In this document: positions 1 to 37,709 of the stretch, one piece after another
Layout of the letters: every line of letters starts with the position of its first letter
How positions within the stretch are numbered: the stretch's first letter is position 1
Source: Planctomycetaceae bacterium
GTDB lineage: Bacteria > Planctomycetota > Planctomycetia > Pirellulales > Thermoguttaceae
Assembly: GCA_009783865.1 (NCBI GenBank)
Contig: WRCR01000001.1
Span: forward strand, 1-37,709
Reading direction: 5' to 3'
DNA length: 37,709 nt
Notes under the pieces: model-generated
The model's input: the letters and a program-made list of their open reading frames with translations, nothing else
Database searches by the model: none
Told to the model about the DNA's origin: nothing
Position numbers and translations under genes: made by a program

Positions 1-568
1 CTTCTTCGTAAAGCATGCGGATACGCTCGTATGTTTCGCTTGGAGTTGCGTAGCCGACGGTATCCGGTATATTGACAGTGGAAGCACCGGCGGCAATGAC
101 GGCTTCGACAACCCGGCAAAGATGTTCCCCTTCGGTTCTTGCGGCATCTTCGGCGGAGAACTCGACATCATCGCAAAACTGTCGGGCGTACTTCACACCG
201 GCGATTGCTTTTTCGACGTTTTCTTCTGTTGTATGTTTGAGTTTATATTCACGGTGTATCGGACTGGTTGCCAAAAAGACGTGGATGCGCGGCTGTTCTG
301 CGGACTTTAACGAAGCGGCTGCGGCTTCAATATCTTTTTCGACACATCGGGCAAGAGAGCAGACGCTGACACCGCGGACGGTTTGGGCGACTTTTTCGAT
401 GGATTCAAAGTCGCCGGGCGAAGCAATAGCGAAACCCGCTTCGATGATGTCAACGCCGAGTTCGGACAGCGCAACGGCGACCTGTAATTTTTCGTTGAGG
501 TTCATGCTTGCACCCGGCGATTGTTCTCCGTCCCGCAGGGTGGTATCGAAAATCTTGATAGTTCTCAT
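1..568 (-). CDS. leuA: 2-isopropylmalate synthase, N-terminal part (gene continues off the left edge)
   Basis: The reverse complement of 566-568 is ATG. Translation reads [60 protein letters not shown]...[24 protein letters not shown] with no stop down to base 1. DTTLRDGEQ and IPDTVGY are hallmarks of the LeuA/HMGL DRE-TIM family. It is absent from the ORF track because it is open at the window edge. Confidence 0.85.
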
Positions 569-791
569 TGTATCGTGAATTGAAAATCGTAAAATGTGTT
601 ACGGTTGGCATGATAACAGGTTTGGCGGAATTTGCAATTCCGATGCGGGAAAGATTCGAAGGAGTTATCAATTCCTGCGAAATTTTGCACTTCCGCCAAA
701 GTGGCACTTTTTGCTATTGCCAGCATTTTCAAGTGTGTTATTATCTCCGCTACTGAAGCAGCATACCTCAAGAACCATTGGAAAAGATGCC

Positions 792-1385
792 ATGAACCTT
801 TCGTCGAATACTTTTGAGCATGAATCAACCGAACTACCGGTTTCACTGTTGAAGCCGACTCCGAACAATCCGAGGAAACGCGATAAACGAAGTCTCCGCG
901 AAATTGCAAAGTCAATCAAAAAGTTCGGCTTTGTCCAACCGATTGTCACCGACAAAGAATACAACATTATTATCGGACACGGACGTTTTGCAGCAGCAAA
1001 GCATCTTGGATACAAAACCGTTCCTGTTATCATTGCTAAAGGTCTAACGGAACAGCAACACAAACAATTACAAATTTCTGACAACCGCTTGTCCGAATTG
1101 TCGAGTTGGAACGATAGATTACTTGCCGAGATGCTCGAAGAAATGAATAACACGGCTCCTTTTGAAATACCTGGATATGATGCCAAAGACATCGAAAAAA
1201 TATTGGGAATTTCAGATTATCAACAGGCATTACGTGAATTACCGCCGCTATGCGCCGAACTTCCTGTCTATGAAGAATACCATCTTTTGATCAGTTGCAC
1301 ACGCGAACATTATGACCGATTTGTCGCTTTACGGGATTCACTTAAACATGAAACTTGGTGCGAATTAGAGGAGGCTTCTCGATGA
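792..1385 (+). CDS. ParB/Srx-fold (ParB-like nuclease domain) protein, 197 aa
   Basis: Track ORF 594..1385 trimmed to ATG 792 (MNLSSNTF...). NPRKRDKRSLREIAKSIKKFGFVQPIVTDKEYNIIIGHGRFAAAKHLGYKTVPVII shows the ParB-box GxxRxxA pattern. It resembles the ParB domain found fused to N6/N4 DNA methylases of phages and plasmids. The TGA stop overlaps the next ATG (ATGA at 1382-1385). Confidence 0.75.
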   Translation: MNLSSNTFEHESTELPVSLLKPTPNNPRKRDKRSLREIAKSIKKFGFVQPIVTDKEYNIIIGHGRFAAAKHLGYKTVPVIIAKGLTEQQHKQLQISDNRLSELSSWNDRLLAEMLEEMNNTAPFEIPGYDAKDIEKILGISDYQQALRELPPLCAELPVYEEYHLLISCTREHYDRFVALRDSLKHETWCELEEASR

Positions 1386-1948
1386 CTTTGACAAAAACTG
1401 ACAATGACAATCTATCGAAAAAATTATCTATCCGCTTATTTGCAATAGACCGACTCCAAAAGTCCGAAACGGAACCTATCCGCGTTTTAGATTGTTTTGC
1501 TGGTGATGGATTGCTTTGGCATTACCTGAAGAAAGAGTCAGGGCATCTCATTAAACATGTCGGCATTGACACTTTGCCAAAGCAAGGTGCTCTCTATCTT
1601 GGTGACAATCGTCGGTATCTCCATCGTCTGTCGATTGACAATTACGATTTGATAGACATTGATGCATACGGGGTACCTTACTGCCAAATGAAAATCCTTG
1701 CAGAACACAACTACCGCGGCATTGTGGTAGGAACGTTCATTCAGTGTGTTTACGGCGGTCTTCCGTATGCGATGCTTGAAGACATCGGCTATTCCCGACC
1801 AATGGTCCAAAAAATAACAAAATTATTTTTCAGTAAAGGTTGGAACAAATGTGCGGCATTTCTTCGGCTTCTCGGTTATGAAGAGGTTTATGTTTACCAT
1901 TGTGCCAACAAGCATTATTTCTGTTGCATTCCAACAAATAACGGATAA
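1382..1948 (+). CDS. small class-I SAM-methyltransferase-fold protein (Trm1/RsmD-like or TcmP-like motif pattern), 188 aa
   Basis: ATG 1382 (MTLTKTDND...) is translationally coupled to the ParB-like gene. VLDCFAGDGLLW is a motif I-like D-x-F-x-G-x-G. LIDIDAYGVPY resembles the D-x-D-P-[FY]-G motif of Trm1-type enzymes and, from memory only, of TcmP partner proteins. Family assignment needs an HMM search. Confidence 0.5.
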   Translation: MTLTKTDNDNLSKKLSIRLFAIDRLQKSETEPIRVLDCFAGDGLLWHYLKKESGHLIKHVGIDTLPKQGALYLGDNRRYLHRLSIDNYDLIDIDAYGVPYCQMKILAEHNYRGIVVGTFIQCVYGGLPYAMLEDIGYSRPMVQKITKLFFSKGWNKCAAFLRLLGYEEVYVYHCANKHYFCCIPTNNG

Positions 1949-1995
1949 AATGCTGTCGTGAAAAAAATTGTAATTCACTGCGTTACGGAGTCCTT

Positions 1996-2721
1996 ATGTC
2001 GATAATCTACGCACCGCGCGGCAAAGCATTGGAATACAGCGATTTGGCGGCAAATCTATACACCGGCTGTTCGCACGGGTGCCGATACTGCTACTGTCCA
2101 GCAATTCTACGGATGAAACTCGACGAATGGACAAACGATCCGAAACCGCGACGGGATATTTTGAACCAACTCGACCGCAATGCCGCAAAGATACACGGCG
2201 ACAAACGGGAAATCCTGCTCAGTTTTATGAGCGACCCGTATCACAGTGACGGTGCCGCTATAGTTACCCGCCAAGCATTATTGATTTTAGAACGGCACGG
2301 CTTGCAGGTTCAGGTTCTCACGAAAGGCGGCAAACGGAGTATCGGCGACTTCGACATCTTGGCACGTAACAACTGGAAGTTCGGTTCGACTATCATTTTT
2401 CGTAACGAAAAACTACGTGAAAAATGGGAACCCGGTGCCACTCCGATTGATGAACGAATCGAAACGGTTCGGGAAGCCCATCGGCAAAGAATTTTCACTT
2501 GGGTATCGGTAGAACCGGTTGTCGATGCCGACGAAGCCCTTGCCGTCATGCGGGAACTGCGGGATGTTGTAGACCTCTGGAAGGTTGGCAAACTGAATCA
2601 CGACAAGGAACGCGAAGCCGCTATCGACTGGAAGAAGTTTCTGGACGATACCGAAAAAGTCCTCGCCGGAAAGAAGTTTATCATCAAGAAAGACCTCGAA
2701 AAATTCCGAGATAAGTCGTAA
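1996..2721 (+). CDS. radical SAM protein, 241 aa (small COG1533/SplB-like or DUF5131-like type)
   Basis: LYTGCSHGCRYCYC contains the canonical CxxxCxxC 4Fe-4S/SAM motif near the N-terminus. The downstream landmarks ILLSFMSDPYH, VQVLTKGG and WVSVEPVV follow the order seen in small phage- or repair-type radical SAM enzymes. GGAG at 1987-1990 lies 5 nt before the ATG. Confidence 0.8.
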   Translation: MSIIYAPRGKALEYSDLAANLYTGCSHGCRYCYCPAILRMKLDEWTNDPKPRRDILNQLDRNAAKIHGDKREILLSFMSDPYHSDGAAIVTRQALLILERHGLQVQVLTKGGKRSIGDFDILARNNWKFGSTIIFRNEKLREKWEPGATPIDERIETVREAHRQRIFTWVSVEPVVDADEALAVMRELRDVVDLWKVGKLNHDKEREAAIDWKKFLDDTEKVLAGKKFIIKKDLEKFRDKS

Positions 2722-2761
2722 GTGGTGTATTTGCCGCCGACCGCCGTGCAACAAAGTGCTT

Positions 2762-3523
2762 TTAATTTTCAATACTAAATTTCGCAGACCGTTCCAATTT
2801 TATACTGTTGTAATCCATTTCGTCTGCAAAATTAAACTGCCAAAGAGAAAAACAGTCATTTCGCCGTTCAAAGAATAAAGTTTTAACCTGTTTATTTGTA
2901 TGTTGCTGCCACTGCCGGAACGGATAAAACAACTGCCGAATTATTGTATTTGCCGTATACGAATTCTTCGCTTCAACAAGAACAACTTGATTGCGTCCTT
3001 CGTATCCCGCATCGACTTCCGTCTGCACACTTTTTGCGGTCAATTCAAATTTGCCGACACGATATGAAAACTCCGGTGTGTATTTTCGCCCTCGAATTGT
3101 CAAGACAAGCGATTCATCGTCGGCAAAAGTTCGTATCAAACTTGCAGCATAAGCAAAGTCGATGTGCTGCATTTCCGAATCGCCGATATTTGACGTATCA
3201 GGAACGAAATCCAATTTCGAGCGGTAAATTTTGACTTCATTTTCAATCGGCGGAATGTCAATATATCCTTCGCCCTTGACGATAACAAACCGTCCGTTAT
3301 GCACAGGCAAGATAAATAAACCGTTCTCAATAAACACGTCCGGTCTATCTTCCCGGCTGTCTTGCTTGCATAACACTCTAACTTCACGCTCGCCGGTTGT
3401 TGTAAAATGGGCGGTTGCTTTCTTGATTTGTTCAGCCGACAATTCAAACGGTTCGGCATCAAAGTTGTGTTTATGAATTTTATACTTATCAAAAATTGCT
3501 TTCCACGCCGTACTTGATGCCAT
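2762..3523 (-). CDS. candidate Type II restriction endonuclease (PD-(D/E)xK-like), 253 aa
   Basis: It starts 4 nt downstream of the methylase stop on the same strand. TEVDAGYEGRNQVVLVEAKN fits a D...E-x-K nuclease core. I recognise no named family by eye, so the call relies mainly on operon position behind the MTase. Confidence 0.55.
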   Translation of the reverse strand: MASSTAWKAIFDKYKIHKHNFDAEPFELSAEQIKKATAHFTTTGEREVRVLCKQDSREDRPDVFIENGLFILPVHNGRFVIVKGEGYIDIPPIENEVKIYRSKLDFVPDTSNIGDSEMQHIDFAYAASLIRTFADDESLVLTIRGRKYTPEFSYRVGKFELTAKSVQTEVDAGYEGRNQVVLVEAKNSYTANTIIRQLFYPFRQWQQHTNKQVKTLFFERRNDCFSLWQFNFADEMDYNSIKLERSAKFSIEN

Positions 3524-3527
3524 AGTA

Positions 3528-4385
3528 TTATCCTATAAGTTTTCGTTGGCTTTGCGCTTGTTCAATGCGGCTTATCGTTAATTCTAAAAATTCTTTATCA
3601 ATATCAATTCCGATATATTTCCGCTGTCCGATAATGCTTGCTGCCGCGCCGGTTGTGCCTCCGCCGTTAAAAGGGTCGAGAATAACTGAACCGGCATTCG
3701 TAGATGCTGTTATCACACGAATTAACAAAGTTAACGGCTTTTGCGTGGGATGTTTGCCGAATATCTTTTCTGACTTTGGGGCAGAATTGATACCCCAGAC
3801 CGTCCGCATTTGTTTGCCGGCGTTTTTGAATTTATCGCTTTGGTCGTTAGTACTTTTCATAGCGTCGTAATTGAAAATGTATTTTGACCTCTTGTCTTTC
3901 ACCGCCCAGATAAGTGTTTCGTGGCTATGTGCAAACGTCTTGCAAGCAAGATTCGGGGCGGCATTGGGTTTGTACCATGTTATATCGTTGAGTATATGAA
4001 ATCCTAACTTCTGCAATAGATAACCGCACTGAAAAATGTTATGGCTTGTTCCGCTAATCCAAATCGTTCCGCTCGGTTTGAGAATGCGTCGGCATTCACT
4101 AATCCATCTTTCGTGAAATTCGACATCTTGTTCGAAACCGTTGCTTTTGTCCCACTTACCTTTGTTGACCTTGACCATTTTTCCCGCTTGACAGGTAATT
4201 CCGTCATTCGACAAATGATACGGCGGGTCGGCAAAAATCATATCAACAAAACTATCGGGCAATGTCTGCATTACGGCAAGACAGTCTCCGTGATACAAAC
4301 ATATGCTGTCTGTATCATAAAAAACGTCTAACGGTATCGGCGACGATTTTAGTGTTTTCATAATAACTTGTCCAATATCTTTCAT
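3528..4385 (-). CDS. Type II beta-class DNA methyltransferase (N6-adenine likely; N4-cytosine not excluded), 285 aa
   Basis: DMIFADPPYHLSN (motif IV, DPPY) precedes VILDPFNGGGTTG (motif I, FxGxG), which is the beta permutation. GKHPTQKP and WYKPNAAPN are typical of the N6_N4_Mtase family (DpnA/MboIB/HinfI/CcrM-like, from memory). An alternative start exists at 4361 (MKTLK). Confidence 0.85.
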   Translation of the reverse strand: MKDIGQVIMKTLKSSPIPLDVFYDTDSICLYHGDCLAVMQTLPDSFVDMIFADPPYHLSNDGITCQAGKMVKVNKGKWDKSNGFEQDVEFHERWISECRRILKPSGTIWISGTSHNIFQCGYLLQKLGFHILNDITWYKPNAAPNLACKTFAHSHETLIWAVKDKRSKYIFNYDAMKSTNDQSDKFKNAGKQMRTVWGINSAPKSEKIFGKHPTQKPLTLLIRVITASTNAGSVILDPFNGGGTTGAAASIIGQRKYIGIDIDKEFLELTISRIEQAQSQRKLIG

Positions 4386-4493
4386 TATGCGCTATTTTAT
4401 GTAAATAATCAAGCGCCTCTTGCATTCCCATTTTGCTTCGGTTAAAATCATCTCGGTATTTTCGAAAACGTCCCTCTAACTCTCAATACTAAT

Positions 4494-5396
4494 ATGAAAC
4501 GGCGTGAATTTTTAGGAGCGGCAGCACTAGGAGCAAGTTGCTTAAGCGTCCCGCTATTGAACAGCAATGCGGCATCCGCACAGGAAAAGAAATCGTTCTC
4601 CGACATGGTACAGTTGACGAAAGAAATCAAATGCACCCGGCTCGGAATGGGAACCGGTATGCGCGGCGGCAATAGGATTTCCGATACCGTGCGGGCGGGA
4701 TGGAAAAAAAGCATCGAATTAATCAACTTCGCCTACGACAACGGTATTCGGTTTTACGACTGCGCCGATATGTACGGCACACATCAGATAGTTGCGGAAG
4801 CATTAAAAGACAAACCGCGTGATAGTTATACACTGGTCACCAAAGTTTGGCTTCATCCCCGCGGCGGCTTGCCCGAAAAGGAACGGTTGCCGCCGGAAGA
4901 AACCACACAGCGTTTTCTGCGGGAACTCCGTACCGATTACATCGATATACTGCAAATCCACTACATAACAACCGATGATTGGACTTCCGTCTTTGCCGAA
5001 GCAATGGAAGGTATGGAACGCATGAAAAAGAAAGGAATAATCCGCTCGCACGGCATTAGTTCGCATTCGCATCTTGCGGCGGAGATGTCCGCTAAAACGC
5101 CGTGGGTCGATACGATTCACGTCCGCATCAACAGCGAAGGAATGAACATGGACGGCGACAAAGACGATGCGAAGAAACGCGTTGCCGAATGTGTCCGTAC
5201 AACGAAATTAGCACACGATGCTGGTAAGGGAATTATCGCTATGAAGGTCTTCGGCGAAGGCAAAATGAAGGACGATGCCGAAATGCGGAAACGTTCCGTG
5301 CGTTTCGTCCGCGACTGCGGCTGCGTCGATGTGCTGATTGCCGCCTTCGATGAAAAAGAACATATCACCGAGTTTATTGAAAATTATCAATCATGA
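4494..5396 (+). CDS. aldo/keto reductase with twin-arginine (Tat) signal peptide
   Basis: The N-terminus MKRREFLGAAALGASCLSVPLLNSNAASAQ is Tat-like (RREFL). NGIRFYDCADMYGTHQIVAEALK and the SHGISSH region fit the AKR fold. Confidence 0.8.
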   Translation: MKRREFLGAAALGASCLSVPLLNSNAASAQEKKSFSDMVQLTKEIKCTRLGMGTGMRGGNRISDTVRAGWKKSIELINFAYDNGIRFYDCADMYGTHQIVAEALKDKPRDSYTLVTKVWLHPRGGLPEKERLPPEETTQRFLRELRTDYIDILQIHYITTDDWTSVFAEAMEGMERMKKKGIIRSHGISSHSHLAAEMSAKTPWVDTIHVRINSEGMNMDGDKDDAKKRVAECVRTTKLAHDAGKGIIAMKVFGEGKMKDDAEMRKRSVRFVRDCGCVDVLIAAFDEKEHITEFIENYQS

Positions 5397-6289
5397 AACA
5401 CATCGCCTTAATATCGTTTTTCGTTTGCATCTTGTTATCCGCAGCAGCGGTTTCCGCTCAGGAACTAAAACTCTGGAGCGGTACCGCGCCGGGTGAAGTT
5501 GCCGGTACCGTCGGCGAAGAAAAAGCCGAACCCGGAAAAGAATCAATACCGATAATCCTGGTCAGCAACGTCACTGTTCCGGCGTTGACCGTTTTCCAAC
5601 CGGAAGCGGACAAAGCAAACGGGACTTGCATCGTGATTTTTCCCGGCGGCGGATATAATATCCTCGCTTATAATCACGAAGGAACCGAAATCGCACAGTA
5701 TTTCAATTCGCTCGGTATTACTGCCGTTGTTGTGAAATACCGTGTTCCCCGAAGGAAGGATTTGCCGAAACATTTACCGCCGCTGCAAGACGCACAGCGT
5801 GCTATGCGGCTTGTCAAACAGAATGCGGAAGCATGGAAAATCGACCCGAAAAAAATCGGCGCAATGGGTTTTTCTGCCGGAGCGCATCTAACGATGATGC
5901 TTGCAACACATTATGACGAAAGAACTTACGAACCGCAGGACGATGCCGATAAATTGAGTGCGAGACCGGCGTTTGCTTGTCCGATTTATCTCGCTTATGC
6001 TTTGGGCGAAGACCACGGCAAGGACAACATCGATGCACCGCTTGTCGAAGAAGTAACGGTGACGAAAGAAACGCCGCCGATGTTTCTGTCCGTTACTGAT
6101 GACGACCGCGTCAATCCGATGGGCAGCGTTCAACTTTATATCGAATTACGAAAGAACAAGATTCCTTGCGAACTGCATGTTTTCGTCAAAGGCGGTCACG
6201 GCTATGGTATCCGCAGTGATAAAGGTCCCGCAGCCGAGTGGAATGTTCTTTGCGGAAAGTGGTTAAAACAAATGGGATTTATTCCGTAA
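5393..6289 (+). CDS. secreted alpha/beta-hydrolase (esterase/lipase type)
   Basis: ATGA overlap with the AKR stop. Signal peptide MKHIALISFFVCILLSAAAVSAQ. FPGGGY is an oxyanion-hole region, GFSAGAHL is the GxSxG nucleophile elbow, and there are late Asp and His candidates (DDDRVNP, GGHGYG). Confidence 0.75.
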   Translation: MKHIALISFFVCILLSAAAVSAQELKLWSGTAPGEVAGTVGEEKAEPGKESIPIILVSNVTVPALTVFQPEADKANGTCIVIFPGGGYNILAYNHEGTEIAQYFNSLGITAVVVKYRVPRRKDLPKHLPPLQDAQRAMRLVKQNAEAWKIDPKKIGAMGFSAGAHLTMMLATHYDERTYEPQDDADKLSARPAFACPIYLAYALGEDHGKDNIDAPLVEEVTVTKETPPMFLSVTDDDRVNPMGSVQLYIELRKNKIPCELHVFVKGGHGYGIRSDKGPAAEWNVLCGKWLKQMGFIP

Positions 6290-6309
6290 TCCATTAACTT
6301 GTCAATTTC

Positions 6310-7095
6310 ATGTCAAACGTTATTACCCGCGACCCCGTTTTGCGTTCCTATCCGAAATGGGATTATCCGAAGTATGAGCAGCGCGAAACCGTTGCTTTGT
6401 TTATTCCTTGTTTTATCGACCAGTTTTTTCCTTCAGCCGGTAAGGCGATGGTAAAAGTTCTTGAGAACGAAGGCATACCGCTGGAGTTTCCCGCAGAGCA
6501 GACCTGCTGCGGACAAGCGGCGTTCAACAGCGGTTATTGGGACGAAGCCCAAACCGTCATGGAACATTTCGTACAGGTATTTGACAAGTACACGTGGATA
6601 GTTACGCCGTCAACATCATGCGCAGCGATGTGCCGGGTATTCTTCGGACAACTTGCGCCGAATTCCAAAGGAGCGGAACTTGGCAAACGGGTCTTTGAAA
6701 TCAGCGAATTTCTTGTGAACTGTTTGGGGAAGAGTGATTTCGGGGCAAAGTTAGAGAAGCCGCTCAAGACGGCGTTGCACATCGGCTGTCACGGACGGCG
6801 TGAGTTGGGTATAGTCGAACAGCCGCTGCAACTTTTGCAAAACATCAAGGGAGTGGAATACACGCCGTTGCCGTATATGGAAGAATGCTGCGGCTTCGGC
6901 GGAACGTTCAGTGTGAAAATGGCGGGTACTTCGATTGCAATGGGAAAACGCAAAGTGCAGAGCATCATCGAAAGCGGCTGCGAAATTATTGCAACAGTGG
7001 ACTTGAGTTGCGCAATGCACTTCAGCGGTATAATGCAGAAAGACCCGGCGGTTAAGAACATCCCCGTCGTTCACGTTTGCGAATTACTCGTTTAG
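6310..7095 (+). CDS. CCG-domain Fe-S oxidoreductase, LutA/YkgE/GlcF-like
   Basis: Two cysteine-rich CCG motifs (AEQTCCGQAAFNSGY and MEECCGFGGTFS) plus ALFIPCFIDQFFP match the LutA/YkgE family layout. No lutB or lutC partner is adjacent. Confidence 0.7.
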   Translation: MSNVITRDPVLRSYPKWDYPKYEQRETVALFIPCFIDQFFPSAGKAMVKVLENEGIPLEFPAEQTCCGQAAFNSGYWDEAQTVMEHFVQVFDKYTWIVTPSTSCAAMCRVFFGQLAPNSKGAELGKRVFEISEFLVNCLGKSDFGAKLEKPLKTALHIGCHGRRELGIVEQPLQLLQNIKGVEYTPLPYMEECCGFGGTFSVKMAGTSIAMGKRKVQSIIESGCEIIATVDLSCAMHFSGIMQKDPAVKNIPVVHVCELLV

Positions 7096-7136
7096 CGTGC
7101 GGTTCGTAAAACCGCACGCTAAACGTAGTTTTTTTA
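7094..7136. terminator. hairpin between convergent genes (candidate intrinsic terminator)
   Basis: Perfect 11-bp stem AGCGTGCGGTT (7094-7104) / AACCGCACGCT (7110-7120) with loop CGTAA. A run of 7 T follows at 7129-7135, 8 nt after the stem, which is farther than canonical. It lies between the stop of 6310..7095 (+) and the stop of the autotransporter (-). Confidence 0.6.
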
Positions 7137-7138
7137 TA

Positions 7139-10100
7139 TTACCACCTCACCGTCAGCGTTGTGGAAAGTACGTTGTTTATGACGCAGCGTTCAAAAACTT
7201 CGCAGTCGTAATCGAGGCGGAACTTGAACCAGTTTGTTTCCTGCACTGCGAACCCGACACCGACAAGTCCGTTGGCGTGTCCCCGCGGACCGCTGTTGGC
7301 GGTAAATTTTACTTCCGGCACGCTGCCAAACGCAGTTGTTACCCTTGCCCCGTTGTTTCCCAATTCGTGAATGTAGTACAGACGTGCTTCCGGTGTCCAT
7401 GAAAGACCGCCGACTCTTGCACCAAAGGTTCTGCTCATCTTGAATCCGACGGGAACACGCATCGAGGAGAAATGCGCGCCGTCAACACGCAGGTTTGCGT
7501 ATCCGCCGTCCTTTTCGTTTACACTTGGGCTGCTGAGATACATGTAATGTAGTCCCGCGCTGGGAGTTAATATAAGTGAACCCAAGTTCTGGGCACTTCC
7601 TACTTCGACACCTGCCGAGAACATATCGTCACTGTAATAACTTTTCGCAGAGCCGGCAAAGGCACCGTTATTTATACAGATACCGCGGTTAATGTCATAC
7701 GAGTTTTTCGAGTATCCCGCGTAGGAGTCGACAAAGTAACCGCCTTTGCACATACTATTGTGGAGTATAATTCTCCATGCATCGATTTCTGAAGTGGAAT
7801 TCAGGGTTTTGAAGTTCTGATTAGCGTTGTCATACCCAAAGGATATTCCGATTAAGTTTCCCGGCATTATCATTTGGTCGATTCCGATGGCAGTTCCTAT
7901 CGTTGATAAACTGTATCCGCTGTATTGTTTGATGCTGCTGCGTCCCTGCCAATCGCCGGTGACGGTAGCCCAAATATTACACTGTCTTGACCGGCTGCCG
8001 GGGTAAACGAAGTCCCGGCAAGAGGGCAGCAGTTTCAGGAAACTGCGATGCAGTTGTGCGGCGGCTTCCTTGTTCGACGCATATACCTCGCCGTGCAGTT
8101 GCGCAAAAGCATCCGCTAACATCTTCGGGTCTCCGCTCAAGGAATCAAGAACATCGTAGAGATTGCCGAGCCGGCCGCTCTGACCGAGCGAATCAATTAC
8201 ATCCACTGCTTTTGCTGCGTTAACGGCATTTGGCGAACCATAACCGTCGAGAATCTCCGATAGACCTCTCCACTTGAGCCAGTAGCCGTAGTCGCCGTTG
8301 TAGTTGCCGATAAACTGACCGAAGCGGTTGTTTCCGACAAGCGTGAACAGCGGCTGCGGTTTCAACTGTGTTGCGCCGGCATCAATAACTTGATAGTACT
8401 TTCCGAATTCGCCGGTGCCTTCTACTACCAATTCAGCACCCTTTTCGATGGTGACTTTTCCGCCAGCCGCAACGAGGAGGTCGCCTTGTCCGCTGTTGTT
8501 GACATCATATTGATATGTCGAACCGGCTTCAAAGAAGACGTCGCCTCCGACGACAAATGTGCCGAAAGGATTGACTTTGTCGCCGGGCGAGAACGCCGCA
8601 CCTTTTTCGACTTTCATTTTTCCGGCAACAGAACCGTGACCGCCGAGTGTTCCCTCTGCAACCCTTGTCAAGCCGGTGTACGTGTTATTAGCATTGAGAT
8701 ACAGCGTACCGTCTCCGTACTTGGTCAGCGCAGTGCCGTCCCACAGAGTGCCGCTCTTATCGATTGCCTTGTTGTACGTATTGTTCGGGGCGTTGTTACT
8801 AAGCACCGCACCGAGTGTGAAACCATCTTTGAAGGTATCCTTTTTAACGGTGAAGTCGCCATGCGCAGTATCCTTCTGCTTGCTGTCCCAAGTTAGTTGG
8901 GTTTCAATAACGACATCTTTGTTATTGTTTTCAAGTACAGCGGCGGCATTAAGGAAGTCCAGTTGCGACTGCTTGTTGATGGTAACGTTCAGACGTTTAT
9001 TGACATCATCGATGATAATTCCGTTTTCAGTTGCAATAGCCCATTGACGGTTCATCGGTACGTAATACGGACTATCCTGATACGGGTCGTAGCCGCTGAT
9101 AGCAAGGTCCACTGCGCCGCCGGCATTAAACTTAACGGTGTCGGCTTTTAGAGCCGCGTCGTCCCGCTTGTCTCTGCCTGCGACATCCAATCCCAAAACG
9201 CCGTCTTTGGTTACGAGAACCTCGCCTGACACACGAATCTGTCCGCCGGAGAACGCATAAGCATCTTCAACAGTCATTTTTGCAACGTCAACGCCGCCGT
9301 CTTGAACTACAACGCCCTTTGCGGCATTGGGGTTGTTGCTGAAAGTAACGGTATCGCCGGTCATGAAGAATGTGTTTCCGATACCGCCGTGAAGCCAATT
9401 CCTGTTTGCCGTATCAGTGTTCCATTCATCAACAGAACCCGAACCGTTCCACGTGATGTTTTCTCCGCCGCCGAGAGCAGTGTACCATAAAGCATTGTTA
9501 TCATAGTAACCGCCGCCGCGAACATTTTTATCAACTAAGTCGTAGATATTTCCCGGGTCTGTCATTATGCCGTTGGAACTGATGAGCAGTTGCGGAACAT
9601 TACTTACGAATCCGGTGTTGTCAATGTGTATCACGGTATTCGTGAAAGAAACATTGCCGATGGCGACAATGCGGTCGTTTGACAACAGGTTGAGGTCAAC
9701 ATGCGCACCGATAAACGCTGCCGTACCAAGTACATTCAATGTACCGGTCGGGTCAACGATGCCTCCGAAGATTGCGTTCTTCAATTCTGCGCCGTTATCG
9801 GAAGTCAATGTCGTACCAGTACCTTGAATGAAATTACCGCCGAGTTTCGCAGTACTCTCTAAATGGACAATGCCGTTGGCTTGCGTAAAGGTGCCGCCGA
9901 AGTTTGACGAGTTGCCTGTCAATATCAATTTACCGACACCGATTTGTGCAGCATTTGCGCCTGCGCCGCCCGTGATTTCGCCGTTATATGTAATGGTATT
10001 GGAACGATTAAACGCGGCTAAGGCACCGTTTTCAATTCTAATGTCGCCCGCAACGGCACCGGTCCTTCTGCCGTCGCCGATTTGCAGCGTTCCCTCTTTG

Positions 10101-13100
10101 ACCCAAGTTAAACCGGTGTAGGTGTTGTCGGCTGTTAAAGTCAGGATACCGGCACCCATTTTGGTCAGCGTAGTGCCGTTCCAGTCAGCCCGCCTGTTAG
10201 CCCAAACGTCGGGACGGCTTCCGGGAGTAATATCCTCAAGCACCATGCCGAGCGTGAACGAGTTGTCAACCGTGAAGTCGCCGTGCGCCGGTTTGCCTGT
10301 CTTCGTGCTGTACCATGAGAGGAAAGTTCCAACCACGACTTGTTTGCCGTTATCGGTAACTTGGACTCCGTTTTCGTCAACGAGTTTCGCATATACCGTA
10401 AGATAATCAACGCCGTTAGAACCGTCAATCGTAACATTCGGATTGAAGCCCGTGATGATACCGTTTGCCGCTTCAATGAGCGTGCTGGAAACCTCCGGTT
10501 CGTTATACACCGGCGGTTCGTATTTTTCAAAGCCGTAAACATTCAGCGTTGCGTTGCCAAGGTTGATGTTTCCGTCTTCGGCAAAAATTGCAACGGGACT
10601 GTCTTCCGTAAAAGTAAAGTGGAAGGTGTAGCCCGCGCCGGCAACGTTCATCGCTAAATCCGGTGTGCCGGTCGCTTTTTCGTTACTGACTACTACGCCA
10701 TTCGGGTCAACGTAAACGTTTTTCTCTGCGGCAGTAAGTACATTGCCGCCGGTTTTCCTGTCGTTGTCGCCGAAATAGACGGCATCGCCATCCATGAAGG
10801 CGTAAATTACGATGGAGCCGTTGTCGCCGAGTTTGCCGTACCAGTTAGCGTGTTCATCGCTGGAAACCCACCAGCGTTTTGGACCATCGCCGTCATCTTT
10901 CGGGTCAGCACCCGTCCAAACAACTTCGGTGTTTCCGCCGCCGTTTTCCGCTACGAGATATAATTCCTTGTCGATGTTATCGGTGAAGAGACCGTACATC
11001 ATTTCGATAGTCCGTGACCGCACCGGAATATACGGGGTGTCATCGTTGCCTAAATACAACTGCCCCATGTTATTGAACGTGTTGTCTTTGTCAGCCGAGG
11101 CAAGGAAAATCTTGTCTCCGCTAAATACGTCAGCAGGGTCGAATCTAACGTTGCTTCTGTCCACCGTTATTGTTCCGGCGGAGAGTTCCAGGAACGGCAC
11201 GGTGACGTTTCTATCGCTCAAGTCAAACGACCACATACTGCCTTGACCGAAGTTGATGCTTCCCGCCGCAGTAATTTGCGTGTTGTGTTTGCTAATCAAA
11301 AGTGTTGACTCAGCGAAATTGATGTTGCCTAAAGCACCGGTATCCGGGTTCACCTGTGCGTCAATGATGTGTCCGCCCAAGCCCAAATCGAAAGTATAAC
11401 GCTGGTTAGGATTGGCAATGTTGTCAACTAGCATATTACCGACCGTGACCGGTTCTGCGATTCTAACGTTTCTGCTCTTGACGATTCTGTCGCCGGCATC
11501 TTCAATGAAAAGAACGGTGTCCCTGTCCATGAACGTGTTGACGATGAGTTCATCGACATATCCCGTCCAGTTCGGCGTAGGATTCGGGGCATGAATACCT
11601 TCGACTTTGTCCCAAGTATTTACATTGCCGAGTGTTCCGCCTACCCAAGTCAGGATAGCCGAAGCGTCATCCTTTGCCTGCACGAGTTTCAACAGGTTGT
11701 CGCCGCCGTCGTCAATACTCTTGTACGAAAGACCGGTCATCATACCGACAGAAACGGTTCTGCGTACGGGAGCCGCCACTTGTACATAACCGCCGAAGCC
11801 GTCGGATTCCCAAAGTGTACCGGGATTCACAATGTTGATGTTTCCGGCATCGCAAGTAATTTCGGCAAGTACGTATGGGGACGGCAGCAGATTCGCCAGC
11901 GTATTGCCCAGATAGACATCGCTGAAGAACTCTACGCCTGCCGCTCCGTTAAATACGACAATCGGGTTGTCGCCGCCGCCCGCGCCTTTGGCAAGAAGAT
12001 TATCGAAATAAACCGCTCCGCCTGCGCCAAGGAGAACTTTGTCGTCTGCCGAAATCGTTACCGGCGAGTTGTAATCAACATGAATTCCCGCTGTACCGAA
12101 ATCAATTCTGCCGACTGCTCCCGTTTTGGCATCCGCTTTTGCTTCAAGGATAGTACCGCCGCCCGCTTGTGTGAAGTCAAACACATAACCGCTGCCGTCT
12201 ACCGTCATATCGCCGACCCGCACCGGAATGGTAAAGTAAATGTCGGCTTTGTTAGTGACAATTTGTGAAACGCCGTTCTCGTCTATGTAAGTATCGCTGA
12301 ACAGCACGGTATCGCCGTTCAAGAAAGTATAAACGCCGCGTCCGCCGACTTTGCCGAACCAATTCGGTGTTCCCGCTAAGGGCGGGTCGCCCGGCACTAC
12401 ACTATCCCAAAGCAGCGGATTGCCGATATCTTTTCCTGTCCATTGAAGAGGATTATCCGGACCGGCATTAGCCATGGAATCCCACATCGAAAGCACTACC
12501 ATTGAGTCAGGACCCGCCTCGCCGTCCATGAGTCCAAGTCCGAAGATTTCGCTGTTTCCGGTCACGCCATCTATAAACCCGCGTTCTGATGAATCCCGCT
12601 GTTTTACTCCGGCAATATACAGGTCGCCGGTTGGGATACCGAATTTGCCCTTATCCACTTCCATAAGAATAAGGTAGTCCCCTCGATTGAAGTCGAAGTT
12701 TGGGTCGGTCGGTTTGTTGGCGTAGAAATCACTTCCGACAACGATTATTTCGCCATCACCAGTGGATACTTTCAGGTCAAGGAACGGACCATCGAAATAT
12801 GGATGCACATCTCCCTGCGGAGTTGCGTTTTTGGTTATTTCCTCGAAGTTTAACACGCTGCCGACCGCGAAGTCAAACGTTTTAGCAGTGATTTGCGTTA
12901 CGGCTTCTATGGAAAAATCTTTGGCAACGATAGTCGCCTTGTTAGCGGCATAAACACTTGCAACATTGTTTGTGAAGACGAAATCCAAGGTCCCGGCATC
13001 GATATGGCGGCTTCCGTCTACACCGTCATCAGCGGCAATAAATCTGCCGTCGTTTCCGAGATTCAAGATAGCACCGACTGCACTATTTTCCGACCCAAGA

Positions 13101-16100
13101 GCAAGTGTACCTTCCGTGAAAGTGAAATTTACGATACCGGGTGTGAGAATGGGCGTAGGCGCAGCCGCATTGCCGAACTTACTTGTTCCAACAAGCCGCC
13201 ATGTTCCTGCGCCGGTTTTGGAAAGTTCCACTTCGGTATTAGCATCGCTGAACATACCGCCGCGCTGTGTCAGGGTGCGTTCATCTGCAACATCGACATT
13301 AAATTGGTTGCCCGCTCCTGTGAAGAAGACGCTGTCATCGGCGTTTTTGTTTCCGGCAGTGTTCACGGTAACACCTATAACGGTATCAACATCCACAACA
13401 TTGACGTTAATAAGTGTACCGGCACTGTAAATGGCACCGCCGGCATCTCCGGGCAGGTCACCGGCTTTCATAGCGCGGTTGCCTTTGAAATTCGTGTCGG
13501 TTAGCGTCAGTTCTCCGCCTTGAGTGAAGATAGCACCGCCGCGGTCAGCATAGTTGCTCTTGGCATGTCCGCCGAGTGTATCACCGAAGTCGCCGCCGGT
13601 TATATCCACTATTCCATTATCGTTGTAAATAGCACCGCCTTGAGAAGCGATATTGCTGGTGAATAGGTTTCTGCCGTTCTCATCGGTAAAAATCAGTATA
13701 CCCTTGTCGTTGTAGACAGCACCGCCGAGACCGTCGGTTTCGCTGACGATGTTTGCGTCAAACAAAACGTGGTCGAAGGTCATGTCTCCGGCACCCCGGG
13801 CAGCGGTATTAAATACAGCACCGCCTTTTTTGCCGATAGTACCGACGTTGTTGCTAATAAAATCGGCATCCGCCATTATAACATTACCGGCATTCCAGAT
13901 GGCACCGCCTTCTGCCGCTTGGTTTTCTACAAACTCAATGTCTGTCAGGGTAAGCAGCCCGACTATGTCGTCGTTGTAGATAGCACCGCCGAATCCGCCT
14001 ACTCCGGGAGCGATAAGTGCGCGGTTGCTCTCGAACACCATTCCCTTGTGTTCTCTGCCGTATTGGTCTATCGTCCGAAAACCGGCACTATCGATAAGCA
14101 GGGCAGCAGTGTCAACATTGTTGGGGTTGGTATGATAGATAGCACCGCCGTGGTCAGCAGTATTCGATGTGAAAAGACCGCCGTAGATATTGACTATACC
14201 GCCTTCATTATAAACGGCACCGCCCTTTCCGCTGTTGGGCACTGTTCTGCCGTCAATAGTCGATGTTGCAAGGTTATGTGTGAATCTGACATTCGCAAGA
14301 TTAATTGTACCGGTTTCCGTGTTGTAAAGTGCACCGCCGAAAGCAGCCAGGTTGCCTAAGCCCGTGCCCCCGCCGAAAACACCGCCGTAAAGATAAGGGT
14401 TGCGCACCGGTATTGGGTTTCCGTCCTCGTCCTTCGGAGGTTCTCCTCCAATGACATTGCCGTCTTCGTCGTATATTAATATCGCATTATTCCAAAATGA
14501 CAGTACTCCATTGTCACTATTGTAAATGGCACCGCCCTTTTCGGCGATATTGTTTGTGAACGTACTAAAACCCGTGCTAAAAAGCTTACCAGCGAAGTCA
14601 CTAGTCGTCGCCATGAAGGTCATCGGCTGCTCGTCGTTGAATATGGCACCGCCGAGTCCGCCGCCGACATATCTATACGCTATTATGTGAGTACCACTTG
14701 ACAGCACGGTATCATTAAGTTGCACAATTTGGTCGCGGTTCCGGTTGCTAAGCACAGTTCCGGGAACCTCGATGACGTTGGGACCATCCGTAAGCGTTCT
14801 GGGACCGGGAAGCACAGTTCCGGCTGGAAGCACAGTTCCGGCTGGCAGCACATTGCCGGCAGGGAACCAGGTGTCAACAAGCAGCGGCGGTCCGCCGGGT
14901 ATTTGGGTTCCGGCAGGAAGCGTCATACCAAGCCCTGTAAGGTAGCCGGTAGAACCGTATCTTGCCGTTCCGGGAATTGTTAACGGGTCAGTCAGCGTTA
15001 TCGCTTCAGCAAGTGCGGTATTACTTGCAAACTCAATGCTAAAACGGGTGTCAGGGGATAAGCCCGAACCGGAAAACCAGTTGGAAAACGTTTGGCTGCC
15101 CGAAACTGTGTGGTCACTGTACACCATTCCAGCCGTGTTATTGCGGAAGCGGGTAGTTCCTACGACTTCCATGTTTCCGCCGCCGGTTGTGTAGATAGCG
15201 CCGCCGTGTTTACCGGCGACATTGCCTTCAAATAAAGCAGCGGCAACATCCGCCTGCGCTATGGCATAACCGTATCGATACGAACCCAGTCCCGTACTAA
15301 CCCAGTCCTGTATAAAAATCTCTGCAAGTGCTTCTTTGGAAATGTAAATGTCCAAGGGCGTTTTTTCCGGGTCAGGCCAAGGAATAATATTTGTATTGCC
15401 GACTTGCCCTGCTTTTCCCGTTGCTTGTGCTGCCGCTGCAATGGGAGAAGTGGTGATGAACCGAAGTGTTCCCTCGTTGTTGTAAATCGCACCGCCGCTG
15501 TCAGTTGATTTGTTGTCCGTAAAGACGCTGCCGTATGCCGTTGATTCGGCATAAGAGCGGGAACCATATTCGAAGGAGCGTAAACTGCTGGGGTCGCCAA
15601 ACTGCGGGTAAATGTACGGGTACCCTATGTCGCCGTCAGGAGGCATTTGCGAGGGGTCATAACCATAAGCCGTCCCCAAGTTGAAATAGAAATTATCGTT
15701 AGAAAAAGTAGCACCACTGGTATTATTAGTTGGCGTAGGGTTAGCCCAAGAGTAGACATTAAGATTGCTGTCGGCATCAGCGGTAATGGCGGCAGTGAAG
15801 GTCAGCGTTCCTTGTTCGTTGTAAACGGCACCGCCTCTGTCGGCTCTGTTGTCCTCAAATTCACTGCCGATTGCTTTGGAAATTGCTAGTGCTGTGGCAT
15901 TTGCGTTGGCAAAAGCAATACCGGTGCCGCTTCTGTTTGCAGTCGGGTTGGCATTGGCAATAGCCGATGCGGAATCAGCAACAGCATTAAAGGTCATGTT
16001 CCCGCCGTTAAGGTAAATTGCGCCGCCCTGACCGTTATAATTACCGGTACCGTTGTCAACACCTGCGGCGTTTCCTTTGAAAATACCGGCATTGGCGATT

Positions 16101-17662
16101 GCTTCTGCAAGCGAGTCGGCAAGCGCGAAAGATGTACCGATACTGCCGGTACCGTGCGTAGACGTGGAGGTAGCAGTGGCAACAGACACGGCACCTTGGG
16201 CATCCGCCGAAAATACCATTGAACTGCTTTCACCTGAAATGTTTTTATCTAAGTAGATAGCACCGCCGGCAGTTTCTGCCTTATTGCCTACAAAAACACC
16301 CCCTTTGGCATGTGCGATAGTGTTCGTATTCACCTCTGATACCGGACGAGTTTGATTCGCGCTGGATTCAGCGATAGCGGTAGCGGTTGCCGAGGCAGGA
16401 CTAGCCGTTGCCAGCAACTCAAGCGTTTCGTTGGTGTAAATCGCGCCGCCGACTTGCTTTGCAGTGTTGTTCAGAAAATAACCGGCAGTAGCATCCGTTT
16501 TATGAGGTGCTCCAGCACGGGAACGCTGCATGTTACCCGTAGTATTGGAGATAATCGTGAGAGTATTATTGGCAGCGTTAGGAGTGGAAAGAACGATAAA
16601 ATTCAATGTTCCATCGTTGTTGTAAATCGCACCGCCGGAACCGGTGAAGGCAACATTATTCCGAAAAATGTTAATTGAAGTGTTGATTCCGCTTCTGCTG
16701 TAAATAATCGGCGGACTCCACTGAGGGCTCCTGCTTGACTGAAAATGTCCGCTGCTTGTTTGAATACCGTTAATAGCGGAAGCGTCAATCGTTATTATTC
16801 CGGTGTTGTTGTAAATTGCTCCTCCGTCTTTATTGGCAATATTACCCTCGAACAGGTTGCTTGCGGGATTTCTTCCCGGGAAAAAATTTGCCGGCGGCAT
16901 ACCATTTTTATTAGGCGGGAAACGATTTGAGTCCGAAGACCAATCGTTTTTGAGAGCATCGATATTTACTTTTCCGCCGTAGGTATAGATAGCCCCGCCG
17001 AATTGCTGTGCCGCGTTTCCGGTAAAATCAACCAACTGGATATTGACATTGCCTCTATCGTTGTATAAGGCACCGCCGCCGCCCGCTCCTTCAACGCTAA
17101 GCGAGGAGTTGTTGTCGAAGAAGAGAACAGAGAGATTTATTGTTGCGCGCCCGTTGAAAATCGCGCCGCCGCGCTGTTCGGTTACATTGTTCGTGAACCC
17201 AAAAGTTCCGGTGCCTGTGGTGGTCCAACTTTCCCACGAAGGAGGAGCACCGGAAAAGGTGAACAAGTTACTGACACCGATAACCGAAATCGCACCGCCG
17301 TCCCGCTCTTCGTAGGCATTATCGAAAACGAGTTTATTAGTAATACCGGCATCGAGATCGGAAACGACATAGATACCGCCCTTGTTGTACAACGCTCCTA
17401 ATTCGAGATGTGCTTTGCCGCCGAATGCATCTTGGTACACGAAGTCGCCGTTAATCACGCCTTCTTTGATAACGAGCCCAGACTCGCTGGTATAACCGGG
17501 AACGGACGTGCTGACATCGTCAGGGGTTATAGTTAGCGGCGTTTGCGCATAAGCGTTATGTCCCATCGCGGGAAACATACCGAGTATGATAGCCAGTACA
17601 CCGGCGGCGAATTTTGCTTTTGTAGATGACTTCTTCCTTGATGAAGTAATGCTCTTTTTCAT
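7139..17662 (-). CDS. giant type Va autotransporter adhesin with polymorphic-membrane-protein (Pmp) repeats, 3507 aa
   Basis: Signal peptide MKKSITSSRKKSSTKAKFAAGVLAIILGMFPAMGHNAYAQ. About two dozen GGA[ILV][YFW] motifs by my count (GGAIYNN, GGAIYTYG, GGAVYNE and others), often followed by F-x-x-N as in Pmp repeats. Autotransporter-associated beta-strand repeats are present (LTKMGAGILTLTADNTYTGLTWVKEGTLQIG; LTKYGDGTLYLNANNTYTGLTRVAEGTL). The C-terminal ~280 aa (about 7142-7980) is a beta-barrel-like domain of alternating hydrophobic residues ending ...TLTVRW. Confidence 0.85.
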   Translation of the reverse strand: MKKSITSSRKKSSTKAKFAAGVLAIILGMFPAMGHNAYAQTPLTITPDDVSTSVPGYTSESGLVIKEGVINGDFVYQDAFGGKAHLELGALYNKGGIYVVSDLDAGITNKLVFDNAYEERDGGAISVIGVSNLFTFSGAPPSWESWTTTGTGTFGFTNNVTEQRGGAIFNGRATINLSVLFFDNNSSLSVEGAGGGGALYNDRGNVNIQLVDFTGNAAQQFGGAIYTYGGKVNIDALKNDWSSDSNRFPPNKNGMPPANFFPGRNPASNLFEGNIANKDGGAIYNNTGIITIDASAINGIQTSSGHFQSSRSPQWSPPIIYSRSGINTSINIFRNNVAFTGSGGAIYNNDGTLNFIVLSTPNAANNTLTIISNTTGNMQRSRAGAPHKTDATAGYFLNNTAKQVGGAIYTNETLELLATASPASATATAIAESSANQTRPVSEVNTNTIAHAKGGVFVGNKAETAGGAIYLDKNISGESSSMVFSADAQGAVSVATATSTSTHGTGSIGTSFALADSLAEAIANAGIFKGNAAGVDNGTGNYNGQGGAIYLNGGNMTFNAVADSASAIANANPTANRSGTGIAFANANATALAISKAIGSEFEDNRADRGGAVYNEQGTLTFTAAITADADSNLNVYSWANPTPTNNTSGATFSNDNFYFNLGTAYGYDPSQMPPDGDIGYPYIYPQFGDPSSLRSFEYGSRSYAESTAYGSVFTDNKSTDSGGAIYNNEGTLRFITTSPIAAAAQATGKAGQVGNTNIIPWPDPEKTPLDIYISKEALAEIFIQDWVSTGLGSYRYGYAIAQADVAAALFEGNVAGKHGGAIYTTGGGNMEVVGTTRFRNNTAGMVYSDHTVSGSQTFSNWFSGSGLSPDTRFSIEFASNTALAEAITLTDPLTIPGTARYGSTGYLTGLGMTLPAGTQIPGGPPLLVDTWFPAGNVLPAGTVLPAGTVLPGPRTLTDGPNVIEVPGTVLSNRNRDQIVQLNDTVLSSGTHIIAYRYVGGGLGGAIFNDEQPMTFMATTSDFAGKLFSTGFSTFTNNIAEKGGAIYNSDNGVLSFWNNAILIYDEDGNVIGGEPPKDEDGNPIPVRNPYLYGGVFGGGTGLGNLAAFGGALYNTETGTINLANVRFTHNLATSTIDGRTVPNSGKGGAVYNEGGIVNIYGGLFTSNTADHGGAIYHTNPNNVDTAALLIDSAGFRTIDQYGREHKGMVFESNRALIAPGVGGFGGAIYNDDIVGLLTLTDIEFVENQAAEGGAIWNAGNVIMADADFISNNVGTIGKKGGAVFNTAARGAGDMTFDHVLFDANIVSETDGLGGAVYNDKGILIFTDENGRNLFTSNIASQGGAIYNDNGIVDITGGDFGDTLGGHAKSNYADRGGAIFTQGGELTLTDTNFKGNRAMKAGDLPGDAGGAIYSAGTLINVNVVDVDTVIGVTVNTAGNKNADDSVFFTGAGNQFNVDVADERTLTQRGGMFSDANTEVELSKTGAGTWRLVGTSKFGNAAAPTPILTPGIVNFTFTEGTLALGSENSAVGAILNLGNDGRFIAADDGVDGSRHIDAGTLDFVFTNNVASVYAANKATIVAKDFSIEAVTQITAKTFDFAVGSVLNFEEITKNATPQGDVHPYFDGPFLDLKVSTGDGEIIVVGSDFYANKPTDPNFDFNRGDYLILMEVDKGKFGIPTGDLYIAGVKQRDSSERGFIDGVTGNSEIFGLGLMDGEAGPDSMVVLSMWDSMANAGPDNPLQWTGKDIGNPLLWDSVVPGDPPLAGTPNWFGKVGGRGVYTFLNGDTVLFSDTYIDENGVSQIVTNKADIYFTIPVRVGDMTVDGSGYVFDFTQAGGGTILEAKADAKTGAVGRIDFGTAGIHVDYNSPVTISADDKVLLGAGGAVYFDNLLAKGAGGGDNPIVVFNGAAGVEFFSDVYLGNTLANLLPSPYVLAEITCDAGNINIVNPGTLWESDGFGGYVQVAAPVRRTVSVGMMTGLSYKSIDDGGDNLLKLVQAKDDASAILTWVGGTLGNVNTWDKVEGIHAPNPTPNWTGYVDELIVNTFMDRDTVLFIEDAGDRIVKSRNVRIAEPVTVGNMLVDNIANPNQRYTFDLGLGGHIIDAQVNPDTGALGNINFAESTLLISKHNTQITAAGSINFGQGSMWSFDLSDRNVTVPFLELSAGTITVDRSNVRFDPADVFSGDKIFLASADKDNTFNNMGQLYLGNDDTPYIPVRSRTIEMMYGLFTDNIDKELYLVAENGGGNTEVVWTGADPKDDGDGPKRWWVSSDEHANWYGKLGDNGSIVIYAFMDGDAVYFGDNDRKTGGNVLTAAEKNVYVDPNGVVVSNEKATGTPDLAMNVAGAGYTFHFTFTEDSPVAIFAEDGNINLGNATLNVYGFEKYEPPVYNEPEVSSTLIEAANGIITGFNPNVTIDGSNGVDYLTVYAKLVDENGVQVTDNGKQVVVGTFLSWYSTKTGKPAHGDFTVDNSFTLGMVLEDITPGSRPDVWANRRADWNGTTLTKMGAGILTLTADNTYTGLTWVKEGTLQIGDGRRTGAVAGDIRIENGALAAFNRSNTITYNGEITGGAGANAAQIGVGKLILTGNSSNFGGTFTQANGIVHLESTAKLGGNFIQGTGTTLTSDNGAELKNAIFGGIVDPTGTLNVLGTAAFIGAHVDLNLLSNDRIVAIGNVSFTNTVIHIDNTGFVSNVPQLLISSNGIMTDPGNIYDLVDKNVRGGGYYDNNALWYTALGGGENITWNGSGSVDEWNTDTANRNWLHGGIGNTFFMTGDTVTFSNNPNAAKGVVVQDGGVDVAKMTVEDAYAFSGGQIRVSGEVLVTKDGVLGLDVAGRDKRDDAALKADTVKFNAGGAVDLAISGYDPYQDSPYYVPMNRQWAIATENGIIIDDVNKRLNVTINKQSQLDFLNAAAVLENNNKDVVIETQLTWDSKQKDTAHGDFTVKKDTFKDGFTLGAVLSNNAPNNTYNKAIDKSGTLWDGTALTKYGDGTLYLNANNTYTGLTRVAEGTLGGHGSVAGKMKVEKGAAFSPGDKVNPFGTFVVGGDVFFEAGSTYQYDVNNSGQGDLLVAAGGKVTIEKGAELVVEGTGEFGKYYQVIDAGATQLKPQPLFTLVGNNRFGQFIGNYNGDYGYWLKWRGLSEILDGYGSPNAVNAAKAVDVIDSLGQSGRLGNLYDVLDSLSGDPKMLADAFAQLHGEVYASNKEAAAQLHRSFLKLLPSCRDFVYPGSRSRQCNIWATVTGDWQGRSSIKQYSGYSLSTIGTAIGIDQMIMPGNLIGISFGYDNANQNFKTLNSTSEIDAWRIILHNSMCKGGYFVDSYAGYSKNSYDINRGICINNGAFAGSAKSYYSDDMFSAGVEVGSAQNLGSLILTPSAGLHYMYLSSPSVNEKDGGYANLRVDGAHFSSMRVPVGFKMSRTFGARVGGLSWTPEARLYYIHELGNNGARVTTAFGSVPEVKFTANSGPRGHANGLVGVGFAVQETNWFKFRLDYDCEVFERCVINNVLSTTLTVRW
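14808..14861 (-). repeat. 3 x 18-nt in-frame tandem repeat inside the autotransporter
   Basis: On the + strand, ggaagcacagttccggct occurs twice perfectly (14808-14825, 14826-14843), followed by the variant ggcagcacattgccggca (14844-14861). On the - strand this encodes PAGNVL-PAGTVL-PAGTVL. Confidence 0.85.
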
Positions 17663-17807
17663 GGCGACCGTACTTCCTTGTAATTTTTCGGAATTTTGGC
17701 ATTCGGAATTGGCAAAACAGGCGGTCTACGCTATGCGTCTGCAACGCAGGCAAGACACCCTATTTCATTTTTCGGCATTCCGCAAGTTAAAATTAAGAAA
17801 AAAATTA

Positions 17808-17886
17808 GAGAGACGGCAGATTGCAGACGGCAGACGGCAGCGAATTCTTCCGACTGCAATCTGCAATCTGCTGTCTGCCGCCTCTC
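17808..17886. repeat. imperfect palindrome built from opposed heptanucleotide arrays (GCAGAnn family)
   Basis: Left arm heptamers: GACGGCA GATTGCA GACGGCA GACGGCA (17812-17839). The centre is gcgaattcttcc, which contains GAATTC. Right arm heptamers: GACTGCA ATCTGCA ATCTGCT GTCTGCC (17852-17879). Outer arms GAGAGACGGCAGA (17808-17820) and TCTGCCGCCTCTC (17874-17886) are complementary in 12 of 13 positions. Inner heptamers pair through the GCAGA cores (5 of 7). Confidence 0.75.
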
Positions 17887-18063
17887 TTCCCATTCCACCC
17901 ATTTTTCCCCATTCCCGCAATACATACAACGGGACGGCTCGGTACGATTGCTACTACTAAAATCACCGATTTTACTAAAATTTGCGGTACGATTGTTTCG
18001 ATTAACAATAACTGAAACACCGGACTATTCCCGTTGTTCGTCAAAAACGTAAGGAGACGAAAA

Positions 18064-21000
18064 GTGACGAAGATTTATACGAATGTTCCATCCATGATAG
18101 CGCGTGCGCAACTGCACCAGAACATGGCGACGCTGCAGACCTCGCTGCAGCGGTTAAGCACTGGATTGCGTATTAACAGCGGTAAAGATGACCCCGCCGG
18201 CTTAATCGCCAGCGAAGTTCTGCGTTCCGACATCACCGGCATCAAAATGGCAATCAAGAATACTGAACGCGCCAATATGATGATTGCCACGGCGGACTCC
18301 GCCCTGAACGAGGTAACAAATCTGCTCAACGACATTCGCGGTCTCATCACCGAAGCCGCAAACACCGGCGCAATGAGTGCCGAGATGATAGCCGCCAACC
18401 AGTTGCAGGTTGACGCTTCTCTCGATGCCATCGACAGAATTGCCGCTATGACAACGTTCATGGGGCAAAAACTCCTCGACGGCTCACTGGACTTCGATAA
18501 AACCGGCGTGAACAGAAACGACTTGCGGGATTTATCCGTTCATCAGGTTACCTTCGGTGCCGATAAAAGTCCGATTGACGTTACCATTAACATTCAACAA
18601 CCCGCCAGTAAGGCGGAGTTGTATTACAGGAATCCCGCTATTGCCGAAGAAATGGTTCTGCAATGGGGCGGAAATTACGGCTACTGGCAGGAATCGTTTC
18701 AACGGGGCGCAACCGTTGCGGAAATTGCCCGGGTTGTCAACGCCACTTCCAATTCCACCGGTGTTATTGCCGAAGTCGGTTCAGACGCAATGTACGGCAT
18801 GCTCTACGTGAGCGGATTGGGTCCCGACAACGACATGATAATTCAAGCCGGTCAGCCCGGTGTTAATGCCGGCAACATTGAAATCAAGTATGTGGCGGGT
18901 TCGTCCAAAGGCGTTCAAGTCAAATACGAAGAAGGAATCAGCGCGGGTTCACCGGGCAAAATCACCGTCTATCTTCAGACGGAAGAATACAAAAAGTCAA
19001 CTGCCGATGCGGTTGATAACTCGTGGATTAGAGACCCGGTCACCGGTAAGCCGGTCTCACCGCTGCATGATAACAGCGCGCTGCGGTTTGAAGCGAACAT
19101 TCCCGGCTCGCAGTACAACAATGCCAATATTCATTATGTTGATGCCCAAAGAACCGACGCAAGTTTCGCAGACCCGAACAAAAACCCGGCCGGTTCAGCG
19201 AATTATCCTTACGCAAAGTATAATGATAATGCAACCAGTTCCGTTTCGCTTTTCGGCGATGTAAACGGATTGGGAGGAAGCATCGGTGACCTAACCAGCA
19301 GTATTATTGCCGGCAGCGGCGACTATTTTTCGATTCAATCGCGTGAAGGAAGTTCTGCGTATAATAATGTCGAAATAGAGTTTGTGAAAAAAGCAGCCGG
19401 TTCAACGGAACTGAACGGACGCAAAGCGTCCGCCGTTTATACTGAAGAAAAAGACATATACGGTAATGTTAAAGAGAATGGTAAAAAATTAACTATCTAC
19501 TTTGATGATACCGGTACGGCAACACTGCAAGATGTACAAGACGCATTGCGGATAGAACGGCACGAAAAAGACGGAGGAATGGTAACCGGTGCTTTCGAGT
19601 TGAAATCATCTGTTCCTGCTTCGAGTATTGTTCTTAATGGGGCAGCGGCTGTTGATACCGTTGCTGCAAGCGGCAACACCCACAACAGCGGCGGTGAAGC
19701 AGGAACACTGTTTATCTATCTGCCGCCGCCGACAGGTCCCGATGGTATTTCGAGATTTCCTGCCGGACATCCGATGGCAGGACAGCCTATCACAGCGAAT
19801 GATATTGCTGCTCTCTTCGACCTGGACAATAATGCTTCAAAGGGCAGTGAACGTGCTGCCGGTTTGTTCACCGTTACTAATACCGTGGACAACGACGGAA
19901 CGGGCAGTATCTATTTATATGATAATATCCCCGGCAATGTGAAGGCAGTGACCGCTTTCACGAAAGCATTTAAAGGCGGTGTCACCGGCGGCGATGTTAT
20001 AACAACTGCGGCGGAACTTATCACCGTGTTAAACAATTCGGCGTATTGGGGAACGATGATGTGTCCCGAAATGATTGCCGAACTCGCCGTTGAAAATGCC
20101 GACGGCAAGTATTACGACTTGATACCGGACAAGCCCGTTGTTATGGCGCGGCTTGCCCCGAACAATAACGGACTACAAGCCGTCAAGGTTTTTGAAGAAG
20201 TTGCTTATTACGGCAATCCAAACGAAGGTACCGGTTTGCAATTCCTTGGCGAAAAGGACTCGCCGAGCATTCGATTCGTTGCTGAACCGGGCAACAGCCA
20301 ACTCTGGATAGACCGGACAACTGTACCGGCATCCGAAGGATTGTCGCAAGCCGTTTTAACAGCGCAGGAAGGCGGCGCAAGTTTGACAATAACCGCTGTC
20401 AAAAAAGGCGGCGATTACGACGACGTTCAATTTGTCTTCAAACGGATTAACGAAGATGTACTGGCAGTAATCTCACCTGACCGCGCAGACGGCTGGGTGG
20501 AATATGACCCCGGCGTGTCTCAAGCGGAAGCGCACGCCGTCTTTCGGGATGCCACATCGTCAACACCGGTTGCGAACACGGGATTTTACATCAAAGCAAC
20601 TGAACGCGGCGACATGTATAATAACGTTGCCATTCAGATGCGGCTCGATGACACTATGGCGGACATCGAGGACGGAATTCAGGACGGCATCGTTGTTAAG
20701 TTTGATTCCAAGACCAACAGTTTGCAGATTGCGATAGACAGCACAAAAGTTGGAAGCATAACTGCGAATGATGTAATAGCAGCGATTAACAATGCCAAAC
20801 TAGGTTTTACTGCGGAACTTTCTTTCGCAGAAGATATTAACAACACCGGACTCGGAACATTCGACACCATCGGTTTGTCAACCGGTCGGCTGACTGAAAT
20901 CGCCAACACCGGAACGACCGGCGGACACAAAGGCGGAACCGTTACCGTCTGGCTCGCTGACGAGATTGACGGTGTTCCATATATCCCGCCGACTCAAGAT

Positions 21001-22650
21001 GATATTGTCCGTCTCATCAACAACGACCCCGTTGTCGGAAGATTGTTCACGGCAAAGGCGTACAATACTGTTGAAACCACCGACAGCAGGCAGATTAACT
21101 TCGTCAAAGACGGACCTATCGTTTCTCAAGGCGGTTTGATTCAAAAAGCGGTTATAACGGTGCATCTTGTAACCGACCAGTACGGATTGGTTCAAACCAC
21201 TGCGAAGGATTTGCAGAATTGGTGGAATGCGCAAGACCCCGCATACGTGGAAAACATCAGCGTCAGTATTGTTCGTCCGCAAGGTGCGCAGTGGGATGCA
21301 TGCGATGACCCTTACGGATACGGAATACTCAAGCCCACCGTTTCACTCGGCGACTGTAATGAAATTATCGTCAACGACATTCAGTTTGTCGGCTGGAACG
21401 ATAATGCCGAACAGCAGAATTACGTTGCAAAGTATTCGACCGGTACAATGACTTCGCAGCGGGGCATCAATTCCTCGTATCAACTGATTGCACGTCAACT
21501 CGGACCCGATTGGGACGGTTATACTATTAGGTATATCAACGATGATTCGCTGACGGGGCGTTATGCGGATAATGTCGTAGCGGGTTCTTCCGATAATCCC
21601 TGCGATGGCGAAGAATACAACGGCTTGAAACGTGATGACTGCGGAAACCTGATAACGCCGGTCAGCGGTACCGAGAACGGCATGCGGCTGGTAATGGACC
21701 CGATAACTAAAGAGATAACGATTTATGTTAAGTTCGGAGCGACTACCGCAAGCGACATTGAGCAGTTAATTGAAAATGATGTCCGCACCCGAAATTATTT
21801 CAGTGTCAATCAACTCGGTGACGGCACCGGACTTATCAATCTCGATGACAATACGCTGCTCACAACGGGCGGAGCAATACCGCCGGGCAATCTGAACGGC
21901 GCGAAACTTATACAGGGTGCCGATGCCAGCGATTACTTCCTGATATTCAAATCACAGGAATATGGAAGTGATAAATTCGTCGATGTGCGGGCTTATGCTC
22001 CAACCGGCGGAACGACATCTTTCACGGTGCAGGATTCCAAAGGAAAGACCGTTGAGAAAACCTACGGACAGGATGTACTCGCTTTGGTTAACGGTGTGAA
22101 GGCAGTCGGGCGCGGCTTGAACGCTTCGCTGAACACTTCTATTCTGTCGCTGGACTTTACATTGAGCGAAGATTCCGGGACTGACCCGAATTATTCCTCG
22201 ACTTTCACTATCAACGGCGGCGGCGCAACTTATCAGATAGGTCCCGATGTTGTTTCCAATCAGCAAATCACGCTGGGAATACAAAGTGTCAACACGGCGC
22301 AACTCGGCGGCGCAAGCGGCAAGTTGTATCAGTTGCGCAGCGGACAAGATGCTTCGTTGACGAATGATACTAACAAGGCGTTCCGCATCGTTCAGGAGTC
22401 GATTTTATCGATAACGCAGGTTCGCGGTCGGCTGGGAACGATTCAAAAGGCGACGTTTGATACTAACATTAACGTGTTGAATGACACACTGCAAGCGTTG
22501 ACGGAAGCGGAAAGCCAAATCCGTGATGCCGACTTTGCGGAGGAGACGGCAAACTTGACGCGGGCGCAAATTCTGGTGCAGGCAGGCATAAATTCGCTGG
22601 GTATAGCGAATCAACTGCCGCAGTATGTATTGAGTTTGCTCGGACGATGA
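18064..22650 (+). CDS. giant flagellin, 1528 aa from GTG 18064
   Basis: The N-terminus has ARAQLHQNMATLQTSLQRLSTGLRINSGKDDPAGLIASEVLRSDITGIKMAIKNTERANMMIATADSALNEV (flagellin N domain). The C-terminus has RGRLGTIQKATFDTNINVLNDTLQALTEAESQIRDADFAEETANLTRAQILVQAGINSLGIANQLPQYVLSLLGR (flagellin C domain). AAGGAG at 18051-18056 lies 7 nt before GTG 18064, so I prefer that start over the track's TTG 18034. Confidence 0.9.
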   Translation: MTKIYTNVPSMIARAQLHQNMATLQTSLQRLSTGLRINSGKDDPAGLIASEVLRSDITGIKMAIKNTERANMMIATADSALNEVTNLLNDIRGLITEAANTGAMSAEMIAANQLQVDASLDAIDRIAAMTTFMGQKLLDGSLDFDKTGVNRNDLRDLSVHQVTFGADKSPIDVTINIQQPASKAELYYRNPAIAEEMVLQWGGNYGYWQESFQRGATVAEIARVVNATSNSTGVIAEVGSDAMYGMLYVSGLGPDNDMIIQAGQPGVNAGNIEIKYVAGSSKGVQVKYEEGISAGSPGKITVYLQTEEYKKSTADAVDNSWIRDPVTGKPVSPLHDNSALRFEANIPGSQYNNANIHYVDAQRTDASFADPNKNPAGSANYPYAKYNDNATSSVSLFGDVNGLGGSIGDLTSSIIAGSGDYFSIQSREGSSAYNNVEIEFVKKAAGSTELNGRKASAVYTEEKDIYGNVKENGKKLTIYFDDTGTATLQDVQDALRIERHEKDGGMVTGAFELKSSVPASSIVLNGAAAVDTVAASGNTHNSGGEAGTLFIYLPPPTGPDGISRFPAGHPMAGQPITANDIAALFDLDNNASKGSERAAGLFTVTNTVDNDGTGSIYLYDNIPGNVKAVTAFTKAFKGGVTGGDVITTAAELITVLNNSAYWGTMMCPEMIAELAVENADGKYYDLIPDKPVVMARLAPNNNGLQAVKVFEEVAYYGNPNEGTGLQFLGEKDSPSIRFVAEPGNSQLWIDRTTVPASEGLSQAVLTAQEGGASLTITAVKKGGDYDDVQFVFKRINEDVLAVISPDRADGWVEYDPGVSQAEAHAVFRDATSSTPVANTGFYIKATERGDMYNNVAIQMRLDDTMADIEDGIQDGIVVKFDSKTNSLQIAIDSTKVGSITANDVIAAINNAKLGFTAELSFAEDINNTGLGTFDTIGLSTGRLTEIANTGTTGGHKGGTVTVWLADEIDGVPYIPPTQDDIVRLINNDPVVGRLFTAKAYNTVETTDSRQINFVKDGPIVSQGGLIQKAVITVHLVTDQYGLVQTTAKDLQNWWNAQDPAYVENISVSIVRPQGAQWDACDDPYGYGILKPTVSLGDCNEIIVNDIQFVGWNDNAEQQNYVAKYSTGTMTSQRGINSSYQLIARQLGPDWDGYTIRYINDDSLTGRYADNVVAGSSDNPCDGEEYNGLKRDDCGNLITPVSGTENGMRLVMDPITKEITIYVKFGATTASDIEQLIENDVRTRNYFSVNQLGDGTGLINLDDNTLLTTGGAIPPGNLNGAKLIQGADASDYFLIFKSQEYGSDKFVDVRAYAPTGGTTSFTVQDSKGKTVEKTYGQDVLALVNGVKAVGRGLNASLNTSILSLDFTLSEDSGTDPNYSSTFTINGGGATYQIGPDVVSNQQITLGIQSVNTAQLGGASGKLYQLRSGQDASLTNDTNKAFRIVQESILSITQVRGRLGTIQKATFDTNINVLNDTLQALTEAESQIRDADFAEETANLTRAQILVQAGINSLGIANQLPQYVLSLLGR

Positions 22651-23061
22651 TTAAAAGTCATCGCCGTAGCCGTCATCGCTGAAGGCATCGTTTTTGCGGA
22701 ATCTTCTGCCTCTTCCTCCGCCGCGATGTTCACGGGGACTTTCGTAGTGTTCCTCTCCCCGTGAATCGCCGCTTCGCGGGTCAATATCCCGAGGCGGAGC
22801 AATTTCACGCGGCGGACGAGGATTGCCCGTATTGTCGTTTGCCTTGAATTCAGGTCGGTCACCGAAAATACGATGTAAAATCTCCTGAACATCTTCTGCG
22901 GTCTCGGTGACAAGCAGTTCGCTTGCATCCCGGAAATGCAGCGCACTTCCGTTCTTCACGTTTTTCACGAAAACAAGTTCATTGAGGTTGACGACTACCG
23001 CACCCGAATTGTTCGTAAAAAAAACAAACTGCGGTGCCGCTGCATTGTTATGTTGTGCCAT
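22651..23061 (-). CDS. small protein with a possibly FlbD-like N-terminal ~60 aa and a disordered R/G/D/P-rich tail, 136 aa
   Basis: FVFFTNNSGAVVVNLNELVFVKNVKNGSALHFRDASELLVTETAEDVQEIL loosely follows the FlbD pattern (..N-G....N......I.L..G...V.E..EEV.E.I) as I remember it. The tail RPPREIAPPRDIDPRSGDSRGEEHYESPREHRGGGRGRRFRK is low-complexity. The coding call is moderately safe; the functional call is weak. Confidence 0.4.
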   Translation of the reverse strand: MAQHNNAAAPQFVFFTNNSGAVVVNLNELVFVKNVKNGSALHFRDASELLVTETAEDVQEILHRIFGDRPEFKANDNTGNPRPPREIAPPRDIDPRSGDSRGEEHYESPREHRGGGRGRRFRKNDAFSDDGYGDDF

Positions 23062-23292
23062 TGCTATTCTCCAAGTTGCGAAATTAAAACAACAGCGGAT
23101 ATTCTAACAGAGACAAAACGGAAATGCAAGAGGAGAAATTTTTTGTGAAATTTTTCGTTTTTGCGATTTCCCTCTTGTAATTTTTCCGAAGATAAAGGAC
23201 AATGCTCGTGTTGTACGGTAGTTTATCGTTTATTTTTTCCTAAAACCGCCGCTTATAACGGCTGGGTTAAACTTTTTGTTAGGAGTTTTCAA

Positions 23293-24561
23293 ATGCAGAA
23301 CCTTATGATGTTCGTTTGTTCGATTGTTTCCGTAACCACAGAAGGGATAAAAGTAGGTAATTTGAGGGGGGGAAACGAAATAATACGAGCGGCGGGCATA
23401 CGCCCGCCGGTAAATGACGCTAAGAGAGCGTTTACGCTCGTAGAACTACTCGTAGTTATCGCCATTATCGGCGTTCTAATCGCATTACTTTTACCCGCAG
23501 TGCAGGCAGCCCGTGAAGCCGCAAGAAGAATGCAGTGTACCAATAATCTTAAGCAACTGTCATTGGCGGTTCACAATTACCACGATGTGAATAACGCGTT
23601 GCCGACCTGTATGTCGGCTATCCACAAAGCGGTTCTCGACCCTGCAAATCGCGGACAGTGGACTTTCAGTGTGCTGACGAAGGCATGTTCTTTCATTGAA
23701 GCACAGGTAACCCTCGATGCAATGGCGAATGAACCTAGTTGCAGTACGCAAGGGGGAACCGATTCTTCATTTCCGCTTGAAATCAGGAACAAGAACTTTG
23801 CGTGGCTAATGTGTCCTTCCGGCGGCAATGAACCGCCCTGCACCGACTGGGGCGGTCCCACCATTAGCGGTGTAATAAACAACACCAGTCGGCATAATTA
23901 CGGACCTATGACCGGTGATATTGCTCCTACAATAGGAACTTCGGGAACAGACCAGTGGGGCTGGGCTCCAAATACCTCTGCTAACATACCTGGCGCGGTT
24001 CCTTGCCGCCGCGGCTTTTTTGATTTGAGAATGTCGTGGAAGAATTTTTCGGCAATAGAAGACGGACTCTCAAATACACTTTGTTTTTCGGAGCGGCTGG
24101 GAGTTGCAGGTCCGAACCGGACTGCTCCGGGCAACGACTGGGACCCCAAAAATCCGAAAAGGGGAAATGTCTATGGCAATTTTACAACCCGAAATGACTG
24201 CATCACGCTGGCACAAGGAACTTATTCCGGGTCACGAAATGCTTTCGGTTCAATCTGGACAGAAGGAAAGGCGGCAGTTTGTACTCTTCAAACAATTCTT
24301 GCCCCGAATGCGGCGGCTTGTTTGAGCGGCAGCAACTGGGGAAGCGGCGGAAAATCCTTGAATTCACCCTCAAGCAATCACAGCGGCGGCGTAAATGCTG
24401 CGCTGGGTGACGGCAGTGTGCGTTTCGTTTCGGAAACGATTAACACCGGAAGCGATTACACGACAGCAATACCGACTCAAGCGTCAACAAGCGGTGCTTC
24501 GCTCTGGGGTGTTTGGGGAGCAATTGGCAGTGCAATCGGAAAAGAAAGCGTAACGTTATAG
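23293..24561 (+). CDS. prepilin-type N-terminal cleavage/methylation domain protein with DUF1559 / H-X9-DG C-terminal motif
   Basis: [55 protein letters not shown] is the classic type IV pilin-like N-terminus plus DUF1559 start. [17 protein letters not shown] is H-X9-DG. ATG 23293 was chosen because of AGGAG at 23281-23285. That gives an unusually long ~49-aa leader; an in-frame TTG at 23362 is an alternative. Confidence 0.85.
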
Positions 24562-24800
24562 TGAATAGTTAATAGTGAATAGTTACGCAAGCGATTATTT
24601 ACTATTCACTGACCACTATCCACTATTTACTAGAGTTGTTCGGGAATCGACATTTCTGCGTAGGTAGGAATTCAGAGGAACAGGTATAACCTTTTACGTC
24701 TAGATTCCCGTTTTCACGGGAATGACCGTTTTGGAGTTTCCGAACAGGTCCACTATTTACTATTTACTGTTTACTAACCACTATTCACTATTAACTATTA
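24559..24800. repeat. composite intergenic element: three heptanucleotide arrays (ACTATTN family) plus a 20-bp perfect inverted repeat flanking ~196 bp
   Basis: Array 1 (inverse orientation): TAGTGAA TAGTTAA TAGTGAA TAGTTAC, 24559-24586; its first TAG is the stop of the upstream gene. Array 2: ACTATTC ACTGACC ACTATCC ACTATTT ACTAGAG, 24601-24635. Array 3: ACTATTT ACTATTT ACTGTTT ACTAACC ACTATTC ACTATTA ACTATTA, 24752-24800; its last A is the A of the downstream ATG. AATAGTTAATAGTGAATAGT (24564-24583) is the exact reverse complement of ACTATTCACTATTAACTATT (24780-24799). Confidence 0.85.
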
Positions 24801-25339
24801 TGAAACTTTCTGTCGTCTGCCGTCTGCTGTCAGCCGTCTTCTTTCCTTGTCTACTGTCTTTTTCCGGCTGCGGCGGCGGACAAGCAGTGCCGCCGGGCTT
24901 TCCGGCAAAACTCACTTCGGTAACCATTACATTGCAGAACAGCGGGCAGCCGGTTCACGAAGCGGCGGTCTCGCTGATTGCTGAACCGCCGGAACCGTAT
25001 CTTGTCAGCGCAATAACGAATACTGCCGGTACTGCGAAACCGCAAACGATAATCAATGCCTTTTCACGGGAAGGTGTTCCGCCCGGTACATACAAAGTGC
25101 TGATAAAAAATCAGATGAAGTCAACCGTACCGGAATTGAGACCGGAAGACGCAACGGACTCTGCAAAGGAAGCCGAATATCAGGCAAAAGTTGAAAAAGA
25201 AAGAGCGGAGCAGCAGAAACAGAGCGGCATTTCGCCGGACTGGAGCGATATTAAGAAAACGCCGTTCAAGTTGACTATTCCAAATGAAGCAAAAAGCATT
25301 ACAATAGAATTCTCGGATACAAAAACATTTGAGCAATAA
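24800..25339 (+). CDS. small lipoprotein, 179 aa
   Basis: MKLSVVCRLLSAVFFPCLLSFSGCGGGQ is a signal peptide with a lipobox-like FSG-C. The body (TSVTITLQNSGQPVHEAAVSLIA..., GTYKVLIKN) looks like a small beta-sandwich (carboxypeptidase-regulatory/transthyretin-like; inference only). The track ORF starts at 24722, but that extension only translates the heptamer array. Confidence 0.65.
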   Translation: MKLSVVCRLLSAVFFPCLLSFSGCGGGQAVPPGFPAKLTSVTITLQNSGQPVHEAAVSLIAEPPEPYLVSAITNTAGTAKPQTIINAFSREGVPPGTYKVLIKNQMKSTVPELRPEDATDSAKEAEYQAKVEKERAEQQKQSGISPDWSDIKKTPFKLTIPNEAKSITIEFSDTKTFEQ

Positions 25340-25371
25340 TTGATGCTATCAACTAACGAAAGGAAAATTTC

Positions 25372-26637
25372 ATGAGAACTGCATTATTGACGTTTCTTCT
25401 TGCGGCAGTATTCTGTTTGAATCTGCCCGCACAGGAACAACTAACATCTGACGGTGAAATGCCGATTCACGCCTGGGTCGGAATACCCGCTAATCAATCA
25501 ACCGTTGAACGGTTCAAGGAATTGAAATATGCGGGAATCAACGTCAACTTCACGTTCTACCCCAACATTGCCGAAGTTGAAAAAGCATTGGACGCAGCAC
25601 AACAAGCCGGTGTTAAAGTCCTGCCGTTCTGCCCTGAATTAAAAAACGAACCGGAAAAAACAGTAAAGCGGCTGATGAACCATCCGGCTCTTGCCGGCTA
25701 CCATTTGCGGGACGAACCGTCTATTGCGGACTTCGCCGGATTGAGCGAATGGATTAAGAAAGTCCAAGCGGTCGACTCCAAACACGGAAGTTATATCAAT
25801 CTCTATCCGAATGACTTGTGCGTCGAACGATTCTTCGATAAGGAAGTATTAGAATCAATGAAAAAAGAAGGAAAAAATCCGTATGCAGAATACGTTGCTC
25901 TTTTTCTGAAGGAAGTGCCGGTGCCGTATCTTTCTTTCGACCATTACCCCATTACGCAGAAAGACGGAGTCAACTCGATTAAAGTGCAGTGGTATGAAAA
26001 TCTTGAGATAATTGCTGCCGCATCGCAGAAGGCAGGTATGCCGTTTTGGGCGTTCGCGCTTTCCAATGCACATAGGAATCCGGGTTCTGCGCCGGGCGAC
26101 CCTTATCCGATACCGACTGTCGGTGATTTGAAACTTCAAATGTACAGCAACTTAGCGTACGGAGCGCAGAGTTTGCAATACTTTACCTATTGGGGTATGA
26201 AGAAAGAGTGGATGGAATTTCAAGGCGCGCCAATGACAGCGGACGGAAAACGCACGGAAATATATGACCGCATCAAGGTAGTCAACGACGAGATTCAAAC
26301 ACTTGCAGGCGTGTTTCTCGATTCAAAAGTTATCTCCGTGAGGCACACCGGCGAACAGATACCGCAGGGAACGAAACGGCTCGAACAACTGCCGCCAAAA
26401 ATCAAGACGCTGGAAACAGACGGCGGTGCGGTTGTGTCGCTCTTGGAAAAAGGCAATCGGCAGTTTCTGGTGATAGTCAATCGGGAGTGTCAGAAAACAA
26501 TGAAGTTGACGATTACGACCGATGCCGATGTCCAAAAGGTTTTGAAAGACGCAACTGTTGTACCGGCAAGTACATATACCGATACAACAGTGGTTGATGC
26601 CGGCGATGCCGTAATTTTCACTTGGGTGCGTCCTTGA
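25372..26637 (+). CDS. secreted TIM-barrel glycoside-hydrolase-like protein, 421 aa
   Basis: Signal peptide MRTALLTFLLAAVFCLNLPAQE. PALAGYHLRDEPS resembles the acid/base strand of clan GH-A enzymes (..NEP). INLYPN and FDHYP are further strand-end motifs. I cannot name a family by eye. Confidence 0.45.
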   Translation: MRTALLTFLLAAVFCLNLPAQEQLTSDGEMPIHAWVGIPANQSTVERFKELKYAGINVNFTFYPNIAEVEKALDAAQQAGVKVLPFCPELKNEPEKTVKRLMNHPALAGYHLRDEPSIADFAGLSEWIKKVQAVDSKHGSYINLYPNDLCVERFFDKEVLESMKKEGKNPYAEYVALFLKEVPVPYLSFDHYPITQKDGVNSIKVQWYENLEIIAAASQKAGMPFWAFALSNAHRNPGSAPGDPYPIPTVGDLKLQMYSNLAYGAQSLQYFTYWGMKKEWMEFQGAPMTADGKRTEIYDRIKVVNDEIQTLAGVFLDSKVISVRHTGEQIPQGTKRLEQLPPKIKTLETDGGAVVSLLEKGNRQFLVIVNRECQKTMKLTITTDADVQKVLKDATVVPASTYTDTTVVDAGDAVIFTWVRP

Positions 26638-27811
26638 GCGGGGTCAAATCCTCGTCATCAATTTCGTCAAGCAATGGCGACTTTTTCTTCGGCGTTTGCT
26701 CCGGTTCATCTTCAGCATCTGTCAAGGCGGCTCTCTGCCTTGCTCTTTCCTCTGCCGCCGCTTTTCTGCGCGCTTCGTTGTCCTGCGGATTAGAAGAGCG
26801 GCTCTTTTCGTCAACATTTAACGAACCGCCGATTCCCTTCGGATTCAATTCCTTCGTCACATTACAGATATCAAGTGCGCAAGCACAAGGATTGCGGTTG
26901 CAAAACTTACAGGAATATGCATACGGCACTTGACCGGCAAAGCCCGGCTTGCTGCAATCACAAGGATTCTTATAGCAAAGCGGACAAGACCAGCGGAATG
27001 AATAAGGACGTGCATAGCCCGTGAATATAGCCGGATTCCAATGCGGACGATAATACGGTGCCGGATTGTAATACACCGGAAACTTTCGCGCACCGTTGTT
27101 GTACATATCCATAATCGGTCTCGGAATTACCGACAAGAAGCGGGGTTCCTTGTACGGATTGAATTCGCCTTTGACACCGTGACCATCGTCTGCGTGTTCG
27201 CAAGGGTCGCTGCGATGTTCGCGGCAGGCATCGCAGGTGCCGCAAGGGGTGTCACCAGCGGTTAAATCGCAGTTATTGCACATGTTTTGACTCCGCTGCT
27301 GAATACAATGGCGACACAGCGTTCTTTCGCAAGGAAAACCTGCCTGACACATTTTGCATTTTCCGCAAGGCGTTTGCGGGCTGTCAACGCAGAGCGGACA
27401 ATCTTCTGCTTTGACGGGTTTCGCGCCGTACACTTCCCACATATAACGTTCTGCTTCGATGCGGCGTTGAACTGCGATTTCGGGAATTTTGCTGTATCTG
27501 TCCTGATTACCGATGGCGGGAGGCGTACCGGTATAAATCCGTTCCGGCGGACGCACAAATCGCGGGTCGGGATAGCCGAAGTCAGCCGAAGCCAGCGGTT
27601 CCTGCATGGGTTGATGAACGTGCGGGGCATTTCCGTGATATTGTCCGCCGGTTTTTCCATAATTCTTTGCCGCTGCTGCGGAACGGGGCGGATTGCCGGA
27701 CTTGGTCTTCTGTGCTTTTGTTTGCGCCAGCAATGTTTGTGCCGATGCAATCAAAAGAACGAAAGCCAATAGCGGAAAACAAACAGTAATGATTTTTGTG
27801 AAGTTGTACAT
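26618..27811 (-). CDS. secreted cysteine-rich protein of unknown function, 397 aa
   Basis: Signal peptide MYNFTKIITVCFPLLAFVLLIASAQTLLAQ. More than 20 Cys occur, mostly in CxxC/CxC pairs (CPLCVDSPQTPCGKCKMCQAGFPCERTLCRHC...MCNNC...PCGTCDAC; CPLCYKNPCDC; CKFCNRNPCAC). There is a charged K/E/D-rich C-terminal tail. The 3' end overlaps the convergent gene by 20 nt. Confidence 0.6.
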   Translation of the reverse strand: MYNFTKIITVCFPLLAFVLLIASAQTLLAQTKAQKTKSGNPPRSAAAAKNYGKTGGQYHGNAPHVHQPMQEPLASADFGYPDPRFVRPPERIYTGTPPAIGNQDRYSKIPEIAVQRRIEAERYMWEVYGAKPVKAEDCPLCVDSPQTPCGKCKMCQAGFPCERTLCRHCIQQRSQNMCNNCDLTAGDTPCGTCDACREHRSDPCEHADDGHGVKGEFNPYKEPRFLSVIPRPIMDMYNNGARKFPVYYNPAPYYRPHWNPAIFTGYARPYSFRWSCPLCYKNPCDCSKPGFAGQVPYAYSCKFCNRNPCACALDICNVTKELNPKGIGGSLNVDEKSRSSNPQDNEARRKAAAEERARQRAALTDAEDEPEQTPKKKSPLLDEIDDEDLTPLKDAPK

Positions 27812-28112
27812 TTCCTTGTCCTTCTATGTTGTTCCTTTTGAGAACAATTACGCTTTTGACGGAGGATTATGGATTATAAAACCGCATCGTGCGGGAAATC
27901 TTTCGTTTTTTTGTGCAAGATTTTTTTCGGCAGACGATACAAGCGGTATAACGCGCAGAGTTGTTTTGTCCTGTTGCTATAAACAGCGGATTTATTAACG
28001 GCGATATTCGAGACCGCTTATTGAAAGCCGAAAAGTTTTGATATTGCAAACGCATACAATTTCGTGTAAAATGTCGAAAACGTTTAGAAATAAAGGGAAA
28101 CTGGCGGGGACA

Positions 28113-28532
28113 ATGGCAGACCATTTGACGAAAGAAAAACGCTCGTGGAATATGAGCCGTATCCGATCAAAGGAAACCGCTCCTGAAATTGCATTCCGTA
28201 AATTGATATATCGGGCAGGGTTTCGTTATCGGCTTTATGATAAAACACTTCCCGGAAAGCCGGATTTAGTCATGAAAAAACACAAAATCATTGTTTTCAT
28301 TCACGGCTGTTTTTGGCACGGACATGAAAACTGCCGGAGGGGAAACAAACCGAAAACGCATAAAAAATACTGGAACGCAAAAATTAAAGGGAACGTTGCA
28401 CGGGATAGAAAAAACATTACAACGTTGGAAAATTCAGGATGGCGGGTTTTCGCCGTTTGGGAATGTGAATTGAAAGATTTAGAAACCGTTTTACAAAAAT
28501 TCAAGGAATTTGTCGGGACAAAAGATGCCTAA
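28113..28532 (+). CDS. vsr: very short patch repair endonuclease
   Basis: MADHLTKEKRSWNMSRIRSKETAPEIAFRKLIYRAGFRYRLYDKTLPGKPDLVMKKHKIIVFIHGCFWHGH...NVARDRKNITTLENSGWRVFAVWECEL is collinear with E. coli Vsr (MADVHDKATRSKNMRAI...FTHGCFWH...NVERDRRD...GWRVLIVWEC). Confidence 0.9.
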   Translation: MADHLTKEKRSWNMSRIRSKETAPEIAFRKLIYRAGFRYRLYDKTLPGKPDLVMKKHKIIVFIHGCFWHGHENCRRGNKPKTHKKYWNAKIKGNVARDRKNITTLENSGWRVFAVWECELKDLETVLQKFKEFVGTKDA

Positions 28533-29676
28533 AGAAGTAGCCCAACCTAAAATTTTGTCGCTGTTTTCCGGTTGCGGAGGTCTTGACTGGGGGTTTCATA
28601 CCGCCGGTTATAGGACAGTTTGGGCTAACGACATCAATAAATGGGCGGTTAACACATTTCGCAAAAACTTTCCCGAAGCTGCCGTTTCGCAGGAAGATAT
28701 CGAAAAAATTAAGGGGAAAAAGTTAAAAGAAGTTCCCGATTGCGATTTAATCGTGGGCGGTTTCCCTTGTCAGGATTTTTCGGTGATTTGGAAACAGCCG
28801 GGGCTGGACGGTGATAGAGGCAACCTCTACAAACATTACCTACGCTTTATTGATGCGAAAAAGCCGTTGACGTTTGTTGCTGAAAATGTTAAGGGACTAT
28901 TGTCGGCAAATAAAGGACGTGCAATAGCGGAAATCTTAAAGGGTTTCGAGAACGCTGGCAATGGTTATATGGTGAAAATCCAACTCTACAACTTTGCGGA
29001 TTACGGTGTTCCGCAGTTTAGGGAGCGGGTTTTGATTGTCGGTGTCCGGCTTGACACGGGTTTTGAATTCGCTCACCCTGCCCCGACACACGGAGCAGGA
29101 CGGGTAGCGTATAAAACATCGGGGGACGCATTGCGGGACGTTGAAGCAATGGAAATGTTTCAGAAAGCACCGAAGTTTAATCGAAATGAAATTGGTATTG
29201 TGGAAAAAACACGAAAAATGTTAGAAATGATACCAGAAGGCGGTAATTTTACAGATGTTCCTACGGATAGTGAGTATTACGTCAAGGGTTTGATTAGTCA
29301 CGTTTATCGCCGCCTGAACCGGAATGAACCGTCAAAAACGATTATTGCGGCAGGCGGTGGCGGAACATGGGGCTATCATTACGAAGAACCCCGCCCACTG
29401 TGTAACAGAGAAAGAGCAAGATTGCAATCGTTCCCTGATAGTTTTGAATTCGAGGGTTCGGTCACAGAAGTCCGCCGTCAAGTTGGTAATGCTGTTCCGC
29501 CGGACGGCGTTAGATTAGTTGCAGAACGGCTAATGCCGCTTTTTACGGGGGAATATGAAAAAACGGATTTGCAAAAACTCCGTAATGAATTACAGAAATT
29601 ATCAATTAGGAAACGTTTGGAATACGATTTACAAAGGACTAAAGAAGAAAATTCAGAGATAGAAATAGCAACGTGA
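28525..29676 (+). CDS. dcm: DNA (cytosine-5)-methyltransferase
   Basis: ILSLFSGCGGLDWGF (motif I), GGFPCQDFS (motif IV, PCQ), ENVKGL (motif VI), QFRERVLIVG (motif VIII) and QVGNAVPP (motif X). ATG 28525 overlaps the vsr end by 8 nt. The track's TTG 28510 is an alternative start. Confidence 0.9.
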   Translation: MPKEVAQPKILSLFSGCGGLDWGFHTAGYRTVWANDINKWAVNTFRKNFPEAAVSQEDIEKIKGKKLKEVPDCDLIVGGFPCQDFSVIWKQPGLDGDRGNLYKHYLRFIDAKKPLTFVAENVKGLLSANKGRAIAEILKGFENAGNGYMVKIQLYNFADYGVPQFRERVLIVGVRLDTGFEFAHPAPTHGAGRVAYKTSGDALRDVEAMEMFQKAPKFNRNEIGIVEKTRKMLEMIPEGGNFTDVPTDSEYYVKGLISHVYRRLNRNEPSKTIIAAGGGGTWGYHYEEPRPLCNRERARLQSFPDSFEFEGSVTEVRRQVGNAVPPDGVRLVAERLMPLFTGEYEKTDLQKLRNELQKLSIRKRLEYDLQRTKEENSEIEIAT

Positions 29677-30707
29677 TAGAATTACTCAACTCAAATTATC
29701 TGCCGTTAAAAACGGTTTGCCGTTCTTTTTCTGAAGTGTTTTTTACGCTGTTGGGGAGTGCTGAACGTATCCACATTGCAAGCGGTTATGTTTCGGAAGA
29801 CGCAATCGCCGATTTGTTAGGTATTTACGAAAAAGGATACAGCAAAGAGTTAAATCTTATTGTCGGGATGGGTTGGTTTGAAGGATTTCCCGCAGCCCAA
29901 TATGATGCGCTGGCTAGGTTTGGAGATTTATTGTCAAAAAAGGAACTCGGTAACGTTTTTGTCGCTAATCGTTTCAAGTATCATGGAAAAGTTTATTCCT
30001 TCTTCGGGAAGGATAACTCTTATTCAGCCGTTGTCGGTTCAAGCAATCTAACAAGAATAGATTCGCAGGATAAAGTTTATGATACGGATATCTTGATAAC
30101 CGGCGATAATGTCAATGCCGAAATCGAAAAGTTCCTTGCCGATTTGCAAAGATATAGTGTTCCGATACAAAAGGTAAAACTGCCCGCTGAAAAAATTATT
30201 GAACCGAAAAATTTATTCGCCGATTACTTGGACGTAGAGCAAGTTTCGGAACAGAAGTTATGTGATATACAGAGTTCATTGACGGACACCGTTTTCGTTA
30301 TTCCGATAAAACCGGAAATGAAAAGCCATCTGAATTGTTATTTTGGAAGACCTCGAATGAATAACGGAATTGCACGCCCCCGTGATTGGTATGAAGCCAA
30401 CATTATTGTATCAAAAAAAATTACAGGAAAACGGGACTATCCTAAACGGGAATTCACTGCAATTACAGATGACGGCTATAAGTTTCAGTGTGAATCAAAC
30501 GGCGATTACCATAAAAACCTGCGGTCTTCAGGCGACCTGAAGATTATCGGCAGATGGTTAAAAGGGCGAATGGAGCAAAAACGGAAGTTGCAAATCGGAG
30601 AAATGGTCGACGAGGGTGTTTTAGAAAACTACGGTAGAGACAACTTTACAATGACAAAAACAAACTTACCGGATACCTGGTATTTGGACTTTAGCACGGA
30701 AAAATGA
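29673..30707 (+). CDS. PLD-family nuclease, NgoFVII/BfiI-like restriction endonuclease candidate, 344 aa
   Basis: YHGKVYSFFGKDNSYSAVVGSSNLTR matches the HxK(x)4D...GSxN phospholipase-D signature. The C-terminal half (DWYEANIIVSKK...FQCESNGDYHKNLRSSGDLKIIGRWLKGRM) is compatible with a B3-like DNA-binding domain as in BfiI/NgoFVII (inference). The GTG start overlaps the dcm stop (GTGA). Confidence 0.7.
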   Translation: MIELLNSNYLPLKTVCRSFSEVFFTLLGSAERIHIASGYVSEDAIADLLGIYEKGYSKELNLIVGMGWFEGFPAAQYDALARFGDLLSKKELGNVFVANRFKYHGKVYSFFGKDNSYSAVVGSSNLTRIDSQDKVYDTDILITGDNVNAEIEKFLADLQRYSVPIQKVKLPAEKIIEPKNLFADYLDVEQVSEQKLCDIQSSLTDTVFVIPIKPEMKSHLNCYFGRPRMNNGIARPRDWYEANIIVSKKITGKRDYPKREFTAITDDGYKFQCESNGDYHKNLRSSGDLKIIGRWLKGRMEQKRKLQIGEMVDEGVLENYGRDNFTMTKTNLPDTWYLDFSTEK

Positions 30708-31582
30708 GACATATGAGTTTCCTTGAAGCATATCTTAACACAATCAACAATGTTGAAGTAAAGCAAACGGTTAGCGAAACCGCAGCAAAATTTTTGCAGG
30801 AGGTACTTTCGTCATTTAATTTCCAAAGCCGCATTAACGGACTTTTACTCGGCGAAGTGCAAAGCGGTAAAACGGGGCAAATGTTTGGAATAGTAGCCCA
30901 AGCCGCTGATGAAGGTTTTGACGTTTTCGTAATTTTGACAACCGATAATAACCGGTTACAAACGCAGACGTTTGAGCGGGCTTCGCTAGGATTGATGAGC
31001 GGAATGGAAGTTTGTAATGAAACCGACACACGCCGCTTTAATCTGAACCGCCGTTTGACAACACGAAAACCTGTTGTGATCGTTCTAAAAAAGAACAGCA
31101 AGATATTGAAGAAATGGCGGAACGAGCTTTTGAATTCGGAATACCTAAAAGATAAGAACGTGATGATAATTGACGATGAGGCGGATGCAGCATCGCTCAA
31201 CACGAGGATTAATCAGGATGACATCAGCGTTATCAACGAACACATCAGCGCAATCCGAACCGCAGGGGCGTCTTGCATTTACTTGCAAGTTACTGCAACT
31301 CCGCAAGCAGTTTTATTACAAACCGAAGAATCTGATTACAAACCGTCTTTCGTAATTTACTTCAAGCCGGGCAGTGCTTATCTCGGCGGGGACTTTTTCT
31401 TTTCCCGACCGGAACCGTATTGCATTATAGAAACAAGCGATGACGAAATGGCTTCGGTTATCGACCCTGATTCCGAAGATGATGCGCGGCTTAAGCAAGC
31501 GGTATTAAATTTTCTTGTTGTTTGCGCCCATTTCAAACTTTCCGGTATAGAGAGCACATTAAAACAGCAAAATTGCTCGTAA
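30704..31582 (+). pseudogene. Z1-domain-family P-loop NTPase, N-terminal fragment only (292 aa)
   Basis: GEVQSGKTGQMFGIVAQAADEGFDVFVILTTDNNRLQTQTFER (Walker A region), VMIIDDEADAASLNT (Walker B) and YLQVTATPQAVLL match the N-terminal NTPase part of Z1-domain proteins that accompany Dcm methylases. As I recall, such proteins run to roughly 900 aa. This frame stops at 31582 and pgk starts 364 nt later. The ATG overlaps the upstream stop (ATGA). Confidence 0.55.
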
Positions 31583-31945
31583 GCAGCGGACACAGAATCA
31601 GCAAAGGAACGGGAACAATGTTAACTCCGACAGACCGCAAAGTGTTCGACGATTATACTGACGGCATATCGTTGATAATGTACCGCCTGAAAGGCGAGGT
31701 TGACCAAAAGTGGAACGGTCAGCCGTTATGGATGCCGAACATTAAGTTGCCGGAAGGTTTCCGATGTCATTATGCAAGAAGATAGAAACCTATCGTTTGA
31801 TTTTGTTAAAGTCACAGATGCAAAATACACGCCATTAAATTACGTTTTACCGCAGCCGCAGACTCGCGCTCTTGATTTTTTTTTTCATTCCGATAAAATA
31901 ATGCCGTTCAACAACTTTTTCCCTTTTTCAAGAAAGAAAACACCG

Positions 31946-33142
31946 ATGGCAAAGAAAACTATTGCTTCAGTTGATGTCAACAATAAAACCGTGTTCATCC
32001 GCGTGGATTTTAACGTACCGCTCGATGACAACGGCAAAATTACCGATGACCGCCGAATTGTCATGGCACTGCCGACTATCAAATCCGTTTTAGAACGCGG
32101 CGGAAAAGTCATACTGGCAAGCCACCTCGGTCGTCCGAAAGGAACGCCCGACCCGAAATATACAATGCACCCGACAGCAGTTCGGCTTGCCGAACTTCTC
32201 GACCAGCCCGTTATATTCGCAACCGATACCGTCGGACAAGATGCGCAAGCGAAAGTTGCCGCTTTGAAAACCGGCGAGGTTCTCGTTCTTGAAAACCTGC
32301 GCTATCAACCGGACGAAGAAAGCAAAAAAGACGAAGAGAAAGCCGCCTTCGCTGCTAAACTTGCCGCCTTTGCTGATGTTTATGTCAACGATGCCTTCGG
32401 AACCTGTCACCGCACCGATGCGTCAATGTACGCCGTTCCGCTGGCAATGGGAAGCAAGCCGAAGGTTTGCGGATTCCTCGTCGAGAAAGAAATCAAATAC
32501 TTGAGTGACGCGCTTGCAAATCCGCAAAGACCATTTGTCGCAATTATCGGCGGGAAAAAGGTTTCGGACAAAATCAATGTGATTGAAAACCTCTTGAACA
32601 TCACAGACATGGTTTTAATCGGCGGTGCAATGGCGTACACGTTCTCGCTGGCAAAGGGCGAAAAAGTCGGCGGCTCATTGACCGAACCGGATAAAGTCAA
32701 CTTGGCGAAAGAACTCCTCGCAAAGGGCGGCGATAAACTTATTCTGCCGCTTGATACGCATTGCGGCGATGAATTCAGCGGAACATGCAACAAGATAACC
32801 GTGAAAGCGGGCGAGATTCCCGACGGTTTTCAAGGTTTTGATATTGGTCCCGAAACGGCAAAGAAATATGTCGGCATTGTTAAAGAAGCGAAGACGGTTG
32901 TTTGGAACGGTCCGATGGGCGTGAGTGAAATCCCGCCGTTTGATGCCGGTACGAAGGCGGTAGCGCAAGCGATTGCCGAAAGCAATTCGATTAGCATAAT
33001 CGGCGGCGGCGACAGTGCGGAAGCGATTCAGCGGCTAGGTTTCGCTGATAAGGTTTCGCACGTCAGCACGGGCGGCGGTGCTTCGCTGGAGATGCTCGAA
33101 GGCAAAAAGTTCGCCGCCGTTGAGGTTCTGGATAACGAGTAG
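31946..33142 (+). CDS. pgk: phosphoglycerate kinase, 398 aa
   Basis: [66 protein letters not shown]... and the C-terminal GGGDSAEA...[14 protein letters not shown] are canonical Pgk. The track ORF 31700 is an upstream extension. Confidence 0.95.
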
Positions 33143-33168
33143 GATAGTATAAACGGAATAATAACACA

Positions 33169-35535
33169 ATGCCAGGCGAGAGATTGACCGAAGAATTGGT
33201 GTTGTCCGAGTTGGGACTTAAACTCGGCAAAAACGGTCATGTAACTGTTTTGGAGCAGGGCAGCGTGGAAAGTATTGCCCTGTTGGATGCTCTTTTGAAA
33301 AAAGCGGGCGGTAAACCCGACTTTTGTGAACTGTCCGATATGCAAACAACTGGTACCGGAAAGGCAAAGCCGGAGTTTCTCATTACCTTTGACAATAAGC
33401 CGGACACCATTATTGTTATCGAATGTAAAAAATCCGGCAGAAATCATGAATCCGAAAAACGCAGCAAACCGAAAAACTTTGCTGTCGATGGGGTGTTGTA
33501 CTATGCTAAATTTCTGAAGGAGAACTACAATGTTATCGCTGTCGCTGTTTCCGGTACTAAAAAGGATAGTTGGAAGGTTTCAACCTTCGACTGGCGAAAG
33601 GGACAGCCGCTGCCAGTCGAATTGCCAAGAGGAAAGGATGTTCTGTACAGTCCTGAAAATTATCTTCGGCTTGTCAGCGGAGAAGCAATTCAAAAGAAAA
33701 TCTCCATAGTGGAAATTCAGGAACTCGCACTCAATATGCACGACAAACTGCGTGTCTTAAAAGTTCCAGAAAGAATGAAACCCGTTTTTATTGCAGGAAT
33801 TCTTATTGCTCTGAATGATAAGGACTTTGCCCGCGATTACACAGGATTAAATTCGTTTAACACCTTATTGAATCAGTTATTGCGTGCCATTGACAACGTT
33901 CTCGACAACAGCGATTTGAAACGAAAAAAAGAGGATATAAAAAGCCATTTCAGGATGATTGGGCGCAACAGTGAAATCAAGGACATTCCGCTTGGATATG
34001 ACAATTCATTACTTTGGTATATTTCGGAACTTGACCGAAAAGTCAAACCGATGATGGATTATGCCGACAATACGGCAGATGCCCTCGGCATTTTTTATCA
34101 TGAATTCGTCAAGTACAGCGGCGGAGACGGCAGCGGACTTGGCATCGTTTTGACTCCGCAACACTTGACGGAATTTATGTGTGAATTGTCGGGATTAGAC
34201 AAAAACAGTACCGTCGTTGATATTTGCTGCGGCAGCGGAGCGTTTCTCGTAACCGCAATGTCACATATGTTCAAGGGAGCAAATGTAAAGGAAATCGAGC
34301 GTATCCGCCAACGTTCGCTCTATGGAGTCGAATTGGACGACGACATTTTTACACTTGCGGTTGCTAATATGATTGTTCGAGGCGACGGTAAATCAAACAT
34401 TTATTTTGGAAACTGTTTCAATCCTGACATAGTTGAGGAACTGAAAGAAAAAAACATTAACATTGGACTTATCAATCCTCCTTATTCGCAAGAAGACCAT
34501 TGCGAGTTGGAATTTGTCGAGCAACTGCTTGACATTTTAACAGTCGGAGGAACAGGTGTCGCGGTTGTTCCGATGTCTTGTGCTATCGGAACAAAATTTA
34601 AGGAAGTCCGCGAACGGCTTTTCAAACGACATACCTTGAAGGCGGTCTTTTCAATGCCGGACGAAATTTTCTATTCCAAAAATGTGAACACCAACGTTTG
34701 TGTTATGATTTGGGAAGCCCATAAAACGCATAACCCAAAACAGAACACGTTCTTCGGTAATTTCAAGGAAGATGGTTTCGTCAAAGTGAAAAAACTCGGT
34801 CGTGTTGACAAATTCAGCCGATGGGAATCTATCAAGAATATGTGGCTCGAACTTTACCGTGAACTGGACATCAAAGAGGGATTTACCGCAAAAAAAGAAG
34901 TCAATTGGAACGATGAATGGCTTTGCGAAGCGTACATGGAAACGGATTATTCCAAGTTGTCGCAAGAAGATTTTTCAATGACCGTTAGAAAAAATCTGTC
35001 CTATCTTGTGCTGTCGGCAAAGATTGATTTGATAAAACCGGGAAAAACACCTACTCACACTCCCCCTCTTAATGTCGAACGTTGGAAATCATTCAAATTG
35101 TCGCATCTGTTTGCAATGGAAAGAGGCACACGCTTGACAAAGGAAAACCGAATCGACGGTGATATTCCTCTTGCAACAGCCGGATTCGCCAACGAAGGAA
35201 TCGCAGCCCATATTGCTAACGAAGAAATGAAGGTCTATCGTGATGTCCTTACGATAGACATGTTCTGCAACTGTTTTTATCGCGGATATGAGTTTGTTTG
35301 CGATGACAATATATTGATTCTTGCCCCCCTTTTTAGCGGAGCAAATCGGTTTAATCTGTTGTTCCTCGCAACGATTGTTTCTGTGAACAAGCATCTTTAC
35401 GCTTATGGTCGTCAGTATCGTCAAAAAGATTTTCGTGAACACGTCGTTCGGTTGCCCGTTGATAAAAACGGCAATCCCGACTGGCAATTCATGGAAAATT
35501 ATGTAAAATCCTTGCCTTACAGCGATAGAATATAA
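33169..35535 (+). CDS. single-chain Type IIG-like restriction-modification protein (PD-ExK nuclease + gamma-class N6-adenine MTase + HsdS-like TRD), 788 aa
   Basis: N-terminus: KPDFCELSDMQ...DTIIVIECKKS (PD...ExK, HsdR-N/Mrr-like). Middle: GIVLTPQHLTEFMCEL (motif X), VVDICCGSGAFLV (motif I), GLINPPYSQ (motif IV, NPPY). C-terminus: WKSFKLSHLFAMERGTRLTKENRIDGDIPLATAGFANEGIA...ILILAP...NLLFLATIV...PDWQFMENYVKSL looks like one type I S-subunit target-recognition domain. Confidence 0.7.
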   Translation: MPGERLTEELVLSELGLKLGKNGHVTVLEQGSVESIALLDALLKKAGGKPDFCELSDMQTTGTGKAKPEFLITFDNKPDTIIVIECKKSGRNHESEKRSKPKNFAVDGVLYYAKFLKENYNVIAVAVSGTKKDSWKVSTFDWRKGQPLPVELPRGKDVLYSPENYLRLVSGEAIQKKISIVEIQELALNMHDKLRVLKVPERMKPVFIAGILIALNDKDFARDYTGLNSFNTLLNQLLRAIDNVLDNSDLKRKKEDIKSHFRMIGRNSEIKDIPLGYDNSLLWYISELDRKVKPMMDYADNTADALGIFYHEFVKYSGGDGSGLGIVLTPQHLTEFMCELSGLDKNSTVVDICCGSGAFLVTAMSHMFKGANVKEIERIRQRSLYGVELDDDIFTLAVANMIVRGDGKSNIYFGNCFNPDIVEELKEKNINIGLINPPYSQEDHCELEFVEQLLDILTVGGTGVAVVPMSCAIGTKFKEVRERLFKRHTLKAVFSMPDEIFYSKNVNTNVCVMIWEAHKTHNPKQNTFFGNFKEDGFVKVKKLGRVDKFSRWESIKNMWLELYRELDIKEGFTAKKEVNWNDEWLCEAYMETDYSKLSQEDFSMTVRKNLSYLVLSAKIDLIKPGKTPTHTPPLNVERWKSFKLSHLFAMERGTRLTKENRIDGDIPLATAGFANEGIAAHIANEEMKVYRDVLTIDMFCNCFYRGYEFVCDDNILILAPLFSGANRFNLLFLATIVSVNKHLYAYGRQYRQKDFREHVVRLPVDKNGNPDWQFMENYVKSLPYSDRI

Positions 35536-35564
35536 CTAACCTTTTACGGAAACAACACCCAATC

Positions 35565-37535
35565 ATGACCCGAACATCTTCCTCCCGGCGCGATTTTTTC
35601 AAAACAACTATGCTGACCGGTCTCACAATCAACGGTATGTCCGCACTTCTTGCAGCCCAAGAAACAACGGACAATATGAACGATAAACCCGCCCTGTCTG
35701 CTTTGCCGCTGCGCGGTGAAGTCAAAGCCGAACATACGTGGGACTTGTCATCGCTGTTCAAAAATGATGATGAATGGAAAACCGCCCTCGAAAAATTAAG
35801 AACGAAACTGCCGGAATTCAAAACCTTTGAAGGAAAATTAACCGCCGCCGGAAGCGTTCTCGATTATCTGCAATTATCCGACACCGTCGGAGTAGAAGCC
35901 GAAAGAATTTTCGTCTACGCCTATCTGCGCTCTTCCGAAAATCTTGCTGACCCTGCCGCGCAGGAATTAACCGGTCTCGCCGAAGCATTTTCGCTCAAAT
36001 ACCGCGAGACAAAAAGTTTTTTCGAACCGGAAATCCTTGCACTGTCCGAAACGCAATGGAACGAAATCACCCGCGATGAACGTCTTCGTCTTTATCGAAT
36101 GAAGTTGAGACGAATTGCCTTGCAGCGTCCGCACACGCTTTCGAGAAGCGAAGAACGGCTCCTTGCGATGATGTCGAACATTTCCCGAACACCGTCGAAA
36201 GCATTCAACCTGTTTAACAATACCGATTTGAAATTCGGAACAGTCAAAGATGATACCGGCAAAGATGTTCCGCTCTCCACCGGCTCTTTCATTGTCTTGA
36301 TGAACTCGCCGGACAGAAACGTCCGCAGAACAGCGTTTGAACAATTTTACGAAGGATACAAGAGTCACGAAAATTCCTTGTCCGCCCTGCTCGCCGGTTC
36401 GATTCAAAAAGATGTTTTCTATGCCAAAGTCCGCAATTTTCCAAGCGCATTAGAAGCAGCATTGTTTTACGAAGAAGTGCCGAGAACCGTCTATGATAAT
36501 CTTATAACGGCTGTCAACAAAGCACTGCCGGTGCTGCATCGTTATTATGAAATCCGGCGGAAAAAAATGAATCTCGATACAATTCACATGTACGATATTT
36601 ATATTCCGATATTGAGCGAACTCAAAACGAACTATACTTGGGAACAAGCAGTTGATACGATTTGCAATGCCGTGAGTATTCTCGGCAAAGAATATACCGA
36701 AACACTTCGGGCGGGATTGACAACGCAGCGGTGGTGTGACCGCTATGAAAATCAAGGCAAGCGCAGCGGAGCATTCAGTTACGGTTCATTTTCCGCAAAG
36801 CCGTATATCCTAATGAATTACAAAGACAACGTGATTGACGGAATGTTCACCCTTGCTCACGAAGGCGGGCATTCTATGCACTCGTATTACTCGGCAAGGA
36901 GTCAGCCCTTTGTCTATTACGACTATGTTACTTTCGTTGCCGAAGTTGCGAGTACCACTAACGAGGACCTGCTTTCGCGGCATCTTTTGAAGGAAGCGCA
37001 AGACAAACAAATGCGGGCTTACTTGGTAAATCGTCAGATTGATTCGATTCGGAATACTTTGTTTCGACAAACGATGTTCGCAGAGTTTGAACAGAAGACG
37101 CATGCCGCAGCAGAAAGAGAAGAAGCACTGACAGCGAAGTCATTGCAGGGAATGTATCACGATTTGCTAAAACAGTATTTCGGTCCGAAATTCGCAGTGG
37201 ACGATATTCTGGCGGCGGAATGTTTGCGGGTGCCGCATTTTTACCGCAACTTTTATGTGTATAAATACGCTACCGGTCTTTCGGCAGCATTGGCATTGTC
37301 AAAACAGATTTCGGAGTCAGCATCGCAGACAGATGGCGATAACGAACGAGCGGAGGGTGATAACCCTCCGAAGACAGTGCAGGATTATTTGCAATTCCTC
37401 TCCGGCGGTTCATCGGCGAGACCGCTTGAATTGCTGCGCACCGCCGGTGTCGATATGGAAAGTCCTGCCCCGATTGAAGCCGCTATGCAGCGGTTTGAAG
37501 AACTAGTGAACGAGTTGGAAAATCTGTTGTTCTGA
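35565..37535 (+). CDS. pepF: oligoendopeptidase F (M3B metallopeptidase) with a Tat-type signal peptide, 656 aa
   Basis: FTLAHEGGHSMHSYYS contains HExxH in the M3B context. The overall length and the flanking motifs (YIPIL, YKDN, FAEFE) fit PepF. The N-terminus is MTRTSSSRRDFFKTTMLTGLTINGMSALLAAQE (S-R-R-x-F-F-K). Confidence 0.85.
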   Translation: MTRTSSSRRDFFKTTMLTGLTINGMSALLAAQETTDNMNDKPALSALPLRGEVKAEHTWDLSSLFKNDDEWKTALEKLRTKLPEFKTFEGKLTAAGSVLDYLQLSDTVGVEAERIFVYAYLRSSENLADPAAQELTGLAEAFSLKYRETKSFFEPEILALSETQWNEITRDERLRLYRMKLRRIALQRPHTLSRSEERLLAMMSNISRTPSKAFNLFNNTDLKFGTVKDDTGKDVPLSTGSFIVLMNSPDRNVRRTAFEQFYEGYKSHENSLSALLAGSIQKDVFYAKVRNFPSALEAALFYEEVPRTVYDNLITAVNKALPVLHRYYEIRRKKMNLDTIHMYDIYIPILSELKTNYTWEQAVDTICNAVSILGKEYTETLRAGLTTQRWCDRYENQGKRSGAFSYGSFSAKPYILMNYKDNVIDGMFTLAHEGGHSMHSYYSARSQPFVYYDYVTFVAEVASTTNEDLLSRHLLKEAQDKQMRAYLVNRQIDSIRNTLFRQTMFAEFEQKTHAAAEREEALTAKSLQGMYHDLLKQYFGPKFAVDDILAAECLRVPHFYRNFYVYKYATGLSAALALSKQISESASQTDGDNERAEGDNPPKTVQDYLQFLSGGSSARPLELLRTAGVDMESPAPIEAAMQRFEELVNELENLLF

Positions 37536-37709
37536 TATTAGCGCAGCAACTGTATTTTTGAAATACGCCTACGCCTTCACACACTATGGTTTTCGCCGGA
37601 AAGTGTTATGTCAGTTTTGGCGTTTGTATCAGGATGCTCCACCGTTCGATAAGTGGCGTTCGGTGTATTTTAGTCGAGTACGATTTCATTTCTCGTGACG
37701 TTAGTTTGA

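Follow-up and report, generated by a model that had tools for sequence, protein, structure and literature searches.

TcmP-type proteins (TIGR04474) paired with DUF5131 proteins (PF07505) are carried by PADLOC as the candidates PDC-M30 and PDC-M41, with no function assigned. In this pair, a protein with D-x-F-A-G-x-G and D-P/A-F/Y-G motifs is accompanied by a small three-Cys radical-SAM-like protein. RadicalSAM.org places DUF5131 in one megacluster with spore photoproduct lyase (SPL, SplB; PF20903; PDB 4fhc), which acts on DNA and works without ParB or methyltransferase-like partners. A mechanistic precedent is found in the wybutosine pathway, in which Trm5, a class I N-methyltransferase, makes m1G and the radical SAM enzyme TYW1 then abstracts hydrogen from the methyl group just installed. 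Phages also encode ParB-methyltransferase fusions (ParB_N plus N6_N4_Mtase), orthodox proteins that lack a radical SAM partner and that are enriched in prophages according to a preprint surveying the ParB fold (doi 10.1101/2025.10.10.680097). Here, we describe a three-gene cassette that resembles each of these systems in part. Searching the literature and curated families (DUF5131/TcmP, ParB plus radical SAM, and mobile-pair families), we found no description of this trio. With slightly less than even confidence, we read it as a DNA base-modification module of three components that derives from phages and was captured by a small mobile island in this chromosome.

The stretch of DNA analyzed (the window; 37,709 nucleotides) belongs to a Planctomycetaceae bacterium (GCA_009783865.1, WRCR01000001.1, positions 1-37,709, forward strand). 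The three genes, g1, g2, and g3, are all encoded on the plus strand. The g1 gene (792-1385; ATG at 792, TGA at 1385) encodes a stand-alone ParB N-terminal (ParB/Srx fold) protein of 197 aa, which ends in a small conserved C-terminal domain with an H-L-L-I-S motif. A longer reading frame is possible from position 594, yet the g1 homologues measure 184-197 aa. The ATGA start/stop overlap at 1382-1385 (plus strand) indicates translational coupling to g2 (1382-1948; ATG at 1382, TAA at 1948), which encodes a minimal class I SAM-methyltransferase-fold protein of 188 aa; overlaps of this type, 1-20 nt long, are also present in the gene calls of relatives. The g3 gene (1996-2721; ATG at 1996, TAA at 2721) begins 47 nt past g2, encodes an SPL/DUF5131-like radical SAM enzyme of 241 aa, and has a GGAG Shine-Dalgarno-like site (1987-1990, plus strand) 5 nt 5′ of its start. 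A promoter-like site (717-744, plus strand; TTGCCA, 16-nt spacer, TG-TATTAT) lies 48 nt 5′ of g1, matching 10 of 12 positions by consensus only, and such sites are not more numerous than expected from shuffled sequence. Terminator and promoter scans of the island likewise gave counts not above the shuffled expectation. Convergent with the trio, on the minus strand, lie a Type II restriction endonuclease (2762-3523; DUF6996 plus DUF6997; PADLOC REase_II, 6.7e-37) and its partner, a CcrM-like N6/N4 DNA methyltransferase (3528-4385; N6_N4_Mtase, 1.3e-60; PADLOC MTase_II, 1.3e-93; CcrM model, 1.3e-74, which is below the cut-off of that model). The trio and this R-M pair share a 3.9-kb low-GC island that contains no phage genes, and we found no tRNA, integrase, or convincing att-type repeat at its boundaries. 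The three co-directional genes, the ATGA overlap, the GGAG site with its 47-nt gap, and the adjoining R-M pair had all been reported in a preliminary description of this DNA made from the sequence, and they are borne out.

The g1 product matches Pfam ParB_N (PF02195) at 56.2 bits (cut-off 26.3, E 3.6e-15), placing it in the ParB/Srx N-terminal domain family. It also matches phrog_620 (6e-44), the N-terminal part of phrog_498 'DNA methyltransferase' (1.4e-38), and positions 12-141 of the 436 in the PADLOC MTase_II model PDLC03229 (3e-22). These profiles identify g1 as the kind of ParB N-terminal domain that phage DNA methylases carry as a fusion. Across 66 homologues, the NPR motif, G62, and R65 are conserved. 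A canonical partition ParB (TIGR00180/ParABS) was considered and rejected, as only model positions 2-104 of 186 align and HTH_ParB is not matched; box II reads GHGR instead of the GERR arginine patch, with only G62 and R65 conserved there, and no ParA-sized gene occurs within the island. We also rejected the possibility that the trio is a phage ParB-N6/N4 methylase fusion, since PF01555 is matched by neither g1 nor g2 but only by the unrelated neighbor at 3528-4385. The trio resembles those fusions in that a ParB domain is coupled to a protein with the SAM-methyltransferase fold, in that g2 is truly fused to ParB in one member (below), and in that both systems are enriched in phages and prophages. 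Unlike the fusions, the trio has a methylase part outside PF01555 and every curated methyltransferase family, encodes the two parts in separate, translationally coupled genes, and has a near-obligate radical SAM partner.

No match to g2 was obtained in Pfam, NCBIfam, or PHROGs, the best sub-threshold hit being Methyltransf_31 (E 0.18), and its sequence profile retrieved nothing significant from the PDB. An AF2 model was obtained (pLDDT 81, pTM 0.82). Comparing this model with the PDB by Foldseek, we obtained a probability of 1.0, with Coq5 (E 3e-6), Trm1 (3axs, TMq 0.56), and M.BseCI (TMq 0.53) as the best matches; E values ran from 3e-6 to 1e-4 against many methyltransferases, while TM-scores to known ones reached only 0.45-0.56. 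A fold search of BFVD returned generic methyltransferases only. The modeled fold is Rossmann-like with a C-terminal beta-hairpin, as in the class I SAM-dependent methyltransferase superfamily, and the motif I glycine loop, the acidic residue after beta-2, and the motif IV loop could all be located by inspection. Thus, g2 is modeled as a class I SAM methyltransferase fold, and SAM binding and methyl transfer are predicted activities. The motifs DCFAGDG (residues 37-43) and DIDAYG (92-97) are invariant in 21 homologues, as are T6, D7, D37-C-F-A-G41, G43, D63, G74-D75-N76, and D92-x-D94-A-Y-G-V-P99; invariance thus extends to all four of the SAM and catalytic motifs. The family is large (1117 representative clusters at E<=1e-3 and 50% identity). 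In some of its members g2 is fused, to a ParB-like domain in P0098 and to an HNH domain in P0049 and P0099, and it thus forms one polypeptide with domains that act on DNA.

Turning to g3, we obtained 42 bits against Radical_SAM (PF04055; cut-off 29.5, E 1.5e-10). The cluster motif C25-x3-C29-x2-C32, whose three Cys are invariant in 37 sequences, makes g3 a member of the radical SAM superfamily; Tyr31, Tyr33, and Cys34 are also present. The match to DUF5131 (PF07505; 24.6 bits, E 2.1e-5) lies below the 28.9 cut-off and is borderline, as precomputed tables assign PF07505 to many homologues. The protein weakly matches PA0069, rSAM_mob_pairB, and Rv2578c, and it matches phrog_13321 at 8e-18. A housekeeping role was rejected, as no equivalog model came near its cut-off and the weak matches are only to uncharacterised SPL-like families; an ordinary housekeeping enzyme is what the preliminary description would have taken as a refutation. 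Its calls of a ParB domain, a SAM-binding methyltransferase fold, and a radical SAM core for the three products are likewise confirmed by the profile searches and the fold match.

The nearest relatives of g3 are SPL and DUF5131. In the AF2 model (pLDDT 94), the best PDB fold is SPL 4fhc (E 1.4e-6, TMq 0.64). The single sequence retrieved nothing from the PDB, and g3 does not match the SPL Pfam model PF20903. In a profile search of the PDB, SPL was the sole radical SAM enzyme recovered, through the common motif TGCxxxCxYCY and a weak alignment (E 0.12). The catalytic Tyr pair that flanks the third cluster Cys of SPL is present, Y31 and Y33 of g3 being invariant and aligning to the HYCY of SPL. 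In the same weak alignment, however, the hydrogen-donor Cys140 of SPL (G. thermodenitrificans numbering) falls on F77/M78, and because this donor is missing, the chemistry of g3 is not readable from SPL. Also unlike SplB, g3 is about 100 aa shorter and needs its ParB and methyltransferase-like partners. By its likeness to SplB, g3 is probably DNA-acting. We found 802 homologues of g3, mostly still 54-70% identical, a conservation far above that of g1 or g2, and g3 sometimes persists alone.

These observations raise the question of whether the trio is a DNA repair module, in which g3 would directly reverse a lesion (for instance a UV-induced thymine adduct resembling the spore photoproduct) through radical chemistry like that of SPL, with g1 and g2 as DNA-binding and base-flipping recognition subunits. 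SPL being the best structural and profile match, with its Tyr pair conserved, speaks for this, and so does the capacity of the highly conserved g3 to stand alone. Further, the planctomycete copies accompany repair-type genes: SPL-family radical SAM genes flank the trio (PF20903, 1e-30 to 1e-33), a DUF523/2-thiouracil-desulfurase-like (TudS-like) gene overlaps the end of g3, and an HhH-GPD gene is also among the flanking genes. A g3-DUF488 fusion exists as well. We nevertheless consider repair unlikely. The SPL donor Cys is replaced by Phe/Met and the SPL Pfam model is not matched; lesion recognition alone hardly explains why the SAM-binding methyltransferase active site of g2 is invariant; and a position beside the packaging genes, where most copies lie in phages, is ill-suited to mending incoming DNA.

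The same fold matches bear on whether the substrate might be RNA (tRNA or rRNA), in which case g2 would be a Trm1/RsmD-like methyltransferase and g3 would take the part of TYW1. Trm1 ranks with the closest folds to g2, three g2 homologues give weak TRM Pfam matches on a DxDPFG-like motif, and Trm5/TYW1 offers a precedent for such a pair. The trio shares with that pair the order of a class I N-methyltransferase and a radical SAM enzyme as a mechanistic analogy only, as Trm5/TYW1 acts on tRNA rather than DNA and homology is not detectable beyond the superfamily folds. The obligate pairing or fusion with ParB and HNH domains points to DNA, and g3 is closer to SPL than to TYW1. We thus give an RNA substrate very little credence, and we continue with modification of DNA as our preferred reading.

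The preliminary description had compared the cassette with the TcmP/DUF5131 pair. This analogy holds in part: in 4 loci (4/78 dereplicated) a true DUF5131 protein stands in the place of g3 next to ParB-g2, and both systems pair a protein with the two motifs (identified by eye in the TcmP sequences of S. meliloti pSymA) with a small radical-SAM-like protein. It fails for g2, which we rejected as a TcmP. TIGR04474 (threshold 53 bits) gave no match at E<=1 and hhalign a probability of 0.6-4.7%, whereas the pSymA proteins, used as positive controls, scored 170 and 216 bits on TIGR04474. At 188 aa, g2 is also much shorter than TcmP (308-415 aa), and neither a ParB component nor a terminase-side position belongs to the TcmP description. 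Performing a PADLOC scan of the three products, we found matches only to MTase_II (ParB part) and PDC-M, and none to Dnd, Ssp, Dpd, BREX, DISARM, or other validated systems; together with the literature, this upholds the earlier statement that no described system matches. Assignment to PDC-M30 or PDC-M41 was rejected, since the A models (PDC-M30A, PDC-M41A) are not matched by g2 and g3 scores 20-22 bits on the B models (PDC-M30B, PDC-M41B) versus 316-333 bits for a true member.

Of 116 independent g2 loci examined, 106 have ParB immediately 5′ of g2 and the radical SAM gene as a neighbor, and 4 more have a true DUF5131 protein instead of g3. Co-conservation in other genomes, whose absence would have refuted the earlier proposal, is thereby established, and the same three genes adjoin each other in 106/116 loci, far more often than chance would allow. 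The adjacency of g3 is independent of its orientation (co-directional in 52 loci, convergent in 20). The family is mainly viral, with 151 matches in IMG/VR versus 24 in genomes. One copy was found in a cultured strain, and only one, in a prophage of Bradyrhizobium lablabi SZCCT0422 (locus L035). In 43 of the 56 informative loci the trio stands directly upstream of terminase/portal genes, in the order trio, TerS, TerL, portal. This position fits a role on replicated DNA ahead of packaging, and it may also merely mark a hotspot for accessory genes. By these counts, the embedding among phage structural or replication genes that the earlier description would have taken as a refutation (simple prophage cargo) largely applies. 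Purifying selection persists in chromosomes without a terminase, the window included, where dN/dS is 0.07 for g1 (versus the relative L131) and 0.05 for g2; these values show that purifying selection maintains the window copy. Ordinary N6/N4 methylases are also encoded in several phage loci, and the trio can thus not be regarded simply as the methylase of the phage.

The fixed gene order in these 43 loci could mean that the trio is a packaging accessory, whose ParB (or HNH) component and partners would help terminase to recognize or cut phage DNA, as do the HNH proteins of HK97-like phages. That HNH replaces ParB as an N-terminal g2 fusion in some members is consistent with this. However, the terminases found with the trio belong to four or more unrelated families (phrog_2, 9, 15, 979), its selection outlasts the terminase in chromosomes, and we know of no role in packaging for a SAM-binding fold or a radical SAM enzyme. 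We regard a packaging function as highly unlikely.

The preliminary description had emphasized defence and a link to the adjoining R-M pair. The trio would then mark or attack DNA in anti-phage or inter-phage defence, with or alongside that pair. The window copy and a Type II R-M system do occupy one low-GC island, and the surroundings of chromosomal relatives include transposases, an AEP-TOTE conflict-system domain, an SLFN/AlbA_2 protein, and an AHH toxin with Imm11. Moreover, the analogous TcmP plus DUF5131 pair is a PADLOC candidate, the pSymA pair adjoins a probable Hna, encoded by an ORF of 845 aa (PMC12445080), and defence genes are common in prophages. Against this, most copies reside in viral contigs by terminase/portal genes, PADLOC gives no significant match to a validated system, and the trio has no conserved effector partner (nuclease, toxin, NAD- or membrane-targeting activity). 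A homologue of the window endonuclease was found beside the trio in none of 130 other loci, and a functional tie to the R-M pair was rejected on this ground. Defence is thus quite unlikely, and less likely than modification. Of the earlier proposal of DNA modification or immunity, the nucleic-acid modification half survives, while host immunity becomes the weaker alternative.

For the preferred reading, a base-modification module acting on DNA, we propose the following mechanism. The observed gene content, modeled folds, motif conservation, synteny, fusions, and purifying selection lead us to infer that DNA is the substrate, that methyl transfer and a radical step take place, and that the role is protective. 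The g1 protein would serve as a ParB-fold nucleotide- and DNA-binding adaptor that brings g2 onto double-stranded DNA, the ATGA overlap keeping the two products in constant proportion. SAM would be bound by g2 via D37-x-F-A-G-x-G43, D63, and G74-D75-N76, and a flipped base would be presented to the Trm1-like D92-x-D94-A-Y96-G pocket, where its exocyclic amine may be methylated. The [4Fe-4S] cluster of g3 (Cys25, 29, 32) would then split SAM into a 5′-deoxyadenosyl radical, which would abstract hydrogen from the DNA base as in SPL, possibly at the newly added methyl group, leaving a hypermodified base. In phages, the modification would occur just before packaging and shield the genome from host nucleases. 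In its most specific form, namely an undescribed DNA hypermodification in which a ParB-loaded minimal Trm1-like methyltransferase adds an N-methyl and a mini SPL/DUF5131-type radical SAM enzyme converts it to a new base or cross-link, the proposal is possible but doubtful. We count against the modification reading that g2 reaches no methyltransferase HMM threshold and has modest TM-scores, that g3 lacks the SPL donor Cys in the weak alignment, that phage loci can encode ordinary methylases as well, that planctomycete copies accompany repair-type genes, that the terminase-side position may only be a hotspot for accessory genes, that g3 can persist by itself, and that g2 is broken in some genomes.

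With more than 1100 representative clusters of g2 and no Pfam, NCBIfam, or PHROG model for it, the trio represents a large piece of unexplored phage biology that combines a ParB adaptor, a SAM methyltransferase fold, and SPL-like radical chemistry, all DNA-acting. If hypermodification holds true, it would constitute a novel radical-SAM pathway of DNA modification in more than 1000 phage lineages of bacteria and archaea, and the first function for the DUF5131/TcmP class. The product could reveal new chemistry of DNA modification or repair and explain the restriction resistance of environmental phages. The trio could also yield a first clue to what the DUF5131/TcmP pairs listed as PADLOC defence candidates do and supply enzymes for DNA labeling. 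For annotation, a copy adjoining an R-M pair should not be counted as defence by guilt of association. Among GenBank phages, the trio is present in a single record, Dulem virus 36 from a lemur faecal sample, where its genes are annotated as ParB, hypothetical protein, and PA0069-family radical SAM protein.

The trio lies in the window beside a Type II restriction-modification (R-M) pair, all present as in the preliminary description. The ParB-type gene g1 runs from the ATG at 792 to the TGA at 1385 (+ strand, 197 aa). The methyltransferase-fold gene g2 (ATG 1382 to TAA 1948, +, 188 aa) overlaps the g1 stop through an ATGA at 1382-1385, and the radical SAM gene g3 (ATG 1996 to TAA 2721, +, 241 aa) follows 47 nt 3′ of g2, with a GGAG at 1987-1990 ahead of it. 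An alternative longer g1 ORF begins at 594, and 792 is the likely start because called homologues measure 184-197 aa. Convergent to the trio are the restriction endonuclease gene (2762-3523, −; DUF6996/DUF6997, PADLOC REase_II 6.7e-37) and its partner, a CcrM-like N6/N4 methylase gene (3528-4385, −). Together the five genes make up ~3.9 kb at 41-44% GC between flanks of ~50% GC; g3 itself is at ~50% versus 41-44% for g1 and g2. Read by eye, the flanks encode an aldo/keto reductase and an isopropylmalate-synthase-like protein. Elsewhere the window contains no tRNA, and its ORF sizes, judged beyond 8 kb from the ORF list alone, give no sign of phage genes. Inspecting the translation of a 3507-aa ORF at 7139-17662 (−), we find it rich in GGAIY(N/T)-type repeats, with a C-terminal part that looks like an autotransporter barrel, as in polymorphic outer membrane proteins.

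No homologue of the endonuclease occurred at any other trio locus. Thus, its adjacency is incidental, and a link between it and the trio is not favoured. An imperfect 26-nt direct repeat (77% identical; 2753-2778 and 4467-4492; copies ending CTCAATACTAA or TTCAATACTAA) flanks the R-M genes (2762-4385) exactly. The pair could be a separately inserted cassette, or else the repeat could be due to chance.

We collected loci by pattern scans (24 in GTDB genomes, plus 151 in IMG/VR, 80 of them retained) and performed iterative HMM searches for the three proteins across every ORF. ParB directly upstream of g2, mostly overlapping it, together with a g3 homologue within 2.5 kb, was found at 106 of 116 g2 loci. 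The remainder had ParB alone (7) or g3 alone (3). Among the seven ParB-only loci, four carry a true DUF5131 protein at the g3 position (Pfam 6e-74; PDC-M30B 5e-82), one has g3 farther downstream, and one is truncated by the contig end. Across 78 dereplicated groups, g3 was co-directional in 52 and convergent in 20, with a median gap of a few tens of bases. One protein (P0098) fuses a ParB-like domain to g2 and two (P0049, P0099) fuse HNH to g2; these fusions physically tie g2 to DNA-acting domains.

In Pfam the g1 product scores 56 bits as a ParB N-terminal domain (cut-off 26.3), and it lacks the ParB HTH. Its best matches are phage ParB proteins (phrog_620, 6e-44); it also matches ParB-methylase models, both phage and Type II, over their N-terminal part (phrog_498, 1.4e-38; PDLC03229, 3e-22). 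The NPR box, G62, R65 and, towards the C-terminus, an H-[IL]-L-[IV]-S motif are conserved across 66 homologues; the canonical GERR patch is not.

No match to g2 was found in Pfam, NCBIfam or PHROGs. Its AlphaFold model is a class I methyltransferase fold (pLDDT 81, pTM 0.82), recovered by Foldseek with probability 1.0 (lowest E 3e-6, Coq5). The highest TM-scores were to the tRNA m2,2G methyltransferase Trm1 (0.56) and the DNA adenine methylase M.BseCI (0.53), and viral structure matches were generic methyltransferases. T6, D7, D37-C-F-A-G41, G43, D63, G74-D75-N76 and D92-x-D94-A-Y-G-V-P99 are invariant among 21 homologues. The D-x-D-A-Y-G stretch resembles the Trm1 catalytic loop D-x-D-P-F-G, and weak TRM matches in three homologues fall exactly on it. 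This Trm1-like fold would suit an enzyme of RNA modification, but the pairing with ParB and HNH points to DNA and makes an RNA substrate highly improbable. A word-indexed search returned only 37 relatives, while a full profile search gave 1117 representative clusters at E ≤ 1e-3 (197 of them at E ≤ 1e-30), with almost all members 170-200 aa long.

The g3 product scores 42 bits as a radical SAM protein and weakly matches three uncharacterised families (PA0069, Rv2578c and 'mobile pair B'). It is much more conserved family-wide than g2 (54-70% versus 30-40% identity). Its predicted model is confident (pLDDT 94), and spore photoproduct lyase (SPL; 4fhc) is its closest fold in the PDB (E 1.4e-6, TMq 0.64). 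SPL was also the sole radical SAM enzyme recovered by a g3 profile search against PDB, at a non-significant E of 0.12. Both share TGCxxxCxYCY, including both catalytic tyrosines; in that non-significant alignment (E 0.12), however, the SPL hydrogen donor Cys140 is replaced by Phe77/Met78. The enzyme is SPL-like yet not SPL. SPL and DUF5131 belong to one RadicalSAM.org megacluster; the similarity of g3 to DUF5131 scored under the cut-off. Partnerless g3 is also found, either in decayed prophages or with housekeeping genes on both sides. Two g3 proteins with a C-terminal DUF488 (P0187, 391 aa; P0191, 394 aa) are 87-88% identical to the window protein; their contigs span just 1.4-1.8 kb, and the fusion may be a gene-calling artefact.

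Clustering neighbour proteins and searching representatives against PHROGs, we find that the small terminase subunit, large terminase subunit and portal genes recur downstream of the trio, with variable genes upstream. A recognised large terminase lay within 6.5 kb in 43 of the 56 dereplicated loci having at least 4.5 kb downstream. The fixed order before these genes would fit a packaging accessory. We consider that role quite unlikely, as the large terminases come from four different, unrelated families (phrog_2, 9, 15 and 979) and selected copies exist without a terminase. The same viral, terminase-linked distribution, with no conserved effector, disfavours host defence, which the preliminary description had proposed alongside nucleic-acid modification. 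Island contexts and the candidate status of TcmP plus DUF5131 in PADLOC speak for defence, which we regard as unlikely, whereas the modification half of that proposal is plausible.

Contig MAG labels span Planctomycetota, Bacteroidota, Clostridia, Akkermansia, Spirochaetes, Cloacimonadota, Dehalococcoidia, Gracilibacteria, Bradyrhizobium, Methanolobus and Thermoplasmatota. Only one of 50,697 GenBank phage records carries the trio: Dulem virus 36, recovered from lemur faeces, in which the three genes are annotated ParB / hypothetical / PA0069-family radical SAM. Five phage loci have a second, canonical ParB (GERR box and HTH_ParB, ~290 aa) adjoining the trio (L015 5645-6526, L041 2696-3559, L073 7337-8203 and L085 8481-9356, all −; L045 6594-7475, +). 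On one phage contig (L130), a 360-aa adenylosuccinate-synthase-family gene at 2948-4030 directly precedes ParB-g2-g3 and terminase; it may encode a PurZ-like enzyme of 2-aminoadenine genomes.

The nearest relatives of the window trio (g2 57-86% identity) have no terminase alongside. Transposases and one or two genuine SPL-family radical SAM genes border the trio in a Thermoguttaceae MAG and related contigs. On a 1-Mb contig, the genes downstream of the trio encode a DUF523/2-thiouracil-desulfurase-like protein, another radical SAM enzyme and an AEP-TOTE domain protein. Another has a broken g2 with an AHH toxin and Imm11 downstream, and three others have a bare trio with a cation-efflux gene on one side and a transposase-like HTH gene on the other. 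The repair-type neighbours seen in Planctomycetes, with the SPL similarity of g3, would suit a DNA repair module; we give this some chance but hold it rather unlikely, given the invariant methyltransferase site in g2 and the missing Cys donor in g3. The upstream flanks of the window copy and its nearest relative, L131, are unrelated, and dN/dS between them is 0.07 (g1) and 0.05 (g2), approximate values with dS of 1.7-1.9 near saturation; therefore, the trio is mobile and under selection.

Several planctomycete loci have the DUF523/2-thiouracil-desulfurase-family gene overlapping the g3 3′ end or just upstream of g3 (L118 7734-8201; L119 7734-8192; L127 5494-5901), and none was seen in phage trio loci. 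Three planctomycete contigs carry g2 split into 62-, 117- or 120-aa pieces (L119 6621-6974; L120 835-1435; L121 1110-1710). ParB and g3 are intact there. This pattern suggests that g2 decays in some chromosomal copies.

Judged solely from sequence, predicted structures and genomic context, the function we tentatively prefer, at somewhat below an even chance, is a DNA base-modification module. DNA as substrate is indicated by the ParB/HNH partners and fusions, the methylase-fused ParB type and the SPL-like radical SAM enzyme. Here, g1 would load g2 onto DNA; g2 would bind SAM and methylate an exocyclic amine inside a Trm1-like pocket; g3 would then abstract hydrogen from the base by SPL-type chemistry, possibly at the newly added methyl group. 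The radical step of TYW1 after Trm5 likewise abstracts hydrogen from a methyl group. Because the trio sits ahead of packaging genes, modification of replicated DNA before encapsidation fits. Fusions, folds, synteny and selection are the main support for base modification, and the modified base itself is a prediction.

The trio resembles a split phage ParB-methylase, except that its methylase is not PF01555. It also parallels the TcmP plus DUF5131 pair, which we confirmed as PADLOC PDC-M30 and PDC-M41 using pSymA genes as controls; g2 failed the TcmP HMM and hhalign, ruling it out as TcmP. No validated defence or modification system matched the trio, and literature searches aimed at this module, beside which DUF488 and related Dnd/ParB work was covered, yielded no description of it. 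The trio is an abundant, uncharacterised phage module of unusual enzyme content. On S. meliloti pSymA (NC_003037.1; locus L125, locus coordinates 19221-24882), two TcmP genes and one DUF5131 gene, with strong PDC-M30 and PDC-M41 matches, adjoin an 845-aa ORF, probably Hna (SMa2245); this stretch is unannotated in the PLSDB record.

Follow-up and report, generated by a model that had tools for sequence, protein, structure and literature searches.

Flagellins of more than 1000 aa, termed giant flagellins, have been described in Bermanella marisrubri (Q1N2Y3, 1020 aa) and Oleibacter marinus (1190 aa), and Planctomycetes (Blastopirellula marina) were among the lineages listed as having them (Thomson et al. 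2018). The filaments built from the 1020- and 1190-aa proteins are at least 30 nm wide (PMC6248924). In the flagellin of G. thiophilus, which has domains D2–D5, the outer domains widen the filament to 240 Å (PMC11532411), and multiple outer flagellin domains can build a surface lattice or sheath. The outer domain of the P. aeruginosa flagellin has been named the 'DE' region (Thomson et al. 2018).

The flagellin described here, at 1528 aa, exceeds the 1000-aa limit for giant flagellins. Like the giants of Thomson et al. (2018), it has canonical D0/D1 ends around a very large solvent-exposed insert that arose by internal domain duplication and further insertion, and it is a further example of the already known giant flagellins, not a new kind of protein. 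It differs from them in length (1020 and 1190 aa in those giants, up to 2172 aa in relatives of the present protein) and in its repeats, which belong to two other module types, A with four copies and B with two; moreover, those giants have been seen as filaments, whereas the planctomycete family is known here from sequence alone. When a profile of the family (A1) was compared with the P. aeruginosa B-type flagellin (5wk5, 8sug), the best stretch covered positions 4–135, that is, D0/D1 only. As judged from this flagellin, the DE region of the Pseudomonas/Legionella/Oceanospirillales type is therefore apparently not shared by the insert. Flagellins of the G. thiophilus type likewise have multiple outer domains (PDB 9au6 is a flagellin of 793 aa), but the sequence match to structurally characterized multi-domain flagellins was confined to D0/D1, there was no Foldseek match, and the outer region of the present protein is roughly twice as large.

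Gene integrity, flagellin identity, and family

The stretch of DNA that was analyzed, hereafter the window, comprises 37,709 nt of contig WRCR01000001.1, and the genomic context of the gene is known for these 37.7 kb only. All features below lie on its + strand. The coding sequence at 18064–22650 specifies a protein of 1528 aa (163 kDa, pI 4.5) in an intact frame running uninterrupted for 4.6 kb from a GTG at 18064 to a TGA at 22648–22650. Among three candidate starts (TTG 18034, GTG 18064, and ATG 18094), the GTG at 18064, which the earlier note had chosen, was the best supported. A Shine-Dalgarno sequence, AAGGAG, is located at 18051–18056, 7 nt before this GTG, and of the 16 homolog upstream regions displayed, 15 had an (A)AGGAG-type Shine-Dalgarno sequence followed by GTG. 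In homolog loci, tblastn gave 17 hits representing about 15 distinct genes, and each aligned residues 1–140 from position 1; the N-terminus MTKIYTNVPSM is common to the giant flagellin and homologs such as P0006 and P0013. The GC content of the gene was like that of its flanks, and its composition was uniform.

From the sequence, flagellin domains had been placed at both ends of the protein (to about 18540 and from about 22290), bracketing an insert of about 1250 aa. A Pfam search bore this out, with Flagellin_N (PF00669) at aa 4–141 (97.9 bits; gathering cut-off, 26.6) and Flagellin_C (PF00700) at aa 1442–1526 (65.5 bits; cut-off, 23), and the limits and the insert length were reasonable. The N-terminal D0/D1 core comprises aa 1–175 (18064–18588) and the C-terminal D1/D0 core aa 1391–1528 (22234–22647), which ends in QYVLSLLGR. 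The best flagellin models matched the protein with E = 4e-47 to 1e-35, and the A1 family profile found about 60 solved flagellins through their D0/D1 (E down to 1e-39). All NCBIfam flagellin equivalogs scored under their whole-protein cut-offs (e.g., 160.9 vs 332) with only ~20% of the protein alignable, which was expected with an unmatched insert making up about 80% of the sequence. FlgL was rejected as an identity: TIGR02550 gave E = 1.4e-13 and 51 bits against a cut-off of 127.2, the flagellin models being far better, whereas true FlgL relatives scored 182–225 bits. Enzymatic flagellins (flagellinolysins) likewise carry a folded functional insert shown on the filament, but theirs is a metallopeptidase with an HEXXH motif; the giant flagellin had no HExxH motif and matched no peptidase or other enzyme family, and this identity was also rejected. 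The protein has five cysteines, two of them invariant, and cysteines are atypical for flagellins.

Twelve homologs from independent assemblies were colinear with the protein over its full length (47–64% identity), and their alignment has hundreds of invariant columns within the insert. Mean identity to homologs was 83% over aa 21–175 and 78% over aa 1401–1526 as against 52–58% in the bulk of the insert (aa 251–1290), a difference that fits selection on polymerization surfaces; the stretches flanking D1 were 64% identical. An exhaustive profile search yielded 123 related cluster representatives at E ≤ 1e-3, with 49 relatives at E ≤ 1e-30, and 68 of 150 retrieved proteins were full-length flagellins of 720–2172 aa (median, 1540 aa). 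Relatives were present in 17 loci (16 distinct) of species-representative planctomycete MAGs, in bins labelled Planctomycetaceae or Thermoguttaceae, several of them from termite guts. The earlier note had called a flagellin of this size unusual in a PVC-type genome, a view at odds with these 68 full-length proteins and 123 cluster representatives and with the previous listing of Planctomycetes (Thomson et al. 2018).

Modules and other parts of the outer region

The insert had been said to carry at least eight occurrences of one strand-loop-helix signature, with seven quoted examples, implying serial domain duplication. All seven examples were present, at aa 299, 475, 548/576, 887, 959/977, 1030/1046, and 1217. 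Strict half-patterns of the signature, drawn up post hoc from the same data in which they were counted, gave 4 and 2 matches, compared with 0.02 and 0.007 when the insert was shuffled 2000 times. AlphaFold2 predicted a strand-loop-helix at six of the seven examples, the 'helix' half at aa 299–319 being predicted as strand, and at two more sites (aa 206–227 and 646–657), so that the count of at least eight holds at the level of secondary structure. Serial duplication was supported by hhalign scores of 29–49 between modules, whereas 272 reversed-profile pairs used as a null scored no more than 18.8 (95th percentile, 13.5). However, instead of one common signature, the profile–profile comparison revealed two unrelated module families, type A (examples 1, 2, 4, and 7; four copies) and type B (examples 3 and 5; two copies). 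Within the giant flagellin, no repeats were detected by self-BLASTP, DNA repeat finders, or TRF; the module duplications are ancient and much diverged.

The four type A copies span aa 251–322 (18814–19029; Aa-Ab score 28.9, probability 66%), aa 418–498 (19315–19557; pLDDT ~90; Ab-Ad score 49.0, probability 96%, E = 4e-9), aa 837–911 (20572–20796; Ab-Ad, and Ad-Ae 35.4), and aa 1136–1238 (21469–21777; Ad-Ae, and Ab-Ae 30.4), the last with a loop of ~45 aa that carries C1180 and C1193. Two half-modules of type A had weak hhalign scores: aa 339–360, ALRFEANIPGSQYNNANIHYVD (19078–19143; X1-Ab 22.2), for which a hairpin regular expression had 4 matches vs 0.0045 in shuffles, and aa 770–795 (20371–20448; 20.0), where the secondary-structure pattern agrees. 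The type B copies span aa 537–591 (19672–19836) and aa 947–991 (20902–21036), with a Ba-Bc score of 34.0 (probability 91%). The stretch around example 6 (aa 1018–1058; 21115–21237) is a well-conserved strand-loop-helix with a pLDDT of ~90, and its aa 1030–1055 had no significant similarity to types A and B (hhalign probability 3.6% with Bc and 20% with Ae). Giant FliD (~1250 aa) and giant FlgL (~900–1130 aa) proteins contain modules of the insert as well, and type A modules were also seen in huge non-flagellar proteins of beta-strand repeats (P0097, P0103, and P0131), one of which has RTX repeats.

The first outer module (aa 192–242; 18637–18789), a beta-hairpin with a helix, is the sole stretch of the protein resembling Pfam Flagellin_IN (PF07196), the 'flagellin hook IN motif' of flagellins and FliD. 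The match fell on aa 212–241, ATVAEIARVVNATSNSTGVIAEV, a fragment scoring 17.7 bits vs a gathering cut-off of 22.7; the equivalent site in P0021 reached 25.0 bits, and 15 of 30 family members had PF07196 matches at E ≤ 0.1. The helix consensus of the quoted signature, T-A-x-D-h-h-x-x-I-N, is similar in look to PF07196, and the FliD proteins that share insert modules carry PF07196 as well. Eight isolated fragments (the seven examples and an extra site, Bb) gave no match at E ≤ 10, and the IN-like module compared with types A and B at the hhalign background level. The seven examples were therefore rejected as PF07196 instances, and their likeness to this family is resemblance only.

Up to about position 258, the A1 profile could be aligned with outer domains in 9p7r, 9atl, and 3k8v; past about aa 258, profile comparison found no relative of the insert among solved structures, and Foldseek matched neither AF2 half-model to a PDB chain at E < 0.04. 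A stretch at aa ~655–765, ...FEEVAYYGNPNEGTGLQFLGEKDSPSIRFVA... (20026–20358), is among the two commonest insert stretches in full-length relatives and recurs as multiple hits within distant members; profile positions 401–500 were covered in 61 of the 68 full-length relatives. A conserved Cys/Trp-rich stretch at aa 1060–1135 (21241–21468), with C1080 and C1098 invariant in A1, had no family or fold match.

Genomic setting and upstream elements

None of the flanking ORFs in the window matched a flagellar Pfam family. The gene is thus an orphan within the window, as the earlier note had described it, as are its counterparts in the two homolog loci that were examined. Less close relatives were located in fliW-csrA-flagellin-fliD-fliS clusters. 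One such locus (L020) contains a Flagellin_N-only ORF, fliW, csrA, a 1432-aa flagellin (30% identity over aa 336–1526), a methyltransferase, fliD, and fliS; the Flagellin_N-only ORF (1001 aa, cut by the locus end) adjoins the giant flagellin and is probably flgL. Another (L021) has fliW-csrA-flagellin on an 822-kb contig, where neighbours with PSD1, DUF1501, and PF07638 ECF-sigma domains were read as planctomycete-type. The giant FlgL P0109 is encoded inside a flgFG-flgA-flgH-flgI-flgJ-flgN-flgK-flgL cluster.

Upstream of the gene, a conserved motif with −35/−10-like elements, TAAAATTT-N13-TTCGATTA (17976–18004), resembles a sigma-28 promoter, with a spacer 2 nt longer than in the E. coli consensus. 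It was the single match in the window (0.14 expected at up to 1 mismatch). Nine fetched homolog loci each had the motif exactly once, on the + strand ahead of the flagellin gene, and five further loci had near-matches. From the resemblance of its elements we infer a sigma-28 promoter. A conserved 5′ leader element, AACTGAAACACCGGACTATTCC, follows at 18010–18031. Most homologs have here a 6-bp hairpin whose loop contains GGA, which resembles a CsrA site; in their alignment (A6) the helix was paired in 83% of cells, with three pairs changed on both sides. The element is degenerate in the window, where the leader fold was not significant (z = −0.87). A CsrA-type leader on the flagellin gene is possible.

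Predicted role of the giant flagellin

The product of the gene is very probably the subunit from which a planctomycete builds its flagellar filament. Its conserved N- and C-terminal helices (D0/D1) would direct export by the flagellar type III system and polymerize into the usual 11-protofilament core, and the middle of ~1200 residues would fold into small domains, mainly of beta structure, that are arranged in a chain on the filament surface and make the filament much thicker and coated with protein. Old duplications of the two module types and lineage-specific insertions gave rise to the outer region. Expression would probably be late-flagellar, from the sigma-28-like promoter. In favor of this reading are the flagellin domain scores, the strong conservation of D0/D1, the colinear homologs, the relatives in flagellar gene clusters, the sigma-28-like motif, and the wide filaments of other giant flagellins. 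Against it speak the lack of any other flagellar gene in the window, the scores under the NCBIfam cut-offs, the longer promoter spacer, the degenerate leader hairpin, and the five cysteines.

A flagellin homolog of Sphingomonas, p5, is an alginate-binding cell-surface protein and a precedent for repurposing. A similar role for the present protein, which would still be exported but act chiefly in adhesion or as a receptor for a ligand instead of driving propulsion, seems unlikely. This idea draws on the large conserved outer region with its invariant Cys/Trp-rich stretch, on the type A modules in huge non-flagellar beta-strand-repeat proteins, one with RTX repeats, and on the presence of PDB 3k8v ('Flagellin homolog') among the profile matches reaching the first outer module. 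The separation of the gene from flagellar genes, both in the window and in two homolog loci, would also suit it; because those two loci are equally orphan, we took the isolation as no evidence of repurposing. However, conservation in the protein is highest in D0/D1, which would be unexpected if polymerization had been lost, relatives lie in fliW-csrA-fliD-fliS clusters, and the gene has a sigma-28-like promoter upstream. No carbohydrate-binding or adhesin Pfam domain was detected in the protein, and adhesion and propulsion can coexist.

Many bacteria have several flagellins per genome, and the 37.7 kb covered here would leave room for a normal-sized flagellin beside which the giant one is minor or specialized, e.g., for a particular filament segment or for conditions such as high viscosity. 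We regard this as improbable. The second Flagellin_N ORF (1001 aa) adjoining the giant flagellin in L020 is in its favor, but may well be FlgL; none of the fetched loci showed a small flagellin, and the family is conserved in at least 16 species-level bins. A chimera of flagellin ends and unrelated sequence, which the earlier note had considered as an assembly error, or a decaying pseudogene has practically no likelihood, since nothing but the unusual size suggests it, the 4.6-kb frame is uninterrupted and uniform in composition, and it is refuted by the 12 end-to-end homologs from different assemblies, with their invariant insert columns, and by the exhaustive profile search (49 relatives at E ≤ 1e-30).

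For the filament subunit that we prefer, a wider and rather doubtful proposal is that the distal flagellum (FlgL junction, filament, and FliD cap) has enlarged as a whole by means of a common set of outer modules into an exceptionally thick, protein-coated filament whose conserved surface has a second job. If this were true, that surface, including the Cys/Trp-rich aa 1060–1135, might bind particles or polysaccharide, for example, or might help in coping with a viscous gut lumen.

The giant flagellin gene and its relatives

The flagellin was encoded by a single open reading frame on the + strand that ended at a TGA stop codon (22648–22650). The best-supported start was GTG 18064, as chosen in the earlier note, with a Shine-Dalgarno sequence, AAGGAG (18051–18056, + strand), 7 nt upstream. 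Among 16 homolog upstream regions, 15 had an (A)AGGAG-type Shine-Dalgarno sequence followed by a GTG start, residues 1–140 aligned from residue 1 in all 17 homolog-locus matches (approximately 15 distinct genes) by tblastn, and the N-terminus read from GTG 18064, MTKIYTNVPSM, was common to homologs such as P0006 and P0013. Gene callers picked ATG 18094, giving a protein of 1518 aa (P0001). The protein of 1528 aa (163 kDa, pI 4.5) had Flagellin_N at aa 4–141 (97.9 bits) and Flagellin_C at aa 1442–1526 (65.5 bits) and no other domain in a Pfam scan, and NCBIfam flagellin models matched at E = 4e-47 to 1e-35 versus 1.4e-13 for FlgL. The intact frame with both flagellin domains at its ends confirmed the earlier reading of a giant flagellin with a large insert. 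An enzymatic flagellin was rejected, as there was neither an HExxH motif nor a match to an enzyme family. The protein is a new case of the known giant-flagellin class, with a structurally uncharacterised outer region.

A search with the insert alone retrieved 30 proteins, all giant flagellins (1038–2172 aa, 35–64% identity), and those with a named source were labelled Planctomycetaceae or Thermoguttaceae. Twelve of the 30 aligned end to end with the window protein with a mean column identity of 69%, and this alignment contained hundreds of invariant columns within the insert. These results excluded a chimeric or pseudogene origin of the gene, including the assembly chimera against which the earlier note had cautioned; GC content was also even across the gene and the sequence on either side. 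On average, identity to the homologs was 83% in the N-terminal D0/D1 (aa 21–175) and 78% in the C-terminal D1/D0 (aa 1401–1526), versus 52–58% in the bulk of the insert (aa 251–1290), which is the pattern expected for a polymerising flagellin; the stretches flanking D1 (aa 176–250 and 1291–1400) showed 64%.

The aa 940–1175 block, used to scan species-representative genomes, matched 17 loci, 16 of them distinct; every one lay in a MAG labelled Planctomycetaceae or Thermoguttaceae. The label Th196 denotes the gut of Termes hospes (PMC7024585), and the other bin codes look like the same kind of code; the family is conserved in a large number of planctomycete bins, and termite guts are the source of several of these. 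Both flagellin ends were present in 68 of the 150 retrieved proteins (720–2172 aa, median 1540). Rarity in a PVC-type genome, as previously proposed, did not hold: Planctomycetes were already among the phyla with giant flagellins listed by Thomson et al. 2018, who counted 92 PF00669 proteins of more than 1000 aa in UniProtKB (PMC6248924), and an exhaustive profile search with the insert, covering 1.84 billion representatives, retrieved 123 proteins at E ≤ 1e-3, of which 49 reached E ≤ 1e-30.

Repeated modules and predicted structure of the insert

Internal repeats were found by none of self-BLASTP, a DNA repeat search and TRF, whereas profile-profile comparison of family sub-alignments did reveal them, the duplications being visible only with profiles. 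Type A modules (strand, G-x-x-Y-N-N, strand, variable stretch, strand, strand, loop, helix) occurred in four copies, Aa, Ab, Ad, and Ae, at aa 251–322, 418–498, 837–911, and 1136–1238, respectively, with half-copies at aa 339–360 and 770–795. Type B modules (S-G-G-x-x-G, strand, loop, helix) occurred in two copies, Ba and Bc, at aa 537–591 and 947–991. The hhalign scores were 49.0 for Ab-Ad, 35.4 for Ad-Ae, 30.4 for Ab-Ae, 28.9 for Aa-Ab, and 34.0 for the type B pair, versus a null of 272 reversed-profile comparisons in which the highest score was 18.8 and the 95th percentile 13.5. The recurrence of the A-then-B order with similar spacing (119 aa from Ab to Ba and 110 aa from Ad to Bc) suggested that the duplicated unit was a block of two modules.

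The earlier note had described serial duplication of domains carrying one strand-loop-helix signature. All seven of its quoted examples were present in the protein, and its strict half-patterns, which were designed after the data were seen, occurred four and two times versus 0.02 and 0.007 in shuffles. Examples 1, 2, 4, and 7 fell within type A and examples 3 and 5 within type B, and example 6 (aa 1030–1055) showed no significant relation to either type in the profile-profile comparison. The earlier interpretation was mostly upheld, serial duplication being borne out by scores well beyond the null maximum, but its single signature lumped two module families.

Seven larger relatives of 1839–2172 aa (P0003, P0004, P0023, P0026–P0028, and P0034) differed from the window protein mainly by an extra block of 300–650 aa near window aa ~540. 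Its insertion point was the same in these relatives, beyond the first type A modules, and this suggests a hot spot for expansion.

AlphaFold2 models of aa 150–900 and aa 700–1420, each built from an alignment of 29–30 sequences, were mostly beta, with mean pLDDT values of 73.6 and 71.0, respectively, and values near 90 for many blocks within aa ~280–710 and 710–1270. The strand-loop-helix was predicted at six of the seven quoted examples and at two further sites. The family sequence profile matched solved flagellins in D0/D1, and the match reached approximately position 258, in the first outer module, for a few structures (9p7r, 9atl, 9yh1, and 3k8v); for the approximately 1000 outer-domain residues, no relative was detected among solved structures. 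Foldseek searches of both half-models against PDB gave top matches to esterases and to neck and baseplate chains of phage 812, which were treated as noise (best E 1.1 and 0.04, probabilities ≤ 0.2), and a search against BFVD was uninformative, returning only uncharacterised phage proteins (best E = 4.6e-4, TM ≤ 0.33).

Likeness to PF07196 (Flagellin_IN) was limited to aa 212–241 (17.7 bits as a fragment); the equivalent site in the homolog P0021 scored 25.0 bits, and 15 of 30 family members matched at E ≤ 0.1. Flagellin_IN was retained for this segment and rejected as the identity of the strand-loop-helix signature, as PF07196 detected none of the seven examples.

Flagellins are usually without cysteine. 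The window flagellin had five cysteines, all in the insert. Cys1080 and Cys1098, located in a Trp-rich stretch (aa 1060–1135, window 21241–21468) for which no family or fold match was found, were invariant in 13 homologs, and Cys1180 and Cys1193 (window 21601–21642) were mostly conserved. Such conserved cysteines, unusual for flagellins, hint at disulfide-stabilised surface modules.

Insert modules in FliD and FlgL and the predicted filament

The non-flagellin matches of the insert profile formed three groups: FliD, the filament cap (P0104, P0127, P0144, and P0150; approximately 1250 aa, with FliD_N and FliD_C); FlgL, the hook-filament junction protein (P0100, P0109, P0125, P0137, P0140, and P0143; 899–1126 aa, TIGR02550 182–225 bits with a cut-off of 127); and very large beta-strand-repeat proteins without a flagellar domain (P0097 and P0103; 3886 and 5977 aa). 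P0127 was encoded at 10001–13762 of the distant homolog locus L020, and P0109 at 10001–13039 of locus L022, within a flgFG-flgA-flgH-flgI-flgJ-flgN-flgK-flgL cluster. Outer-domain modules are thus common to the three distal axial proteins, flagellin, FliD, and FlgL, and the cap and junction proteins are also enlarged; in related lineages, enlargement seems to extend to the whole distal flagellum. Thomson et al. raised the question of whether the remaining parts of the flagellum have expanded to a matching degree (PMC6248924); the enlarged FliD (~1250 aa) and FlgL (900–1130 aa) with related modules suggest that they have. This link of the insert to FliD and FlgL is of interest, and the findings are relevant to the question of how modules of the outer domain came to be distributed among the axial proteins of the flagellum.

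It is likely that the flagellin would be exported unfolded via the flagellar type III system, that D0/D1 would build a standard filament core, and that a chain of modules of approximately 1200 residues would coat this core. Only two giant flagellins, gammaproteobacterial proteins of 1020 and 1190 aa, have had their filaments verified experimentally, and these filaments are at least 30 nm wide (PMC6248924). Members of the present family exceed the two proteins in size by a factor of 1.5 to 2, and by extrapolation the predicted filament of the family should be thicker still. To our knowledge, no outer domains larger than D2–D5 of the G. thiophilus flagellin have been solved by cryo-EM, and a family with approximately 1000 outer residues lacking a solved relative offers a concrete cryo-EM or cryo-ET target. 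Outer-domain lattices have been linked to motility in viscous media (PMC8931119); speculatively, a viscous gut lumen would fit a giant filament.

Gene neighbourhood and upstream elements

None of the neighbours in the 37.7-kb window matched a flagellar family in Pfam, which bore out the reported lack of flanking flagellar genes; flagellar neighbours were also absent at two homolog loci examined, and a flagellar role cannot be read from the window alone. The divergent gene (7139–17662, − strand) encoded an autotransporter of 3507 aa with an Autotransporter beta-domain, Chlamydia PMP repeats, and PATR repeats, and other neighbours encoded a DUF1559/N-methyl protein, phosphoglycerate kinase, and peptidase M3. 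Several restriction-modification genes (28038–31582 and 33169–35535, and also 2762–4385) lay near the flagellin gene: one group of a Vsr endonuclease, a C5 cytosine methylase, an NgoFVII-type endonuclease, and a helicase-like gene; a type I-like N6 methylase/specificity fusion; and an N4/N6 methylase adjoining a DUF6996/DUF6997 protein.

More distant members of the insert family sat inside flagellar clusters. Locus L020 carried a Flagellin_N-only ORF (putative flgL), fliW, csrA, a 1432-aa flagellin, a methyltransferase, a 1253-aa fliD, and fliS; the flagellin encoded there showed 30% identity with the window protein over aa 336–1526 and 46% in the N-terminal part. Locus L021, on an 822-kb contig, had the order fliW-csrA-flagellin, and its contig neighbours, which carried PSD1, DUF1501, and PF07638 ECF-sigma domains, read as planctomycete-type. 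In both loci, fliW-csrA lay directly upstream of the flagellin gene. The L020 methyltransferase gene (8221–9789, 522 aa, PKMT-type domains) separated the giant flagellin gene from that of the giant FliD, a position suggestive of lysine methylation of flagellin in this relative; no methyltransferase of that kind adjoined the window flagellin gene.

Upstream of the flagellin gene, a promoter-like motif, TAAAATTT-N13-TTCGATTA (17976–18004), was the sole match in the window. The sigma-28 consensus is TAAAGTTT-N11-GCCGATAA, which the window motif resembles with a spacer 2 nt longer. In the form TAAAAYT-N15-TCGATWA, the motif occurred once per locus, each time ahead of the giant flagellin gene; exactly one such occurrence was present in each of nine homolog loci (L001, L003, L007, L009, L011–L014, and L018), and five more homolog loci had near-matches. 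No exact match was found in the distant loci L020–L022, and a looser TAAAGTG-N14-TCGATAG was seen by eye approximately 340 nt before the flagellin gene of L020. In the window, a partial copy of the motif lay 45 nt further upstream (17940–17960 and 17985–18005).

The promoter motif was followed by a conserved leader element (window 18010–18031; columns 45–63 of the homolog upstream alignment A6). In most homologs it formed a 6-bp hairpin, GGAACA-CYGGAU-UGUUCC, with a CsrA-site-like GGA in the loop, for which 83% of cells paired and three compensatory pairs in A6 gave modest support; in the window the element was degenerate and its fold not significant (z = −0.87). A second upstream element, TATTTTACCTAAC-GGAACA, which may be a regulator site, lay approximately 100 nt further upstream than the promoter motif in L016, L019, L008, and L002 and was not obvious in the window. 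The sole match of an Rfam scan of 17600–23300, mir-H1, was spurious and fell on an imperfect palindrome with 30-nt arms (17811–17876) in the intergenic region between the divergent autotransporter and flagellin genes; this palindrome was composed of the 7-nt repeats AGACGGC and CTGCAAT.
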